64,000 bases of DNA from Candidatus Pacebacteria bacterium RIFOXYA1_FULL_38_18 (lineage in GTDB: Bacteria > Patescibacteriota > Microgenomatia > UBA1400 > PJMF01). Numbering within the stretch: the first letter of the stretch is position 1; every line of letters begins with the position of its first letter. Positions 1 through 64,000 of the stretch are shown piece after piece. Below the pieces are notes generated by a model. It made no database searches, was not told where the DNA came from, and worked only from the letters and a program-made list of their open reading frames with translations. Where the stretch lies: the NCBI GenBank assembly GCA_001787405.1, contig MFWV01000011.1:48857-112856 (forward strand). The letters are read 5' to 3'. Made by a program: the position numbers and the translations under genes.

Positions 1-201
1 AATCAGTCAGTCAATCAGATGGCTCAGGCTAATCAACCGACTCAACCAATTAATCAATCAGCTAATCAATCAGCCGATCAGCCAATTTCTCAAACTTCAG
101 CTCAATCAGCTAATATTGATAAAAAAGAAAAGGACGAACAATCACCTTCTTACTCTGGTCACTACGACATAAACGACTACTCACCGCCAACTTCCCCTTG
201 A
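1..201 (+). CDS. 3' end of a gene running off the window start; Q/S/N/P-rich low-complexity C-terminus
   Basis: Frame 1 is open from nt 1 to the TGA at 199-201. ORF-track entry 19..201 is its internal Met. The DNA is made of AATCAG/TCAGTC-type short repeats. Confidence 0.3.
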   Translation, partial: NQSVNQMAQANQPTQPINQSANQSADQPISQTSAQSANIDKKEKDEQSPSYSGHYDINDYSPPTSP

Positions 202-318
202 CAGTTTGTGGGAAACTATGTGTATAACTATGAACGATCAATGGTAGCTACTAACTACCATGTAGATTACATTTATTATCCTTAGTTTTTTAATACAGCC
301 GCCCAAGAAAAAAATAGT

Positions 319-1809
319 ATGTTTACTACCACTCTCGAAGAGAGCGAAATTATTAAAATCTGGTCTGCTACTCAAAAAGAATTAGCGGATCAATTAACTC
401 CAGCAGTTTTTAATACCTGGATTGTTTCCAATCCTTTGACAAAAATTGAGGTTGACCAACAAAATAACGCCTTAGCCACTATTGTTTGTCCTACTGCTTT
501 CCATGCCACCAATCTTAAAAAAAATCTTTATACCCAAATCAAGCAATCACTGGAAAAACAACTCAAAAAAAACACCGAACTATCTTTTATAGTTGGTTCT
601 CCAGTAAATAAACAAACAGATGATGAACAAAAAAATTCTACAAGAAAAGCTACTATTGGTAATAATTTTTTAAAGATACCCCATCAAAAATCTCCCTCAC
701 CTACCGTAGATGAACTATTCTCGGCTCACACCCTACAAGCTACTATTCAAGACAGAATGAAGGCTGCGGCGCGTAGAGTAGGCCTACGCCCCGATTACAC
801 CTTCAAAACCTTTGCCGTCTCCACTAGTAACGAACTAGCCCACGCCGCAGCCACCGCAGTCTCCAATAATCCAGGTACTACCTATAATCCCCTTTTTCTT
901 TATGGCGGGGTAGGGGTTGGAAAAACTCATCTAATGCATGCCATTGGCTACAACGTGCTTCAACAAAATCCGGAAACGAATATTATTTATAGAACTGGAG
1001 AAGAATTCACAAATGAAATCGTAGCAGCCATTCAAACCAAGAAAGCCTTTGACTTTAAAAGAAAATATCGCAATGCTCAAATATTAATGATCGATGATAT
1101 CCAATTCATTGCCGGAAAAATGACTGTTCAGGAAGAATTTTTTCACACCTTCAATGCTCTCATCAAACAATCCTTCCAAATCATTCTTACTTCCGATCGC
1201 CCCCCTCATGAAATTAATCTCATGGAAGATAGATTACGCTCTCGTTTTGAAGCTGGTTTGATGATTGATATCCAACAACCTTCTTTTGAACTGAGAACTG
1301 CCATTTTACTAATTAAAGCTCAAGCCAATAATTTAGATCTCCCCATGGATTTAGCTCAACATATCGCTTCCAAAGTTGATAGTGCTAGACGCATTGAGGG
1401 TATTGTCACTCAACTTCGATCAGAAATAGAATTAAAAAATAAAGTCATTTCTCTTGAGTTGATTCAGGAAATTACTAAAAGCGAAAAAATTAATCATCAA
1501 AATATTTTACGAGTTAATCCTCAAGACGTTATTAAAACCGTAGCCAATCATTACCGTATCAAACAAAGTGCTGTCAAAGGCAAAAGACGTACAAAAGAGG
1601 TAGTAACCGCTCGTCATACTGCCATGTTTTTCTTGAGGAAAGAACTTAATATGCCTTTAGAGGAAATTGGGAAGTGGTTCTCGGGTAGAGATCATACTAG
1701 TGTTTTGCATGCTATTAAAAAAATAGAGAAAGAAACTATTGAAGAAAACTTGGTTCAGCAAGATATTTCTGCAATAAGAATGTCGCTTAATGCTCTTTCA
1801 AAATCATAG
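319..1809 (+). CDS. dnaA: chromosomal replication initiator DnaA
   Basis: 496 aa with AAA+ Walker A GGVGVGKTHL and Walker B ILMIDDIQF. The C-terminal DnaA-box-binding domain (VTARHTAMFFLRKEL...GRDHTSV) is present. dnaN follows. Confidence 0.95.
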   Translation: MFTTTLEESEIIKIWSATQKELADQLTPAVFNTWIVSNPLTKIEVDQQNNALATIVCPTAFHATNLKKNLYTQIKQSLEKQLKKNTELSFIVGSPVNKQTDDEQKNSTRKATIGNNFLKIPHQKSPSPTVDELFSAHTLQATIQDRMKAAARRVGLRPDYTFKTFAVSTSNELAHAAATAVSNNPGTTYNPLFLYGGVGVGKTHLMHAIGYNVLQQNPETNIIYRTGEEFTNEIVAAIQTKKAFDFKRKYRNAQILMIDDIQFIAGKMTVQEEFFHTFNALIKQSFQIILTSDRPPHEINLMEDRLRSRFEAGLMIDIQQPSFELRTAILLIKAQANNLDLPMDLAQHIASKVDSARRIEGIVTQLRSEIELKNKVISLELIQEITKSEKINHQNILRVNPQDVIKTVANHYRIKQSAVKGKRRTKEVVTARHTAMFFLRKELNMPLEEIGKWFSGRDHTSVLHAIKKIEKETIEENLVQQDISAIRMSLNALSKS

Positions 1810-2087
1810 TTTTCCCCAAATGTGGAAAACTTTGTAGAAAACTCTGTGGATTATGTTTGGAAAACTGTGGATAATTTTGGGCAATTGTGTAAAGCCCTTG
1901 CATTTTTCCCCGCTTTTCCCTCACAATACACATAGTTTTTCAGGTGGTAAATCAAGAGAATCCACAATGCTTTTTATGTTTTTACTTGATAAAAAGCGCG
2001 GTTTTTCCCACTTATCCACCGTCTCTATTACTACAACAAATATAATTAAGTAATAAGAAGATAGGAATGAAAAAAATAAAATAAATC
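1810..2087. promoter_or_regulatory. oriC: candidate oriC: DnaA-box cluster plus AT-rich unwinding region between dnaA and dnaN
   Basis: TGTGGAAAA at 1821-1829 (rc TTTTCCACA). TGTGGATTA at 1846-1854 (rc TAATCCACA). TGTGGATAA at 1866-1874 (rc TTATCCACA, a perfect box). GAATCCACA at 1958-1966. TTATCCACC at 2012-2020. An AT-rich tract follows at 2040-2087. Confidence 0.6.
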
Positions 2088-3194
2088 ATGAAAATTACAG
2101 TTTTACAAGAAAACCTAAAAAATGCTTTAGGTAGTTTGCAAAAAGTTATTCCCAACCGACCGCAATTACCAATTCTTTCATCTGTTTATCTAAAAGCAGA
2201 AAAAGATTCATTGGTTCTGGCTGCCACAGATCTTTATTTGGGAATCAAAAATACTATCCCAGCCAAAGTGACTAAGGGAGATACTCTGGTAGTACCAGGA
2301 GATATTCTTAAGAATTTGATATTTTCTTTTTCAGCTGGAGAAATAGAAATAGAAAAAAAAGATAATTCTCTTATTTTAAAATATGGTAATAGTATCTCCT
2401 CAATCCCCTATCAATCAGCAGAGGATTATCCATTATTTCCAGAGATATCAGGCGAGAGTTATTCGCTTTCTACTAAGCTATTGGAAAAAATAGAAAAATA
2501 TATTTCTTTTGCTGCTGCTATCGATCAAACCAGACCTATTTTAGCTTCATTATTATTTTCATTTAAAAAACAGGGATTAGAGATAGTAGGTACAGACGGT
2601 TTTAGATTGGCTACTCTAAATACGACTGAAAGTATTAAAGATTTTGAGGAAGATCTTCTCATTCCAGTTAAGGCTTTAAGTGAAGTATTTCGTATGGTTT
2701 CCCAAACAGAAGAAAAACAGGTGGAGTTTAAAATTGCCAGAGAATTAAAACAAGTTTTGTTTTCCATTAATGGTGCTCAAATATATGTTCGTTTGATTGA
2801 AGGCGAATATCCACCTTATAAAAAAATTATTCCACCTGATTTTGAACACAAATTTGCTTTGGATTGGGATGAATTAAATACACAAGTCAAGAGAGCCTTT
2901 ATTTTTTCCAGAGATATTTCCAACATTATTCGCTTTGAGATTAGTAAAGGTAGATTGGAGATAAAAGCTAGTTCACCCGCCCATGGTGAATATCAGGGTG
3001 AGATTAGCATCTCTCATCAGGGAAATCCATTGGAAATAGCCTTTAATGCTGTTTATTTATTGGATTTTTTGGCTACCCAACGAGCGAGTGAATTAATTTT
3101 TATGATGAATGAAAGTCTAAAACCAGCAGCGTTCAAAATTCAGGAGGAAAAAGATTATTTATATATCGTAATGCCTTTTCGCACTACAGACTAA
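2088..3194 (+). CDS. dnaN: DNA polymerase III beta sliding clamp
   Basis: 368 aa, immediately after dnaA and oriC. Typical N-terminus MKITVLQENLKNAL and a three-domain length. Confidence 0.9.
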   Translation: MKITVLQENLKNALGSLQKVIPNRPQLPILSSVYLKAEKDSLVLAATDLYLGIKNTIPAKVTKGDTLVVPGDILKNLIFSFSAGEIEIEKKDNSLILKYGNSISSIPYQSAEDYPLFPEISGESYSLSTKLLEKIEKYISFAAAIDQTRPILASLLFSFKKQGLEIVGTDGFRLATLNTTESIKDFEEDLLIPVKALSEVFRMVSQTEEKQVEFKIARELKQVLFSINGAQIYVRLIEGEYPPYKKIIPPDFEHKFALDWDELNTQVKRAFIFSRDISNIIRFEISKGRLEIKASSPAHGEYQGEISISHQGNPLEIAFNAVYLLDFLATQRASELIFMMNESLKPAAFKIQEEKDYLYIVMPFRTTD

Positions 3195-3220
3195 AAAACA
3201 GTCTGGTATAATTCCACATC

Positions 3221-3370
3221 ATGCCAAAAAGAACTTGGAACCCTAAAAAGAAAAAACGTTTACGAACTCACGGTTTTATAGAACGGATGAAAACCCTGAC
3301 TGGCCGTTCTGTATTAAAACGTCGTCGCGCTAAAGGGCGACAAAAACTCACTGTGGTTAAGAAAAAATAA
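3221..3370 (+). CDS. rpmH: 50S ribosomal protein L34
   Basis: Hand translation gives [49 protein letters not shown] (49 aa). This is the canonical L34 sequence. It is absent from the ORF track because it is under 60 aa. It sits upstream of rnpA as usual. Confidence 0.9.
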
Positions 3371-3411
3371 CTACGTGTTTAAGTTTGCGTGAGCACTTAT
3401 ACTAAAGCAAT

Positions 3412-3750
3412 ATGCTTGCTCGTTTTCATAGACTCAACTTTCGTTTGCAAAAAGATAGAGATCTTTTTCGTTTTGGAAAATTTCAGCAAGAGAAGAATTT
3501 CCAATTAGCCTATGATTTTAAAGGTGAAAATTTTCAATTTAGTGTAATGGTTCCCAAAAAAATCATTAGTTCTGCTGCAGCTAGAAATGCTCTACGTCGT
3601 ACAATTACTACAGCGCTACCTAGAGAGTTTGTAGAATTTAATAATTTACGCCTGGCAATAAAGATTACTTCCAGAGATGCTACTTTACTCAAACAAACAG
3701 ATTGGAAGAATTTTTTTGATAATTTATTCAAAAAATTATCAGTGCAATAA
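3412..3750 (+). CDS. rnpA: RNase P protein component
   Basis: 112 aa, basic, directly downstream of rpmH. N-terminus FHRLNFRLQKDRDLFRFGK is typical of RnpA. Confidence 0.8.
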   Translation: MLARFHRLNFRLQKDRDLFRFGKFQQEKNFQLAYDFKGENFQFSVMVPKKIISSAAARNALRRTITTALPREFVEFNNLRLAIKITSRDATLLKQTDWKNFFDNLFKKLSVQ

Positions 3751-3831
3751 ACTCAATTCTAAATAAAAAATCAGTTTAGAAAACTCAACTTAAAAAGACC
3801 GACTTAAAAACCTAATCTAAAAAACTCAACG

Positions 3832-4029
3832 ATGTTTAATAAAAAAGCTTTTAATATTTATCGATCTTTGGAGCCGATTAAACAAAGAATTCTTTTTACA
3901 GCTTTTGGTTTTAATAGCCACTGTAAACATTTTCCCACCTGTAGCGTTTATACTGAAAAACAAATTAACAAGCATGGTACAATCATGGGATCTTTAAAGG
4001 GATTTATAAGAATTTTAACTTGTTGGTAA
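3832..4029 (+). CDS. yidD: membrane protein insertion efficiency factor YidD
   Basis: 65 aa with the conserved C(K/R)xFPTCSxY motif (CKHFPTCSVYT). It lies between rnpA and yidC. Confidence 0.75.
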   Translation: MFNKKAFNIYRSLEPIKQRILFTAFGFNSHCKHFPTCSVYTEKQINKHGTIMGSLKGFIRILTCW

Positions 4030-4030
4030 T

Positions 4031-4780
4031 ATGAATTTTTTAATCACACAATTTATCCAATTATTGTCTTTTTTAAATGAATTTTTGGGCAGTTTAGGCT
4101 GGTCAATTATTGCTTTTACTCTATTGGTTAGGCTTGTTTTATTACCCATCACTCTCTCTTCTATTCGTGCTCAAAAAAAACTAAAAGACCTACAACCAGA
4201 ATTAAAGAAAATATCTGGTAAATTTAAAAATAATAAACAAGCTTTACAACAAGCTCAAATGGAGTTGTATAAAAAATACAATATTAATCCACTGGCTGGT
4301 TGTTTACCCCAAATTGTTCAGATTTTCGTCTTGATTATTCTTTACCGCGCCTTATTGGATTTCCTAGGAAATGGTACTGCCAATGGAACTAATTTACAGT
4401 TTTTTTGGTTAAATTTGGGAGAACCAGATAATACCTATATTTTGCCAATTTTAGCTGGTGTTAGTCAACTTTTCTTATCTTTTATGATTGCTCCTGGTGC
4501 AGAAATTCCAGATGTAGTATCCAATAAAAGCAAGAAAAAGAAGATTCAAGAAGCCAATAAAAAAGAAGAGAAAACTGCTGATATGGCCGCTACCATGCAA
4601 CAACAAATGTTGTTTATTATGCCTCTGATGACCGGCTTTTTAGCGGCACGCTTTCCTTCAGGATTAGCACTCTATTGGGTGGCAGCCACGATTTTTAGTA
4701 TAGTTCAGCAATATTATGTTTCTGGCTGGGGAGGTTTAACTTCCTATTGGCAAAGATTGTTAATTAAAATTAAAAAATAA
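4031..4780 (+). CDS. yidC: membrane protein insertase YidC/Oxa1 family (short form)
   Basis: 249 aa polytopic protein in the rnpA-yidD-yidC-jag context. Confidence 0.8.
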   Translation: MNFLITQFIQLLSFLNEFLGSLGWSIIAFTLLVRLVLLPITLSSIRAQKKLKDLQPELKKISGKFKNNKQALQQAQMELYKKYNINPLAGCLPQIVQIFVLIILYRALLDFLGNGTANGTNLQFFWLNLGEPDNTYILPILAGVSQLFLSFMIAPGAEIPDVVSNKSKKKKIQEANKKEEKTADMAATMQQQMLFIMPLMTGFLAARFPSGLALYWVAATIFSIVQQYYVSGWGGLTSYWQRLLIKIKK

Positions 4781-4787
4781 AGAGCAT

Positions 4788-5252
4788 ATGAAAAAGATTA
4801 AAGATAGGATCTTAAGAATTTTTGATTTTTATGAAATTGAAGAAGCAGATATTGATTTTGAAGAAGTAAAACAAAACGAAAAAATTTATTTAAACATCCT
4901 CTTACCAGAGGATCAAGCAAAGCATTTTATTGGTAGTAGAGGTGAAACGTTGGAAGCATTGGAGCTTTTGACAAGACTAGCTCACTTGGACGAGTTGAGC
5001 GAGGGAGAAAAGTTAATAATTGACATTAATGGTTACCGCAAGGAGAAAGAAGAAAAACTCCGAGAACGGGCGATTAGAGCAGCTCAAGGGGTCATTGAAA
5101 CTGGGCGCGAATATATTTTTGCTGATTTAAATTCCTATGAGCGCTATCTCGTACATAGCGCTATTGGAGAAAATCAGGAATTAAGTCAAGTAGAGACTGT
5201 TTCTGAAGATGATGCTTATGGTCGGGTTTTGATCATCAAACTTAAAGTTTAA
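4788..5252 (+). CDS. jag: Jag/KhpB-like RNA-binding protein (KH plus R3H domains)
   Basis: 154 aa. KH-like GSRGETLEALELLTRLA and R3H-like LNSYERYLVHSAI. It follows yidC. Confidence 0.7.
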   Translation: MKKIKDRILRIFDFYEIEEADIDFEEVKQNEKIYLNILLPEDQAKHFIGSRGETLEALELLTRLAHLDELSEGEKLIIDINGYRKEKEEKLRERAIRAAQGVIETGREYIFADLNSYERYLVHSAIGENQELSQVETVSEDDAYGRVLIIKLKV

Positions 5253-5263
5253 TTTAATAGAAC

Positions 5264-5680
5264 ATGCAATTAACTATTCACACTGATGGAGGTTCTCGGG
5301 GCAATCCCGGCATTTCTGGCGGAGGAGCCGTGGTTTTTCAAGATGATCGAGAAATACATTCTATGAGTGCTAGTTTTGGAATAAAAACCAATAACGAGGC
5401 AGAATACTTGGCAGTGATAATGGCTCTAAAATGGTTGAAAAAATTTTCTCAGAAACAATCAATCAAACAAGTAAAGTTTTTTCTTGACTCAAAACTGGTT
5501 ACAGAACAACTCAATAAGGCTTGGAAAATCAAAGAACCACGTTTGAGAACTTTAGCTCATAATTGTTGGGAAATTATCGAAACACTCCCCTATTCAGTTA
5601 TTTTTTCTCATGTGAGACGTGAGAAAAATGCCGAAGCAGATTTGCTAGCCAATCAAGCGATGGATACAGCTACAATGTAA
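5264..5680 (+). CDS. rnhA: ribonuclease HI
   Basis: 138 aa. IHTDGGSRGNPG, EAEYLAVIMALKW and the C-terminal NAEADLLAN are RNase H fold catalytic motifs. Confidence 0.8.
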   Translation: MQLTIHTDGGSRGNPGISGGGAVVFQDDREIHSMSASFGIKTNNEAEYLAVIMALKWLKKFSQKQSIKQVKFFLDSKLVTEQLNKAWKIKEPRLRTLAHNCWEIIETLPYSVIFSHVRREKNAEADLLANQAMDTATM

Positions 5681-5690
5681 GTAGCTGTCT

Positions 5691-8642
5691 ATGTCTCGTT
5701 TAGAAACCTTACCGGCATCCCAAAATCAGCGCGTCCTCTTAATTGGAGCTCAGACGTGGTTATTTTCTTTAATCAAAGAGAGATTTATTGACTACGATAT
5801 CCAAGTGATTGAAGTAACTGAGATTGATTTTCTAAAAATTGATCACCAGAGTTTACATCTAGAAACCATTTATAAAATTATCTGGTGGGTTGACTTCACC
5901 GATTTGAGGACTCAGCAATTGGTGTCCAATAATCTCCAATCAATGAAGGATATTTCATTCATTATTTTGGGTAAATTACCAGAATTATTCCTATTGGAAA
6001 CAGAGAAATTACCTCAAGAGATTACTAAAGCTCAAGAATTTTTTGTCAATCTTGCCGGAAAATTTACTTCAGCTCAATTGTTTTTTGTCAGAGATTTGGT
6101 AAATGAGGAAGAATTATCAGTAATTTTTCAATTTGTTTTTCGAGGGTTTAAAAAAAACATTCTCCTAGATCCTCAGGCTCACTGGTTTTTCTGCACTCGG
6201 CGAGATTTTTTTAAAGCCATCGAGCCCTATCTAGTCAGACCCCATGCCGTGCAACGAGTCTTAATCCAGGGTAAAAAAATTATTAGTAGTGTGATTCTAA
6301 AAAAAATAGTGGATTTATTAGCGCGTTATTACAATCTTTCCTTCAAAGTAATTTCTGTTATCGCCGAACGCCACTCTCCCCCACTCTTGGGTTTTGCAGA
6401 AGCTACCATAACATCACAAACAACGAATTTTATTGATGACTTTATTCGTCAAAAAAAATCGTGGCAAAAAGTGGCTGAGGATCTCCCCTTTCCTTCTGAA
6501 AAACATCTCTATCAAGACCTTTTAGAATCAAACGAAGATCGGCCTTTAGACAATATTCAGTTAAATGAATCAATTGAACTGATGAAAGAGAATTATTCTG
6601 AGAGAAATTCAATAAATGGTAAAAAGCCAAAAGTTTCTATTTCCGAGTCTCAAAGTAATTTTGAGCAACAGGAGGTTGATAAAGAAAAAAGATTGATAAA
6701 TGGGGAAGAAATTACAAAAGAACCTGTGGAAGAAGAGAAGATAGAAAGGGAACTAGCTCGCATTTTTCATCAGCAAAGAGATGAAAAAAAGCAAAAAAGA
6801 ATTGGTTTTAAAATAAAAATAATCAAAAAAATAGCCCAAAAATCCAAAAAAAATAAAACACTTTTTTTTGGCGGAATGGTTGCCGTGTTTGTGGGGGGAG
6901 TAATTCTTTCTCTCTGGGGAATATTATTTCTTACCACTGTTTTTGCTCGCAAAGAAGTGATGGCTTTTTTCACGACAAATTCTTCTCAAACAAAGCAGGT
7001 ATATCAACCTGATTTCTGGACTCAAGCATTAATTTCTCAAACAAATTTTTATCAAAATTTTTTGGATAAATCCTGGCTTGGAGCTAGTGGCGAGTTGGCA
7101 GAATTTAGTCAAGATTTTACTCAACTCAGTCAACAGCAAATAGAAATTAAAAATTTGGGAGGGCAATATCTTTTAAGTTTATTGAGTGGAAAAGAGGCTT
7201 TATCAGATTTATCGTCCTTACTGAATGAAAAACTGACCGAGGTTCAAAAATCAACCAATAAGATAGTTAATTCCGCAGAACTGGTTTTACCAGGCATATT
7301 AGATTCAGAAAATGATTGGTTGACGGCTTTTCAGCAAACCACTCAAAATCAAGCCCTAGCACTTCAACTGCCAGACCTATTAAGCTCTATTTTTGGAGGA
7401 GAAGGAAAGCGTACCTACGCAGTATTATTACAAAACAATTTAGAATTAAGACCAACAGGTGGTTTTATTCAAGCAATTGGTTTTCTCACGTTTGATCAAG
7501 GATTGTTAATTGATAGCCAAATTGTTAATCCTTATGATCTTGATCAGCGAGTGTTGGCCTCGGTTTTGGCTCCAACAGAGATAAGAAAATATTTGGGAGA
7601 AAATAATTGGTATTTGCGTGATAGTAATTGGAATCCGGATTTTCCAGAAACTGCCTTAAGAGTATCTTGGTTTATTCGTCAAGCAATTGGCCTGCAGGTG
7701 GATGGGGTTTGGGCCATTAATTATCTTGCTCTACAAGATATGTTGGAAGCAATTGGCCCATTGGAATTAGCCAATTATAATGAGCTATTAACAGAGAAAA
7801 ATCTTTTGGAAAGAGTAGAGTTTCATTCAGATGATGAGCTAACCAATGTTAAAGAACAACAACAAGATTATGCCACCACTGTTTTTAATCAATTTTTATT
7901 GCAATTACAGACAATGTCACCAGAGCAAGCTACGGCGTTTTTGGATACTTTACAACTTGGTTTAACCAACAAACAAATTTTGGTTAGCCTATTTGACCAG
8001 GAACAGGCAGAGCTTACAGAGAAAATGGGTTGGAATGGTCAGATAATTAATCCAATTTGTCCCACTCGATTTTCACAAGTAACTTGTTTGGTTGATCAAA
8101 TTTTTCAAGTAGAAACAAACATTGGACTGAATAGGGTAGGGGCTTATATCAAAAGAGAAATAGAACATCGCGTAGATTTGAGTGACGAAAAAATTGCTCA
8201 TACTAGATCAATAATTTTTAAAAACACCAGTCGTTCCGATGGTTGGCCCCTGGGTTCTTACAAAACCTATCTTCGTTTTATTCTGGACGGGGAAGCTCAG
8301 CCCAGTTCCATAAGCATTGATGGTCGAAAAATCGTGGGCGATCAAGTGATGATCTATGGAGAAGGTGGTAGGCGAGTGGTGGGAGTGCCGGTAGAAGTAC
8401 CCAAGCAAGCAACGGTTACAGTGGAGTTTTATTACTTGACCGAGACAATACCTCAAGAATCATTCTCCTATTTATTATTTGATCAACAACAATCTGGAGT
8501 AGAGGAGACACCAACCAAGATTGTTATTTATAATTCCGATCAAAAACCAAGCCTAATAGCTCCTCGAGCTGAGTTATTTGGCAACTCGGTGGAATTTAAT
8601 CAAATCAAGAACGAGCATCTATTTGTGGGAGTACGCTATTAA
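5691..8642 (+). CDS. large single-pass membrane protein (about 390-aa cytoplasmic N-domain, TM, about 570-aa extracytoplasmic domain); function unknown
   Basis: 983 aa. One strong TM (FFGGMVAVFVGGVILSLWGILFLTTVF). Downstream RPTGGFIQAIGF motif. No recognisable catalytic signature. Confidence 0.55.
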   Translation: MSRLETLPASQNQRVLLIGAQTWLFSLIKERFIDYDIQVIEVTEIDFLKIDHQSLHLETIYKIIWWVDFTDLRTQQLVSNNLQSMKDISFIILGKLPELFLLETEKLPQEITKAQEFFVNLAGKFTSAQLFFVRDLVNEEELSVIFQFVFRGFKKNILLDPQAHWFFCTRRDFFKAIEPYLVRPHAVQRVLIQGKKIISSVILKKIVDLLARYYNLSFKVISVIAERHSPPLLGFAEATITSQTTNFIDDFIRQKKSWQKVAEDLPFPSEKHLYQDLLESNEDRPLDNIQLNESIELMKENYSERNSINGKKPKVSISESQSNFEQQEVDKEKRLINGEEITKEPVEEEKIERELARIFHQQRDEKKQKRIGFKIKIIKKIAQKSKKNKTLFFGGMVAVFVGGVILSLWGILFLTTVFARKEVMAFFTTNSSQTKQVYQPDFWTQALISQTNFYQNFLDKSWLGASGELAEFSQDFTQLSQQQIEIKNLGGQYLLSLLSGKEALSDLSSLLNEKLTEVQKSTNKIVNSAELVLPGILDSENDWLTAFQQTTQNQALALQLPDLLSSIFGGEGKRTYAVLLQNNLELRPTGGFIQAIGFLTFDQGLLIDSQIVNPYDLDQRVLASVLAPTEIRKYLGENNWYLRDSNWNPDFPETALRVSWFIRQAIGLQVDGVWAINYLALQDMLEAIGPLELANYNELLTEKNLLERVEFHSDDELTNVKEQQQDYATTVFNQFLLQLQTMSPEQATAFLDTLQLGLTNKQILVSLFDQEQAELTEKMGWNGQIINPICPTRFSQVTCLVDQIFQVETNIGLNRVGAYIKREIEHRVDLSDEKIAHTRSIIFKNTSRSDGWPLGSYKTYLRFILDGEAQPSSISIDGRKIVGDQVMIYGEGGRRVVGVPVEVPKQATVTVEFYYLTETIPQESFSYLLFDQQQSGVEETPTKIVIYNSDQKPSLIAPRAELFGNSVEFNQIKNEHLFVGVRY

Positions 8643-8986
8643 CATTATTAGTTATTAAATCAGCATTATTAATTTCAAAAATAAAAAACAACTCAAAACA
8701 CGTTGTGAAAATATACTGTTTACTAATTATTCATTGGTTTTTATTCGCCCCACTTAGATTAAAAATTGATTAAAAAATCCTTAAAAAATGCCAAAATTAT
8801 TTTTTTAGGTTTTGCCCTTTTCACGTGAGCTCCCTCTGGTGTACATTAAAAAATCCTTAAAAAATCGAGTTTTCTCAATTATTTAATAATGATTTGTGTT
8901 AGAATGTGCGCTTACTTTTAATCGATTAAACTAATTACTTGAATTAATTGATTAAATCAATCGACCATCAAGTTAAATAAAAAATT

Positions 8987-9670
8987 ATGACCAAAATTAC
9001 TTTCCCAGTTCAAAAACGGGCAACTCAAAAACCAAAGGAACTTCGTCGAGAAGGAATTATTCCAGCCAATATTTTTGGCGATGGCGACTCGATTGCCATT
9101 CAGGCGGATACGCTTGGTTTTAGTAAGCTTTATGAACAAGTGGGAGAGACTGGACTAGTTTACTTAGAAATTGAAGGAGATGCTGATCAGCATCCAGTCT
9201 TGGTAGAAGAAGTGCAAACAGATCCAGTTAGTGGAGAGTTATTGCATGTTTCACTCAAACAAGTAAATCTAAAAGAAAAAATCGAGGCCGAAGTGCCGGT
9301 CGAGACAATCGGCGAATTTGATGTTCCTCAAGGTGTTTTGGTGGTAGTCAAAGACCAAATCGAAGTAGAGGCTTTACCAGCAGATTTACCAGAGAAATTT
9401 GAAATAGACATTAGTGCTTTAACTGAAATTGGCCAAATGGTAACTTATGCTGATCTGAAATATGATAAAAATAAGGTTCGTTTGATTTTGGGTGAAGAAG
9501 GTGAAGAAGAACCAGTGGTGTTGGTACAAGAGCAAAGAGCTGAGGAGCCAGAAGAAGAACCAGAAGTGATCGAAGGTGAAGAGAAAACCGAGGGCGAAGC
9601 TGAAGGTGAAAAAGCTGAGGATTCCAAAGAGGCTGGTGAGAAACCTGAGGAAGCTAAAAAAGCCGAGTAA
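8987..9670 (+). CDS. rplY: 50S ribosomal protein L25 / general stress protein Ctc with acidic C-terminal extension
   Basis: N-terminus MTKITFPVQKRATQKPKELRREGIIPANIFG is typical of L25. The last 60 aa are E/K-rich. Confidence 0.85.
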   Translation: MTKITFPVQKRATQKPKELRREGIIPANIFGDGDSIAIQADTLGFSKLYEQVGETGLVYLEIEGDADQHPVLVEEVQTDPVSGELLHVSLKQVNLKEKIEAEVPVETIGEFDVPQGVLVVVKDQIEVEALPADLPEKFEIDISALTEIGQMVTYADLKYDKNKVRLILGEEGEEEPVVLVQEQRAEEPEEEPEVIEGEEKTEGEAEGEKAEDSKEAGEKPEEAKKAE

Positions 9671-9813
9671 AAACTTGACTGAGATTTGGTTGAAGCTTGG
9701 TTTTGAATGAGTTGGAGTCTGGTTAAAAATTGATTATAGCTTGGTTGAAACTTGGTCAAGATTAATTTAAGCCAAATCTGGCAATCGATAATTTAAACTT
9801 CAAACTTGTCTTT

Positions 9814-10251
9814 TTAATCAATAAAAAAATCTCTATTTGGATTGATAAAACGTGCTAATTGTAAGTATTTATTTGCTTCTTCATATTGTTGCGCTTCATG
9901 AGCCAAAATGGCCAAATTTATATAATCGGCCTGAGGGATAAAGTTTTTTTTCAGGGTTTCAGTGCGGTAAGTTTGAAAAACTTCACTCAATTGCTCGTTT
10001 TTAATAGTGCGATAAACGGGAACTATCTCTTGACTATTTTCCAAAGAAATATTTAATTTGACAGCGTGTTGAGGCTGGGCGTTTGGTAACCAAATCAAGC
10101 CGGCTCCAAGCGCGATTAAACAGACAGTGAGGAGTAAATTGACCACCATCAGCCGAGTGATTTCCAACGGAAAGAAAATCAATTGACCAAAAGTCAGTCC
10201 AAGTTTGCCGATTAGTTTTAATGTAAAAAGAGGGAACTTAAGTTTCCACAT
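9814..10251 (-). CDS. hypothetical membrane protein
   Basis: 145 aa with one or two N-terminal TM helices. Confidence 0.45.
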   Translation of the reverse strand: MWKLKFPLFTLKLIGKLGLTFGQLIFFPLEITRLMVVNLLLTVCLIALGAGLIWLPNAQPQHAVKLNISLENSQEIVPVYRTIKNEQLSEVFQTYRTETLKKNFIPQADYINLAILAHEAQQYEEANKYLQLARFINPNRDFFID

Positions 10252-10258
10252 AAAGCTA

Positions 10259-12487
10259 TTATTCTTTGGATTTAGTTGGCCATAAAGCAGTAATTAATAA
10301 TGGTTCATTTGTTATTTTTTTCTCGACCAAAGTTTGCCAAACAGCTTCTGTTACGAAAGGCGTAAATGGATGAAGTAATTTAAGAAAAGTTTGTAGACCG
10401 GCAATTAGTTGCTGGCCGCCGAGCTTGCCAGCTTTGGCGGTTTCTATACATTCGTCGCAATACCAATGCCAGAATTCGTTATAAGCAGTCTCGGCGGCCA
10501 GCCCTAATTGAAAATTAGTTAGATTCTTGGTAATTACTTGACTAACTTCCTCGATTTTTTTATTAAATTGATCATTAATTTTTTCTTCACCTGCCTGAGT
10601 AGTATCCAGGTGTTCCAAAACAAATCGGGAAGCATTCCAAAGCTTATTGGTTAAATTGCGCATGGCTCTGAAATCTTGTTCACCCACGGCTTTGTCCAAT
10701 CCCGGCGTCGACCGGATTATTAAGGCCATTCTGAGCGCATCAGCACCGTATTTTTCGGTTAGTTCCATTGGGTTGACCACGTTACCCTTACTCTTACTCA
10801 TTTTTTGACCTTTGGCGTCTCTAATCAGTCCGTGTAAATAGATATCAGTGAATGGCAGTTTGCCAGTAACATATTTTCCCATGAACAACATTCTCATCAC
10901 CCAAAACATCAAAATATCATAGGCAGTCTCCAGCACTTGAGTGGGGTAGAAGCGTTCAAAATCTTTTTCAGACAAACTCTTGAGGGTAGTAAACGGCCAT
11001 TGTGCCGAGCTAAACCAGGTGTCCAGCGTGTCGGTTTCTTGAAGATAATTTTCACCGGGAGATTTGAGAGCAATCATATATTCGGCCGTCAATGGTGCGC
11101 GTAATTCTTGTAAACCCTGTCCAATTTCTTTGATTGCATAATTTTTAGCTAATAATTCTGAGCTAGTTCCAGTAATTTTTTCTCCAGTTTTGGTCAAAAA
11201 AGTAATTGATAGATCTAGATTTTTTTCTAGGTCGTACCAAACCGGCATTCTAATTCCCCAAACAATTTGACGTGAAATATTCCAATCATAGAGATTTTCG
11301 AGCCAGTGTTTGAGAATTTTGTCGTAACCAGTGCCATGAATACGAATCTTTTTCTCTTTTAGTGCTTCCAACACTGGTTTAACCAATGGCTTAACTTTGA
11401 TAAAAAATTGCGGTAGCAAAAGTGGTTCGATGACGTGCTTGCAACGATAACAGGTTGCTATTCTATTTTTATATGATTCATCAATCTTTTCTATCAATCC
11501 ATTTTTTTGCAAATCCGCTACTACTTGTTCACGAGCTACCTTAACTTTCAATCCAGCATATTTCCCCCCAGTCGCGACGATTCGTCCCATCAAATCAATT
11601 GCTGGATTAATAGGCAAGCCAAGCTTTTTTGCTACGGCAAAATCTTCTCGATCATGAGCGGGGGTAAGTTTAACCACGCCGGTGCCAAAGTCCGGATCTA
11701 CAAAATCATCACCAATAATTTCCATTTCGACTTGAGTTAGAGGATTCAAAACCTTTTTGCCAATTAGTGCTCGTCTCTTTTTATCTTTGGGATTTACTGC
11801 CAAATGAGTGTCGGCAAAAATTGGTTCTGGTCGAACCGTAGCCACAGTCACAAACTCACCAACCCGATCGACCAAAGGATATTTAACGTAATAAAGCGGA
11901 GTAGTTTGTTCTTGATGAATTACTTCCAACTCAGAGAAACTAGTCCCGCAGTGAGTGCAGTAATTGACCAATTGTTCATCTCGATAAAGCAGATCATCTT
12001 GGTCTAGTTTGAGCAGGGTTTTTAATGCCTCATCGACGGCTTTTTGATCAAGAGTAAAAACAAATCTAGACCAATCAGCACTTGCTCCCAATCTTTTCAT
12101 TTGTTTGATAGCTACTCCAGAATTTTCCTGAACATAATCCCAAATCATCTGGTAAAGAGTTTCCCGATCAAAATCAAACCTGGTTTTATTTTCCTTTTTT
12201 AGTTTTTTTTCAAAGACAAATTGAGTTTCGATTCCGGCGTGATCTGCGCCTGGTAACCAGAGGGTATCATCACCCAGCATACGATGAAATCTAGTGAGGA
12301 CGTCCTCGATTGCCACAAACATGGCATGACCCACATGCAGAGGATCATTGGCATTGGGTGGAGGCATGATAATGGTAAAGGGTTTTTGATTTTTAGCTAG
12401 CTGTTTTGCCGGAGAAAAAACCTGATTTTCTTCCCATAATCCATAAATTTTTTGCTCGTATTCTTGATGATCGTAACGCTTATCCAT
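10259..12487 (-). CDS. valS: valyl-tRNA synthetase (short form, no C-terminal coiled-coil)
   Basis: 742 aa. PPPNANDPLHVGHA (HIGH), GADHAGIETQ and KMSKSKGN are the ValRS pattern of class I aaRS. Confidence 0.9.
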   Translation of the reverse strand: MDKRYDHQEYEQKIYGLWEENQVFSPAKQLAKNQKPFTIIMPPPNANDPLHVGHAMFVAIEDVLTRFHRMLGDDTLWLPGADHAGIETQFVFEKKLKKENKTRFDFDRETLYQMIWDYVQENSGVAIKQMKRLGASADWSRFVFTLDQKAVDEALKTLLKLDQDDLLYRDEQLVNYCTHCGTSFSELEVIHQEQTTPLYYVKYPLVDRVGEFVTVATVRPEPIFADTHLAVNPKDKKRRALIGKKVLNPLTQVEMEIIGDDFVDPDFGTGVVKLTPAHDREDFAVAKKLGLPINPAIDLMGRIVATGGKYAGLKVKVAREQVVADLQKNGLIEKIDESYKNRIATCYRCKHVIEPLLLPQFFIKVKPLVKPVLEALKEKKIRIHGTGYDKILKHWLENLYDWNISRQIVWGIRMPVWYDLEKNLDLSITFLTKTGEKITGTSSELLAKNYAIKEIGQGLQELRAPLTAEYMIALKSPGENYLQETDTLDTWFSSAQWPFTTLKSLSEKDFERFYPTQVLETAYDILMFWVMRMLFMGKYVTGKLPFTDIYLHGLIRDAKGQKMSKSKGNVVNPMELTEKYGADALRMALIIRSTPGLDKAVGEQDFRAMRNLTNKLWNASRFVLEHLDTTQAGEEKINDQFNKKIEEVSQVITKNLTNFQLGLAAETAYNEFWHWYCDECIETAKAGKLGGQQLIAGLQTFLKLLHPFTPFVTEAVWQTLVEKKITNEPLLITALWPTKSKE

Positions 12488-12622
12488 GACCTGAATTGTA
12501 TCACGATGGCCTCTGGGAAGAGAGCTCGAGCATGATTTATCTAAACTTTTTCGACTAATAATTAATTACAGCAAGAATAGTTATCACCTAGTGGAATATT
12601 TTTTATTCAAATTTTTAGAATC

Positions 12623-13243
12623 ATGACCCGATCCCAACTCTCGCCTCAATTATTAGCTCGCCGGGTTGTATTAGTTAATGAACAAGATGAAGAAATTGGC
12701 TCGGCTAGCTTAATTGAAGCTCATCAGAAAAAAGGATTGTTGCATCGTGCTTCTTCTGTGTTTTTATTTCGTAAAAAAAATGGCAAATTAGAGTTTCTCA
12801 TCCAACAGAGAAGTCCACAGAAAGTTCTAGCAGCCAATCTATGGGCCAATACTGTTTGTGGCAATGTTACTCCAAAGGAGGATTGTAAACATTGCATTAC
12901 TCGTAGACTTAGAGAAGAATTGGGGATTGAAAAATCAGATCTGACTAAATTAGTAAAATATCGCTATCAAGTTGATTGCGGTGGTGGTTTTGCCGAAAAC
13001 GAAATAGATCAAATTTTTGTGGGTTGGTATGATGGCTCAATTAATCCCGATACTAGCGAGGTTATTCAAGCTAAATGGGTTGATTGGCAATCATTTTTGG
13101 CTTTTATTCAAAAGGGAACTATACCAACTGATAAAAATGAAAAACTAATTTTTCAACAAGATAATTTTGCTCCCTGGATAAAATTGATGTTTAATGAACC
13201 TCAAGTTTTGGAATCATTGGAAAAATTTATTAAACAATCATGA
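12623..13243 (+). CDS. idi: isopentenyl-diphosphate delta-isomerase type 1 (Nudix family)
   Basis: 206 aa. LLHRASSVFLF, WANTVCGNV (catalytic Cys) and ENEIDQIF (catalytic Glu) align with E. coli Idi. Confidence 0.8.
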   Translation: MTRSQLSPQLLARRVVLVNEQDEEIGSASLIEAHQKKGLLHRASSVFLFRKKNGKLEFLIQQRSPQKVLAANLWANTVCGNVTPKEDCKHCITRRLREELGIEKSDLTKLVKYRYQVDCGGGFAENEIDQIFVGWYDGSINPDTSEVIQAKWVDWQSFLAFIQKGTIPTDKNEKLIFQQDNFAPWIKLMFNEPQVLESLEKFIKQS

Positions 13244-13938
13244 CAACCCCCCAACACGTAGCGATTATTATGGATGGCAATCGTCGTTGGGCACGCCAAC
13301 AAGGTCTGCAGGCCTCACTGGGCCATAAACAAATGGTGGAAGAGGGAATTGAGCGGATAGTAAGAGGGGCGAAAAAGTTGGGAATTAAGTATCTTACTCT
13401 TTGGGCTTTTAGTACGGAAAATTGGCAGAGGGATAAAAAAGAAGTGCAGTTTTTGATGAAACTTTTTCGCCAAATGTTTACCAAAGAGGTTAAAAAACTT
13501 CACGAAAAAGGAGTAAGAATTCGCACCATAGGTGATCTGAGTCGTTTTGATCAAGATATTCAGGATAGTATTGCCAAATGGGTTGAAGAAACAGCAAAAA
13601 ATAAGGATATCACCGTGATTTTTGCTCTTAATTATGGTGGCCAGGATGAAATCTTGCGAGCAATAAATAAGATTACTCAAGAAATAAAATCAAATAATTC
13701 TCAACCAAAAAAACTTAGTCAGTCAAGATTTGAACAATACTTGGATACGGCTGATTTGCCCAAAGTGGATTTAATCATTCGTCCAGGAGGAGAACAGCGT
13801 TTATCAGGTTTTCTTGCCTGGCAAAGTGCTTATGCGGAATTGTATTTCACGGATGTATTAATGCCGGATTTTGATGAAAATGAATTAACAAAAGCCGTGA
13901 AAGAATTTCAACGTCGTCAACGAAGATTTGGCAAATAA
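13240..13938 (+). CDS. uppS: undecaprenyl diphosphate synthase
   Basis: 232 aa. HVAIIMDGNRRWA and the cis-prenyltransferase fold. It overlaps the idi stop by 4 nt. Confidence 0.9.
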   Translation: MTTPQHVAIIMDGNRRWARQQGLQASLGHKQMVEEGIERIVRGAKKLGIKYLTLWAFSTENWQRDKKEVQFLMKLFRQMFTKEVKKLHEKGVRIRTIGDLSRFDQDIQDSIAKWVEETAKNKDITVIFALNYGGQDEILRAINKITQEIKSNNSQPKKLSQSRFEQYLDTADLPKVDLIIRPGGEQRLSGFLAWQSAYAELYFTDVLMPDFDENELTKAVKEFQRRQRRFGK

Positions 13939-13947
13939 TAAAAATAC

Positions 13948-14388
13948 TTAAAGTGGCCACTGAGTCTCGGGCCCAGGGATTCTGAATTTTAAAATAGTTT
14001 TTACCCCTGTAAAATCACTGATTAGATTGAGAATAATAAAGGCAGACAGTGCTACCACTAGGCCGATTACTGCAGAAGTGATTGATTTTTGGGCTTTTTC
14101 TACGTTTTGACTATTTCCACCAGATAGCAAAATATTAAAGGCAGCCACAACGACCATGATAAAGGAAACTATTCCTACTAAAGTTAAAAAAGTAGCCAAG
14201 ACATTGGCCAATAAACATTGAAAACCTTGGATAGTGGCTACCGAGCTATCATTTTCACTCACACACACTCCACTCCAAGAACTGGTTTGGGCTAGAGCAG
14301 GGGAGGCGCTAGCTAAAAAACCAAGCAAGGCAGAGCCGATGACCGCTATTTTCCGATTAATATTTTTCATATAAGCGTAATTATACAT
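13948..14388 (-). CDS. small secreted two-TM protein, VirB2/TrbC-like (T4SS pilin-like), paralog 1 of 7
   Basis: The signal peptide is better from Met7 (MKNINRKIAVIGSALLGFLASASPALA). Two hydrophobic helices flank a GGNSQNVEKAQKSITSAVIGL loop motif. It shares the family motif with the next six genes. Confidence 0.6.
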   Translation of the reverse strand: MYNYAYMKNINRKIAVIGSALLGFLASASPALAQTSSWSGVCVSENDSSVATIQGFQCLLANVLATFLTLVGIVSFIMVVVAAFNILLSGGNSQNVEKAQKSITSAVIGLVVALSAFIILNLISDFTGVKTILKFRIPGPETQWPL

Positions 14389-14445
14389 ACAAAATCGAGA
14401 TAAAAAAATCTATTCAAAGCTGGACGGTTTGGTTTTTTTAAAAAA

Positions 14446-14480
14446 TAAAAAAAAGAAGCCCTCGCACGTTAGTGAGAAGG
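14446..14480 (-). terminator. rho-independent terminator downstream of pilin-like paralog 2
   Basis: On the minus strand AGAAGCC...GGCTTCT forms a 7-bp stem followed by CTTCTTTTTTTTATTTTTT. Confidence 0.5.
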
Positions 14481-14503
14481 CTTCTGAATTTCAATTAATT
14501 TAA

Positions 14504-14902
14504 TTAACCATTGATGGTTCTAGTTTCCAGCACTTCATTTAGGTCTTTGAAGCCCAAGAAGTTCAAGGCTAAAGTAAGAATGGCATAAGAAGCAGCCACT
14601 ACGATCAAGCCGATTATCGCTGAGGTAATTTTGTTTCTAGCACTTTCGGTTTTACCTTTATCACCTCCGCTAGTAATCCATTCAATACCTCCCCAAATGA
14701 GATAGAGAAAGACCATTAAGGCTGCTAACACCATAACAAAACTCAAAATACCATTTAACAACTTACCAAAATCAGTGGCGAAACCCTGACCTGGGGTAAC
14801 TTGAGTTTTGGCGATATCCACAGCTCCAGCTGGGACTACGGCAGCAACCAAGCTGGCAATGGACACACTGGTTGACAGAGTGAATTTTTGAAATTTATTC
14901 AT
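14504..14902 (-). CDS. VirB2/TrbC-like pilin-like protein, paralog 2 of 7
   Basis: Sec signal peptide (…AAVVPAGA|VD), TM1, loop WITSGGDKGKTESARNKITSAIIGLIVV, TM2. Confidence 0.65.
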   Translation of the reverse strand: MNKFQKFTLSTSVSIASLVAAVVPAGAVDIAKTQVTPGQGFATDFGKLLNGILSFVMVLAALMVFLYLIWGGIEWITSGGDKGKTESARNKITSAIIGLIVVAASYAILTLALNFLGFKDLNEVLETRTING

Positions 14903-15025
14903 GATTCTCCTTTTATTAATTTCTAAATTTTTTTACCCTAAAACAAGATTGCTGATCATTATACTCATATCTTGCCATAAACGTCAAAACATTATCAGTT
15001 CGCTTTTTCCAGTCAATCTCGAATT

Positions 15026-15367
15026 TTAACAAGTTCCTCCAAAATCAAGTATGCAGATATTTAAAAATTTTTGCAACAAAATAAAGAGTGCGGTGGTAGA
15101 AGCCAGTACGATTAAACCAATTAACGCTTGAGTAATTTTATTTCTAGAACTTTCTAGTTTGCTTTTATCACCCTCACTAGTGATCCATCCCAAGGCGCCT
15201 AGCAAAAGATAAATAAAAGCGACCAACACTGCCACCACCATGATTGCGCTCATTAGCGTACTCATAAAACCACCAAAACCACCTTTGACACTAGAACCAG
15301 GCAGATTGGCTTGATCAGCAGCACCGCTTAGATTGATGGTAGTCTGTTGGGCGATTAAATTATTCAT
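15026..15367 (-). CDS. VirB2/TrbC-like pilin-like protein, paralog 3 of 7 (no obvious signal peptide)
   Basis: WITSEGDKSKLESSRNKITQALIGLIVL lies between two TM helices. The N-terminus MNNLIAQQ resembles paralog 7. Confidence 0.6.
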   Translation of the reverse strand: MNNLIAQQTTINLSGAADQANLPGSSVKGGFGGFMSTLMSAIMVVAVLVAFIYLLLGALGWITSEGDKSKLESSRNKITQALIGLIVLASTTALFILLQKFLNICILDFGGTC

Positions 15368-15372
15368 GTTTT

Positions 15373-15792
15373 TTAATTCAAAGCACTAGGAATAGTTATT
15401 TTCAAAATATTAAAACTTTCACCAAAAAATAGGTCGCTAATGAAACTTAAAATGACGAAAGAACCAACTAAAATAATCAAACCAATAATTGCTTGCATGA
15501 TGCGATTTCTGGCTTTTTCCAGTTTACCCTTTTCACCCTCACTAGTAATCCACTCAAAAGCTCCCAAGATAAAGAATACCAAGACCGTGATTGCTCCAAT
15601 GCCAATAATGGCGCTCCAAAGAGTTACGAAATAATTGGCAAAAGTAACTCCGCTAGCTGCTCCTTCAGCGTCATTACCCAGCGCTCCCTCGACTACTGGA
15701 TTGGTTAATTGAGCAAAAGCGGGAGAAGCTGTTGCCAGTGTAAAAACACTCAGGGTTGATAGAGCGCTGCCGATTTTGATTATTTTTTTCAT
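15373..15792 (-). CDS. VirB2/TrbC-like pilin-like protein, paralog 4 of 7
   Basis: Signal peptide …ASPAFA|Q. Loop motif EWITSEGEKGKLEKARNRIMQAIIGLIIL between two TMs. Confidence 0.65.
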   Translation of the reverse strand: MKKIIKIGSALSTLSVFTLATASPAFAQLTNPVVEGALGNDAEGAASGVTFANYFVTLWSAIIGIGAITVLVFFILGAFEWITSEGEKGKLEKARNRIMQAIIGLIILVGSFVILSFISDLFFGESFNILKITIPSALN

Positions 15793-16208
15793 AATCCTCC
15801 TGAAACTGGGGCAATAATATTTTGAATTTGTTCGGCAGGATTCAAGAAATCAAAGCCCAATAGACTGCCCAACAACCCAATAATGCTGTATGAAGCGATG
15901 ATGATAATCATACCCAGTGCTCCATGTACCATTTGATTCCTAGCTTTTTCCAGTTTGCCCTTATCTCCCTCACTAGAAATCCATTGAAAGGCACCAATGA
16001 CAAACTGCACCACAAAAAACAACGCACCCAAAGCAGTTAAAAAGCCAATTATATTGGAAACAAAAAGTTCTAGATTGGTTAATGCTCCAGTACCAACATC
16101 TGATCCTTCACTATAAGCATCAGTGGGGGGAGTAAAACCACCTAGAGGAACATCTTCAGTAGCACCTTTACCTGCTTGAGTGATTAATGAAAAAAAACTA
16201 AATAGCAT
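15789..16208 (-). CDS. VirB2/TrbC-like pilin-like protein, paralog 5 of 7
   Basis: Loop motif QWISSEGDKGKLEKARNQMVHGALGMII between two TMs. Overlaps paralog 4 by 4 nt. Confidence 0.6.
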   Translation of the reverse strand: MLFSFFSLITQAGKGATEDVPLGGFTPPTDAYSEGSDVGTGALTNLELFVSNIIGFLTALGALFFVVQFVIGAFQWISSEGDKGKLEKARNQMVHGALGMIIIIASYSIIGLLGSLLGFDFLNPAEQIQNIIAPVSGGL

Positions 16209-16220
16209 AATTTGGACTCC

Positions 16221-16712
16221 TTACGAAACTCCTCGCAATGTAGGATTGATAATGTAAGTAGCATCACCAAAGAAAATCAGACCGATGATTGCAGCAATGG
16301 TATAGGCCCCCACAATCAAGCCAAGACCAACCAGACTATTAGTCATCATGGAGGAAGCTTGAGTAACACCCTTGCTGTCTCCAGAAGAAATAATGTATTG
16401 CCAGCCAGCCAAGATAAAATTGATCAGCACCCAAACTCCAGCAGCTACGGTGGCTAGACGAATGAGATTGGAAATAAAAGTAATAAGACCAATTCCGCCC
16501 TCACCTTCGGCGTTATAACGATCTACACCCGCTGGGGCTTCGATAGTACCAAAAATACTAGTTTCATCACTAGTTTTAGGATTAGTGGGAGTAATTTGAC
16601 CTACGGCAATTACTGAATTGGTAAAGCCACCCAGAAAAATTCCCAGGACAATTGTGAGAGAAAGAAAAAACTTGGTTAGTTGGTTGGTCAAACTAGATTT
16701 CATTTTCATCAT
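16221..16712 (-). CDS. VirB2/TrbC-like pilin-like protein, paralog 6 of 7 (longer N-region)
   Basis: Signal peptide, then a roughly 70-aa hydrophilic region, then TM1, loop QYIISSGDSKGVTQASSMMTNSLVGLGLIV and TM2. Confidence 0.55.
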   Translation of the reverse strand: MMKMKSSLTNQLTKFFLSLTIVLGIFLGGFTNSVIAVGQITPTNPKTSDETSIFGTIEAPAGVDRYNAEGEGGIGLITFISNLIRLATVAAGVWVLINFILAGWQYIISSGDSKGVTQASSMMTNSLVGLGLIVGAYTIAAIIGLIFFGDATYIINPTLRGVS

Positions 16713-16731
16713 GATTGTAGTATAGCTTTCT

Positions 16732-17067
16732 CTACAAAGGAATATCTGCTCCCGTGATTACTTTGATAATTTGTAAAATCCAATAGGCAGCAAACATGAT
16801 AACTAGACCAGCCACCATAGTGCTGGCGATTTTTTGGGCTTCTTGTAAACCTTTTTCTCCTTGAGCAATGAATTTATAACCGATCACAATAATAAGGACC
16901 ATGATCACTACGCCAGCAATAACGAAGAGATTTGGTACTATCAAATTGACTAAATCAGCAGGGGTGCTAAAGACTTCGCTAACAGGTTTCCCTCCTTGTA
17001 AAATATAGGATGATCCAAGATCTAAATCTCCTTCACCGGTGTTTTGAGCAATGAGTAGATCCAGCAT
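16732..17067 (-). CDS. VirB2/TrbC-like pilin-like protein, paralog 7 of 7 (divergent, no signal peptide)
   Basis: Two TMs flank KFIAQGEKGLQEAQKIASTMVAGLVIMF. First gene of the array, divergent from the sigma-factor gene. Confidence 0.5.
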   Translation of the reverse strand: MLDLLIAQNTGEGDLDLGSSYILQGGKPVSEVFSTPADLVNLIVPNLFVIAGVVIMVLIIVIGYKFIAQGEKGLQEAQKIASTMVAGLVIMFAAYWILQIIKVITGADIPL

Positions 17068-17110
17068 TGAATGGTATTATATCAGCAACCGGAGAAGAAA
17101 AAAACGTGTC

Positions 17111-17656
17111 ATGCACATCTTAATCAAAGACGAACAAAAACTAGTTGAACAATTGAGACAAGGCAAAAACCAAGCCGTAAAGACTTGGTTTAAATTATTT
17201 TCTCCTTATTTATTAGCCATTACCTTAAAAAAAGTTTCCAGCCACCAGGATGCAGAGGAATTAGTTCAAGAAACCTTCATCAATTGTTTGCGTCAACTAC
17301 CTCTGTTTGAGGGTCGGTCTAGATTAAAAACCTGGATGGTAAGTATTTTGCATCATGAAATTGCGGATTTTTATCGTAAAAAATATGCCAAAAAAACTCT
17401 GCAGACTATTCCACTAGTCAATCTTATTTTGACTCAACCGATCAAAGATGCGAGTGAAACTTCACAAAAAGTACGACAAGTACTATCAAATATGAGTCAG
17501 CGCAAGAGAGAATTACTATTGATGAAATATGTAGACAAAAAACAAGTCAAGGAAATCGCTCACTATTGGCAAAAAACAGCCAAATCAGTAGAAGCTGAAC
17601 TCTTTCGCGCCAGAGAGGAATTTCGATTGCTTTATGCTCAATTGGAAAGAGCTTAA
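17111..17656 (+). CDS. ECF-type RNA polymerase sigma-70 family factor
   Basis: Region 2 (ELVQETFINCLRQLPLFEGRSRLKTWMVSILHHEIADFYRKK) and region 4 (RKRELLLMKYVDKKQVKEIA) are present. The start is taken at Met21 to avoid a divergent overlap with the pilin array. The ORF track starts at 17051. Confidence 0.8.
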   Translation: MHILIKDEQKLVEQLRQGKNQAVKTWFKLFSPYLLAITLKKVSSHQDAEELVQETFINCLRQLPLFEGRSRLKTWMVSILHHEIADFYRKKYAKKTLQTIPLVNLILTQPIKDASETSQKVRQVLSNMSQRKRELLLMKYVDKKQVKEIAHYWQKTAKSVEAELFRAREEFRLLYAQLERA

Positions 17657-17894
17657 AAAATTTAGATTAAAAAAACCTAAACAGTTTAATTTGAAAGAAA
17701 CAAAAGATATGCAACAAGCTCAATTTTTACAAACCCTTGCCGAGGAGGCTCGTTTACAAGCTCAAATTAGCTCCACAAAAGTAGTGCCAAAAAGTTTGGA
17801 AAGAATGGCTAATTTAATCGGCAATCATACTTGGAAATTATTATTAGTAGTTTCTGGAATAATGTCCCTGCTCACAGAAATATGGCAGCGATGA
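17634..17894 (+). CDS. possible anti-sigma factor (small protein with C-terminal TM)
   Basis: 86 aa. Overlaps the sigma gene 3' end. C-terminal TM is TWKLLLVVSGIMSLLTEIW. The only support is position and topology. Confidence 0.3.
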   Translation: MLNWKELKKFRLKKPKQFNLKETKDMQQAQFLQTLAEEARLQAQISSTKVVPKSLERMANLIGNHTWKLLLVVSGIMSLLTEIWQR

Positions 17895-18247
17895 TACATC
17901 AACGATCTTTACACATTGCAACATCATTACTGTATTCCATTGGTCAGATTACCCAGGGTTTGTTTTTGCATCCCTATCAAACTATGCAGTTGTTGGTTCG
18001 TGAAAAAGTATTTTTTTGGCTGACTTTTTTACCTATGGGAGTGTGGGTGGTGGCTAGACTATTTTGGGGGTTAATCATCGTGCCTTTGGTGCGCTTGACT
18101 TTTTCCTGTAGCCAAACTGGCTTTATGGGTTGTGATTTGATTTCTTTTTTTAGTCGTTGGTTATTTTATTTTTGTATTTTATGGCAATTAATATTGTTAT
18201 ATTTGTTTGTCAGATTTAGTTATGCTTTTTTCAAAAAGAACTCATGA
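17882..18247 (+). CDS. hypothetical polytopic membrane protein
   Basis: Hydrophobic ORF between the anti-sigma candidate and recF. Start chosen at an internal Met; the ORF track starts at 17831. Confidence 0.35.
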   Translation: MAAMIHQRSLHIATSLLYSIGQITQGLFLHPYQTMQLLVREKVFFWLTFLPMGVWVVARLFWGLIIVPLVRLTFSCSQTGFMGCDLISFFSRWLFYFCILWQLILLYLFVRFSYAFFKKNS

Positions 18248-19335
18248 AAGTAGCTAAAATATTTTTTCAACACTTTCGCTTGTTTGAGCAACAAGAAGTA
18301 ACTCTAAATGATGTTACGTTGTTGGTGGGTGATAATGGTTCCGGCAAGACTTCTGTAATTGAAGGTTTATATTTACTTTCTCACGGTGAAAGCTTTCGAG
18401 CTTATAAAATTGATGAAATGATTGCTTTCAATCAGGAGTTGGCCAGAGTAGGAATTTCTTTGGTAGAAGAGATAGAAGAGAACAAATCAGCTTCAAGTTC
18501 AAAAACAGATATTTTGGAAGTGACATTGACTCGGGGATTGGTACAGGGATCGCGAACTAGAAAACGATTGTTTTCCATCAATGGAGCTGGTAAAAGTCAG
18601 AAAAATTTTGTAGGTGAATTTCAAGCAATTGTTTTTCAGCCAGAGGACATGAGGTTGGTAGAAGGCTCGCCTGGTCGTCGCCGTTCTTTTATTGATGAAG
18701 TTTTACAACTAACTAATCCAGAATATGCTTATTCGTTGCACACTTATGAACAAGCTCTTAAACGGTTAAATAAATTTCTAGAACAAGTTCGAGAGAGAGA
18801 ACAGCCTCGCTCGGTGTTGAAATATTGGGAAATGCTTTTGGTCAAACATGGAAAAATTTTGCAGACCGACAGACTTGAGTTTTTTGAGTTTTTACGACGC
18901 TTAGATTCACCTTTTAGTTTTGATGTGCGTTATTTAATTTCTGAAATTTCTGAAAAAGCACTTGATTCTCGTCAGGAAAAGGCTATTGCAGCTGGTCATG
19001 TCTTGATTGGTCCACATAAAGATGATTTTGAGATTTTATTTGCTGGTGAAAATTTAGACAATCGAGAATTGTCTATTTATGGCTCGCGTGGTCAACAACG
19101 CTTGGGAGTTTTATGGTTAAAACTAGGCGAATTGAGGTTTTTGGAAAAAATAAAAAAACAAAAGCCGCTTTTACTTTTGGATGATATTTTTTCTGAGTTG
19201 GATGAAGCTTCGGAAAACTTAGTGCTTGAATTGGTTGGTAAATATCAAACCGTAATTACTACGGCCAATGAAAATACTAAAGAATTTCTAAAACAAAAAC
19301 TAAAAAAATTAACGATTAAGAAGATGAAAAATTAA
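18244..19335 (+). CDS. recF: DNA replication and repair protein RecF
   Basis: 363 aa with Walker A GDNGSGKTS near the N-terminus. SMC-like, including the C-terminal LLLDDIFSELD signature region. Confidence 0.85.
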   Translation: MKVAKIFFQHFRLFEQQEVTLNDVTLLVGDNGSGKTSVIEGLYLLSHGESFRAYKIDEMIAFNQELARVGISLVEEIEENKSASSSKTDILEVTLTRGLVQGSRTRKRLFSINGAGKSQKNFVGEFQAIVFQPEDMRLVEGSPGRRRSFIDEVLQLTNPEYAYSLHTYEQALKRLNKFLEQVREREQPRSVLKYWEMLLVKHGKILQTDRLEFFEFLRRLDSPFSFDVRYLISEISEKALDSRQEKAIAAGHVLIGPHKDDFEILFAGENLDNRELSIYGSRGQQRLGVLWLKLGELRFLEKIKKQKPLLLLDDIFSELDEASENLVLELVGKYQTVITTANENTKEFLKQKLKKLTIKKMKN

Positions 19336-19343
19336 TTTGTTGA

Positions 19344-20141
19344 TTAAGAGTTTGATAAAGAGTCTCGCAATGTTTGCCAAAGAACTTGAGGAATGGCGGT
19401 AGCCAGATCACTAGTATTGAAATATGGTCCGACAGATTCATAAAGAAAATCGCCGGTTTTTTTATTAATATAACTACCAACGACACAGGCGGTGAGGGCG
19501 TCATGAGTGCAGTAGAGCGCGGCGACGAGGCCGGCCAAAACGTCGCCAGTGCCACCTTTGGTCATACCTACATTTCCACCCTCGATTTTTATTTCCACGC
19601 CGTCGCCGCGCACTACATCCACTTGTCCTTTAAGTAAAATCACGGCCTGAATTATTTGCTGATCAGTTAGTTTATCTTCAACGATCTTCATTTCTCTGGA
19701 GTGGGGCGTGATGATGTGATTTGATTTTAATAGTTGAGGTTGAATCATTTGCAGGGCACCGGCATCTAGCACCCATTTTTTGGCTGAGTATTTTTTTAAC
19801 AAAGTATTGGTTAATTGTTCAGTTTCTTCAGTTCTTTCCATACCTGGTCCAATCAAAATACAATCAGCTTCTTCGATATATTTTTCCAGCTCATCACGTG
19901 GTATCACAATACCATTCCAGAAATTACCCTTGGCCTCCTGAATGAGTTTATTATTACTGGGTATGGAAGAATAAAAAACCATGTCAACAAAGTGGGAAGC
20001 CACATCCAAACTCCATTTGCTGGCAGCATGAAATAGCTCTGATCCGCCGATAATCAATAATTTGCCATTTTGACCTTTATGAGAGCTTGTCATGGGCAAA
20101 TGAATGTTTTGTAAAAATGATGCGATGAAAGTAGGAATCAT
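19344..20141 (-). CDS. nnrD: ADP-dependent NAD(P)H-hydrate dehydratase (YjeF C-terminal domain only)
   Basis: 265 aa. GKLLIIGGSELFHAASKW, CILIGPGM, ITPHSREM and GGNVGMTKGGTGDVLAGL match the carbohydrate-kinase-like fold. Confidence 0.8.
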   Translation of the reverse strand: MIPTFIASFLQNIHLPMTSSHKGQNGKLLIIGGSELFHAASKWSLDVASHFVDMVFYSSIPSNNKLIQEAKGNFWNGIVIPRDELEKYIEEADCILIGPGMERTEETEQLTNTLLKKYSAKKWVLDAGALQMIQPQLLKSNHIITPHSREMKIVEDKLTDQQIIQAVILLKGQVDVVRGDGVEIKIEGGNVGMTKGGTGDVLAGLVAALYCTHDALTACVVGSYINKKTGDFLYESVGPYFNTSDLATAIPQVLWQTLRDSLSNS

Positions 20142-20479
20142 TATGATTTTTTCTTTAAATCAGTTTCTTTTTCTGCTTTATATTCCAAAGTTTTTTGAAT
20201 TCTGGCCAATTGCATGGTGACCAATACCGCCAATAAAGTCATGACTGTGGCATAAATAAAAAGAGAAATTGCTCCGCTTTTTTCTCCCAATAGAGGATCA
20301 ATGTAAATGGTAACGGTATTTTTGATTGCTTCATTCCAAGCCAAAGCCACTACCAAACCAAAACCACTAGTTGCCAAGGTAATGATATTGGTGACGATTG
20401 CCAGGGGCATATCTTTGATAGATTCTGGGGTTTTGATTTTGGACATGAAATTATTATACCAATTGGCTAGGAGCGGCAA
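20141..20479 (-). CDS. hypothetical small membrane protein (2 TM)
   Basis: 112 aa with two hydrophobic helices. Confidence 0.45.
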   Translation of the reverse strand: MPLLANWYNNFMSKIKTPESIKDMPLAIVTNIITLATSGFGLVVALAWNEAIKNTVTIYIDPLLGEKSGAISLFIYATVMTLLAVLVTMQLARIQKTLEYKAEKETDLKKKS

Positions 20480-20496
20480 CGAAGTGAAAATATTCC

Positions 20497-21621
20497 TTGC
20501 ATATTTTGCAAAAATTCTTTTACAATACGGTCAAAATGTATCAGCCTCAATTTCGAATTACCAATAACCTACTCACTTACATTTCCAACATTGAAGCCAG
20601 CAAGGCTGTGATCAACAATTCTCCACTAGTTCCTGCTTGGGAAGCCAAGTTTCGTGATGATGCTCTGACTCGCACCGTTCACTTTGGCACCAAAATAGAA
20701 GGCAATGATTTGACCAAAGATCAAGCGCAAAAGGTTATTCAGCTCAAAGGTGTTTCCAATAGCAAAGAGGCATCTGAAAAAACGGGAGTCACTGCTCGCG
20801 AGCGAGATATCCAAGAGGTAATTAATTATCGCAACGTTTTATTGTGGATTGATCAACAAAAAGCATTGGATCGCAAACCAGACATTTCATTGCAAACTTT
20901 GCACACCTTACATTCGCTGACCATGAAAGGTTTACTCGATGAAAAACTAGTTAGTCATTTTCGTCAAAAACAAGTTGTTGTGCAAGGAATAGGCAACAGC
21001 GAGGTGGTTTTCCGTCCCCCAGTTTCAGTGGAGGTGCCATTTTTGGTAGATGAATTATTTGCTTGGATTAATAGTCCAGAAGCCCAGCAATTTCATCCCG
21101 TTTTTCGAGCAGCTATTGTTCACTATCAATTAGTTTATATTCACCCTTATGTTGAGGGAAATGGTCGTACTGCCAGAGCCTTAGCCACACTGCTCATGTA
21201 TTTATTGGGTTATGATTTCAAACGCTTTTTCTCATTGGAACAATATTTTGATGGCGATGTGGATCGCTATTACAAGGCTCTTTTATCAGTTCAACAACAG
21301 AGTGGAGACACAACTTATTGGTTAGAATATTTTTGCTATGGTTTGGCAATAGAGATAGATAAAGTTAAATCACAAGTGCAAAAACTTTCCAAAGATCTCA
21401 AGATGAAAAAAGAACTAGGTCGACAAGTGGCTTTATCTGAGCGACAGATTATTTTGCTTGAGCTTCTTCAAAATCAAGGAGAAATTACTTCAGACGATGC
21501 TCAGGAAATTTTACCCAATATTTCAGTTGATACTATTTTGCGAGATATTCGTGATTTAATCCAAAAAGGAGTAGTGGCAAAACACGGAGTGACCAAAGGT
21601 GTGACTTATAAATTGGCTTAA
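20497..21621 (+). CDS. Fic family protein (AMPylator-type) with C-terminal winged-helix
   Basis: Fic motif HPYVEGNGRTARAL. 374 aa. C-terminal HTH-like segment. Confidence 0.85.
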   Translation: MHILQKFFYNTVKMYQPQFRITNNLLTYISNIEASKAVINNSPLVPAWEAKFRDDALTRTVHFGTKIEGNDLTKDQAQKVIQLKGVSNSKEASEKTGVTARERDIQEVINYRNVLLWIDQQKALDRKPDISLQTLHTLHSLTMKGLLDEKLVSHFRQKQVVVQGIGNSEVVFRPPVSVEVPFLVDELFAWINSPEAQQFHPVFRAAIVHYQLVYIHPYVEGNGRTARALATLLMYLLGYDFKRFFSLEQYFDGDVDRYYKALLSVQQQSGDTTYWLEYFCYGLAIEIDKVKSQVQKLSKDLKMKKELGRQVALSERQIILLELLQNQGEITSDDAQEILPNISVDTILRDIRDLIQKGVVAKHGVTKGVTYKLA

Positions 21622-21699
21622 AAATTAGCCTAAAAATGAATTTTAAAATAAAATGTTTCCTGAGTTTGAGCAAAATTCTGTTAAAGTAAAGGTAATCTT

Positions 21700-23493
21700 A
21701 TGACTTTTTTTACTTTTGCCCAGCATCTCAAAAAAATCGAGGCAGTTAGCGCTCGATTGGAAATTACTAGATTATTATCTCAATTATTTTCTGAGTTAAA
21801 AATCAAAGAAATTCCGCCGGCAATTTATTTATCACTTGGTCGATTGGTCCCGCAATATCAATCATTGGAATTTCAACTTTCAACCAAAATGATTCTTCGT
21901 GCATTAACCAAACATTTGGCTCACCACCCCGATATTTATGGAGCCAATGGATCAATGAGTAATTTGTTTAATGAAACAGATGAAAGTTTATATGAAGAGC
22001 GAGTAAATAAACTTTATAAACAAACTGGTGATATTGGTGAGACTACTGAACAGTTGTTAAGCTTGGGTGATAAAGAAGGCCTGAAGCCTGATTTACTAGA
22101 AGTTTATGAGCAATTGGTACAGATTGCCAAAGAGGGCGGAACCGGCTCTCAAGAGCGAAAAATAGCAGGACTAATTGATCTTTTTGAAAAACTAGATTCC
22201 AATTCTCTGCGTTTTATCGTGCGTATCATAGTGGGTAAATTGCGTTTGGGTTTTTCTACTATGACCGTGCTTGATGCTCTGTCATGGACTAAACACAATG
22301 ATAAGTCTGAGAGTGGCAAGCTTGAGGAATTATTTCAAAAAAAAGCTGACCTAGGATTATTAGCTCAAGTTTATTTGGATCCCCAACATAATTTAAAAGC
22401 AGTGCAAAAACTTTATCAAATTTCTGAGGGTATTCCAGTCATGCCGGCTTTATGTCAGCGACTCAATTCTGCCGAAGAAATTATTGCCAAAATGCCAAAA
22501 GTAATTGTTGAACCAAAATATGATGGTTTGCGCATTCAAATTCATTTGGGTAAAGACAAAAATAGTAAAAAATGGGTGCGTTCATTCACTCGTAATCTGG
22601 AAGAAACCTCTCAGATGTTTCCGGAATTAAATCAAGCTTTGACAAAACTGGATTGTGTTAGCTGTATTTTGGATGGGGAAGTGGTGGGAGTAGATAAAAA
22701 AACTGGCAAGATTGTTGCTTTTCAAGAAACATCTACGCGTCGTCGTAAACACGGCATAGCAGCAAAGGCTGAGGAATTGCCAGTGCGTTTTTATTTATTT
22801 GATGTATTAGAAAAAAATGGACAATCATTAATTGACACACCGCTTAGTGAGCGCAAAACAATCTTAAAACAAATCGTGAAAGCCGATACTGATGTTTTTA
22901 CCACTGCGCCTTTTATAGTCACTAGCGATCCCGAAGAATTACATGATTATCATACGAAACAATTGGCATTGGGATTGGAAGGAGCAGTAATCAAAAAACA
23001 TGACTCTGTTTATAAAAGTGGTCGCAAGGGCTGGCGTTGGGTGAAGATTAAAGAAGAAGAAGGCACTAGTGGCAAACTTAGTGACACACTGGACTGTATC
23101 GTGATGGGTTATTACGGTGGTCGGGGTAAGCGTGCGGCTTTTGGAGTGGGCGCTTTTTTAGTTGGTTTATTGGGTGATGATGGCAAAATTTATACACTGG
23201 CCAAGATTGGTACTGGACTCACTGATGAACAATTTAAAGAACTAAAAAAGCGCCTCAACAAACACGAGGTAAAGGTCAAACCCAAAGTTTATAAAGTACA
23301 TAAGAACCTAATTCCAGATGGCTGGATTGAACCATCTTTTGTGGTGGAAATTGCTGCTGATGAACTGACTCGTTCGCCAGTTCACTCGGCTGGTAAAGCC
23401 CTGCGCTTTCCTCGCTTAGTCAAGTTTAGAGACGACAAAACTTGGCAAGAAGCAACCACTCTCAAAGAAATGGAAACCATTAAAATTGGTTGA
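21700..23493 (+). CDS. lig: ATP-dependent DNA ligase (Lig I / archaeal-eukaryotic type)
   Basis: 597 aa. Motif I KYDGLRIQIH (adenylation lysine). N-terminal DNA-binding domain, then adenylation and OB domains. Confidence 0.85.
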   Translation: MTFFTFAQHLKKIEAVSARLEITRLLSQLFSELKIKEIPPAIYLSLGRLVPQYQSLEFQLSTKMILRALTKHLAHHPDIYGANGSMSNLFNETDESLYEERVNKLYKQTGDIGETTEQLLSLGDKEGLKPDLLEVYEQLVQIAKEGGTGSQERKIAGLIDLFEKLDSNSLRFIVRIIVGKLRLGFSTMTVLDALSWTKHNDKSESGKLEELFQKKADLGLLAQVYLDPQHNLKAVQKLYQISEGIPVMPALCQRLNSAEEIIAKMPKVIVEPKYDGLRIQIHLGKDKNSKKWVRSFTRNLEETSQMFPELNQALTKLDCVSCILDGEVVGVDKKTGKIVAFQETSTRRRKHGIAAKAEELPVRFYLFDVLEKNGQSLIDTPLSERKTILKQIVKADTDVFTTAPFIVTSDPEELHDYHTKQLALGLEGAVIKKHDSVYKSGRKGWRWVKIKEEEGTSGKLSDTLDCIVMGYYGGRGKRAAFGVGAFLVGLLGDDGKIYTLAKIGTGLTDEQFKELKKRLNKHEVKVKPKVYKVHKNLIPDGWIEPSFVVEIAADELTRSPVHSAGKALRFPRLVKFRDDKTWQEATTLKEMETIKIG

Positions 23494-23582
23494 TTTGGCT
23501 GAAATTAATTGGTTGAGCCGATGAAAACCAATTTAGTTGCAATTAATTGGTTCGGCTGAAATTCATTGGCTACGAGACTAAA

Positions 23583-24446
23583 TTAAAACTGAAGCTCGCG
23601 CAAGTTTTGCAAAATTTTTCTGGCTCTTTGGCGTTGTTTCTCTGAAGCTTCTTCCAGGAGCTTACTCAATTTTTTGAAAGAAAAACTCTTGACTTGATCA
23701 TAATATTTGCCACCCTTCATCACGTAACCAAAGTCTTTATTGCTAAAATCTTTACCCTGTAAATAACGCAGATTCATTTGGGCAGCTATTTTGAAAAACT
23801 TTAGAGTGCCCTCTTTGTTCATTCTGCGCAATGAATAATAATAGACAGGTTTTTTGAAGAGAGAAAATGAATATCCTTGATTGACTAAATTTTGCACAAA
23901 AATAGTATCTTCATAAATTTTCTGTTTTTCATCAAATTGATAGGTTTTTAGCAATTTTGTTCGACAACCAATTAATGCTCCAAAAGCAGAGACTCTACCC
24001 AATAAATGGTAAAGCTCTAGACCGTAATTGATACCTTTTTGAGTGGCTTTTTTTAATAAATCTTTATTATTTTCTACTTTAACCAAACAAGTAAAAACAT
24101 CTGTTTCTGGATTTTGCTTAAGTTGTTTTTTTATTGTTTTTAAAAAATTTTTATCCAAACGATTGTCTGCATCCATAAAAATTACCCACTCACCTTTGGC
24201 CAATTTAGCACCAGAGTTGCGTTGATGAGCTACATTTCTTTTAGTTACTACTTTGATTTTCAAAGTTAATCGATCGGCAAATTGATCAGCCAGCTTCACT
24301 GTTTGATCTTCAGAATTTCCATCTACGTGAATGACTTCAAAATCGTCAAAAGTTTGACTAGCAAGATCTTTTAATAGCAAAGGAAGATATTTTTCTTCAT
24401 TTAAAGTGGGAATTACGATTGAAAAAAAAGGTGATTTTGATATGGT
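23583..24446 (-). CDS. glycosyltransferase family 2
   Basis: FSIVIPTLNEEKYL, HVDGNSEDQT and DAD match the GT-A fold. Start at internal Met (MTISKS) because the ORF-track start at 24551 would overlap pth. Confidence 0.75.
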   Translation of the reverse strand, partial: TISKSPFFSIVIPTLNEEKYLPLLLKDLASQTFDDFEVIHVDGNSEDQTVKLADQFADRLTLKIKVVTKRNVAHQRNSGAKLAKGEWVIFMDADNRLDKNFLKTIKKQLKQNPETDVFTCLVKVENNKDLLKKATQKGINYGLELYHLLGRVSAFGALIGCRTKLLKTYQFDEKQKIYEDTIFVQNLVNQGYSFSLFKKPVYYYSLRRMNKEGTLKFFKIAAQMNLRYLQGKDFSNKDFGYVMKGGKYYDQVKSFSFKKLSKLLEEASEKQRQRARKILQNLRELQF

Positions 24447-24494
24447 CATAATTTTCAGTTCGTATATTGTAAAGCACATTGCTAGAATACTTCT

Positions 24495-25022
24495 ATGAGA
24501 GCAATCATTGGTTTGGGTAATCCAGAGGATCAGCATCAGAAAACTCGACATAATGTTGGTTTTCGAGTAATTGATATTTTAGCCAATCAGCTTGATATTA
24601 CGCTGACAACTTCTCCCAAACTTTTTTCATTGGTTGGTAAAAATAATGATTGGTTGTTGGCCAAACCGCAAACTTACATGAATAATTCTGGCCAAGCAGT
24701 GCAAGCAATTTTGCATTTTTATAAACTCACTCCTTCAGATTTAATTGTTATTCATGATGATTTAGACATTCCTTTTGGTTTTTTTAAAATCCAAAAAGGA
24801 ACAGGACCCAAAGCTCACAATGGTTTGTTATCTATTTATGAAGCTTTGCATAGTAAAGATTTTATCCACGTTAGAATTGGTGTTGAGAGTAGAGAACAAG
24901 ATCGATCTATGCCTGGAAAAAACTATGTCTTATCATCTTTTACCGATGAAGAAGAGAACCGACTGCAAACAGTGATTGGCCAAGCGGTTCAAGAATTGCT
25001 ACCATTGTCCAAAGGTAATTAA
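24495..25022 (+). CDS. pth: peptidyl-tRNA hydrolase
   Basis: 175 aa. MRAIIGLGNPEDQHQKTRHNVGF is the canonical N-terminus with the catalytic His. Confidence 0.9.
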   Translation: MRAIIGLGNPEDQHQKTRHNVGFRVIDILANQLDITLTTSPKLFSLVGKNNDWLLAKPQTYMNNSGQAVQAILHFYKLTPSDLIVIHDDLDIPFGFFKIQKGTGPKAHNGLLSIYEALHSKDFIHVRIGVESREQDRSMPGKNYVLSSFTDEEENRLQTVIGQAVQELLPLSKGN

Positions 25023-25054
25023 GTTAGTTGTAAGAATTAATTGCTCCAAATTAC

Positions 25055-26293
25055 ATGCCCGCCATCAATTTTGCCAACTCTCATCATTTTAATTGGCCAC
25101 GAATAGGAGTGGATAAATCAAGCAACATGCGCATTTTATTTGGTATTCGCATGTTGAGAGAGCTGGCAAATAAATTTGCCCTGTTTTTTTTACCAGTATT
25201 TTTATTTCAATTGGGTCAAAGCACTCAGTTTTTACATGCTCAAGGTTTGACTGAATTTCAGAGTGGAATCGTGCTCATGTCATTTTTTTTTGCTGGCTCC
25301 AGATTGTCGGTACTATTATTGGTTTTTCCGGTTGGAAAATTTATTCATAAATATGGTTTTACTGCTAGCTTGATTCTTTCTCATTTGCTATATGCAGTGA
25401 TGTTGGTATGTTTTCGTATCTCCTTGGATAATCTTAGTTGGTTGTGGTTGGGAATGGTGGCAGATGGAGTGAGCACCTTGTTGATGTGGAGTTCTTTTCA
25501 TACTATTTTTTCCAAAAATGCTCACAAATCCAGAATGGGTCGTGACTTAGGCTTTATGCAGGTTTTATTAAATTTGATCTGGATGATTGCTCCTGCTCTA
25601 AGCGGTATTGTGATTTTCTTGTTTGGTTACGAAATATTATTTTCTGTTGGTTTGGGAATAATTGGTTTGATTATCATCATTGCAACCTTTTTGAATGTGC
25701 CTCGTGAAAGAGATGAAGTTAGTTTGAAGGAATTATCGCTTTGGATTAATGAGCGCAGATTTATCAAGCTCGGCTTTTCCATCGCTGGTAAGACTTTATA
25801 CGATATTGGTATTTTTGTTTGGCCACTATATGTTTTCTTATTATTGGGTAACACCGAACGAGTAGGTATTTTGTATAGTCTTTCGTTTTTATTATCCATG
25901 ATTTTCAGTTTATTTATTGGTGCCAAACTAGATCATAAAGAACGTAAACGGCCATTTCTTATCTCTGGTGGTTTGCTATCAATTTTGTGGATCATTCGTT
26001 CGCAGATTTTTAATTTTTGGTCGATTGCCATCGTAGATTCTTTTGATAAATTAACGAGCAATTTTCATTGGTTATTTTTCGACAGAGTGCTTGTGAATAG
26101 AGGTAAAGGACGAGAAGCTTTTTCCTATTTCATCTACCGAGAGATAATTATTAGTTTAACGGCAATAGTTTTTTGGTCGGTTTTTGCTTTGACGTTTTTG
26201 ATTTGGCCATTGGAGTGGAAAGGATTGTTTGTTATGGCAGCAGTTGGCGTGTTAATGAGTTTGCTGATTAGCAAGAAACACGATCAAGTTTAA
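25055..26293 (+). CDS. polytopic membrane transporter, MFS-like (putative)
   Basis: 412 aa with about 10-12 TM helices. A loop resembles MFS motif A. Assignment is weak. Confidence 0.45.
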   Translation: MPAINFANSHHFNWPRIGVDKSSNMRILFGIRMLRELANKFALFFLPVFLFQLGQSTQFLHAQGLTEFQSGIVLMSFFFAGSRLSVLLLVFPVGKFIHKYGFTASLILSHLLYAVMLVCFRISLDNLSWLWLGMVADGVSTLLMWSSFHTIFSKNAHKSRMGRDLGFMQVLLNLIWMIAPALSGIVIFLFGYEILFSVGLGIIGLIIIIATFLNVPRERDEVSLKELSLWINERRFIKLGFSIAGKTLYDIGIFVWPLYVFLLLGNTERVGILYSLSFLLSMIFSLFIGAKLDHKERKRPFLISGGLLSILWIIRSQIFNFWSIAIVDSFDKLTSNFHWLFFDRVLVNRGKGREAFSYFIYREIIISLTAIVFWSVFALTFLIWPLEWKGLFVMAAVGVLMSLLISKKHDQV

Positions 26294-26304
26294 TTTCTTT
26301 TTCA

Positions 26305-26730
26305 TTGGCAATACCTGGTAAAATAAGGGCAGTGTCAACTGCAAAAACTCAATCAACTGTATCAAATCAGTCAGTCGGTCCATCAGATCGACCAAGTCAA
26401 CCAACTGCGCCTAATAAGCCAGTCGGTTTCCAGTCAGCCCAAGGCTTGTTTGCGAATTATAAATTGGAAGACAAGGGCGGTTATATTACTCGGGAATTTC
26501 AAGATTATGGTTATCGTTTGGCAATAGAATTGGGAGATTTGCCACACAAAAGTTTGTATATCAAAATGGCCAAACAAATAGAGCGAGGAATTTTGGAAAA
26601 AGCTCTTTCTTTTGTAGCAGATTCTCAAGCAGATAGTAAAGCCAGATTGTTTATGTGGAAGGTTAAACAACTAAGAGAAGAAGCCAAAACTAAAACCGAG
26701 ACTCAACTAAAAAACAAAAAAAAATCATGA
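26305..26730 (+). CDS. hypothetical protein with Q/S/P-rich N-terminus
   Basis: 141 aa. Low-complexity STAKTQSTVSNQSVGPSDRPSQPTAPNKP, then a basic C-terminal region. Confidence 0.4.
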   Translation: MAIPGKIRAVSTAKTQSTVSNQSVGPSDRPSQPTAPNKPVGFQSAQGLFANYKLEDKGGYITREFQDYGYRLAIELGDLPHKSLYIKMAKQIERGILEKALSFVADSQADSKARLFMWKVKQLREEAKTKTETQLKNKKKS

Positions 26731-27902
26731 AACATCGTTCTACAAAAATACTTATCCTCCTACTTTTAATTGGAGTAATTCTGTCTGGTTATAATTATTT
26801 TCAGCGACCATTTCTACAACGTTTTCTTCAATCAGAACAGACAACCGAGATTAAACGAGAGGTAGAAGTAGATCCCAGACAATTGATTTTAGAAAATCTT
26901 TCCACCAAAGAAAAAATTATGCAGACTATTGCTTTGCCAGTAATTTTGGGCGAAGCTACTCCTTCGGCTGATGCTCAGTTAGCTTGGATCGAGACTAATA
27001 ATCCCGGTTTTATTACGATTTTTGGCAATAATCTGACGGCAACGGAGGTTGCTAGTTTTACCAGTCAATTGAGTAAATTGGAAAGTCAGCAAAGACCACT
27101 GGTGGCAGTAGATCACGAAGGAGGAGCAGTGCAACGTTTGCGCGGACAAGGTTTTATAACTCTTTCCAGCTGGAGACAGAGCTGTCAAATGGACTCCGAT
27201 TCTAGAATTAAGATATTTAGTCAATCAGCCTCAGAACTCAATCAAGCTGGGGTTCAGATTGTTTTTGCTCCAGTAGTAGATGTTGCTCGTGCTAATTCTT
27301 TTTTGGGTAATAGAGCTTGCACTGATGCTGAAGAAATTGTAGCTACTACCAAAGATTATGTGACTAGTTTTGCTCAATACGGAATTTTATCAGTCATTAA
27401 GCATTTTCCAGGAATTGGTTCACTAACTAGTGATCCTCACAATCAACTAGATTCAGTTTCACTGGAATCGAGTGATACTTCAGTTTTTAATCAAGTTTTA
27501 AAGACTTTTCCCAATCTTGGTGTGATGACCACTCATGTAGCAGTAGAAAATAAAACATCAGGCTTACCTTGTAGTTTGAGTGCTTTATGTCTCAATTCTT
27601 TTTCAAGTAATTTTCCCCAAGTACTTATTTTCACTGATGCGTTGGAAATGGCTTCCGCTGGTTTTAGCTTGGAGGGCAACTCGGAAATTGAATCACCCAA
27701 ATCACTTTCCCAACGTGCTCAAGAAGCTCTAATTGCCGGTAACGATGTATTGGTTTTTGGGGAAACTATTGATATGGAAAAAATGATGATTCTAGTTGAT
27801 GAATTAGTTGACCGATATGAAAATGAAGAATCGCTTCGCGATAGAGTAGATGAGGTAGTGTTCAAGATTTTGACTCTTAAAACATCAGCAGAAAAATTAT
27901 AA
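26727..27902 (+). CDS. secreted glycoside hydrolase family 3 (NagZ-like beta-N-acetylhexosaminidase)
   Basis: Signal/TM at N-terminus. VAVDHEGGAVQRL, FAPVVDV and KHFPGIGS are GH3 N-domain motifs. Confidence 0.75.
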   Translation: MKHRSTKILILLLLIGVILSGYNYFQRPFLQRFLQSEQTTEIKREVEVDPRQLILENLSTKEKIMQTIALPVILGEATPSADAQLAWIETNNPGFITIFGNNLTATEVASFTSQLSKLESQQRPLVAVDHEGGAVQRLRGQGFITLSSWRQSCQMDSDSRIKIFSQSASELNQAGVQIVFAPVVDVARANSFLGNRACTDAEEIVATTKDYVTSFAQYGILSVIKHFPGIGSLTSDPHNQLDSVSLESSDTSVFNQVLKTFPNLGVMTTHVAVENKTSGLPCSLSALCLNSFSSNFPQVLIFTDALEMASAGFSLEGNSEIESPKSLSQRAQEALIAGNDVLVFGETIDMEKMMILVDELVDRYENEESLRDRVDEVVFKILTLKTSAEKL

Positions 27903-28379
27903 ATGTTGACAAATAAATCCAATTCACAAGTATTGATCTTTAAAGCATTGGTAGTGTTGGCCTATTTAGCAATTTTCTTTTTTCTCATTCCTTGGGGTTG
28001 GCACGTACTCTGGTTTTCCATTGGAGTATTGTTTGGACTGGGATTTTTATTGGGTGACGAAAAGTTTTTTTTCAGTTGGTATCGCGAACAAGTCACTGAT
28101 CGATTTTTGGTTACGCGCTCACCTTTGTTTTTGTTGTCATTAATTCCTCTGACTATTTTTGTGATGACTTCATCAGGAAGTTTTTTGGCCAGTGGCATGA
28201 TGGGAAGTATAGTGCTTTATTTATTATTGGAAATGACGGAACTCAAACACGACTCGCTCGCGTTTGACCAGCGTTTTTTACAAGGTATTAGTGGTCAAGT
28301 TTCTACACAAGCAATTCAATTAATCTTACTTGGAGGTTGGTTATTTTTCTTTTTAGTTCATTTATTAATGATTTATTGA
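27903..28379 (+). CDS. hypothetical polytopic membrane protein
   Basis: 158 aa, about 4 TM. Confidence 0.45.
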   Translation: MLTNKSNSQVLIFKALVVLAYLAIFFFLIPWGWHVLWFSIGVLFGLGFLLGDEKFFFSWYREQVTDRFLVTRSPLFLLSLIPLTIFVMTSSGSFLASGMMGSIVLYLLLEMTELKHDSLAFDQRFLQGISGQVSTQAIQLILLGGWLFFFLVHLLMIY

Positions 28380-28381
28380 AT

Positions 28382-28834
28382 ATGAAAAATAGAACCAAAG
28401 GACTTTTGGTTGCGGGTTTTTTGATAGCGGTTTTTTTATTGAGTCGATTTGCTGGTTTGACTAAATTTCAGCAGGTGAAATTACTGAATTTACCAGATCA
28501 TTCAATTATTGAGTTCCAAATTAGGGGAAAACGACTAATAGTAGAGGTAGTTAACACTCCAGAAAGTAGAAATAGAGGCTTGAGTGGACGAGAAAGATTG
28601 GAAACTGATGGTATGTTGTTTGTTTTTGATCGTCCCCAAATAATTGGTTTTTGGATGAAGGAAATGAAGTTTCCCATTGATATTATTTGGTTAAACAATA
28701 ATTCGATAGTTGGCTTGGAGCGCAATATTCAACCACCATCGCCTGATATTTTAGATGAACAACTAGAAAAATTTCTCTCTCCCCAGCCTGCTAATATGGT
28801 TCTGGAGACCAATCCTTTTTTGTTTGACGACTGA
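28382..28834 (+). CDS. DUF192 (COG1430) family protein, membrane-anchored
   Basis: GMLFVFDRPQIIGFWMKEMKFPIDIIWLNNNSIV matches the DUF192 core. Start set at Met16; the ORF track starts at 28337 and overlaps the upstream gene. Confidence 0.7.
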   Translation: MKNRTKGLLVAGFLIAVFLLSRFAGLTKFQQVKLLNLPDHSIIEFQIRGKRLIVEVVNTPESRNRGLSGRERLETDGMLFVFDRPQIIGFWMKEMKFPIDIIWLNNNSIVGLERNIQPPSPDILDEQLEKFLSPQPANMVLETNPFLFDD

Positions 28835-28883
28835 GTTTGCTGCGGCTCTTTTTTATGCTTGAGAAAACCAGTATTATAAAGGA

Positions 28884-29780
28884 GTGACTGATACTGCCCA
28901 ATCCACTACTGGCTTGGTTCGTCGTTTAGTTAATGATCCCAATTCAACTATTGGAGCAATGATTAAACGAGGCTCTTTAGGAGTTTCTTCTGGAAGTCTG
29001 ATTAATGGGATTAGTCAGCCACTTGTGATGGTTAATAGCTCAAGCGATCAATCTACCGATCTTACGAAGAAAAAATCAACTAGAGAATTGGATTTTTTAG
29101 AGCAAGCTATTAATGAAGCAAAAACTGCAATGTCATCCATTCAATCAACTCAACCAATTAATTCTGATTTTCAGTCAACGCCCCAACCTACTCAGGCTCA
29201 AAACTCGGATGATTTTTCTTCAAATCCTCAACCCGCAAGAGCTCAGTCGTTAACCGATCAAACTCAAAACTCTCGGAATTCTTGGGCTTCAAAAACGCAA
29301 CCTTCAAACACAGTAGCAGAGGGAGTGATGTCTCAAGCCATGCCTCAAGCTATTAATCAAGCAATTGATGATGCCGGTCAACAACAAACGTCGGTGACTG
29401 GTAAAAAAGAGGCCATAGAAAATGTTGGTTTGGATCAAGTTGCCATTGATGCTGCTCGTGGGGCGCAGTTGGTGGAAACAGAACCACAACCAGAGATTCC
29501 ACCAGAAGTAGAAAGTTATTTAGAAAAAGTGGAGGAGCGCAAAGAAACTGCGCCCCAAGAAATAGTCATTGCCGATGGAACTCAAGCCTCACCAAACAAT
29601 CGTTCTTATCCAGCTCAACCCGTAGTGGTTTTACCCATTACTGCAGCAGAAGAAAAAGAAGGAATCAAAAAAAGCCCTAAATTTAGCATTCGTTGGTTGG
29701 TAGAATGGAGCAAGAAGCTAATGAAGATCTTTATGGGAAAAGTAATTTATAGACCAGTAGAGGAGAAGATAGACCAGTAG
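28884..29780 (+). CDS. hypothetical S/Q/T-rich protein
   Basis: 298 aa, mostly low complexity. Sits upstream of the membrane ATPase, possibly co-transcribed. Confidence 0.45.
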   Translation: MTDTAQSTTGLVRRLVNDPNSTIGAMIKRGSLGVSSGSLINGISQPLVMVNSSSDQSTDLTKKKSTRELDFLEQAINEAKTAMSSIQSTQPINSDFQSTPQPTQAQNSDDFSSNPQPARAQSLTDQTQNSRNSWASKTQPSNTVAEGVMSQAMPQAINQAIDDAGQQQTSVTGKKEAIENVGLDQVAIDAARGAQLVETEPQPEIPPEVESYLEKVEERKETAPQEIVIADGTQASPNNRSYPAQPVVVLPITAAEEKEGIKKSPKFSIRWLVEWSKKLMKIFMGKVIYRPVEEKIDQ

Positions 29781-29793
29781 AGGAGAAGAAAGT

Positions 29794-32133
29794 TTGATGT
29801 TTATAGAATCTGATAGTTTTGTCACCAGTGTTTCTATGTTTTTCATCAATCTCTTTTTATGGATAGGAATTATTGGTTTAGTACTTATTTTGGCTTATTT
29901 ATTTTTACAATGGTTTAAACATCGCAAACGCGAAGTCTATTCTCTGGACTTTGTAACACTACTAGTTCGTCTTCCCAAAGACAATGAAGTAAAGATTGAT
30001 GCTGCCGAACAAATGTTTGCCGGACTTTATTCTCTCAAAAATGATGGAATTTTCTCTTTCTTAAAACCAGAAGAAATCATTAGTTTTGAGATAGTGGGCC
30101 TCAAAGAAGAAATTGCTTTTTATGTTAGTTGTCCCAGAAAAATTAGAGATTTAGTAGAAAAACAAATTCATGGAGCATATCCCTTTGCTGATATCAAAGA
30201 AACTGATGAGGTAAATATTTTTAGCGAAAAAGGGCGAGTAGCTTTTTCTTCATTGAAACTTAAAGAAGGTCACTCTTTACCTTTAAAGACTTACAAAGAT
30301 TTACCAACAGACGGCTTGTCATTGATTACTTCTGCTTTTTCCAAAATGGGAGAAGGAGATGGTGCGATCTTGCAAATCTTGATCAGACCGGAAGGCAATC
30401 GTTGGCAGAAAAAAGGCAGAAACTACATCAAAAACGAAAAAAAACGAGAAGCTGATCCTCAAAAAGCAACTTATGGCCATGATCCAAAAGAAATGGAAGC
30501 AGTAACAACCAAAGTTGAAAAACCAGGCTTCAGAACCTCAATCAGAGTAGTGGTATCTTCAGCTCATGAATCAATAGCCCACTCACATTTAAATAACATT
30601 GACGGTGCTTTTTCTCAATTTGCTTCTACCTATAACCAACTCACTCATTCTCGTTTTTACATCAAACATCTTTTTATGATTGATTTTATTTATCGTTATA
30701 TGCCGTTATTTAATATAGGTACTTCAATTTTGAATACCGAAGAGTTAGCCACTGTTTTTCACTTTCCCAATAAAACTGTGGAGACTCATCACATCAAGTG
30801 GCTACAAGCCAAAAACGCACCAGCCCCGCATCAAATTCCCAATGAGGGACTCTTTTTGGGCAAATCTCTTTATCGTGGAGAAATACGAGATGTGCACATG
30901 AAGCTGAAAGATCGTCAACGCCACATGTACATCATTGGAAAAACTGGTACCGGTAAATCTGAGTTTTTGAAAGAAATGATCATGCAGGACATTATTAAAG
31001 GAGAAGGAGTTTGTGCCATTGATCCGCATGGTGAGTTTGTAGAAGATATTTTGCAATTAATGCCACCAGAACGGGCAGAAGATGTCATCTATTTCAACCC
31101 ATCAGATCTAGATCGGCCGATGGGTTTGAATATGATGGAAGCAGATTTTGAGGAACAAAAGCATTTTGTGGTGAGTTCCATTATTGGTTTAATGTACAAA
31201 TTATATGATCCGCATCGCACTGGTATCATCGGTCCGCGATTTGAGCATGCCATCAGAAACGCTATGTTGACAATCATGTCTAGAGAAGGTTCTACTTTTA
31301 TTGAGCTAGTTCGGGCCCTAACAGATCAAAAATTTGTTGAAGAGCTCTTGCCTTATGTTAAAGATCCGGTAGTAAAACGATATTGGACTGATCAGATTGC
31401 TCAAACCAGTGATTTCCATAAGTCAGAAGTGCTTGACTACATTGTGTCCAAATTTGGCCGTTTTGTGACCAATAAAACGATGAGAAACATCATTGGCCAG
31501 CCCAAGAGCTCTTTTAATTTCCGCAAAGCAATGGACGAGAAAAAAATTATTTTATGCAACCTTTCCAAAGGCATCTTGGGTGAGGAAGATGCCAAGTTTC
31601 TTGGTTTGATTCTAGTGCCAAAAGTCCTAACTGCTGCTATGAGCAGACAAGATGTGCCGATGGATCAGCGAACTGATTTTTTTCTCTATGTGGACGAGTT
31701 TCAAAACTATGCTACCGAGGATTTTGCCACCATTCTTTCAGAGGCTAGAAAATACAAACTCAATTTGATTGTAGCCAATCAGTTTATTGGTCAGATTGAT
31801 GAGGAAGTCAAAAACGCGGTGTTTGGTAATGTTGGCACCATTATTTCTTTCCGCATTGGCGTAACAGATGCCAATTTCCTACAACATGAATTTACTCCAG
31901 TTTTTAACGAAACAGACTTGGTTAATGTAGAAAAGTATCACGTTTACATTAAAACCATTGTCAACAATGAGCCAGTATCAGCTTTCAGCATGTCATTGGA
32001 AAAAGACATGGACGCCATCAAAGCCCAAATGAATCCCAAGTTGGCAGAAATGATCAAACAGCTTTCCCGCTTAAAATATGGTAAAGAGAGATCCGTAGTT
32101 GAGGCAGAAATTTCCATTAGAGCAAGATTATAA
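29794..32133 (+). CDS. membrane-anchored P-loop ATPase of the FtsK/HerA/VirB4/VirD4 (TraG-like) superfamily
   Basis: 779 aa. N-terminal TM helices. Walker A IIGKTGTGKSEF. DPHGE motif. Walker B FFLYVDEFQNY. ARKYKLNLIVANQ arginine-finger/Q region. Confidence 0.6.
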   Translation: MMFIESDSFVTSVSMFFINLFLWIGIIGLVLILAYLFLQWFKHRKREVYSLDFVTLLVRLPKDNEVKIDAAEQMFAGLYSLKNDGIFSFLKPEEIISFEIVGLKEEIAFYVSCPRKIRDLVEKQIHGAYPFADIKETDEVNIFSEKGRVAFSSLKLKEGHSLPLKTYKDLPTDGLSLITSAFSKMGEGDGAILQILIRPEGNRWQKKGRNYIKNEKKREADPQKATYGHDPKEMEAVTTKVEKPGFRTSIRVVVSSAHESIAHSHLNNIDGAFSQFASTYNQLTHSRFYIKHLFMIDFIYRYMPLFNIGTSILNTEELATVFHFPNKTVETHHIKWLQAKNAPAPHQIPNEGLFLGKSLYRGEIRDVHMKLKDRQRHMYIIGKTGTGKSEFLKEMIMQDIIKGEGVCAIDPHGEFVEDILQLMPPERAEDVIYFNPSDLDRPMGLNMMEADFEEQKHFVVSSIIGLMYKLYDPHRTGIIGPRFEHAIRNAMLTIMSREGSTFIELVRALTDQKFVEELLPYVKDPVVKRYWTDQIAQTSDFHKSEVLDYIVSKFGRFVTNKTMRNIIGQPKSSFNFRKAMDEKKIILCNLSKGILGEEDAKFLGLILVPKVLTAAMSRQDVPMDQRTDFFLYVDEFQNYATEDFATILSEARKYKLNLIVANQFIGQIDEEVKNAVFGNVGTIISFRIGVTDANFLQHEFTPVFNETDLVNVEKYHVYIKTIVNNEPVSAFSMSLEKDMDAIKAQMNPKLAEMIKQLSRLKYGKERSVVEAEISIRARL

Positions 32134-32317
32134 GTTTATTTATTTGGCAAACCTCAGTAATCTTTGCATGATTTTGATAGATTTTGGAGACTATCTATAT
32201 GTGTGTTATTGCGAATGTGTTGTTGTAAATATGTTATTGCAAAAAATTTATAAATATTAACTTTTTTGACTTGAAACAAACACATAAACGCACTCAAAAC
32301 AAATTATTTTTTCAATC

Positions 32318-33184
32318 ATGAGCATAAACTCAACTTCTCTGGGAAAAATTATTCTTACGGGGGAGCATAGTGTAGTTTATGGTTACCCCGCTTTGGCCAT
32401 ACCTACCAAATTAGCCACTCATGTAAAGGTTTGGAAAAAACGAGAGGGAAGATCTACCAAACAGTCACTTCCTCTCAAAGTTGTTCAAGTTATTGACGTC
32501 ATAGGTGAGCATTTTCCAGAACTTGATTTAGGTTTATCTTTTCAGATTTTTTCTTCATTGCCACAAAATTCAGGCCTCGGTTCCTCTGCAGCGCTGGCTC
32601 ATGCTCTTGTAAAAGCTATTGCTGGATATTATCACCGCCAATTAACAAAAGAACAGCTTTTTCAGATTGTTCAAAAATGTGAAAAAATTTTTCATGGAAA
32701 ACCCAGTGGAATTGATGCTGCTACTGTAGTTTATGAAACCTGTCTGCGTTTTATAAGGTCTAAAGATCAAGTTACCATTAAAAAACTTGATTGTCTGAAA
32801 ACGATTCCACCCTTTCTTTTACTTGACTCTGGAAAGGCCACCGAAACAACAAAAGCAATGATAAAAATTGCCAGCGGCAATCCAGCAAAGAAAAGCATTT
32901 TAAAACAAATAGGCGCAATTACTCAAAAAATCGAGAATCTTTTACAAGATGAAAAATTTTCTCCAGAACTTATTACAGAGAATGAAAGATTGCTGGAGAA
33001 ATTGGGCGTGGTTGGTAAAAAAGCCACTCTCATCATTCGTGCTATCGAAGAATTTGGAGGTTTTGCAAAAATTACTGGAGCAGGGGGAGTGGCGAGTGGT
33101 TCTGGCGTCATTATTGCTTTTCACAAAGACATCCAGAAATTAAAGAATTATTGTAAAATCAAACGATTTCACTCATTCAATTAA
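32318..33184 (+). CDS. mvk: GHMP kinase, mevalonate kinase-like
   Basis: 288 aa. N-terminal GKIILTGEHSVVYGYPALAIP (MK signature). GHMP motif PQNSGLGSSAA. Glycine-rich GAGGVASGSG. Confidence 0.75.
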   Translation: MSINSTSLGKIILTGEHSVVYGYPALAIPTKLATHVKVWKKREGRSTKQSLPLKVVQVIDVIGEHFPELDLGLSFQIFSSLPQNSGLGSSAALAHALVKAIAGYYHRQLTKEQLFQIVQKCEKIFHGKPSGIDAATVVYETCLRFIRSKDQVTIKKLDCLKTIPPFLLLDSGKATETTKAMIKIASGNPAKKSILKQIGAITQKIENLLQDEKFSPELITENERLLEKLGVVGKKATLIIRAIEEFGGFAKITGAGGVASGSGVIIAFHKDIQKLKNYCKIKRFHSFN

Positions 33185-33222
33185 ATAGAAGCTAAAATTA
33201 AAATGGCAAAAGAAAATAATTT

Positions 33223-34206
33223 ATGAATAAGATTCAAGCCTCTGCTCCAGGAAAATTAATGTTGTTTGGTGAGCATGCGGTGGTGTACGGACATCCGTGT
33301 ATTGTTACTGCCGTTGATCAGCGCATTTTTGTAGAAGTTCAAAAAAAAGATAATCATTCTTTTTCTGTTGTAGCGCCCGAAGTAGGAGTGGACAAATATA
33401 CCAAAAGTTTGATTGAAATTGGAAAGGCAACTATTCCCAGATCTGTTGTTTTCCTAGAGAAATTATATAAAAAATTTATTGAAAAATATTCTGTTGGTGG
33501 CGGAATTCAAGTCACGACTAGAAGTGAGTTTTCTGCAAAATTTGGTTTTGGCTCAAGCAGTGCCGTTACAGTGGCTTTTGCAAAAGCTTTGACAAAATTG
33601 TTCGCGATTGAGTTATCAAAGAAAGAATTATTTGACCTTTGCTATCAAACCGTTATTGATGTGCAAGGAGTTGGATCAGGGTTTGATTTGGCTTCAGCAA
33701 TATGGGGTGGCACTATCTATTATATTAAACCTGCAAAAATAGTAGAGCAACTTTCTGAAAAAGAAATTCCCATCAGCGTGGCATACACCGGCATTAAAGC
33801 CGATACTACAAGTCTGGTAAAAATGGTTGCGGAAGAAAAGGCCAATAATGCAGACAAGATCAATGAGATTTTTGAGCAAATAACCATTATTACTAAATTG
33901 GCAAAAACGGCAATATTGGCAAGTGATTGGCCACAGGTGGGGAACCTTATGACTCAAAATCAATTGTTGTTGGCAGAATTGGGAGTGAGTAGCACAGAGC
34001 TGGATTCGCTCATCTCAGTCTCATTGTTATCAGGAGCATATGGAGCAAAATTATCTGGTGCTGGTGGAGGTGATTGTATGATTGCTCTAGCCGATCAGAA
34101 AATCAAGAAAAAAATGGAGATAGAGCTTGAAAATGTTGGCGGTCAGGTGCTACAGGTGCATACCGGCGCTGATGCAGTAAGATTGGAAACAGAAAGCAAA
34201 AAATGA
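33223..34206 (+). CDS. second GHMP kinase (phosphomevalonate kinase or MK paralog; assignment unresolved)
   Basis: 327 aa. SAPGKLMLFGEHAVVYGHP (MK-type GEHAVV, not ERG8-type GEYAV). FGFGSSSA. KLSGAGGGDCMIAL. Confidence 0.7.
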   Translation: MNKIQASAPGKLMLFGEHAVVYGHPCIVTAVDQRIFVEVQKKDNHSFSVVAPEVGVDKYTKSLIEIGKATIPRSVVFLEKLYKKFIEKYSVGGGIQVTTRSEFSAKFGFGSSSAVTVAFAKALTKLFAIELSKKELFDLCYQTVIDVQGVGSGFDLASAIWGGTIYYIKPAKIVEQLSEKEIPISVAYTGIKADTTSLVKMVAEEKANNADKINEIFEQITIITKLAKTAILASDWPQVGNLMTQNQLLLAELGVSSTELDSLISVSLLSGAYGAKLSGAGGGDCMIALADQKIKKKMEIELENVGGQVLQVHTGADAVRLETESKK

Positions 34207-35183
34207 AGAAACAAACAGTACTAGCTCATTCTGATGTAGCGCTAATTAAATACTGGGGTAAAAAAGACGTAGCAACTCAACTTCCAGAAAATAGCAGTGT
34301 CTCAGTTGCTCTAAATGGATTGGATACCATCACAACTGTAGAGTTTGACGATAAATTATTGGCAGACGACATTGTTATCCAAGGCAGTAGAGAAGCCAAA
34401 GAAGTAGAGCGAGTAGTTTTACATTTGGAAAGAATTAGAAACTTAGCCCAAATTAAAACATACGCAAAAGTTGTATCAAAAAACACCTTTCCCAAAGCAA
34501 CTGGGCTTTCTAGTTCTGGTTCTGGGTTTGCTGCTCTGACTTTGGCTGCAATTGGTGCTCTTGAACTGAAACTTTCCCCCAAAGAAATAAGTATTCTTGC
34601 TAGAAAAGCCTCTGGTACAGCTTGTCGTTGTGTGATGGGTGGTTTTATTAAGTGGCTCGCTGGAGATACATCAAGTTCTTCTTATTCAAAAACAATTTTT
34701 GATGAAAATTATTGGGATATTAGAGATGTAATTGCCATTGTTGATTTTGATAAGAAAAAAGTATCTTCTTCTGAAGGTCATTTATCAGCGCACTCAAGTC
34801 CGTTTTATCAAGTTCGCTTACAGCGAATTCCCAGTAAAATTAAAAAAATTAAACAATATATAAACGATAAAGATTTTTCATCCTTTGGCAAACTAATCGA
34901 ATCAGAAGCTTTGGAATTTCACTCAATTCTTCTGACAAGTAAACCCCCACTCATCGCTTGGTATCCTGGCACTATTGCGGTGATGAATCTTGTACAAGAA
35001 ATGCGAAAACAGGGTATTGAGGCATATTTCACCATCAATACGGGCTTTAATGTTCATATATTAACACTTCCTCAATTTGTAGATGAAGTTCAGAAGAGAG
35101 TTTCAAGTTTGTCATTTGTTCGTGATGTTATGAAAGCAACCGTGGGGGGTTTTCCCCAAAAATTGGATACCCACTTATTTTAA
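34203..35183 (+). CDS. mvaD: diphosphomevalonate decarboxylase family (MVD, or phosphomevalonate decarboxylase)
   Basis: 326 aa. ALIKYWGKKD, TGLSSSGSGFAAL and the GHMP fold. Overlaps the upstream gene by 4 nt. Confidence 0.85.
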   Translation: MKKQTVLAHSDVALIKYWGKKDVATQLPENSSVSVALNGLDTITTVEFDDKLLADDIVIQGSREAKEVERVVLHLERIRNLAQIKTYAKVVSKNTFPKATGLSSSGSGFAALTLAAIGALELKLSPKEISILARKASGTACRCVMGGFIKWLAGDTSSSSYSKTIFDENYWDIRDVIAIVDFDKKKVSSSEGHLSAHSSPFYQVRLQRIPSKIKKIKQYINDKDFSSFGKLIESEALEFHSILLTSKPPLIAWYPGTIAVMNLVQEMRKQGIEAYFTINTGFNVHILTLPQFVDEVQKRVSSLSFVRDVMKATVGGFPQKLDTHLF

Positions 35184-35268
35184 AAATGAATATTTTGGTT
35201 GCGAAAAACTAAAAAAACTTGATTTCAAGAACATAAAAAACTATTGCGAAAACTTATTTTGGATAACT

Positions 35269-35580
35269 TTACCGTGCTTCGTAACTATCTACCACCTGTT
35301 TGCAGTAAAGATATTGACCGTAATCAATAGCCTTTTGCTGAATACTGGGGCTACTCTCATCTACTTGAATACTGGTTCCTAGAACATTTTTTGCTTGAGT
35401 GCCAATTTCTTGGGCGCGAGAAGACATAATGGCAAACTGCTGACTGATGTTGCCCTGAAGAGCATCGATTTCTATGGGAAGACTTGGGTTATTGGCTAGG
35501 GAATTATTTTTAAAGAAATAAATATAGCCAGCAACCAGGAGGCCGATAATAGCCAGCGTGATATAAATTTTTCTTTTCAT
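35269..35580 (-). CDS. hypothetical small membrane-anchored protein
   Basis: Start taken at internal Met (MKRKIYITLAIIGLLVAGYIYFF) to avoid overlap with the ABC permease gene. Coordinates are approximate to about 3 nt. Confidence 0.35.
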   Translation of the reverse strand: MKRKIYITLAIIGLLVAGYIYFFKNNSLANNPSLPIEIDALQGNISQQFAIMSSRAQEIGTQAKNVLGTSIQVDESSPSIQQKAIDYGQYLYCKQVVDSYEAR

Positions 35581-35602
35581 TACTTTTGAGTATAACTTAG
35601 AT

Positions 35603-36823
35603 TTACTCGTAGCGCAGAGCTTCGATAGGGGAAAGTCTAGAAGCTCGTCTGGCTGGGGCAACGCCAAAAATGATTCCTACGGCTGCTGAAACACCAAAAG
35701 CCAAAAGTACCGCTTCCATAGTGACTTTGGCAGGGAAGAAGGCTTGTATGGCCAAAGAACCTAAATAGGCGATTCCCAAGCCAATCAAGCCACCAATGAC
35801 CGATAATAGGGCTGATTCGATTAAAAATTGAAATAAAATTTGATTGGGTGTAGCACCCAGGGCTTTACGCAAGCCAATTTCTCGGGTACGTTCAGTCACT
35901 GACACCAACATGATGTTCATGATTCCTATTCCGCCCACGATCAAAGAAATTGCTCCAATCCCACCCAAGGCAATAGTGAGTGTTCCCAAAATACTATTGA
36001 TTGTGTCTAGCAACTGAGTTTGATCAAAAACCGTAAACTCATCATCATCCAAAAATTTACTCAGGCTTTTTTCTACACCAGCTTTTGCTGACTCAACATC
36101 ATTTTGGTCCACTGCTTCAAAAGTAAATGAATCAATTAACTCAATATTGAAGTCATCAAACAGAGTATTGAGAGGCAAATAAACATAATTATCAAAATTT
36201 GGTCCACCAAAACTACCTCCCTGTTTCATCAACACACCGCTAACTGTGTAGGTTCGACTTTCAATGCGGATACGTTTACCTACCGGATCAATTTTACCGA
36301 ATAATTCTTCTGCGATACCATTTCCCAATACCACCACTCGCTCACTTCTGGATTCAGAGGCTTCATCAAACCATTTACCTTTTTCAGTCTCCATTTTGAC
36401 TACTTCACCATAATTGGCGGTTACGCCATAAAGAGTGATGCGTTTTGTGATTTCGCGGTATTTAGCTTCACCAGTGCTAAAGCCACTAGCTACTCCTGCT
36501 CTTATTATTCCTCGATTGTCACGCAAGACCTGATTAAGATAGGAACGTTTTAGGACTGGTTTGGTGCTTTCTATAAAACTGCTTTCACCAGAAAATCCAG
36601 ATCCTTCACCAAAAGGATTTCCTGGAGAAACAAAAATAATATTGCCTCCCAAACTGGCAAACTGATCGCTAATGTAAGCTTGCAAGCCAGCACCGATTGA
36701 AATGAGTAAAACAACGGAGGACACACCGATAATTACTCCCAGCATGGTAAGAAAAGCACGTCCCTTATTGACCGCGATGGCTTTAATGGCAATTAAAAAA
36801 GTATTTTTTAGATTTATATTCAT
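35603..36823 (-). CDS. ABC transporter permease, FtsX/MacB family
   Basis: 406 aa. N-terminal TM, large extracytoplasmic domain, three C-terminal TMs. Overlaps the ATPase gene by 4 nt. Confidence 0.8.
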   Translation of the reverse strand: MNINLKNTFLIAIKAIAVNKGRAFLTMLGVIIGVSSVVLLISIGAGLQAYISDQFASLGGNIIFVSPGNPFGEGSGFSGESSFIESTKPVLKRSYLNQVLRDNRGIIRAGVASGFSTGEAKYREITKRITLYGVTANYGEVVKMETEKGKWFDEASESRSERVVVLGNGIAEELFGKIDPVGKRIRIESRTYTVSGVLMKQGGSFGGPNFDNYVYLPLNTLFDDFNIELIDSFTFEAVDQNDVESAKAGVEKSLSKFLDDDEFTVFDQTQLLDTINSILGTLTIALGGIGAISLIVGGIGIMNIMLVSVTERTREIGLRKALGATPNQILFQFLIESALLSVIGGLIGLGIAYLGSLAIQAFFPAKVTMEAVLLAFGVSAAVGIIFGVAPARRASRLSPIEALRYE

Positions 36824-37554
36824 GATTTGAGTTTTCCGTTTACGATTTTTCCGTCAATCAAAGAAATATGTTTTTTGGCAATCTCAGCCACGTCATGTTC
36901 ATGAGTTACCATGATGATGGTTTTGCCCTCGAGATTGAGTTGCTTGAGAATTTTTTTAACCTCTTCACCACTTTTTGAATCCAAGTTGCCAGTTGGTTCA
37001 TCAGCAAAAATAATAGCGGGATCGTTGACTAGGGCTCGGGCGATAGCCACTCGCTGTTGTTGGCCGCCAGAAAGCTGAGAGGGGCCGTTATCCAGACGAT
37101 CTCCCAATCCTAGTTTTTCTAGAATATTGCGAGCTTTCTGGCGGCGAGTAGTTTCATCTATTCCAGCATAAACGAGAGGTAAGGCTACATTTTCCAAAGC
37201 AGAGGTTTTGGCTAACAAATTGAAAGTTTGAAAAACAAAACCAACCTCTTTATTTCTCAAGCGAGCCCTCTCTATTTCGTTGTATGTACTGGTATCTTTA
37301 CCATTAATCAAGATTTTACCCGAACTGGGTGTAGCTAGGATGCTAGCCACTTGTAAAAAAGTCGATTTTCCAGAGCCAGAGGGTCCCATGACAGAAAGAA
37401 ATTCGCCTTCTTTGACAGTCAAAGAAATATCGTCCAATGCTTTGATTGTTTGTGTTCCCACTTGATAAATTTTGGAAACATTTTTTAGTTCCAAAATAGT
37501 TGAATGAGTTTTTTTGGTATTTTTTAACTTACCTGAGTGTTTATTTTGAGGCAT
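36820..37554 (-). CDS. ABC transporter ATP-binding protein (MacB/LolD-like)
   Basis: Walker [10 protein letters not shown]. Signature [15 protein letters not shown]. Walker [13 protein letters not shown]. Start at internal Met, just downstream of the adaptor gene stop. Confidence 0.9.
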
Positions 37555-37576
37555 TGCATTGGTTGAGTTGATCAAT

Positions 37577-38620
37577 TTATTCAGGCAATAGAATCTCATC
37601 AGCTTCTGACAAGCCTGATAAAACCTCTATTTTTTCTTCTGTTTCCATTCCAGTAACAAGCTCCCGCTCTTCATAGGTATTTTTACCAGTGCGAAGATCA
37701 ACATAGACTTTTTCATCACGTTCTCTAGTGGCAATCAAAGGAACGGTGAGAACATTTGCTTTTTCTTCTATTTTTATCTCAACATCCCCATTCATGCCCA
37801 ACCGATATTTATTCAAGCTATCTATCTGATCAATGGGCATTTCTACAGCAAAAACTGTACCGCTAGCAGACAAGGTGCTCTGATAAGCAATGTAATTTAT
37901 GAAACTATCTATGTTTTCATCAGCATATGCATCCAGACTAATTACGGTTGATTGATTGGTCTGAATCAAAGAAATGTCTGCTTCGTCTACTAATGCTCGG
38001 AAAATAAGTGTTTTAGGATTGACGATCAGAAAAGAATCAGTTGCTAGTAGTTGTATGCCAGACACATTGGTCGGGGATTGAACTAAAATGCCATCAATGG
38101 GTGAAGACATCACGGTATTGGCTACAGTAATAGCTGCTATTTCCAGATCTATGACTGAATTTTCCAGATCTAATTGATTTTTTTCTACAGTACGGTTTTC
38201 CTCCTGATCTATTGTTCTGTCTTTGACATCATCAAGTTGTTGATCCCAATCCAGACGTTCTTTGGAATAAAGATTTAAATATTTTTCTTTACTTTTGGCA
38301 ACGCTGGCAGCATCAATTTGAGCAATTGTTTGCCATTTTTTTACCGAATCACCCTCTTTAGCTCCCAAATAAGTAACTTTACCACCAGCTAGAAAGCGTA
38401 AAGAAGCTTTTTCTTTGGCATCAATTACACCAGAAACCTCCAATGTTTTTATCAAATTTTCTCTAGTAGGAGAGATAAAAATAAGTTGTTCTTGATCTTG
38501 TGATTTAGCCAGAACCAGGCGACCGGCAACCAACAAGATAACTAAACCAATAATTATCCACCAGCGCTTTGTTTGCCAGAGATTTTTTAGTTTATTTAAA
38601 AACGGTTTAAAAAATTTCAT
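37577..38620 (-). CDS. efflux periplasmic adaptor / membrane-fusion protein (HlyD/MacA-like)
   Basis: 347 aa. N-terminal TM, then coiled-coil and beta-barrel-like regions. First gene of a three-gene efflux operon. Confidence 0.7.
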   Translation of the reverse strand: MKFFKPFLNKLKNLWQTKRWWIIIGLVILLVAGRLVLAKSQDQEQLIFISPTRENLIKTLEVSGVIDAKEKASLRFLAGGKVTYLGAKEGDSVKKWQTIAQIDAASVAKSKEKYLNLYSKERLDWDQQLDDVKDRTIDQEENRTVEKNQLDLENSVIDLEIAAITVANTVMSSPIDGILVQSPTNVSGIQLLATDSFLIVNPKTLIFRALVDEADISLIQTNQSTVISLDAYADENIDSFINYIAYQSTLSASGTVFAVEMPIDQIDSLNKYRLGMNGDVEIKIEEKANVLTVPLIATRERDEKVYVDLRTGKNTYEERELVTGMETEEKIEVLSGLSEADEILLPE

Positions 38621-38649
38621 GAGCAGCTATTCTATCAAATTATTGCAAG

Positions 38650-38723
38650 TGCGTGCGCTAGGACTCGAACCTAGAACCACCAAGGTATAAGCTTGGTGCT
38701 CTGACCAATTGAGCTACGCACGC
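38650..38723 (-). tRNA. tRNA-Ile, anticodon UAU (reads AUA)
   Basis: Hand-folded cloverleaf. Acceptor GCGTGCG/CGCACGC. D-stem GCTC/GAGC. Anticodon stem CCAAG/CTTGG with loop CTTATAC. T-stem CTAGG/CCTAG with loop TTCGAGT. No encoded CCA. Confidence 0.75.
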
Positions 38724-38815
38724 TTTAATAAAAGAAATTATAACGGATGTTTCATAAAAACCCGAGAGAGATTATCAAAATGTCCAAAATATAAAACGTG
38801 ATAAATTTGATTGGA

Positions 38816-39523
38816 TTAGAGCAAGAGTAGTAGTAATGCTCCTATTCCCAGAGTGGCTAAACCAACTTGTAGATAATTTAGCCAGTCAGCAGGACCGCTT
38901 TTGTATAATTCTTCAGGATAATCAGGTTGTCCGTCCGCAACAGATGCGGAAGGTGTTGAGGTTGGAGCAGAAGTAGGCGTTAGTGTAGTTGTTGGTGTAG
39001 TAGTTGGTGTAGTCGTTGGCGTAGTAGTTGGTGTAGTCGTTGGCACTGGCTCTTCACAACAACTAGCAACTGTAGGATTGGCAATACAGGCATCTTTATA
39101 ATCTTCTACTGCACAGTATTTTTCTCCATCATCAGCAGTAATACAGACCAAGTCGCCAGCGCAGTCAGTATCGGTTCCACAAGGAGTGTAACCACACTCA
39201 CTAGGTTCAGCTGGCTCTAATACAGTAAAGGTCAAAGTACAACTTGATTGTCGAATAATAGAGGCTTCTGGGAAAGATTGCGGAGCACTAGGAGCTACTG
39301 GCTCTTGACTCAAGTATTGTTTTTGAGCAATCAATACGCCCACCAAACCAATAGCAAAAAACACGATCAGAATCAAAATTGTCCAGATTGTTCTGGCTAT
39401 GGGTGGTTTTTGCGGAGGAACAGCCCGTTCTTTGGCGTAACGCTTGGCAAATTCCTGTTGCTTTGGCGTTGAACTAGTCATTGGGGCTTGGTTGGCTGGT
39501 GGGTTTTGATAAGTGTTTTCCAT
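38816..39523 (-). CDS. cell-surface protein: N-terminal signal-anchor, Cys-rich module, (PTTT)n linker, conserved C-terminal GPADWLNYLQVGL-TM tail
   Basis: Start taken at MENTYQ, 4 nt after the upstream stop. PTTTPTTTPTTTPTTT linker. C-terminus KSGPADWLNYLQVGLATLGIGALLLLLL is paralogous to the tail of 40681..41589. Confidence 0.6.
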   Translation of the reverse strand: MENTYQNPPANQAPMTSSTPKQQEFAKRYAKERAVPPQKPPIARTIWTILILIVFFAIGLVGVLIAQKQYLSQEPVAPSAPQSFPEASIIRQSSCTLTFTVLEPAEPSECGYTPCGTDTDCAGDLVCITADDGEKYCAVEDYKDACIANPTVASCCEEPVPTTTPTTTPTTTPTTTPTTTLTPTSAPTSTPSASVADGQPDYPEELYKSGPADWLNYLQVGLATLGIGALLLLLL

Positions 39524-39527
39524 CAAT

Positions 39528-40544
39528 TTATTCACAAGTACTTGGTGTATAAGGTTCCCAATCACAGATAGTAGTGTTTGATGAGTTTGTATAACAAACA
39601 GCACATTGCACTGCATAACTTCCAGCTAGTTCAATGTCGTAACTTATTCCCCAGCTATTTGATATAAGTTGCAAAGGCGAATCGTGGTGATTACTGCCAC
39701 ATGGTTCCCATATTTTGAATGAATAGAAGTATTCATCATTATCTATGGGAGTAGTAGCCGAACAAACAAAATTAACAGTAGTTTCACCGGGTATAAAGCC
39801 AGCATCGTCTTCACCATTCAACGCAATATTTGTTCCACTAGTAGGATCTAACATTGTTATACTATGACATTGTGGACCGACGGGTGATGTAGGTGTGGGA
39901 GTAGATGTAGGTGTGGGAGTTGGTGTAACGGAAGGAGTTGGTGTTGGGGTTGGCGTGTTGTCGCAGGTAGAATCATATTCACAGGTACTATAACGAATTT
40001 TCTGCACTTGATAAGTGCCATTGGCCCCAGTGCAAAAATTACCATCTTTCATACAATCGAAAATCCAAATCTGGCACCTATCTGTTCCTACACATCTTGT
40101 GTCTACACAATGATCTGCATATTCGCTACAACCAGAAGGACAACTACTCACAATATCATCCTCAAATTGTGGTCTATGATAGCAAGCATTATTGTTTACG
40201 CTACCACCTGAAGGATAACTAGTTGGAGTGGGAGTGGGTTCTTCTCCTGCTTTAATAGGAGTGGGAGTGGGTTCTTCTCCTGCTTTAATAGGAGTGGGAG
40301 TCGGTTCTTCTCCTGCTTTGGTAGGAGTTGGAGTGGGAGTGGGTTCTTCTCCTGCTTTATAAGCCTGCTGGCGAACGTCCTGACTTTGTTTGGTTAAAAA
40401 TAAACCTACGGCCGCTCCTATAAGGAGCACTAATAAAACTATACCACCCATCCAGAGTGACAATGTTTTTTTTTGGGGACTAGAAAATTTACTAAAGTCT
40501 TTATTTGGTTGTGGACTGATAAAACTAGAATTATTTTCTGACAC
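39528..40544 (-). CDS. cell-surface protein: N-terminal signal-anchor, KAGEEPTPTPI tandem repeats, large Cys-rich domain
   Basis: 338 aa. TM GGIVLLVLLIGAAVGLFL, then QDVRQQAYKAGEEP shared with 40681..41589. About 20 Cys in the C-terminal half. Confidence 0.6.
   Translation of the reverse strand: MSENNSSFISPQPNKDFSKFSSPQKKTLSLWMGGIVLLVLLIGAAVGLFLTKQSQDVRQQAYKAGEEPTPTPTPTKAGEEPTPTPIKAGEEPTPTPIKAGEEPTPTPTSYPSGGSVNNNACYHRPQFEDDIVSSCPSGCSEYADHCVDTRCVGTDRCQIWIFDCMKDGNFCTGANGTYQVQKIRYSTCEYDSTCDNTPTPTPTPSVTPTPTPTSTPTPTSPVGPQCHSITMLDPTSGTNIALNGEDDAGFIPGETTVNFVCSATTPIDNDEYFYSFKIWEPCGSNHHDSPLQLISNSWGISYDIELAGSYAVQCAVCYTNSSNTTICDWEPYTPSTCE
40225..40360. repeat. 33-nt in-frame tandem repeat (about 4 copies) encoding KAGEEPTPTPI
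   Basis: GGAGTGGGAGTGGGTTCTTCTCCTGCTTTAATA recurs head-to-tail with one or two substitutions. Confidence 0.7.
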
Positions 40545-40680
40545 AGTGTTAATAATTCTTCGCTTTATTTCAAAACCATTTTTATATAAGTGAAGAATCT
40601 TTCTCCAGTATATAGAACTTTTTAGGTAAAGGTCAACTAAGAACGCTTGGGAATTTTTTTATTTTAATTGATGAGTAATT

Positions 40681-41589
40681 TTAAATGAAGAGCAGTAACA
40701 AAGCTCCAATTCCCAACATGCCCAAGCCAATTTGCAAGTATTTTAGCCAATCTTCTGGTCCGGTTTCAGGCAAAGTGCTGGGAAGAGTGGGCTGATCATC
40801 CTGATAGCCAGTGGTACCAGTGGTGGTACCAGTAGTCGTAGTTTCAGTATAGGCGAGAGTATCGGTATTTTCATCAGTCTCATCAGTTCTAGTATAGGCA
40901 AGAGTATCGGTATTTTCATCAGTGTCATCAGTGGTGCTAGTTGGAGTGGGAGGAGTTGGGGTAACAGTCGTTGTAGTAGTGGTGCTAGTTGGAGTGGGAG
41001 GAGTTGGGGTAACAGTCGTTGTAGTAGTGGTGCTAGTTGGAGTGGGAGGAGTTGGGGTGATAGTAGTTCCGCTAGTTGGAGTGGGAGTTGAGATGACAGT
41101 AGTTCCACTAGTGGGAGTGGGAATCGGTTCCTCTCCCGCTTTGGTAGGGTCTTCTCCTGCTTTAATAGGAGTGGGAGTCGGTTCCTCTCCTGCTTTGGTA
41201 GGGTCTTCTCCTGCTTTGGTAGGGTCTTCTCCTGCTTTAATAGGAGTGGGAGTCGGTTCCTCTCCCGCTTTGGTAGGGTCTTCTCCTGCTTTATAAGCCT
41301 GCTGGCGAACGTCCTGACTGATTTGAGTAAGATATAAACCAGCTCCACCACCTATGATGATAATCAATAATCCTATCAAGGCAATGATAGTGTTTTTTGA
41401 CAATTTACCCTTTTTCTTTGGTGGTTGAGTTGAAGAGGGGGTAGCAGTTTCTGATTTATTTGGAACTTTTTCCTCGTTCTTTGTTTGTGCGCTAGTTGGC
41501 TCGCTTATATTTTCCTTTGGAAGATCAGTCGGCAACTCTGGAGGCAAAGAATCTGTAGGCTGGGGTGTAGAACCAATAACGTTGATCAT
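40681..41589 (-). CDS. LPXTG-type cell-surface protein with KAGE(D/E)PT repeats and poly-Thr/Pro stalk
   Basis: N-terminal signal-anchor. KAGEDPT / KAGEEPTPTPI repeats. TTTTTTVTPTPPTPTS triplicated. C-terminus LPETGPEDWLKYLQIGLGMLGIGALLLLFI. Confidence 0.65.
   Translation of the reverse strand: MINVIGSTPQPTDSLPPELPTDLPKENISEPTSAQTKNEEKVPNKSETATPSSTQPPKKKGKLSKNTIIALIGLLIIIIGGGAGLYLTQISQDVRQQAYKAGEDPTKAGEEPTPTPIKAGEDPTKAGEDPTKAGEEPTPTPIKAGEDPTKAGEEPIPTPTSGTTVISTPTPTSGTTITPTPPTPTSTTTTTTVTPTPPTPTSTTTTTTVTPTPPTPTSTTDDTDENTDTLAYTRTDETDENTDTLAYTETTTTGTTTGTTGYQDDQPTLPSTLPETGPEDWLKYLQIGLGMLGIGALLLLFI
41105..41300. repeat. in-frame tandem repeats (21-nt and 33-nt units) encoding KAGEDPT / KAGEEPTPTPI, plus a thrice-repeated roughly 57-nt Thr/Pro unit at 40930-41100
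   Basis: GGTAGGGTCTTCTCCTGCTTT and GGAGTGGGAGTCGGTTCCTCTCC(T/C)GCTTTGGTA units. GGTGCTAGTTGGAGTGGGAGGAGTTGGGGTAACAGTCGTTGTAGTAGT occurs three times. Confidence 0.65.
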
Positions 41590-41644
41590 AAAAATGAAAT
41601 TAAGATTTATTAAATAAATAATATCTATTGCTGGTAAGCATAGA

Positions 41645-42757
41645 TTATGAACTAGAGAGGTGTAAAGAAGAAGTTATGGTTTGATATTTATTTCTGATAT
41701 TTATGAATATTGCTGCGAAAAAAAATGCCATAATCCGCGGTCTTATGAGGCGAACCAAAGAAGAATCATTTTTAATAATTAATTTGAGAATATTTAGTCT
41801 GATAAGAATTTTTTTAATTTTTGGTTCATATTTTTTAAGATGCCAAAACTTCAAAGGAGGAAACTCAGCGAACCACTCGATTGGCAATAAATGAGCCAAT
41901 ATGAGAATTTTCCAAGATGTATTTTTACTAATAAAACTTGGAGTTGAGTATCTAAAGAAACAATTGCTCAAAATTATCATCAACCAGGCCTCATTTTGAA
42001 ACTGATATTGTTTTGCTAATTGTAAAAAATTAGACCATTGACTTGGTTTTTTATAGGTTTGAGTTAATTTTCCGATTTCATAAAGCGTGCCCAGACCCGT
42101 TGCTAAATCATTGAATAAAAAACGAATGCACAAAGACAGTAATTGATAGTTTTTATTTTGAATGTGGTGATTGTGTTTTGTGTTGTTCAATAGTGCTGTG
42201 GAAAATTTCCGCACAATTAGGATCTCTTGCGCATTGAGAGTGCCAAAATGTGGATGTGCAATCATGCTATGAATATCAAGATTTAAATAACGAGCCTTAG
42301 AATAAGTAATTTCTTTGGGCGGATAAATGGTTTTTTTATAACCCTGATTGGTTAACCATTGATCAATAATCATCATGCCCTGCTTGTTGGTAAGCAAATC
42401 AAGATCATTAGTAAGAAATAATTGCTGATTTAGTTTGTTTTTAAAATCCTTAAAAAAAATACCTTTTATTTTTGTTTTCTCCAAAAAAGAAATTAGACGT
42501 TGTTTTTCTTTTTCATATAACAAGCTGGAAAAAATGCTATTTTTTTGATGTTTGATTAGTTTGTTTTTAAAAGATTTATTCAAATGTTTTTGACAATTTT
42601 GACAGTTTGTAAAGTGATCTAAGGCATGGAAAACTTTATTAAACATTGCTTTTTCATAGAGTTTGCTAGTGCTTTTTTTAACTAAATTGATTGGAGGACA
42701 AACAGAGGAATTGTTTTGCAATAAAAAAACCAAGATTTCTATATCGGCATTTAACAT
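41645..42757 (-). CDS. uncharacterised nucleotidyltransferase (pol-beta superfamily, NTP_transf_5-like)
   Basis: 370 aa. hhxDhDhh metal-binding motif TNDLDLLTN. Size and composition fit the PF14907-type family often found in peptide-modification clusters. No HMM was run. Confidence 0.45.
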   Translation of the reverse strand: MLNADIEILVFLLQNNSSVCPPINLVKKSTSKLYEKAMFNKVFHALDHFTNCQNCQKHLNKSFKNKLIKHQKNSIFSSLLYEKEKQRLISFLEKTKIKGIFFKDFKNKLNQQLFLTNDLDLLTNKQGMMIIDQWLTNQGYKKTIYPPKEITYSKARYLNLDIHSMIAHPHFGTLNAQEILIVRKFSTALLNNTKHNHHIQNKNYQLLSLCIRFLFNDLATGLGTLYEIGKLTQTYKKPSQWSNFLQLAKQYQFQNEAWLMIILSNCFFRYSTPSFISKNTSWKILILAHLLPIEWFAEFPPLKFWHLKKYEPKIKKILIRLNILKLIIKNDSSLVRLIRPRIMAFFFAAIFINIRNKYQTITSSLHLSSS

Positions 42758-42760
42758 AGA

Positions 42761-43702
42761 GTGATTATAATCGTTGTTATGATATCTGTTTTGATTGCTA
42801 CTAAAGAACGGCCAGATTCATTACTTGTGTGTCTTCAATCAATTGTCTCCAATCAATTCACTCAGTACGAAGTGATTGTTATTGATCAGAGCAATGTTGT
42901 CAGTGCGCTAATCAAACAATATCTTAAAAAGCATCATCGCATACATTTTTATCATCTGCCAAATAGGGGTAGGGAGAGGGGCAAAAGTTATGCCCTACAA
43001 CAAGGATTGATGAAAGCAAAAGGAGAAATCATTGCTTTTACAGACGATGACTGCATAGTGGATAAAAAATGGTTAAAGATTCTTTGGCAAGGTTTTGCCC
43101 AAAACAAATGTGATGGTCTATTTGGTCAGGTTTTACCATATCAGCCAGCTCAACATGCTGATGAAACTTGCCCCTGTACAATGCGTTTTGCAAAAAAAGA
43201 ATTTGTTCGTCAACCGCGCTACCATGTTTCCATTGGTTACGGCAATAACATGGCTTTTAGAAAGCAAGCTCTTGATGAGATTGGTTCACCAAAAACCTGG
43301 CTCGGTCCCGGATCAATTGGTTCGAATGCGGAAGATGCGGAGCTTACCCTACGGGCATTATTTGCCAAAAAAATTATTTTGAGATATCCAAAATCTATTG
43401 TTTATCACAATCGTTGGTTGAATGCTCAAGAAATGAAAGAACAGCAACTCTCTTACACTCAAGGAGAAGCGGCTTGTTATGGCTATTTTTCCTTTCTTGG
43501 ATCAAATTTTTGCAAACAAATATTAATTAGAGGAATCAAAGCCAATCTTCAGAATTTAAAACGCAATCTATTGTCAGTTTTTAGTTTTAACAAAGGTAAG
43601 CGGACGCGAAACAACGTTTATTGGAATTTTCGATCATTACTAGCTAGTGCACGAGGATTGAGTGTAGGATTTTGGTTTTTTTTAACAGAGTCTTTAAAAT
43701 AG
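42761..43702 (+). CDS. soluble glycosyltransferase family 2
   Basis: VLIATKERPDSLLVCLQSI, VIDQSN and AFTDDDC are GT-A motifs. No TM. Confidence 0.7.
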   Translation: MIIIVVMISVLIATKERPDSLLVCLQSIVSNQFTQYEVIVIDQSNVVSALIKQYLKKHHRIHFYHLPNRGRERGKSYALQQGLMKAKGEIIAFTDDDCIVDKKWLKILWQGFAQNKCDGLFGQVLPYQPAQHADETCPCTMRFAKKEFVRQPRYHVSIGYGNNMAFRKQALDEIGSPKTWLGPGSIGSNAEDAELTLRALFAKKIILRYPKSIVYHNRWLNAQEMKEQQLSYTQGEAACYGYFSFLGSNFCKQILIRGIKANLQNLKRNLLSVFSFNKGKRTRNNVYWNFRSLLASARGLSVGFWFFLTESLK

Positions 43703-43703
43703 T

Positions 43704-44699
43704 TTGATTAAAATTATGTCAATATCAGCTTCAATTATTATTCCAACCAAAGAGAGATTTGAAACTCTCCAGCATTGTTTATTGGCTACAATTAAACAAT
43801 TATCCAAAGAGGACGAAGTAATGGTGGTAGAAAATGGTCAAGCTTATCAAAAAACTAAACACTTAATTAATATTTTAGCCAAAAATCACCAAATAAGTTA
43901 TGTTCATGAATCACGACTTGGACCAGCTTTTGCTCGCAATAAAGGAATTAGTTTGGCTCGCAATGAAATCTTGATTTTTTTGGATGATGATTGTGTGCCT
44001 GGTCCGGGCTGGTTGAAAGCAATTAAAAAGCGTCATGAAAATGAAAAAAAACACCAGCAAACAGTGGTTTTTCAGGGAAAAATTAATTATGTTTATAAAA
44101 AATCGAATGCATTTGTTGAGTTATTTCATTTAAGAAATCGGATGGATTGGCAAGTAATTCGGAAAACTCCGGGATGGAAAATGGGGAAATTCATAAATTT
44201 TTTAAATGCTGGAATTTTTTCTGTTCGAAGGTCGGTTTTAGTTAAAAATAAGATTAAATTTAATGAACTTTTTTTTCCTTTTGTTGGTGAAGAGAGAGAT
44301 CTGACAGCGCAATTACATTTGCATGGTATTTCCATTGTTTATGCATCGGAAATACAAGTAACACATTACAAAGATAGAGGAAGCGTAGTGAATTCATTAA
44401 AAAGATCTTTTCAGGCGGGATTGGCACAAGAAATACTGAACGTTTTATATAAAACCAATCAATCAACAAAATCTTTGTTTAAGAAATCTTTTCGAAAAGA
44501 AAAAAATGGAATAATCGCTGAATTGTTAAAACAATTTAATCAGCAGTCACTATTTACCATTACAGGTATGATCATTACTTATTTGCGATTGAGTATGTTG
44601 GTCCTGGGAAGAGTTTATGGCAAATTTTGGTGTCTGTTGCAAAAAAACAAGCTTTATGAACATAGAAAAAAGCTATTTTTATCAATCACTAAGAACTAA
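43704..44699 (+). CDS. soluble glycosyltransferase family 2
   Basis: SIIIPTKERFETLQHCL and IFLDDDCVPGPGWL match the GT-A fold. No TM. One nt after the previous GT2 stop. Confidence 0.7.
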   Translation: MIKIMSISASIIIPTKERFETLQHCLLATIKQLSKEDEVMVVENGQAYQKTKHLINILAKNHQISYVHESRLGPAFARNKGISLARNEILIFLDDDCVPGPGWLKAIKKRHENEKKHQQTVVFQGKINYVYKKSNAFVELFHLRNRMDWQVIRKTPGWKMGKFINFLNAGIFSVRRSVLVKNKIKFNELFFPFVGEERDLTAQLHLHGISIVYASEIQVTHYKDRGSVVNSLKRSFQAGLAQEILNVLYKTNQSTKSLFKKSFRKEKNGIIAELLKQFNQQSLFTITGMIITYLRLSMLVLGRVYGKFWCLLQKNKLYEHRKKLFLSITKN

Positions 44700-45168
44700 T
44701 AAGCTTGCGATATAGATGTTTTAAAAAAGGATATTTATAAAGATTTTTTATTTTTAATAAATTTGGAAAATGGTGATTCAGTCGTGAATACCAAGTCAGA
44801 ATAAAAACAAAAAACCGCGAGCGATTATTTTCCAAAAAGATAGTATGCGAAGGATATATGATTTTTATAGCTTTTCCCATGAGTTTTTTAATATCAACCT
44901 GGTTATCATAATCTAATTTATTATCGCCCTTGGTAATAACATATTTTTTTTTAATAGCCATTAAGCGATGAAGAATTATTTGATTGTTTTTTTTAAAAGC
45001 TACAATATCGCCAACCGTATATTCTTGAGAATAATTAAGTTTTAAAACAACTTTTGCACCATGTTTAATTAAGGGTTCCATGCTATAACCCTTGCTAGTG
45101 GTTTGTATAATAAGCGAATGTTTATTAGTAATGAATTGAGTAATTAATGAAACATTTTTCATTGTCAT
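44689..45168 (-). CDS. S26-family signal-peptidase-like serine protease (Ser/His SipW/ER-type), no obvious TM
   Basis: GYSMEP (nucleophile Ser). ILHRL (His replaces the Lys of the KR box). KGDNKLDYDNQ (GDNxxxSxDSR-like). Start ambiguous; the ORF track gives 45234. Confidence 0.5.
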   Translation of the reverse strand: MTMKNVSLITQFITNKHSLIIQTTSKGYSMEPLIKHGAKVVLKLNYSQEYTVGDIVAFKKNNQIILHRLMAIKKKYVITKGDNKLDYDNQVDIKKLMGKAIKIIYPSHTIFLENNRSRFFVFILTWYSRLNHHFPNLLKIKNLYKYPFLKHLYRKLISS

Positions 45169-45185
45169 TGTGCATTGCTGATTTG

Positions 45186-46334
45186 ATGATTTTACTATAC
45201 ACGAACACAAATCAAGAGCATGATTTTTTGGCAAACAAATATGAGGACTATATAGTAACGGACAGTCAAGAAAAAACTGCAGTAGTATCTATTGCTTGCG
45301 GTTTTGAACATCGTGAGAAAGAAATTCCCAGCTTTGTTTTTAAAGAAAGTGTAATAGAGAGGTTTGGTTTATTTAGTGAGTTTTTCCGCAAAATATTAAT
45401 GGGAGTATTAAATACTCATGATGGAGCTTTATTGCATGCCAGTTCTATTGTTTATAAAAATCAGGGCTTTATTTTTATTGGTCATGAAGGAGCAGGCAAA
45501 ACAACTATTCGCAAATTACTAAATAACTACGTTTCTTTGGGCGATGATACAGCTATTATACGAATTAGAGGGGAAAAGACTTATCTATATGGTTCTCCAC
45601 TTTATCAACGAACTAAGCGTTCTTATCCGAATAAACGAGTTTTGATCTGTGGTATTTTTTCTTTAAAACAAGCAAAATATGCTCTAATTAATGATCTTGA
45701 TCTCAATCAGCAAGTGAAAGCGCTGTCGTCAAATGTTTTTTTATCTGGCTTAAAAGAATTTAACAATGAAAATAGAAAATTAAGTTTGACATTATTTACT
45801 TTGGGACAGCAACAACTTGTTCATAATTTATCTTTTGCCAAAACATCCCCAGTATCAAAAGTACTAAAAATATTTGCTCAAAAACCCTGGCAAAAAAAAT
45901 CAATCAAGAACCTATTGGTTCAAGCCAGCACTGTCTTTGTTCAAGAACTCCAAGATCATGTTGTTTGGTCGAAGGGTGTTGCCGATCGCGACTTTTTAAC
46001 TCAATGTTTGATAATTAATGAACATAGTTGGATTTTTGAATTCGGTTCACAGCGAATTTTGAAAGTAATAGCAGATAAAATTATTGGAAATCAAGAAGAG
46101 GCTTATCATCATTCTCTTGTGTTTAAAAAAATTAAACAATTCAAAGAAATCAAGGTTTTGCCTACGATAGTTGTTGTTCGAAAAGAAAATAATTTTGTAA
46201 TTATTGATGGCAATCATCGGGCATTGGCTTGGTATTTGCATAATAAAAATAATTTAACTGGAGAAATTTTGGTGTTAGTAGGAGATTTAAAAAATAATTT
46301 TAAAGAAAATAGTAAAATTTTTGCTTATTTATAA
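45186..46334 (+). CDS. HPr-kinase-like P-loop kinase fused to a C-terminal ParB/Srx-like domain
   Basis: GFIFIGHEGAGKTTIRKLL...LGDD fits the HprK C-domain pattern GxxGxGKS/T...hhDD. C-terminal VIIDGNHRALAWYL is ParB-like. Start ambiguous; the ORF track gives 45147. Confidence 0.5.
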   Translation: MILLYTNTNQEHDFLANKYEDYIVTDSQEKTAVVSIACGFEHREKEIPSFVFKESVIERFGLFSEFFRKILMGVLNTHDGALLHASSIVYKNQGFIFIGHEGAGKTTIRKLLNNYVSLGDDTAIIRIRGEKTYLYGSPLYQRTKRSYPNKRVLICGIFSLKQAKYALINDLDLNQQVKALSSNVFLSGLKEFNNENRKLSLTLFTLGQQQLVHNLSFAKTSPVSKVLKIFAQKPWQKKSIKNLLVQASTVFVQELQDHVVWSKGVADRDFLTQCLIINEHSWIFEFGSQRILKVIADKIIGNQEEAYHHSLVFKKIKQFKEIKVLPTIVVVRKENNFVIIDGNHRALAWYLHNKNNLTGEILVLVGDLKNNFKENSKIFAYL

Positions 46335-46369
46335 TTTTTGATTTTTTATAAAACTAATTAAGGTTGAAC

Positions 46370-46915
46370 AATTATTTTCAAAAACTACCGAACAACGTCG
46401 ATTGTTGGGAGTTTGGGCACATCCAGATGACGAATCACTCAATATAGAAGAAATTTTGGCTCTAGCAAACAAAGCTAAAATAAATACGCAAATAATTTGT
46501 CTTATGGAGAAATGGGCTTATCTCAAAATAGTGCCTTAGGGACTCGAGGGCGAGATGGGAAATCTGGCAAGAAAGCGATCGGTCGTGGAAGCTTTATTTT
46601 AGCGTTCTGGAACAGGACATAAAACGTCTTTATAAACATTCCAGAAAACTAACGATTTGGAAAAATATGCTAAAAGCAGATTTTCAAATAAGTATTACCA
46701 AAACAACTGATCAAAAAATAACGGCCTGTTTAGCTCACGTCAGCCAGTTGTCAGTTCTCAACAAACCAATCCCATTAAAAATAATTTTTAAAATGTTTGA
46801 TAATGAGTATTTACATCTAGTAACTGCACAAAACAAATATAATTTTCAATTTGTGAATTTTTTCACTCAAAGGTATAATTATCGTGTCAAAAACAAAACC
46901 GAAGGCTTTTCATAA
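46370..46915 (+). pseudogene. decayed LmbE/PIG-L-family deacetylase gene (no start codon, frameshift)
   Basis: Hand translation of 46378.. gives EQRRLLGVWAHPDDESLNIEEILALANKAKINTQIICLMEKW, with the PIG-L AHPDDE motif, ending in a stop. The reading frame of ORF 46667..46915 continues it after a frame change. Confidence 0.4.
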
Positions 46916-46931
46916 TAAAAAGGAATATTTT

Positions 46932-47216
46932 ATGGCTAAAAAATTTGACGATAATACTATGATAAAAAGAATGCAGGGCATTGTTTATAAAGAAGTTGAA
47001 GGGGTGTTTTATATTTTGAACTATCAAACAGTAACATTGCACACACTCAATGAAACAGCTAGCTTTGTCTGGAAAGAATTGGCCAAACCCAAAACTATTA
47101 AACAATTAACTGAAACGATCGTTGATAATTTTTCAACAACGAAAACTCAAGCAAAACAAGATCTTGAAAAATTCATTATCAAGTATAAAAAACTTGGCTT
47201 TCTTGAACTGATATAG
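46932..47216 (+). CDS. PqqD-family protein (RiPP recognition element-type peptide chaperone)
   Basis: 94 aa from MAKKFDDN with RBS AAGGAA 8 nt upstream. LNETASFVWKEL, LTETIVDNF and AKQDLEKFIIKYKKLGFLEL match the PqqD/RRE consensus. Confidence 0.65.
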   Translation: MAKKFDDNTMIKRMQGIVYKEVEGVFYILNYQTVTLHTLNETASFVWKELAKPKTIKQLTETIVDNFSTTKTQAKQDLEKFIIKYKKLGFLELI

Positions 47217-47242
47217 TTATCAAATAAAAATTAAAAAATTAT

Positions 47243-47341
47243 TTACTGGTATGATTCCAGAGTAAAAACATCTATTTCAATTTTTTCAACTTTTTCCGCT
47301 GGAGCCTTGTAGGCTTTTTTGGTTTTTTGGTTTTTGTTCAT
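47243..47341 (-). CDS. candidate 32-aa peptide (possible modified-peptide precursor)
   Basis: AGGAGA is 4 nt upstream of the ATG on the minus strand. Product MNKNQKTKKAYKAPAEKVEKIEIDVFTLESYQ. Convergent on pqqD-like; 50 nt downstream of the previous minus-strand gene. Confidence 0.4.
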   Translation of the reverse strand: MNKNQKTKKAYKAPAEKVEKIEIDVFTLESYQ

Positions 47342-47393
47342 AAAATCTCCTATTTTTATTTGGTATTTTATTACTTGATAAAGTATTTCATTT

Positions 47394-48317
47394 TTAAGAA
47401 TTAATGTCAACTTTGTATTGAAAAATATTTTTTTCATTTAATTGGTTATTAATCTTTTTTTTGTTCGAGAAAATCCCAATAAAATTTCCTTTGCATTTAT
47501 AAATTTGAGTATAACGGGCGATTTTAATATATTTTTCAAAAAATGAACGATGATCGATTGATGATTTTTTCAAACCAAAATTGACAATGACGTACTCACT
47601 AGATGCGAGAATTTTTTTAATAAAAATACTATTTTTTATCTTTGGAACAATAAGATGATCGACAAAGAGATCAACAATTATAAGACCATATTGCTTTTTA
47701 TTTTGCGAAGTATATGCAAAAGCATCAGCTTGAATTAATTTAATTTTAGAAATTTTTGATCCAAGAAAACTTTTTCGCAAGGGTAAAAAATATTTTTTAG
47801 CTACTTTAATCATAATGGGAGAAATTTCTACTACATCGCTGGAGATTTCAAGACTAGTCAATAATTCCAATGGAATTACTGCTCCGCCCCCACCTAGCAC
47901 TAATGCAGAGCGTTTTTGAGGTTGATTTTTTTTAATTAATTTACGAATGAAGTCTAAATACAACCAAGAATTATGATTTTTTAAATAAATAGAAGAATAA
48001 GATACATTAGATTTCGGCTGGCAAATTGTTCTCAATGATTTGGATGGATGTAAAGGAAAAAAACGATCTCTAACAATGAAATGTTCCTTATTTTTTTCGA
48101 TTATTTCTTTTTGAAAAACAGTTATACCTTTAGTTAACCCTAAAAAAACTAAAATAAGAATAATATTAATAAAAACCAAAGTAATAACGACGAAAATTTC
48201 TAAGGGAAGTTTAAATACTAAATTAAAAATTAACCAAATGATGAATGAAGATAAAAAAAATAAGATTTTTTTATAACCAATAGAGGTTTTGGTAATCCAA
48301 AAAGGTTTTATTTTCAT
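47394..48317 (-). CDS. membrane-anchored spermidine-synthase-like (PABS fold) protein
   Basis: Two N-terminal TMs. VLGGGGGAVIPLEL glycine-rich motif. GLIIVDLF. Confidence 0.55.
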   Translation of the reverse strand: MKIKPFWITKTSIGYKKILFFLSSFIIWLIFNLVFKLPLEIFVVITLVFINIILILVFLGLTKGITVFQKEIIEKNKEHFIVRDRFFPLHPSKSLRTICQPKSNVSYSSIYLKNHNSWLYLDFIRKLIKKNQPQKRSALVLGGGGAVIPLELLTSLEISSDVVEISPIMIKVAKKYFLPLRKSFLGSKISKIKLIQADAFAYTSQNKKQYGLIIVDLFVDHLIVPKIKNSIFIKKILASSEYVIVNFGLKKSSIDHRSFFEKYIKIARYTQIYKCKGNFIGIFSNKKKINNQLNEKNIFQYKVDINS

Positions 48318-48362
48318 TGTAATGATCGTATAAAATTGACTAAAATCTGCTTTGACAAATTA

Positions 48363-49112
48363 TCAATGACGAACCAGAACATTTTTTTTATAAGCTTCTA
48401 TAGCCCTTATTCCATCATTTTGAATAAGTTTTCCTTTTTCCAGCCAAATGATTCTCGTGCAATGATCTTTTAGATAATCCAACCAATGACTGACGCTAAT
48501 AATTGTTTTACCTTGTTTGTAAAATTGATTGATTTTTTGCAAAGATTTTTTTCTAAACTCTTCATCTCCCACAGCTATTGCCTCGTCCAAAAGTAAAATA
48601 TCTGGATCAGAGTGAACAGCAATAGAAAATCCTAGTCTCAAGGACATTCCAGAAGAATAGGTGTAAAGGGGAGAGTCAATAAATTTTTTTAGGCCGCTAA
48701 ACTGAATAATTTTTTTATATTTTTTTTCTATTTCTGGTCTCGTCATGCCAACAATAAGTCCATTGAGAAAAATGTTTTCTTCTCCAGTGAGTTCAGGATG
48801 AAAACCCGCTTCAAGTTCTATTAATGAAACAATTCTTCCTTTAGTGATAATTTTTCCAGTTGTGGGAGCGGTTATGCCAGCGATCATTTTGAGAACAGTT
48901 GTTTTTCCAGATCCATTGGGCCCAATGATTCCCACTTTTTCTCCACTATATATTTCGAAAGAAACATCTTTTAGAGCCTCAAATTTTTCTCTAGATTCCA
49001 GTCCCAAAAATGATCCTACCAGAGTTGGTTTTTGGTGTTTAAGAACGTATTTTTTACAGACTTTTTCAAAATAGATAACTGTTTGTTTTTTGCGTTTCAT
49101 TTTTACATCCAA
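48363..49112 (-). CDS. ABC transporter ATP-binding protein, polysaccharide/teichoic-acid exporter type (Wzt/TagH-like)
   Basis: Walker A GPNGSGKTT. Signature YSSGMSLRLGFSIAV. Walker B ILLLDEAIAVGD. Confidence 0.85.
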   Translation of the reverse strand: MDVKMKRKKQTVIYFEKVCKKYVLKHQKPTLVGSFLGLESREKFEALKDVSFEIYSGEKVGIIGPNGSGKTTVLKMIAGITAPTTGKIITKGRIVSLIELEAGFHPELTGEENIFLNGLIVGMTRPEIEKKYKKIIQFSGLKKFIDSPLYTYSSGMSLRLGFSIAVHSDPDILLLDEAIAVGDEEFRKKSLQKINQFYKQGKTIISVSHWLDYLKDHCTRIIWLEKGKLIQNDGIRAIEAYKKNVLVRH

Positions 49113-49858
49113 TCATCAAAATATTTTTGTTCTTTTTTAAATACCAGAATTCCCAGAATGGTAATTATGATCGTAGAGAAAATTGGCAACCAAAGAGCGT
49201 CTGGAGAAAGAAGATAATCTTGAATACCAAAAGAAACTCTAAACAGCTGAATGATAGCAGTGAGTGGATTTAAAAATAAGATTAGTTTAATTTTCTCTGG
49301 AATTAACTGAATTGAGTAAATGATTGGAGTGGCATAAAACCAAATAGGAATTATGGCTCTGACAAGAAAACTCATGTCTCTAAACTTCACATTAAGACTA
49401 GCAAAGAATAAAGAAATGCCGATTGTAAAAATAAAAATCCAAAAAATTGCCAGAATGAGTGTGAAAAAATTGATCATGGTTAAAGAAAATGGAAAAACCA
49501 AAATAAAGCCCACTATAAGATGAAAGAGATTTGATAGAACCAAAGAAAGAATCAGTGATTCTCTAGGAAAAACTGCTTTTTTGATCAAATGTCTTTCATC
49601 GACAAACAAAGAAACAGCTTTGGAAAAACTGATTGAGAAAAAATTCCAGGGCAAAAGTCCTAGAAAAAGATATAAAAAGTAATTTTCAGTTCTAATTCCT
49701 GGGAAAAATTGCAATACAAACCCAATAACCAACATTTGCAATAAAGGGTTGATTATCAGCCACAAAAACCCCAGTACCACATGTTTATATCTACCCTTGA
49801 GCTCTCTGGTAGTTAGCGCAAGCGTAAAATCCAGCCATCTTTTCCATTTTTTTATCAC
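49103..49858 (-). CDS. ABC-2 type transport permease (Wzm/TagG-like)
   Basis: 251 aa, 6 TM. Overlaps the cognate ATPase gene. Confidence 0.75.
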   Translation of the reverse strand: MIKKWKRWLDFTLALTTRELKGRYKHVVLGFLWLIINPLLQMLVIGFVLQFFPGIRTENYFLYLFLGLLPWNFFSISFSKAVSLFVDERHLIKKAVFPRESLILSLVLSNLFHLIVGFILVFPFSLTMINFFTLILAIFWIFIFTIGISLFFASLNVKFRDMSFLVRAIIPIWFYATPIIYSIQLIPEKIKLILFLNPLTAIIQLFRVSFGIQDYLLSPDALWLPIFSTIIITILGILVFKKEQKYFDDWM

Positions 49859-49871
49859 CCAATTTCCTTTT

Positions 49872-51002
49872 TTAAAAATTTTTTACAGCATCAGAGATAG
49901 CAATTATCTTATTCTTCCAACTGTTTGCAAGGGAAAGTTTTTTTTGTTTAGTTTTTTTGTTTTTAGCATGTTTCTCATTCAACAGAGAGCTTATATGTTC
50001 TTGCCATTCTTGGGAAGAGTGGCCTATTTTAATCAAATCTATAAATTTCTTCAGTTCAATTATGGGTGTAGCAATTACTGGTTTACCTAAATAAAAATAC
50101 TCAAAAATCTTCATGGGATAGGAGTATTGATTGGATTTTAAGGCAATATTGTAGGGAATCATACAGACATCAAATTGCTTGATGATATTTGGTAACTCGC
50201 GACGATTAGTGCTTTGGCCAAAGAACACGTTTGGTAGTGTTTTAAGCTTTCGGTTAGTCTCGAAATCGTCGGTAGCTTCAAGATCTTGCCTTGGTCCCCA
50301 AAAAACAAATAACCATTGGGGATTCTGTTTGATCAATCGATGTAGGAGTGCAAAATCTAGGCGGTAGTCAACCGAACCAACATAGCCAATGATAGGTTTG
50401 TTTTTGGGAAATTTTACTTTTGTTTTTAGAGGTCGTTGAAAATCATTGAGTCTGAACCCCTGGGGAACAATGGCGGTGGGTTGTCTAGTTTTTGAGTGAA
50501 GTTTGGCCAATACTTGAGAGTTAACGAAGAAGAAATCAGAGTTTTTGATCAATTTTTTTTCTTGAATTCGCAGTAATTTTCTCAATTTTATCTCGCAATG
50601 CCAGACATAATCCACGCAGTCATATAGAGAGATCAGTTTGGGATAGAAAATCTTTATTTTGGGGTAAAACCAAAAGAGGGAATCGAAAATCCATAAGACA
50701 GTGTGCTGTTTTCCACGACCATAGCGAATTAACAAATACCAAAGATTTAGCAATTGATTGAGTTTTTCTATCCATGCAAATCGGCGAAAAGGAATGAGAT
50801 AACGAGGTTGGTAGGCTAACAGATTGGCTTTTGATGGAAAGGTATTTAGTGGTCGTGGTTTAAGAAAAAACCTGGCATCAGCATTGATGTAAGCCACTAC
50901 TAGGTTGTTTTTAGCCAGCTCCAAGCAAGTTTGCATTTGATAATCAGCAGACCAATTCCAAGGTAATTGAAAGGGAATGATGATTAAACTTTTTTTAAAC
51001 AT
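49872..51002 (-). CDS. glycosyltransferase family 1 (GT4-like)
   Basis: IGYVGSVDYRLDF, FDVCMIPY and GKPVIATP are GT-B C-domain motifs. Start at internal Met; the ORF track gives 51032. Confidence 0.7.
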   Translation of the reverse strand: MFKKSLIIIPFQLPWNWSADYQMQTCLELAKNNLVVAYINADARFFLKPRPLNTFPSKANLLAYQPRYLIPFRRFAWIEKLNQLLNLWYLLIRYGRGKQHTVLWIFDSLFWFYPKIKIFYPKLISLYDCVDYVWHCEIKLRKLLRIQEKKLIKNSDFFFVNSQVLAKLHSKTRQPTAIVPQGFRLNDFQRPLKTKVKFPKNKPIIGYVGSVDYRLDFALLHRLIKQNPQWLFVFWGPRQDLEATDDFETNRKLKTLPNVFFGQSTNRRELPNIIKQFDVCMIPYNIALKSNQYSYPMKIFEYFYLGKPVIATPIIELKKFIDLIKIGHSSQEWQEHISSLLNEKHAKNKKTKQKKLSLANSWKNKIIAISDAVKNF

Positions 51003-52581
51003 GATTTGTTGTCTTTTGGTCAAATAAAGCAAGGCCTACATATAGAAAAAAATATGAAGAGAGTTCTGGATGATTGAGAAAGATGGGATAAAACATGGCA
51101 CACAGTAAATAAATGCCGGCAGCCAAGTTATATTCTTTGATAATGCCAGTTTTTAATCCCAAAAAAAATGGTTTGACGGTCAAAAAGCCAAATAATAAAA
51201 AGAGCGTTAGACCAACAATTCCGGTTTCGGCTAATAATTGAAAAAATAAATTATGCGGATAAGTAGGATCAAAGGCAAGTTGCTCTCCTTTAAATTCAGT
51301 TGCTAAATAATAAGGAGAAAGATTGATTCCCACTCCGAACAACGGATTATCCAACGAAAGGCGAGTGGCGTAGTACATCATGCGCAAGCGATAGGTAGCA
51401 CTACCATATTGAGTAAATACGTCTGATAAGGTTTCTATTCGGCGAGCTAAATAAGGGGCTAGGGCAATAGTAATGATTATTAAAATCGCAGCGAAAACAC
51501 CCATTACTTTTGACGGAATCCTTATTTTATTTTTTTTATTCGATTGCTGCCAGCGCTTCCAACTCCAAAAAGCTCCCACCAACCAGATGCCATACAAAAT
51601 TCGACTACCAGTAAAAACCAAGGCTAGACTACCCAAACCAATTGATAAAAGAGTAATTATTTTTGAAGCATTAATAATTCTTTTTTTACTCAAAAGAGCG
51701 GGAAGCAAAATAGCCATTTGCATCAATAAAAAAGTACCTAGAATGCTGGGTTCAAAAAAAGTACCGGCAAGTCTTAATAAACCTCTGTTTTCCGAAGATA
51801 AAATACCAAGTTGGGCTCCGGGTAAGTAAACCTCAATGTCTTTTCCCAGCGGTCCACCAGCCAAGCGTTGAACAAGCACCCAGCCAGCTTCAAACAATAA
51901 CACGGCCACAACAACGCTAAAAATAATTTTTCTCAATTGAGTTTTCTGTTTGGCAAATAATAGAAAAGGTAAAGCTATCAGCATCATCATTCTGACTAGT
52001 TGCAAGGAGGACAATAGACCAATCTCAGGAACAATGCTGAAAGTGCCACTCAAAATAGTCCAAACAATGAACAAAAAAAACAACCAAAGCGATTTGTTTT
52101 TTTGAAATGATAACTGAATTTGCTTGGCAGTCTGTTTGCCACGCAAGTACAAATAACCCAATAAACCCAAGAAAATATCTGCAATATAGATTGGAAAAAA
52201 ATAACTAATATCAAACCACGCCCAACGTTCTATATCTTCTTTGGGAAGCAACATTATTTGATAGGCTCGGCCTTTTGGAAATAAAAGAGTGGCAATCAAT
52301 CCAGCAAAAAGTGATAATTTCAAATTTTTGGTGATGCGATAAATTATTAACCAATAAAGGAAAGTAAATAAAATGAGAGTGCGATTGCTTGTGCTAAAAT
52401 ACAGGCTAACATAATAAAGGAGTGTAACAAAAAAAAGCCTGAGCGAAGGAGCTGAAACCATTACAATGGTTCGCCCAATAAAGCTTTTTGATATGGTACG
52501 CAATAGTTTCATGAAGTTCATTATACCTAAACGTTTTTTGGGAAAATTTAATATCTTTGACCTGGTTATAGCGGTTGCCAT
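50995..52581 (-). CDS. polytopic membrane protein, O-antigen ligase/polymerase (Wzy_C)-like
   Basis: 528 aa, more than 10 TM, with a periplasmic loop in the C-terminal third. The true start is probably an internal Met (about 52461) because of divergent overlap with 52466..53329. Confidence 0.4.
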   Translation of the reverse strand: MATAITRSKILNFPKKRLGIMNFMKLLRTISKSFIGRTIVMVSAPSLRLFFVTLLYYVSLYFSTSNRTLILFTFLYWLIIYRITKNLKLSLFAGLIATLLFPKGRAYQIMLLPKEDIERWAWFDISYFFPIYIADIFLGLLGYLYLRGKQTAKQIQLSFQKNKSLWLFFLFIVWTILSGTFSIVPEIGLLSSLQLVRMMMLIALPFLLFAKQKTQLRKIIFSVVVAVLLFEAGWVLVQRLAGGPLGKDIEVYLPGAQLGILSSENRGLLRLAGTFFEPSILGTFLLMQMAILLPALLSKKRIINASKIITLLSIGLGSLALVFTGSRILYGIWLVGAFWSWKRWQQSNKKNKIRIPSKVMGVFAAILIIITIALAPYLARRIETLSDVFTQYGSATYRLRMMYYATRLSLDNPLFGVGINLSPYYLATEFKGEQLAFDPTYPHNLFFQLLAETGIVGLTLFLLFGFLTVKPFFLGLKTGIIKEYNLAAGIYLLCAMFYPIFLNHPELSSYFFLYVGLALFDQKTTNHV

Positions 52582-53329
52582 TTTATTAATTTTTGGTTCG
52601 TTTTTATGGCTGAGAGTTTCCAGAAAAACTGAATGGATTTCATTGCGAATGGTTGTCTCAAATGATGAATGGTGGTACGAGGGGGCAGCTCCTCAATGGT
52701 GGTACACGGATGGATTGACTGCTGGCCAAACAGCCAAGAATACTTTTGGAGAAGTAATGGCAGAAATTACCAATGTACAAAGTTTTGATATTGGCAGTTA
52801 TCGCAGGAGAGTTTTTATTGATCTAAAAGTTAAGGGATATTTTGATACCAAACGAGGAATTTATATTTACAATTATCAGCCATTACAAATCGGCAAACCA
52901 CTTGACCTAACATTTGGTAAAAATAATTTACGAGGAGTTGTCACTTATATCGAAAATGCCCCAGAAGATTTTATAGAAAAGACTATTGAAGTATATATTC
53001 CGGCAGTACATTTATGGGTGGCACAGTCATATGAAAAAGGCATGCAAGTCAAGGATTTGCAAGGTAGAATTTTGGCTGAAATTGCTTCTGTAACAATTAC
53101 TCCCACCACTGCTCTAGAAATAACTGAGATTTTTCCTGGTGTTGCAGAAAAGAAGTTTGGCCCCGAGCAATTTTATGATTTAAAACTAGTGGTTAAGATT
53201 AAAACTTTTGAAAGTGGAGGAGTTAATTATTTTGTTGATCGATCAGCCATCAAAATAGGTGAATACATCTGTTTTCAATTTCCACAAACAACTGTTCGTC
53301 AGGCAGAAATTATTGGGATTATAGAGTAA
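52466..53329 (+). CDS. hypothetical N-terminally anchored protein
   Basis: 287 aa. TM FNIFDLVIAVAILLIFGSFLWL. Start uncertain. Confidence 0.45.
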   Translation: MVRPIKLFDMVRNSFMKFIIPKRFLGKFNIFDLVIAVAILLIFGSFLWLRVSRKTEWISLRMVVSNDEWWYEGAAPQWWYTDGLTAGQTAKNTFGEVMAEITNVQSFDIGSYRRRVFIDLKVKGYFDTKRGIYIYNYQPLQIGKPLDLTFGKNNLRGVVTYIENAPEDFIEKTIEVYIPAVHLWVAQSYEKGMQVKDLQGRILAEIASVTITPTTALEITEIFPGVAEKKFGPEQFYDLKLVVKIKTFESGGVNYFVDRSAIKIGEYICFQFPQTTVRQAEIIGIIE

Positions 53330-53350
53330 AATAATTTTTTTTAAAATTTC

Positions 53351-54019
53351 ATGTTTAAAAAATTGCGTGTTTTAGCATATTACTCCTTTTTGCCTTGGTC
53401 AAAGCGTATTTTTATCTCTTTCCGCTTACTCAGTTGTCCTTTTTTAGAATTGATAGATTACATACCTCAAAAAGGATCCTTACTTGATGTTGGCACTGGT
53501 TTTGGTTTATTGCCATTATTATTAACAAAGACAAAACATAAACAACAAATTATGGGTATTGATCCAGACATCAATCGTATTAAATGTGCTAAAAAAGCTA
53601 GTCAGGCTTTTCCCAATCTTCAATTCAAGTCAGGCATTATTCACCAGCTGAAAATCAATAAAAAGTTCTCAAGCATTACTATTATTGATGTTTTATATTT
53701 ATTACCGAAATTACAAAAACAAAAAATGATTCAATCAACTCGAAATTTGTTAAAATCCAACGGGCAACTTTTGCTAAAAATTAATGACCGATCTTTTAGT
53801 TTGAGTTTTTTTCTAACTTGGTTGCAGGAAAAAATTACTATTCATCTGCTTGGAGAAACAACTACTAGTTTTCCTGATGTATATTTTGAAAATGTAGTGG
53901 AAGTTAAAAAAATGCTCAGAAATAATGGTTTTAAAGTCAAAAAAACAGTTAGATTGCGCACTCCCTTTCCATTTTTTCATCAACATTGGTTGGTGATTGG
54001 TGAAAAGAAACATCAATGA
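53351..54019 (+). CDS. class I SAM-dependent methyltransferase
   Basis: Motif I LLDVGTGFGLLPLLL. Rossmann-like. Confidence 0.75.
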   Translation: MFKKLRVLAYYSFLPWSKRIFISFRLLSCPFLELIDYIPQKGSLLDVGTGFGLLPLLLTKTKHKQQIMGIDPDINRIKCAKKASQAFPNLQFKSGIIHQLKINKKFSSITIIDVLYLLPKLQKQKMIQSTRNLLKSNGQLLLKINDRSFSLSFFLTWLQEKITIHLLGETTTSFPDVYFENVVEVKKMLRNNGFKVKKTVRLRTPFPFFHQHWLVIGEKKHQ

Positions 54020-54024
54020 CTAAT

Positions 54025-55605
54025 CTAATTAAGTTTTGATTCGGCATGCATAACCATGATCGGCTTAATTGGAGAATCGATAACTTCTTTCAAGATAAAT
54101 TTTTCTTGATAATATTTTTCATTAATATATTTTTCAAAACTATTTAAACAATCAATTTTAGTAAAACTATCCTGCACATCATGACAAATGATATATAGAA
54201 CTTTTGGTGAAGTATTTGATTTACGCTTGGCTTTACTAGTTTCCATATCGATGTCTACTAAATATTGATGGGTTATTTTTTCTAAAACATACCAATAAAA
54301 AGAAGTCTCCCAACCATAAGGGTCATAATTACTAATTGCCAGAAGATCTATGTCGGTTAATTGCAATTTTTTTTGTTTCGTATTTTCCAAAATAGCTGTA
54401 ATAGTAATATTGGTTTTTTCTATGTGGTTAAAACTACTGTTATTTTGGACTAGTTTTAAATCATAAAAAATTAAAAAGAATATCAAAAAAACTATGATTG
54501 GTATAAATAGTTTTTTGTTTAATCTACTCAATAAAGCTCCTAACCAAAGAAGTAAAAAAGGAATAGCGATAAATAAGTAAGCTCTTTCATCCATAAGATG
54601 AGGATTTTTAAAAACGATAGCCAAAAAAAGTATGGGACTAAACCATAATAAAAATATACCCACGATTTTTTTCTGTATTAGTTTCTGATTTATCATTGAA
54701 TAAATTTCTGAAATTATTCCGCCCAATATGATGAAAAACAAAATTGTTTGACTAAAAAAAGTGGGGAAAATATATTTGAGCATTTTTTTAAAACTAACAA
54801 CAAGTCTTGTTCCAAAAGAATCTTCCGTGATAGTGAAATCTGGATTTTGCAGATAATTATTTAAGGTTTGAAAATTAATCCAATCATATTTCAATTCAAT
54901 TTGAAGTAGGGGTAAATAAATTAAGATAGCACCCATTAGAGTTAGTGCCATTGTTTGTTTTTTCTTTTTAATTTTTTTGAAACCAAAACAGTACAAACCG
55001 ATTTTGATTGGTAGCAAAAGATACATGGGTGGATAAAATTGAGTGGCTAGCAAGCTAACTAGGGAAGAGGCAATGAAAAATTTGTCTTTTCTTTTTTTTA
55101 TAAATTTAGCTGCCAAAAACAGAGCAATACTTTCAAAAAAGACCGCTATTACTGGTTGAGATGTCCATATCGAAGCATGAATCATACTATGAGAGAACAG
55201 TGCTAAAACGAGAGCTGTCATACCAGCCTGTTTTCCCCAAAGAGATTTGGCTGCTTGATAGAGTAAGTAAGCTTGAATTAGATTGAGAAAAACAAAAATT
55301 AGGACATATCCCTCAGCAGTTTTAAAGCCAAGCAAATAAACTAAGCTAATAAAATAATAACCCAGAGGAGAATTGTGCATTAAATATTGATTTTTTGTGT
55401 CCAAAGCACTAATTTCTCCTACTGTTGGTAGAACCTTGTATTTGATGAAGTGCTCTGCAGTCAGTAGTTGTACTCCCTCATCTCCTGCAAGAGTATTTAG
55501 GTGATTCCAATTAAATACTCTCATCACTCCAGCGATCAAAAAAAGAATGATAATTGGTAATTTATTTTTAACAAACTGAGTAGTTTTTTTTTGACTATTT
55601 TTCAT
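54025..55605 (-). CDS. GT-C fold glycosyltransferase, ArnT/PMT_2-like (GT83/GT39-type)
   Basis: 526 aa, about 11 TM. First extracytoplasmic loop carries LAGDEGVQLL (the DE motif of GT-C enzymes). Confidence 0.6.
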   Translation of the reverse strand: MKNSQKKTTQFVKNKLPIIILFLIAGVMRVFNWNHLNTLAGDEGVQLLTAEHFIKYKVLPTVGEISALDTKNQYLMHNSPLGYYFISLVYLLGFKTAEGYVLIFVFLNLIQAYLLYQAAKSLWGKQAGMTALVLALFSHSMIHASIWTSQPVIAVFFESIALFLAAKFIKKRKDKFFIASSLVSLLATQFYPPMYLLLPIKIGLYCFGFKKIKKKKQTMALTLMGAILIYLPLLQIELKYDWINFQTLNNYLQNPDFTITEDSFGTRLVVSFKKMLKYIFPTFFSQTILFFIILGGIISEIYSMINQKLIQKKIVGIFLLWFSPILFLAIVFKNPHLMDERAYLFIAIPFLLLWLGALLSRLNKKLFIPIIVFLIFFLIFYDLKLVQNNSSFNHIEKTNITITAILENTKQKKLQLTDIDLLAISNYDPYGWETSFYWYVLEKITHQYLVDIDMETSKAKRKSNTSPKVLYIICHDVQDSFTKIDCLNSFEKYINEKYYQEKFILKEVIDSPIKPIMVMHAESKLN

Positions 55606-56707
55606 TGACCAGTAAATCTATTACCAATAAACAATCTTCAGAATTGCCAGCATAACAATCATAACGATATTGATATTGAATTATGCCGATCAAAATAATG
55701 ATAGCCCAAAAAAGAATTGGTTTTTTGATTAATTTTTGTAGCAAGACTAGAAACAATAGGTAAAAAACAGGCAAAACTGGGAAAATATATCTGGGTAAAA
55801 AATAACCAAGTTTAGTTATCATGAGTAGGCTGGGCAGAGAAGTAATACCCAAAATTAAACCAGGGATAGATATCTTTTTGATTTGTTGGATAAGTTTTTT
55901 ACTAGTAAGCAACATAACAAAAATAGATTCAGAAATAATATATCTTCCCTGACGAACAGTGATATAAACAATGGCGTCCCACAAACTTTGCCAGGGTTGT
56001 TCATCAAAATATCTCTCAGGTGAATAGATCCACCAACCAGTTATTTGCAAATGAATGACCAACCAGAGGACTGTAGTTAATAAAAAGGGGAAGACATAGC
56101 GAATGATCCAGTTTAATTTATTGGTTATTTCTTTTTCCAAAAAAAGATAGGCAATTGCTGATGCACTCAAGAAAAGACTGTTATCAATTCTGGTTAAAAT
56201 AGCAATCAAGCCAATGATGGTAAAACGTAAATATTTTTTTTCTAGTAAGAAAATTACAGCTAGAAAGCGCAAAGCTGTGCCAATGATTTCAAAATAAACC
56301 AAATGTGTTTGTGCTAAAAAAAGAGGGTTAGTTAAAAATAGTAAAACCAAAGCCATGCCTACTTTTTTATTAACCAATTTGTTACCCAATAAGTACATAA
56401 CAATAAGGAAAAAAATTGAGAGCAATAACCCTAGTATATGAATGAGTAGCAAATGATTGCCTGGCATTTGCAAAATTAAAGCAATAGCCAGAGGTAATAA
56501 AAAGGTGTGAGGATAATCACTAAATCCCAGATAAGAAAATAAGTTGCTTGTTTCAGCAATTGATCCAGCTGCAGCTATCAAAAACCATTCGGTATCCCAG
56601 TAGAAAGGGAGCAAAAATCCTTGTTTTAGGATCCAAAAAAGAAGAAAAACAACAAAAATAAAAAATAAAACTAAATATTGATTTTTTTTGATTAAAATTT
56701 TAATCAT
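55595..56707 (-). CDS. hypothetical polytopic membrane protein
   Basis: 370 aa, 9-10 TM. Confidence 0.45.
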   Translation of the reverse strand: MIKILIKKNQYLVLFFIFVVFLLFWILKQGFLLPFYWDTEWFLIAAAGSIAETSNLFSYLGFSDYPHTFLLPLAIALILQMPGNHLLLIHILGLLLSIFFLIVMYLLGNKLVNKKVGMALVLLFLTNPLFLAQTHLVYFEIIGTALRFLAVIFLLEKKYLRFTIIGLIAILTRIDNSLFLSASAIAYLFLEKEITNKLNWIIRYVFPFLLTTVLWLVIHLQITGWWIYSPERYFDEQPWQSLWDAIVYITVRQGRYIISESIFVMLLTSKKLIQQIKKISIPGLILGITSLPSLLMITKLGYFLPRYIFPVLPVFYLLFLVLLQKLIKKPILFWAIIILIGIIQYQYRYDCYAGNSEDCLLVIDLLVNEK

Positions 56708-58079
56708 ATAAATTGCCTGGGTGAGTAATGTTTGTCTCGATCAATGGACTCGAAATTCTGTTTTTTGTCAATGTAAGTGAAAAATATCTGGCAAAAAACA
56801 AAGCTTGTAAAACACAAAACATTAAATATTTATGAGGTCTAAATATCAAGTAAGAAATAGTAGAGGCAGTGCTTCTAATCGATAATTTATATTGATTGGT
56901 CATTTTTACAACTAGCTGATTGAGTAAATTAAAAGTATGAATGTGCTGTTCTGAATCAACGTAAGTCGGTGAAAGAGTCAATGATTCAAGTCGCTTAAAC
57001 TGATTATTTAACTCTAGATCAATTTCATTTAATCGAATTTGCCCAAATAAAAGTTTTATCAGAAAAATAAAAAGAGAGAAAAAATTTCCTTGATGATTTA
57101 CTAATGATGGAATTAAATAAGATTTTGTTATTGGTTTACCTCTAGTTAAATTAAAATGAAGACCAATTTTAATTTGTTTTTTGAAATGAAGTAATTTTTG
57201 AGCTTCTGATTTAGAAATTAAGTTGGCCAATACGGAAACGCCGTCCAAGTTTTTGGCTTCGATTTGATTTAATATCGCTTGATCAACAAGCGGAGATAAA
57301 CCGTAGTCATCAGCGATTATTAATTTATTTTTTTGATATATATTTTTTCGGTCAAAAGTATTTATCAAATAAAAACTCGCTAATCGATAAAGATCAATCA
57401 AAAGAGCTCTCATTCTTTTCCAAGAAGTGTAGCGACTGGGTCTGAGTTCAGTAACTTTAATAGGAATTTCCTTAATAGTTTGCTGTTGCTGGTGGAGTTT
57501 TAATAATAACTCAGTATCTAAAATTTCATGTTTAGTGGCACAGTTTCTTAGAGTATTAATCAAGATTGGAGTAAGGCGAAAAGCCTTCAATCCATGAGTG
57601 TCTGTACCTGGATAAGCAAATAAAATTTTCAATAATTGATGAAATAATTTGGTTTGTGCGCGTCGCAATAAATTTCTTTGATCATAATTTTTAATTAGGG
57701 TTTTTGAACCAATTATTATTTTGTGTTTTTTAAGTAATTTCTGGGTTTGAGAAATAAAATCATGATCAAATAAATCGACATTGAGAATATAAACAAATTG
57801 ACCTAAAGAGCTTAAGATTCCATGTTTGAGTGCTTGTCCATAAGAAGCCTTGTTGACACGCAAGGCTCGTAAGCTCGAATATTTTTTAGTTAATTGTTTA
57901 ATAATTGACCAAGATTGATCACTACTACCATTTTCTACCAGTAGAACCTCGAATTTAGTAATGCGCTCTTTATTTAATAATTGATAAAAAAGTTTTATCT
58001 GTGAAGAAAGATGAAGAGCCTCATTGTGAACTGGGAAGATAAAACTGTGTTTTTTAGGGTGAATGATTTTTTTTGTCAT
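56700..58079 (-). CDS. fusion: GT2 polyprenol-phosphate-sugar-synthase-like N-domain plus YdjC/ChbG-like carbohydrate deacetylase C-domain
   Basis: N-domain FIFPVHNEALHL, LLVENGSSDQS. C-domain KLIIADDYGLSPLVDQAIL, IKIGLHFNLTRGKP (YdjC-family). Confidence 0.6.
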   Translation of the reverse strand: MTKKIIHPKKHSFIFPVHNEALHLSSQIKLFYQLLNKERITKFEVLLVENGSSDQSWSIIKQLTKKYSSLRALRVNKASYGQALKHGILSSLGQFVYILNVDLFDHDFISQTQKLLKKHKIIIGSKTLIKNYDQRNLLRRAQTKLFHQLLKILFAYPGTDTHGLKAFRLTPILINTLRNCATKHEILDTELLLKLHQQQQTIKEIPIKVTELRPSRYTSWKRMRALLIDLYRLASFYLINTFDRKNIYQKNKLIIADDYGLSPLVDQAILNQIEAKNLDGVSVLANLISKSEAQKLLHFKKQIKIGLHFNLTRGKPITKSYLIPSLVNHQGNFFSLFIFLIKLLFGQIRLNEIDLELNNQFKRLESLTLSPTYVDSEQHIHTFNLLNQLVVKMTNQYKLSIRSTASTISYLIFRPHKYLMFCVLQALFFARYFSLTLTKNRISSPLIETNITHPGNLYD

Positions 58080-59290
58080 TAATAAATCTGATGGTTTTTT
58101 TTAAGAACACTATCATATTTTTTCATAAACTTATCATTTTGATCAGTATTGTGATTTTTCTTTATATACTGATTATTATCGTTTACCATTTTTTGAGCTT
58201 TTTGGGGAGAAGAAAGAATTCTTATAATTGCTTCAATGAATTGTTTTGTTGAATTTGCTTCTAAATAATGTTTATTTTTTATCAATTTTAAACCTTCTAC
58301 TCCAAGTGATGTAGAAACAATTGGTAGGCCGGCGGCCAAACTGGTAAGTGCTTTCAATCGCACTCCACCACCCATTTTGAAAGGCAAGACAAAAACATCT
58401 GCTTGGGCTAAAAATGGTGTTAAATCAGTTTGATAGCCATGCAAAATCACATTTTTTTTGATTGGTAAGGTTTTTTCAAAAGGAGGATATGATCGACCCA
58501 CAATATGAAACTCAACATTGGGAATTTGTTTTTCTATTGTTGGCAGTATTTTTTTGATAAACCACCTCACAGCATCTTCGTTTGGCGGCCAGCCGAGCAT
58601 GCCGATAAATAAAATATAAGGGTTTTTTGAGCGCCGTTTTTTAATTGGTTTTGCCTGGTAAATTAACGGCTGAGCCGCCACATGCTCCACTCCAAATATT
58701 TTTTGCAAGCGCTTTTTTTCAGGTTCAGAAATCGCAAAAATAAAATCAAATTTGGGCAACATTTTTCTTTCATAAAAATAAGTCAGCACCATCTCAATCA
58801 ACAAATATAATTTACGCGTTGGTTTGATGGTGTGTACAAACCTAGTCCAATAAAGATAGGTTTCCACATTATGATGTTCCAGAATCCATTTTTCTTTTTT
58901 TATTTTCGGCAAGTATTGCGCAGTATTGAGATGATCAATATGAATAATGTCTGGTTGGAATTGTTGGATGGTTTTTTTGATAAACCTACCGGCCGGTAAA
59001 TGAGTATATTGAAAAACATAATGAGGAATACCTTGTATAAAATTTTTGAAAAGCCCCCACAGATCACCTTTAACCGAAGCCAAAATTGTAGAACTATAAA
59101 AAATCTTTACCCGGATGCCCGCATCGGTTAAAACCTTTACATCACTTGGCTTTGGTTTTTCTTCAGAAATAAAAACCGCAAACACCTGATATTGCTTAGC
59201 CAGAGCAAGTACGGTATTAAGAGTCTTAATCTTGCCACCAGAATCTGGTGGATAAGGAAAAAGTTGACTAAGATAAAGAATTTTTTTCAT
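58079..59290 (-). CDS. glycosyltransferase family 1 (GT4-like)
   Basis: ILFIGMLGWPPNEDAV and LPFKMGGGVRLKALTSLAAGLPIVST match the GT-B fold. Confidence 0.75.
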   Translation of the reverse strand: MKKILYLSQLFPYPPDSGGKIKTLNTVLALAKQYQVFAVFISEEKPKPSDVKVLTDAGIRVKIFYSSTILASVKGDLWGLFKNFIQGIPHYVFQYTHLPAGRFIKKTIQQFQPDIIHIDHLNTAQYLPKIKKEKWILEHHNVETYLYWTRFVHTIKPTRKLYLLIEMVLTYFYERKMLPKFDFIFAISEPEKKRLQKIFGVEHVAAQPLIYQAKPIKKRRSKNPYILFIGMLGWPPNEDAVRWFIKKILPTIEKQIPNVEFHIVGRSYPPFEKTLPIKKNVILHGYQTDLTPFLAQADVFVLPFKMGGGVRLKALTSLAAGLPIVSTSLGVEGLKLIKNKHYLEANSTKQFIEAIIRILSSPQKAQKMVNDNNQYIKKNHNTDQNDKFMKKYDSVLKKNHQIY

Positions 59291-60765
59291 TGTTCAATAT
59301 AAAATTTTTCTATAGTATATTTTTCATCCTCATTATTTTCGTTGATTGTAACTTGATAAAGTGTATTAAAATTTTCAGGTTCAACAACAGTTGGTTGAGA
59401 ATTGCTTATTACCACCAATTCTTTTTGTAGTTTTTCTTCCAAAAAAAGCCAAAGAGCAGAATTGAAGGTACTATCACTATCAGTTAATTCATAAACTTCA
59501 TTAATTAAATTTATAGAAAAGTGCTTGCTGTTATTATTTTTACTTACATCCAAGCTAATTTTTTGAGAAATGTCTTCTAATAAAGCGATTTCTTTTCCAG
59601 GCCAATAAATTAATTTAATTTTAACACTCTGTAAATATAAAAATACCAATAATAATCCCAGAATAATTCCAATATTTTTAAATTCTTTTCCTGATTTACA
59701 GATATAAAAAATTGCCAATGGTATTTGTAGATGAAAAAGTATTAAAAAAGGAAAAAAATATCCTCCATAAAATATATAAAGGAAGCCACTTATTGAAAGA
59801 ATAATTAGAGTCGATGTGTATTTATTAAAACTTTGATAAGAAGCAGATTCTTTGAAAAATGAAAGATAAAAAAACAAGAATATTAGAATCAACGAACCTA
59901 TTAGTAATGATTGATAAATATCACTTAGCCAAAAATCATTGATATTGAATAATGCTTGAGTAGCAATATTAATATTGCTTACTATTTGCTGAGCATTGGT
60001 TGTAATTAATGAAGCTTGACTATAATTTTTGATTAAATAATTTAAGTTAAAACTAAATGATAATCTGAAACTAAAACTGATGACCATAATTGTAAAAATT
60101 ATTAGTCTTTTTTGTTTAGTCTTAAAAGACTTTATCAAAACCCAAATAAACATCAGAATTACTAAAATGAAAGTGGAGTAGTGAAGATGAATTAGTATAT
60201 TACTAACAACGAAAAAAATAGCCAGTTTTAGCGAAGCTTTATTGAGGCTTTTTACAGAGATTAAATTAAAAAAAACAAAAACCAATAAAGGTATAAATAA
60301 TATTAACAAATGCATTTGCCAAACCCATCTAGAAGCTTCAACAAAGATTGGATTAATAGCAGTATAGAATGCCAAATAATAACCAGCAGTTTTATTTTCA
60401 ATTTTTTTCCCCAAAGCATAAGCAACCAAGACAACAAGAGATTGAATAATGGCAAAAAGGATTATCATTCCTTCAATAGATGGTGCTAGAAACCATAAAA
60501 AACCAATAATTAAAAAATAAAGCGGTGAGTTACTTAAAAAACTGTTTGTGGTAGCAGGACGAGCGGAGAAAGGCGCTGAGAAATTTGCCAAGTGTTTAGC
60601 AACTAGCAAATCTCTGCCTGTATCACCCATGATAGAAGTAGTATTTAAAATATTGTAAGTTCTCAAAAAAATCGCCAGAGCCAAAATGACCAATAAAGGA
60701 GTAGCTTTTTTCACCCAAAAAACCAAAGATTGCAAATTAAACGAGGGAGGACTGATTTTGAACAC
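59287..60765 (-). CDS. polytopic membrane protein, possible GT-C family glycosyltransferase
   Basis: 492 aa, about 12 TM. Early loop IMGDTGRDLLVAKH. Confidence 0.45.
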   Translation of the reverse strand: MFKISPPSFNLQSLVFWVKKATPLLVILALAIFLRTYNILNTTSIMGDTGRDLLVAKHLANFSAPFSARPATTNSFLSNSPLYFLIIGFLWFLAPSIEGMIILFAIIQSLVVLVAYALGKKIENKTAGYYLAFYTAINPIFVEASRWVWQMHLLILFIPLLVFVFFNLISVKSLNKASLKLAIFFVVSNILIHLHYSTFILVILMFIWVLIKSFKTKQKRLIIFTIMVISFSFRLSFSFNLNYLIKNYSQASLITTNAQQIVSNINIATQALFNINDFWLSDIYQSLLIGSLILIFLFFYLSFFKESASYQSFNKYTSTLIILSISGFLYIFYGGYFFPFLILFHLQIPLAIFYICKSGKEFKNIGIILGLLLVFLYLQSVKIKLIYWPGKEIALLEDISQKISLDVSKNNNSKHFSINLINEVYELTDSDSTFNSALWLFLEEKLQKELVVISNSQPTVVEPENFNTLYQVTINENNEDEKYTIEKFYIEQ

Positions 60766-60897
60766 TTATTTATTAAATAGCAGTTTTCGCATTTTTGCAT
60801 CATTAAATTTTTTCAATGAATAAAATATGAAATTTTTTTGAGTGGGTTTTTTAATTGGGTAAGATGAAAAATAATGGCTGCACTACCACGTATTTCA

Positions 60898-60937
60898 CTC
60901 CAAATTTTTCTATAGTATATTTTTCATTCTCATTATT
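60898..60937. repeat. roughly 40-nt near-copy of the 3' coding end of gene 59287..60765 (59305-59343), now in that gene's upstream intergenic region
   Basis: AATTTTTCTATAGTATATTTTTCAT(C/T)CTCATTATTTT occurs at both places. The intergenic copy reads ...NNENEKYTIEKFGVKYVVVQPLFFILPN* on the minus strand. Confidence 0.6.
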
Positions 60938-60973
60938 TTTATTTTTTAAAATCATTTATTTTCTATTTACTAA

Positions 60974-61423
60974 TTACTTTTTGTAAGTAATTTTTAATGC
61001 CAGATCAGTTTCAAAATCAGGTATTAACAAATTATTATTTCCCGCTATTACGCTTCCGCTCTCTACTTCCAGACCAGTTTGAGGATCCAACCAAATAAAC
61101 GTACCATCAAAATTGGCTAAATAAACAGAATCGTCAATTATTGTTGCTGGAAAAGGACTGTAATTTTGAGCAGTAAACTCCCAGACTAAATTACCAGTAT
61201 TTTGTTTTAGAGCATAAGTGTTGTTGTTTTGACTGCTAAAAATTATTAAATCATCGTCAAAACTCAAGTTGTCAAAAATCTCAAGCTTGTTATTTGGTCC
61301 GATACTTTCATCACTATAAAATTGCCAATTTACGGCTCTACTATTAATCAATAAAAACAGACAGATAGACAAACTGAAGATGATTATTGGTTTTAAAGTT
61401 TTTTGATTGAGTTTAATTTGCAT
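60974..61423 (-). CDS. small secreted protein with PQQ-like beta-propeller repeats
   Basis: Signal peptide. YALKQNTGNLVWEF and FIWLDPQTGLE repeats. Confidence 0.5.
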   Translation of the reverse strand: MQIKLNQKTLKPIIIFSLSICLFLLINSRAVNWQFYSDESIGPNNKLEIFDNLSFDDDLIIFSSQNNNTYALKQNTGNLVWEFTAQNYSPFPATIIDDSVYLANFDGTFIWLDPQTGLEVESGSVIAGNNNLLIPDFETDLALKITYKK

Positions 61424-62198
61424 TGAAAGTCTTTTTTATTTTTTTGAAAAGATTAACGGAAAATTGTTTGCTAATTAAAAAGATAAATAAAAAATTGAAA
61501 ACCAGATAACGCCGGCCCAATCTTCTTGGTTCCTGCAATAATCTAAAAAACCATTCCAGGCCAGCTGACCTCATCCAATGCGGGGCTTGTTTCACTCGAC
61601 CGGTTAAAAAATTAAAAGCCGCTCCCACACCAATTGCGATACCGGTTTTCAAGTTTGGTAAATTGTCGATCATCCATAGTTCTTGTTGTGGGCAACCTAA
61701 CCCTATAAAAATTAATTGTGGTTTAGCAATATTAATTTGTTTAATAATTTGTTGATTTTTTTGTTTGGGCAATGGGCGCACGGGAGTATCAACATGACCA
61801 ACCACCCTGATACCAGGAAATTTTTTTTGCAAAACATTTTTGAGTTTTTTACTTTGCCCCCTTATTCCGCCTAATAAAAAAATTGTTGCTCCAATTTGAC
61901 TAGCTCGTGCACAGATTTTAAGCATCAAATCTGGTCCATAGACTCGTTCAACGTGTTTTTGTCCATCGGCTTTCAGCAACCACACTAGGGGCATCCCATC
62001 CGGAGTGACCAATCCAGCTCGATTTAGTCCAGCCAACAATCGAGGGTCTTTTTGACACTCCATGATTGAATGAACCGCGGCCACACAAACATAATTTTTG
62101 CGTCGGTTTTTAACCCAATCGAAAATTATATTAAGTGCCAGCGGATAGTTAAGTTGTGAGACTTTGACTCCTAAAATATCGGTATTTTTGTTCATCAT
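61413..62198 (-). CDS. WecB/TagA/CpsF family glycosyltransferase (GT26)
   Basis: 261 aa. ILGVKVSQLNYPLALNII...VTPDGMPLVWL matches the family. Confidence 0.8.
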   Translation of the reverse strand: MMNKNTDILGVKVSQLNYPLALNIIFDWVKNRRKNYVCVAAVHSIMECQKDPRLLAGLNRAGLVTPDGMPLVWLLKADGQKHVERVYGPDLMLKICARASQIGATIFLLGGIRGQSKKLKNVLQKKFPGIRVVGHVDTPVRPLPKQKNQQIIKQINIAKPQLIFIGLGCPQQELWMIDNLPNLKTGIAIGVGAAFNFLTGRVKQAPHWMRSAGLEWFFRLLQEPRRLGRRYLVFNFLFIFLISKQFSVNLFKKIKKTFNAN

Positions 62199-62204
62199 AT
62201 GTGA

Positions 62205-63392
62205 CTATTCCAGTGATGATTTTTTTGCAAACTGAGCTTGAATAATCTGTAGCAATTGTTGTTGAAATTTTTGCTCACTAAATTTCGCAGCTTGTCTTCG
62301 GCAATTTTGGGCAGACCAAGTATTTTTCTCGAATTCTTTAATAGCTCTTTCCAGAGATTTTATCGAAAACCTATCAAACAACAAGCCTGTTTTTTTGTGA
62401 ACCACTGTTTCCTTGACTCCTCCAGAGGCAAACGCAATCACCGGCACTCCACAGCTCATGGCTTCCACTGGTACTAAACCAAAATCTTCTTCGATGGCAG
62501 TATAAATCAATGCTCGAGCTTGACCATAAAGTTTAATCAGTTGTTGATCGGTGACAAAACCGACAAAACTAATATTCGGACCTGCGATCTTTTGCAGATA
62601 TTTTTTCTCTGCTCCCGTACCAATCACTATCAGTGGCTTGTTAAGTCGATTAAAAGTTTTAATGACTAATTCAGCACCCTTTTGTTTGACTAGTCGGGAA
62701 TGAAATAAATAGTATTGGGGTTGAGCTGCCGATCGTTTTGACAGTTCAGTTGTTTTGGGTAAAATAGCCGGCGGATAAATCACTAGACTTTTTCTGTCAT
62801 AATATTTGGCAATGCGTTTTTGAGTAGTTTGGGAATTGGCAATTAATTGATCGACTCGTTGAGCGGCTTGCCAATCTTTTTTTCTTAAATAAGTGAGCCA
62901 GCCAGAAAATATTTTTTGAAAAAAAGGTTTTTTAACCCAATTCATTTCGTTGAATTCACGATACAGATAGCGGGGGGGAGTATGAAGATAAGCAAGGTGC
63001 AGAGTGGAGAATTTAGTTTTAACCGATTTGGCAGAAAATGAATGTGACGAAGAAATCACCAGATCGTATTGATCGAGTTTGAGCCGTTCCCAATAAGCTA
63101 TCACCAATGGTTTTAAAAAACTAATATATTTTTCTGGCAGTGGTATCTTGTTTAATAAGGAAGTGTGGATGGTGTGTGTCCGACTCAATTTTTTCCAATA
63201 AGGTTTTTTAATGAGGGCAATATAGACCTCAGCTTGAGGAAATAATTTTAAGATGTTTTCTAAAACTCGTTCGGCACCACCGAGGTAAAGGTAGCAATCA
63301 TGCACCACTGCAATCTTGAGTTTATCGAAATCAATGACTGGCAGTTGTTTATTGGGCAACTGGGTCTGTATTGTATTTTTATCTTGCCTCAT
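62205..63392 (-). CDS. glycosyltransferase family 1 (GT4-like)
   Basis: GGAERVLENILKLFP and EEDFGLVPVEAMSCGVPVIA. Confidence 0.8.
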   Translation of the reverse strand: MRQDKNTIQTQLPNKQLPVIDFDKLKIAVVHDCYLYLGGAERVLENILKLFPQAEVYIALIKKPYWKKLSRTHTIHTSLLNKIPLPEKYISFLKPLVIAYWERLKLDQYDLVISSSHSFSAKSVKTKFSTLHLAYLHTPPRYLYREFNEMNWVKKPFFQKIFSGWLTYLRKKDWQAAQRVDQLIANSQTTQKRIAKYYDRKSLVIYPPAILPKTTELSKRSAAQPQYYLFHSRLVKQKGAELVIKTFNRLNKPLIVIGTGAEKKYLQKIAGPNISFVGFVTDQQLIKLYGQARALIYTAIEEDFGLVPVEAMSCGVPVIAFASGGVKETVVHKKTGLLFDRFSIKSLERAIKEFEKNTWSAQNCRRQAAKFSEQKFQQQLLQIIQAQFAKKSSLE

Positions 63393-63433
63393 AATTGATT
63401 AAATAATTACCGCTTATTTATGATCTTATACGT

Positions 63434-64000
63434 ATGATACCTTCTTTTGTAGCAATTCCATCTATTTTTTCCTTATTTTCAATCTTTTTTTTATTGCTGG
63501 GTGAGTCTTTTTTGCGTTGGTACTTTATGGGATTGTTTGCTTTAGTTTTTTTGATAATTTTCAAAAAACTTAATTTTTCTCTGGTTGCAACTTTATCAAA
63601 ACAGTTTTTATGGTGGGGAATATTTTTATCAATTCTTCTTGTTTCTTTTTTATTTACGCACAACATGCCCCTAAGTTTGGATTCATTGTCATTTTACTTG
63701 TTCGCTTTTTTAACATTTATTTTGTCTCTAGCAATTGATTTTAAAGATTTTAAAAAAGAATATTTAGCTTACTTTATTTTTTTTATTGGTTTTGTTTTTT
63801 CTCTTTTGAGTTTATTTTTCCTTTTTAATCAAAAGCTGGCGGCATCTTTACCAGGGATGAATTTGATTTATGCAACTTATGGTCATAATCACTTGGCTGC
63901 TTTTTTATTATTGATTTTACCTTTGAGTTGGAGAGAAGTATTTATTTCTTTTCAAAATAAAGAACGAGGTCTTTATTTACTAAAGTTGATTGGAACATTG
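63434..64000 (+). CDS. 5' part of a polytopic membrane protein gene running off the window end
   Basis: ATG at 63434. The frame is open through 64000 and encodes successive hydrophobic helices. It is absent from the ORF track because no stop lies in the window. Confidence 0.4.
   Translation, partial: MIPSFVAIPSIFSLFSIFFLLLGESFLRWYFMGLFALVFLIIFKKLNFSLVATLSKQFLWWGIFLSILLVSFLFTHNMPLSLDSLSFYLFAFLTFILSLAIDFKDFKKEYLAYFIFFIGFVFSLLSLFFLFNQKLAASLPGMNLIYATYGHNHLAAFLLLILPLSWREVFISFQNKERGLYLLKLIGTL

Follow-up and report, generated by a model that had tools for sequence, protein, structure and literature searches.

Among described systems, those closest in logic to the locus analyzed here modify lipid A or a wall polysaccharide. 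The YdjC-family enzyme NaxD deacetylates Und-P-GalNAc, after which a GT-C moves GalN to lipid A (PMC11279074), and the GlcN modification of lipid A in Bordetella requires lgmA, lgmB and lgmC (PMC4993483). In mycobacteria, GalN is placed on arabinogalactan by PpgS (Rv3631) together with Rv3779 (PMC3485146). In S. mutans, GalNAc is the sugar put on Ser/Thr-rich disordered regions (PMC12041528).

The window, the whole stretch of 64,000 nucleotides that was analyzed, comes from a Microgenomates (CPR/Patescibacteria) bacterium. It harbors a two-gene core that appears to ensure the synthesis of a polyprenyl-phosphate amino sugar and its attachment at the cell surface. This decoration module is embedded in a conserved ~15-kb surface-glycan locus (GT26, GT4s, DUF4330, Wzy_C and Wzm/Wzt) and would be a fused, rearranged form of the pathway by which lipid A and the mycobacterial wall are known to be modified. 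Its features, with the basis of each assignment, are:

38816..41589, minus strand: three Pro/Thr-rich surface proteins, candidate acceptors (translations, composition scan)
48363-49112, minus strand: Wzt ATPase (Pfam)
49103-49858, minus strand: Wzm ABC-2 permease (Pfam)
49872-51032, minus strand: GT4 (Pfam)
50995..52581, minus strand: Wzy_C membrane protein (O-antigen ligase / polymerase / PglL-type), 528 aa (Pfam Wzy_C, E = 5e-18)
52466..53329, plus strand: DUF4330-like single-pass membrane protein, conserved locus member (Pfam DUF4330)
53351..54019, plus strand: soluble class I SAM-dependent methyltransferase, 222 aa, convergent with the GT-C (Pfam Methyltransf_23/31/25)
54025..55605, minus strand: GT-C (class A) membrane glycosyltransferase, 526 aa (PMT_2 match, loop-1 motif, TM helices, fold)
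55595..56707, minus strand: short GT-C-like multi-TM protein, 370 aa (hhalign)
56703..57332, minus strand: YdjC/ChbG-family de-N-acetylase domain, aa ~250-459 of the 459-aa fusion (Pfam, NCBIfam, residue alignment)
57345..58079, minus strand: GT2 domain, aa 1-~245 of the same fusion, probable polyprenyl-phosphate glycosyltransferase type (ArnC/GtrB/DPMS) (Pfam, profile search, Foldseek)
58079..59290, minus strand: GT4 glycosyltransferase (stp1-like), translationally coupled to both neighbors by start/stop overlaps (Pfam Glyco_trans_1_4; TIGR03087, E = 5e-45)
59287..60765, minus strand: second full-length GT-C paralogue, 492 aa, loop-1 motif G47-D48-T-G-R-D52 (broad GT-C family profile)
61413..62198, minus strand: GT26 WecG/TagA-family glycosyltransferase (Pfam Glyco_tran_WecG, E = 5e-59; TIGR00696)
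62205..63392, minus strand: GT4 glycosyltransferase heading the minus-strand gene string (Pfam Glycos_transf_1, E = 4e-34)

The two core ORFs, 54025..55605 (526 aa) and 56700..58079 (459 aa), both on the minus strand, lie exactly where the preliminary description placed them and are called identically on the source metagenome contig; their length and the existence of homologues at E < 1e-100 exclude chance. Start and stop codons overlap along a run of five genes that begins with 59287-60765 and ends with 54025-55605. The preliminary description had rightly placed a GT-C and a GT2 gene in this interval, and its ArnC/DPM1-like GT2 domain is borne out by Pfam, PDB profile and Foldseek comparisons. 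It had missed the deacetylase fused to the GT2, and mentioned neither the 370-aa gene between the two, nor the second GT-C (59287-60765), nor the methyltransferase (53351-54019).

The GT2 domain of the fusion is matched by Pfam with E = 4e-11. When PDB sequences are searched with a profile, ArnC alone spans the whole domain (E ~1e-13), and Foldseek with the GT2 model (pLDDT 89.7) returns ArnC, GtrB or DPMS for all of the top 10 and 24 of the top 25 matches. No TM helices are predicted in the domain by hydropathy, unlike in ArnC, GtrB and DPMS; its fold and context suggest a polyprenyl-phosphate glycosyltransferase with polyprenyl-P as acceptor. The C-terminal domain matches Pfam YdjC (E = 3e-33) and, in NCBIfam, chitin disaccharide deacetylase and HpnK. 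The motifs for catalysis and metal binding, ADD(257/258)YG, GLH308FNL, DSEQH379IH381 and H453PG, are intact: ADDYG, LHFNL, DSEQHxH and HPG align residue by residue to ChbG (7vi8) and EF_3048 (2i5i), and the motif residues are invariant among 28 fusion homologues. Judging from these residues, the domain looks active. Fusion of a GT2 to a HexNAc-type deacetylase points to an amino sugar and not to mannose; given the substrate range of YdjC enzymes, this sugar would be a hexosamine.

The 526-aa protein is, as first described, a multi-TM GT-C with a DE motif in its first outer loop: hydropathy gives about 10-11 hydrophobic helices in aa 12-386, and G41-D42-E43 directly follows TM1, D42 being invariant even in distant relatives. 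A C-terminal soluble alpha/beta domain of ~140 aa is predicted to be extracytoplasmic. The match to Pfam PMT_2 is just above threshold (29.4 bits for a cut-off of 26.1), and Pfam detects neither a MIR domain nor a PF02366 match. Its five best structural matches, ALG12, Pmt4, ArnT, Pmt2 and ALG9, all use polyprenyl-monophosphate-sugar donors, and such a donor fits the GT-C as well. Placement of the GT-C among the families, called for in the preliminary description, was approximated by this fold comparison: the protein lies about equally far (~10% identity) from protein-directed Pmt, lipid-directed ArnT and glycan-directed ALG12/ALG9, so that fold does not separate the three kinds of acceptor.

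Two further GT-C-type proteins accompany it, neither having a Pfam match. The 370-aa protein keeps the N-terminal catalytic module, with a loop-1 motif W-D-T-E-W, and has no C-terminal domain; hhalign aligns its family to the GT-C profile with a probability of 96% (E = 2.9e-9), WDTEW facing GDxGxD. Its orthologues adjoin the GT-C and the fusion in five loci (L005, L007, L012, L013 and L086), and it could serve as an accessory transferase or as a flippase. The 492-aa paralogue matches the broad GT-C family profile with E = 2.8e-55, and its positional counterpart in L086 matches PF02366/PF13231.

The GT2-YdjC fusion is known in about 58 proteins, whose named carriers are all CPR bacteria. All eight neighborhoods of 526-aa GT-C orthologues (L005, L007, L012, L013 and L086-L089) contain a YdjC-containing gene, in varying gene orders and orientations. 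Conversely, 15 of the 20 species loci that bear the fusion contain a member of the GT-C family no farther than 10 kb away, a figure to be read against the abundance of GT-C paralogues in CPR genomes; the same profile comparison gives occasional weak GT-C matches at GT2-only control loci. A homologue of the methyltransferase, whose best solved-structure matches are generic, accompanies the fusion at 10 kb or less in 10 of the 20 loci, directly adjacent in several and in differing orientations, as well as in three of four additional GT-C contexts. It is thus a frequent partner of the fusion gene, though about one fusion locus in two has none within this distance.

These data bear on the possibility that the fusion protein couples HexNAc in the cytoplasm directly to a lipid or to a polyprenyl-PP-linked glycan under assembly before deacetylating it, the GT-Cs using another donor. 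HpnI/HpnK on hopanoids, PgaC/PgaB and NodC/NodB are parallels for such chemistry. HpnK (TIGR03473) is the second-best NCBIfam match of the deacetylase domain (E = 1.5e-13), the GT2 is devoid of TM helices, and many GT2 folds act on non-polyprenyl acceptors, such enzymes appearing lower in the Foldseek list. We nevertheless hold this scheme to be very unlikely. In structure as well as in sequence over the full domain, the best matches of the GT2 are polyprenyl-phosphate glycosyltransferases without exception, the linkage of fusion and GT-C is tight across rearrangements, and single-chain GT2+GT-C fusions occur among the relatives of the GT-C (P0164, P0165, P0206 and P0252). Moreover, apart from the other GT2 genes (42761-44699 and 23583-24551), which stand outside this assessment, no second polyprenyl-P-sugar synthase was identified in the locus to supply the three GT-C-type proteins.

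The surroundings of the module confirm the surface-glycan genes announced in the preliminary description, with Wzm/Wzt, GT26 and Wzy_C present and GT4 enzymes found, and support its view of a polyprenyl-P-sugar synthase beside a GT-C inside such a locus. GT26 enzymes of the WecG/TagA type add the second sugar of a polyprenyl-PP-linked linkage unit. The block 48363..51032 (GT4, Wzm and Wzt), assigned to the export of a polyprenyl-PP-linked glycan, also occurs in L005, L086 and L087, and in L086 the gene order is that of the window across the entire locus. Among the eight GT-C neighborhoods, GT26 is present in seven, Wzy_C in seven and Wzm/Wzt in three. Wzy_C genes lie near the fusion in many related loci, and DUF4330 orthologues adjoin Wzy_C in L005, L012, L013 and L061. 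UppS and mevalonate-pathway genes, for carrier supply, are encoded within the window. At the locus, no GtrA- or ArnE/F-like flippase gene, nor another flippase candidate of known type, was found.

The Wzy_C protein could be a PglL/WsaB-type O-oligosaccharyltransferase, its best NCBIfam match being TIGR03097, [quoted passage not shown] (E = 1e-11). The ~15-kb locus might then be an S-layer/surface-protein glycan (slg-type) cluster, in which this protein attaches the polyprenyl-PP-linked glycan, once exported, to surface proteins, for instance the Pro/Thr-rich ones, and the module adds hexosamine to the protein-bound glycan. The ABC-transporter-dependent S-layer glycan clusters of Geobacillus comprise Wzm/Wzt, glycosyltransferases, a methyltransferase and the Wzy_C-domain protein WsaB, a gene make-up equal to that of the locus. 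Wzy_C genes adjoin the fusion in many loci, and a WaaL-type role is unlikely since CPR bacteria are not known to make lipid A. However, membership in Wzy_C does not separate polymerases, ligases and O-oligosaccharyltransferases, no target protein is conserved at the locus, and Pro/Thr-rich genes are seldom near the module (see below), which makes this arrangement quite unlikely.

The Pro/Thr-rich proteins themselves are present as described, at a distance of 12.4 kb from the GT-C/GT2 interval and not 15 kb. Their N-terminal anchors and, in one of them (40681-41589), a terminal LPETG followed by a hydrophobic tail, a sortase-type signal, indicate exposure outside the membrane. The GT-C(s) might therefore transfer the lipid-linked sugar directly to Ser/Thr of these sortase-anchored stalk proteins (38816-41589). 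The parallels cited for protein O-glycosylation are actinobacterial Ppm1/PMT and streptococcal GtrB/PgtC2 or PgfS/PgfM1. Streptococcal GT2+GT-C pairs do modify extracytoplasmic Ser/Thr-rich disordered regions (PMC12041528), and in the close relative L005 three Pro/Thr-rich orthologues stand directly beside the methyltransferase and the GT-C. Against this, a composition scan that recovers all three proteins of the window, and hence works, finds only two of 24 related loci, L005 and L009, to have Pro/Thr-rich ORFs at 10 kb or less from the fusion. Only the former has an orthologue of the 526-aa GT-C, module-adjacent orthologues of the proteins are confined to it, and in the window the adjacency is interrupted by 12 kb of other genes. 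The supposed link between module and Pro/Thr-rich proteins is thus not conserved, as compared with GT26 and Wzy_C in seven of eight GT-C neighborhoods each. The Pro/Thr-rich genes also differ in GC content from the glycan locus (0.40 versus 0.28-0.35), the 526-aa GT-C lacks MIR and PF02366, and the protein-directed GT-Cs of streptococci are members of another family, YfhO. Direct protein O-glycosylation is therefore weakly supported, and we regard it as unlikely.

A wall sugar polymer, rather than the nearby Pro/Thr-rich proteins, is the most likely acceptor. At the cytoplasmic face, the GT2 domain would move N-acetylhexosamine from UDP-HexNAc to yield polyprenyl-P-HexNAc, as sequence and fold suggest. 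The fused YdjC domain would strip the N-acetyl group, giving polyprenyl-P-hexosamine, in keeping with the joining of the two domains, with active-site motifs that are intact and with the precedent of NaxD/LgmC. More speculatively, this intermediate may be a substrate of the soluble methyltransferase, with the freed amine as a possible site. The lipid-linked sugar would then be flipped, the 370-aa protein being only a candidate flippase. Outside the membrane, the 526-aa GT-C, perhaps with its 370-aa and 492-aa paralogues, would transfer the cationic sugar, using the catalytic Asp of loop 1. We consider this donor-side chemistry together with GT-C transfer to be rather probable. Granted this pathway, the chances are about even that the acceptor is the glycan of the locus, which GT26 and GT4 would assemble, Wzm/Wzt export, and Wzy_C ligate or polymerize.

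The analogy with ArnC/ArnD/ArnT (L-Ara4N on lipid A), also put forward in the preliminary description, comes close to the mark. There too, the amino sugar starts out in masked form: a GT2 links it to undecaprenyl phosphate, its amine is freed by a hydrolase, and a GT-C hands it on. Over its full length the GT2 domain is best matched by ArnC, and the leading matches of the GT-C include ArnT. The identity is, however, only 10-20%, domain searches found no ArnA/ArnB or ArnE/F equivalents, and the unmasking enzyme is here of the YdjC type, acting on N-acetyl, whereas ArnD is a different type of hydrolase and removes an N-formyl group. GtrA/B/C-type systems decorate a surface polymer after its export, on the outer side of the membrane and with a GT2-made polyprenyl-P-sugar as donor, Glc or GlcNAc being transferred without deacetylation and with a small GtrA-type flippase. 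Among the structural matches of the GT2 domain, GtrB is a strong one, but no GtrA-type gene was seen at the locus. The streptococcal GT2+GT-C and PMT systems likewise combine a lipid-sugar synthase with a GT-C, and Pmt enzymes are good structural matches; yet they have no deacetylase, and the 526-aa GT-C neither belongs to the YfhO family, as the streptococcal enzymes do, nor carries the MIR domains of PMTs.

The nearest systems, Francisella FlmF2/NaxD/FlmK and Bordetella LgmA/LgmC/LgmB, provide lipid A with a hexosamine (PMC11279074, PMC4993483). Their individual proteins cover three activities, the same as those predicted for the module: a GT2 that makes polyprenyl-P-HexNAc, a de-N-acetylase of the YdjC family that works on the lipid-linked sugar, and an ArnT-like GT-C that moves the amino sugar to its acceptor outside the membrane. 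In the module, by contrast, a single polypeptide devoid of TM helices unites synthase and deacetylase. Two additional GT-C-type paralogues are encoded, a methyltransferase is often found nearby, and the whole is embedded in an ABC-transporter-type glycan locus. The acceptor must differ as well, as the CPR host is not known to make lipid A. In Mycobacterium tuberculosis, whose envelope is devoid of LPS, the GT2 PpgS (Rv3631) makes polyprenyl-P-GalNAc and the GT-C Rv3779 puts GalN (or GalNAc) on a wall polysaccharide (PMC3485146). Likened by described function and not by sequence, this pair would be the closest precedent for a wall-glycan acceptor, albeit with a different acceptor polymer. No gene is known for the corresponding deacetylation in mycobacteria, whereas here the deacetylase resides in the same polypeptide as the GT2. 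With its fused HexNAc-type deacetylase and a GT-C lacking MIR and PF02366, the module departs from the Ppm1/PMT O-mannosylation first invoked for it, and the best reading of its pathway logic is that of FlmF2/NaxD/FlmK, LgmA/C/B and PpgS/Rv3779.

The glycan locus encodes a 459-amino-acid protein in which a GT2 domain is fused to a YdjC-type deacetylase. The gene lies among those of several putative GT-C enzymes, with a methyltransferase gene at the border of this string (coordinates, strand, product):

59287-60765 (-), GT-C paralogue, 492 aa, without a Pfam match, recognised by a broad family profile (E = 2.8e-55)
56700-58079 (-), GT2-YdjC fusion, 459 aa, from Pfam, NCBIfam and Foldseek
55595-56707 (-), short GT-C-like protein, 370 aa, from hhalign
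54025-55605 (-), GT-C, 526 aa, from its transmembrane (TM) pattern, Pfam PMT_2 and fold
53351-54019 (+), class I methyltransferase, 222 aa, convergent with the 526-aa GT-C, from Pfam

Together with a GT4 gene (58079-59290, -), the four minus-strand genes of this list form a string of five, from 59287-60765 to 54025-55605, in which neighbouring genes overlap, start to stop. The scan of 53-64 kb for promoters and terminators performed no better than with shuffled sequence and thus gives no information on operon boundaries. The preliminary description had reported a GT-C and a GT2 gene, and both ORFs are found exactly at 54025-55605 and 56700-58079; it had missed the 370-aa GT-C-like gene inside this interval, the second GT-C and the methyltransferase.

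The GT2 domain of the 459-aa protein, already recognised in that description, is detected by Pfam at residues 12-155, but the fused C-terminal YdjC deacetylase (PF04794, residues 254-420, E = 3e-33) had been overlooked. NCBIfam labels this second half as chitin disaccharide deacetylase/HpnK. Its Asp/His active-site and metal-binding motifs, together with the model match, place it in the YdjC/ChbG/NaxD/HpnK de-N-acetylase family: ADD(257/258)YG, GLH308FNL and DSEQH379IH381 match ADDFG, MHFVL and DSHHHVH of ChbG residue by residue, and these motifs and a C-terminal HPG are invariant across 28 homologues. The predicted structure of the full-length protein has high confidence (pLDDT 89.7), and a long helix (219-242) connects the two domains. 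The top 10 Foldseek matches, and all but one of the top 25, are ArnC, GtrB or DPMS, while the second domain is covered by YdjC structures. When a GT2 profile was compared with PDB sequences, ArnC alone aligned through the entire domain (positions 5-233, E ~1e-13), the other GT2 enzymes aligning to its N-terminal half only. With its GT-A fold and a C-terminal, acceptor-side half that aligns to known members, the domain belongs to the polyprenyl-phosphate glycosyltransferases. The C-terminal TM anchor of the ArnC/GtrB/DPMS type is absent, and hydropathy analysis finds no TM segment between or after the domains of the fusion; human DPM1 likewise lacks TM helices. The fusion of a HexNAc-type deacetylase to this GT2 argues for an amino sugar, rather than mannose, as the probable donor sugar.

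The 526-aa GT-C comprises ~10-11 hydrophobic helices (residues 12-386) followed by a C-terminal soluble domain of ~140 residues. Its many TM helices, an acidic first-loop motif and fold similarity to solved GT-C enzymes assign it to class A of the GT-C superfamily. The DE motif that had been noticed in the first outer loop corresponds to G41-D42-E43, directly after TM1, of which D42 is invariant, distant relatives included; a K-rich N-terminus speaks for a start in the cytoplasm. Beyond the superfamily, the assignment is far less precise: the match to PF13231 (PMT_2) is barely over threshold (29.4 bits vs 26.1), and none of the NCBIfam models is matched. A profile of ten family members retrieved no PDB chain sequence even at E <= 10, so that a search by fold was required. 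Identity is ~10% for all of the best structural matches; as they include protein-, lipid- and glycan-directed enzymes, they leave the fold silent on the acceptor. The five best do share a polyprenyl-monophosphate sugar donor.

Two known families were considered and rejected for this protein. The analogy with Ppm1 and PMT that had been drawn initially is not supported: the Pfam search yields no match to PF02366 or to MIR domains, the modelled C-terminal domain is an alpha/beta domain without a MIR loop, and the GT2 partner carries a HexNAc-type deacetylase, all of which speak against PMT/GT39. Membership of ArnT/GT83 was dismissed since no curated model matches and identity to ArnT is ~10%.

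The kinship of the 492-aa and 370-aa proteins to the 526-aa GT-C is visible only by the broad family profile and hhalign, pairwise BLASTP between the 526-aa protein and these two returning nothing. The 492-aa paralogue bears the loop-1 motif G47-D48-T-G-R-D52. The 370-aa protein matches the part of the GT-C profile that covers the N-terminal catalytic module (probability 96%, E = 3e-9), its WDTEW standing over the GDxGxD of the profile.

Comparative data link these families. The search recovered about 58 full-length GT2-YdjC fusions, of which the named ones all come from bacteria of the Candidate Phyla Radiation (CPR). The nearest named relatives of the 459-aa protein belong to Candidatus Pacebacteria (56% identity), Chisholmbacteria and Woesebacteria, which places the organism in the Microgenomates group of the CPR; a metagenome contig of 202 kb from JGI encodes an identical protein, and the gene calls of this contig agree with the ORFs of the window. 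GTDB genomes and assemblies supplied 20 species loci with the fusion. Of these, 15 have a GT-C-family gene no more than 10 kb away from it and 10 a methyltransferase homologue within the same distance, several of the latter directly adjoining the fusion in differing orientations. Conversely, all eight neighbourhoods of 526-aa GT-C orthologues (L005, L007, L012, L013 and L086-L089, related loci of other genomes) contain a YdjC-containing gene, in several gene orders, and six of them a methyltransferase. The word-index homologue search yielded just 11 GT-C relatives and 9 methyltransferase relatives, the latter without informative fusions. In four GT-C-family proteins, a GT2 and the GT-C are joined in a single chain. 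The GT2 subfamily of the fusion is also found joined to a class I methyltransferase in place of YdjC (relative proteins P0061 and P0068, E = 1e-66 to 1e-71). Since phmmer detects no similarity between that domain and the methyltransferase of the window, these two proteins are only suggestive of a link to the latter. Taken together, the GT2-YdjC, GT2+GT-C and GT2+methyltransferase fusions tie these families functionally.

The surroundings are those of a surface-glycan locus of the ABC-transporter type, as had been proposed. From 63392 down to 48363, the gene order is GT4, GT26 (WecG/TagA), a beta-propeller remnant, GT-C, GT4, GT2-YdjC, the 370-aa protein, GT-C, methyltransferase, DUF4330, Wzy_C, GT4, Wzm and Wzt. 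The whole order is repeated in L086, while L005, L012, L013 and L087 hold most of these genes arranged otherwise; GT26 and Wzy_C are each present in all but one of the eight neighbourhoods of GT-C orthologues. The window also encodes a carrier-lipid supply, with UppS at 13240-13938 and three mevalonate-pathway genes at 32318-35183 (GHMP kinases and diphosphomevalonate decarboxylase). Within the 28-40% GC of the window, the glycan locus (42001-64000) has a GC content of 0.28-0.35, against 0.35-0.40 over 1-42000, a dip typical of exchangeable surface-polysaccharide loci.

Several further features of the window are worth recording. A 149-aa ORF (60974-61423, -) has weak PQQ_2/BamB-like matches. 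Its residues 33-120 are 55% identical to residues 31-118 of a ~1019-aa beta-propeller protein at the same position in L086, and its residues 107-147 match the last 41 of that protein, of which it looks like an internally deleted remnant. At the window's end, an ORF with at least six hydrophobic helices (63434-64000, +, continuing past the end) diverges from the glycan genes and may encode another membrane glycan enzyme. On the other side, the stretch 41645-46334, which separates the glycan locus from the Pro/Thr-rich genes, encodes an NTP_transf_5 nucleotidyltransferase, two GT2 proteins, an S24-like peptidase and a 395-aa P-loop protein; past Wzt, L086 has PqqD, QueC-like and Methyltransf_24 genes, and a peptide-modification (RiPP-like) island may adjoin the glycan locus. 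The window opens with dnaA and dnaN (319-3194), hence at the chromosomal replication origin region. A 779-aa protein (29794-32133, +) has coupling-protein domains of the HerA/TrwB/TraG type, a hint of an ATPase related to type IV secretion or conjugation.

Pro/Thr-rich stalks or a wall polymer had originally been suggested as the acceptor. The Pro/Thr-rich proteins are real: three are encoded at 38816-41589 (-), one of them terminating in LPETG and a hydrophobic tail, and in the close relative L005 three Pro/Thr-rich orthologues directly adjoin the methyltransferase. This arrangement would suit direct glycosylation of proteins by the module. The neighbourhood link, however, is not conserved: a composition scan, which recovers all three ORFs of the window, finds Pro/Thr-rich ORFs no further than 10 kb from the fusion in just two loci, L005 and L009, of the 24 related ones, and in the window 12 kb of other genes already break the adjacency seen in L005. 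The Pro/Thr-rich genes also have a GC content of 0.40, above that of the glycan locus. Direct protein glycosylation is thus retained as a minority possibility, as is attachment of the glycan to proteins by the Wzy_C protein; the likeliest acceptor is the glycan that the surrounding genes produce.

As to the Pro/Thr-rich proteins themselves, they have in common a conserved anchor at the N-terminus, which 'QDVRQQAYKAGE(E/D)PT' follows, and at the C-terminus a 'GP(E/A)DWL(K/N)YLQ(I/V)GL' hydrophobic tail. The canonical LPETG is found in one of the three only, and a relative (14983-17580 in the related locus L001) has LPQTG and LPVAG; judging from these sequences, the C-terminal signal may represent a variant sorting signal specific to CPR bacteria. 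A tRNA-Ile gene (anticodon TAT, 38649-38723, -) separates the first Pro/Thr-rich gene from HlyD-like, ABC and FtsX genes.

The most economical reading is a lipid-linked amino-sugar pathway in five steps. On the basis of homology, fusion and gene linkage, the GT2 domain would transfer a HexNAc to polyprenyl phosphate, the fused YdjC domain would remove the acetyl group, and one or more GT-Cs would finally move the amino sugar to an acceptor outside the membrane. Two intermediate steps are speculative: modification of the lipid-linked product by the methyltransferase, and flipping of the lipid-linked amino sugar across the membrane. No small GtrA- or ArnE/F-like flippase turned up in the locus.

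CPR bacteria (Patescibacteria) are tiny, mostly uncultured and live attached to host cells, so that their surface chemistry probably controls how they attach and how they withstand host defences. To our knowledge, there is next to no experimental work on their cell envelope. The locus offers a concrete, testable route to a positively charged amino sugar on this surface. Synthase and deacetylase reside in one soluble-looking 459-aa protein, of which expression and assay are expected to be easy. The functional links among the families could also aid annotation of thousands of unannotated PMT_2-like CPR proteins.

CPR bacteria are not known to carry LPS or to make lipid A. A literature search returned nothing relevant on a YdjC and GT-C system outside lipid A, or on CPR glycosylation, and no paper that describes the present system. 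A bolder combination of the above elements, which we consider improbable, would have the single fused Microgenomates enzyme produce a lipid-linked cationic hexosamine, the methyltransferase N-methylate the freed amine, by analogy with NodS following NodB, and up to three GT-C paralogues install the hexosamine outside the cell, as a charge-modifying decoration or a short hexosamine chain, attached either to the wall glycan or to the Pro/Thr-rich stalk proteins. If this were true, polyprenyl-P-(N-methyl)hexosamine would be a donor of which we know no description, and the whole a CPR-specific surface-charge system with a role like that of teichoic acid D-alanylation or lipid A aminoarabinosylation.

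Precedents for the five-step pathway come from other envelopes. NaxD de-N-acetylates Und-P-GalNAc (PMC11279074), the lgmA-C genes are needed for GlcN on Bordetella lipid A (PMC4993483), and PpgS and Rv3779 put GalN on arabinogalactan (PMC3485146). With the present locus, the logic of forming a lipid-linked HexNAc, deacetylating it and transferring it by a GT-C would reach beyond Gram-negative lipid A and mycobacterial arabinogalactan. As in the NaxD/LgmC-type pathway, a GT2 synthase, a YdjC deacetylase and a GT-C are encoded together here (54025-58079). In contrast to the lipid A pathways, the synthase and deacetylase are fused, additional GT-C paralogues are present, and a methyltransferase accompanies them.
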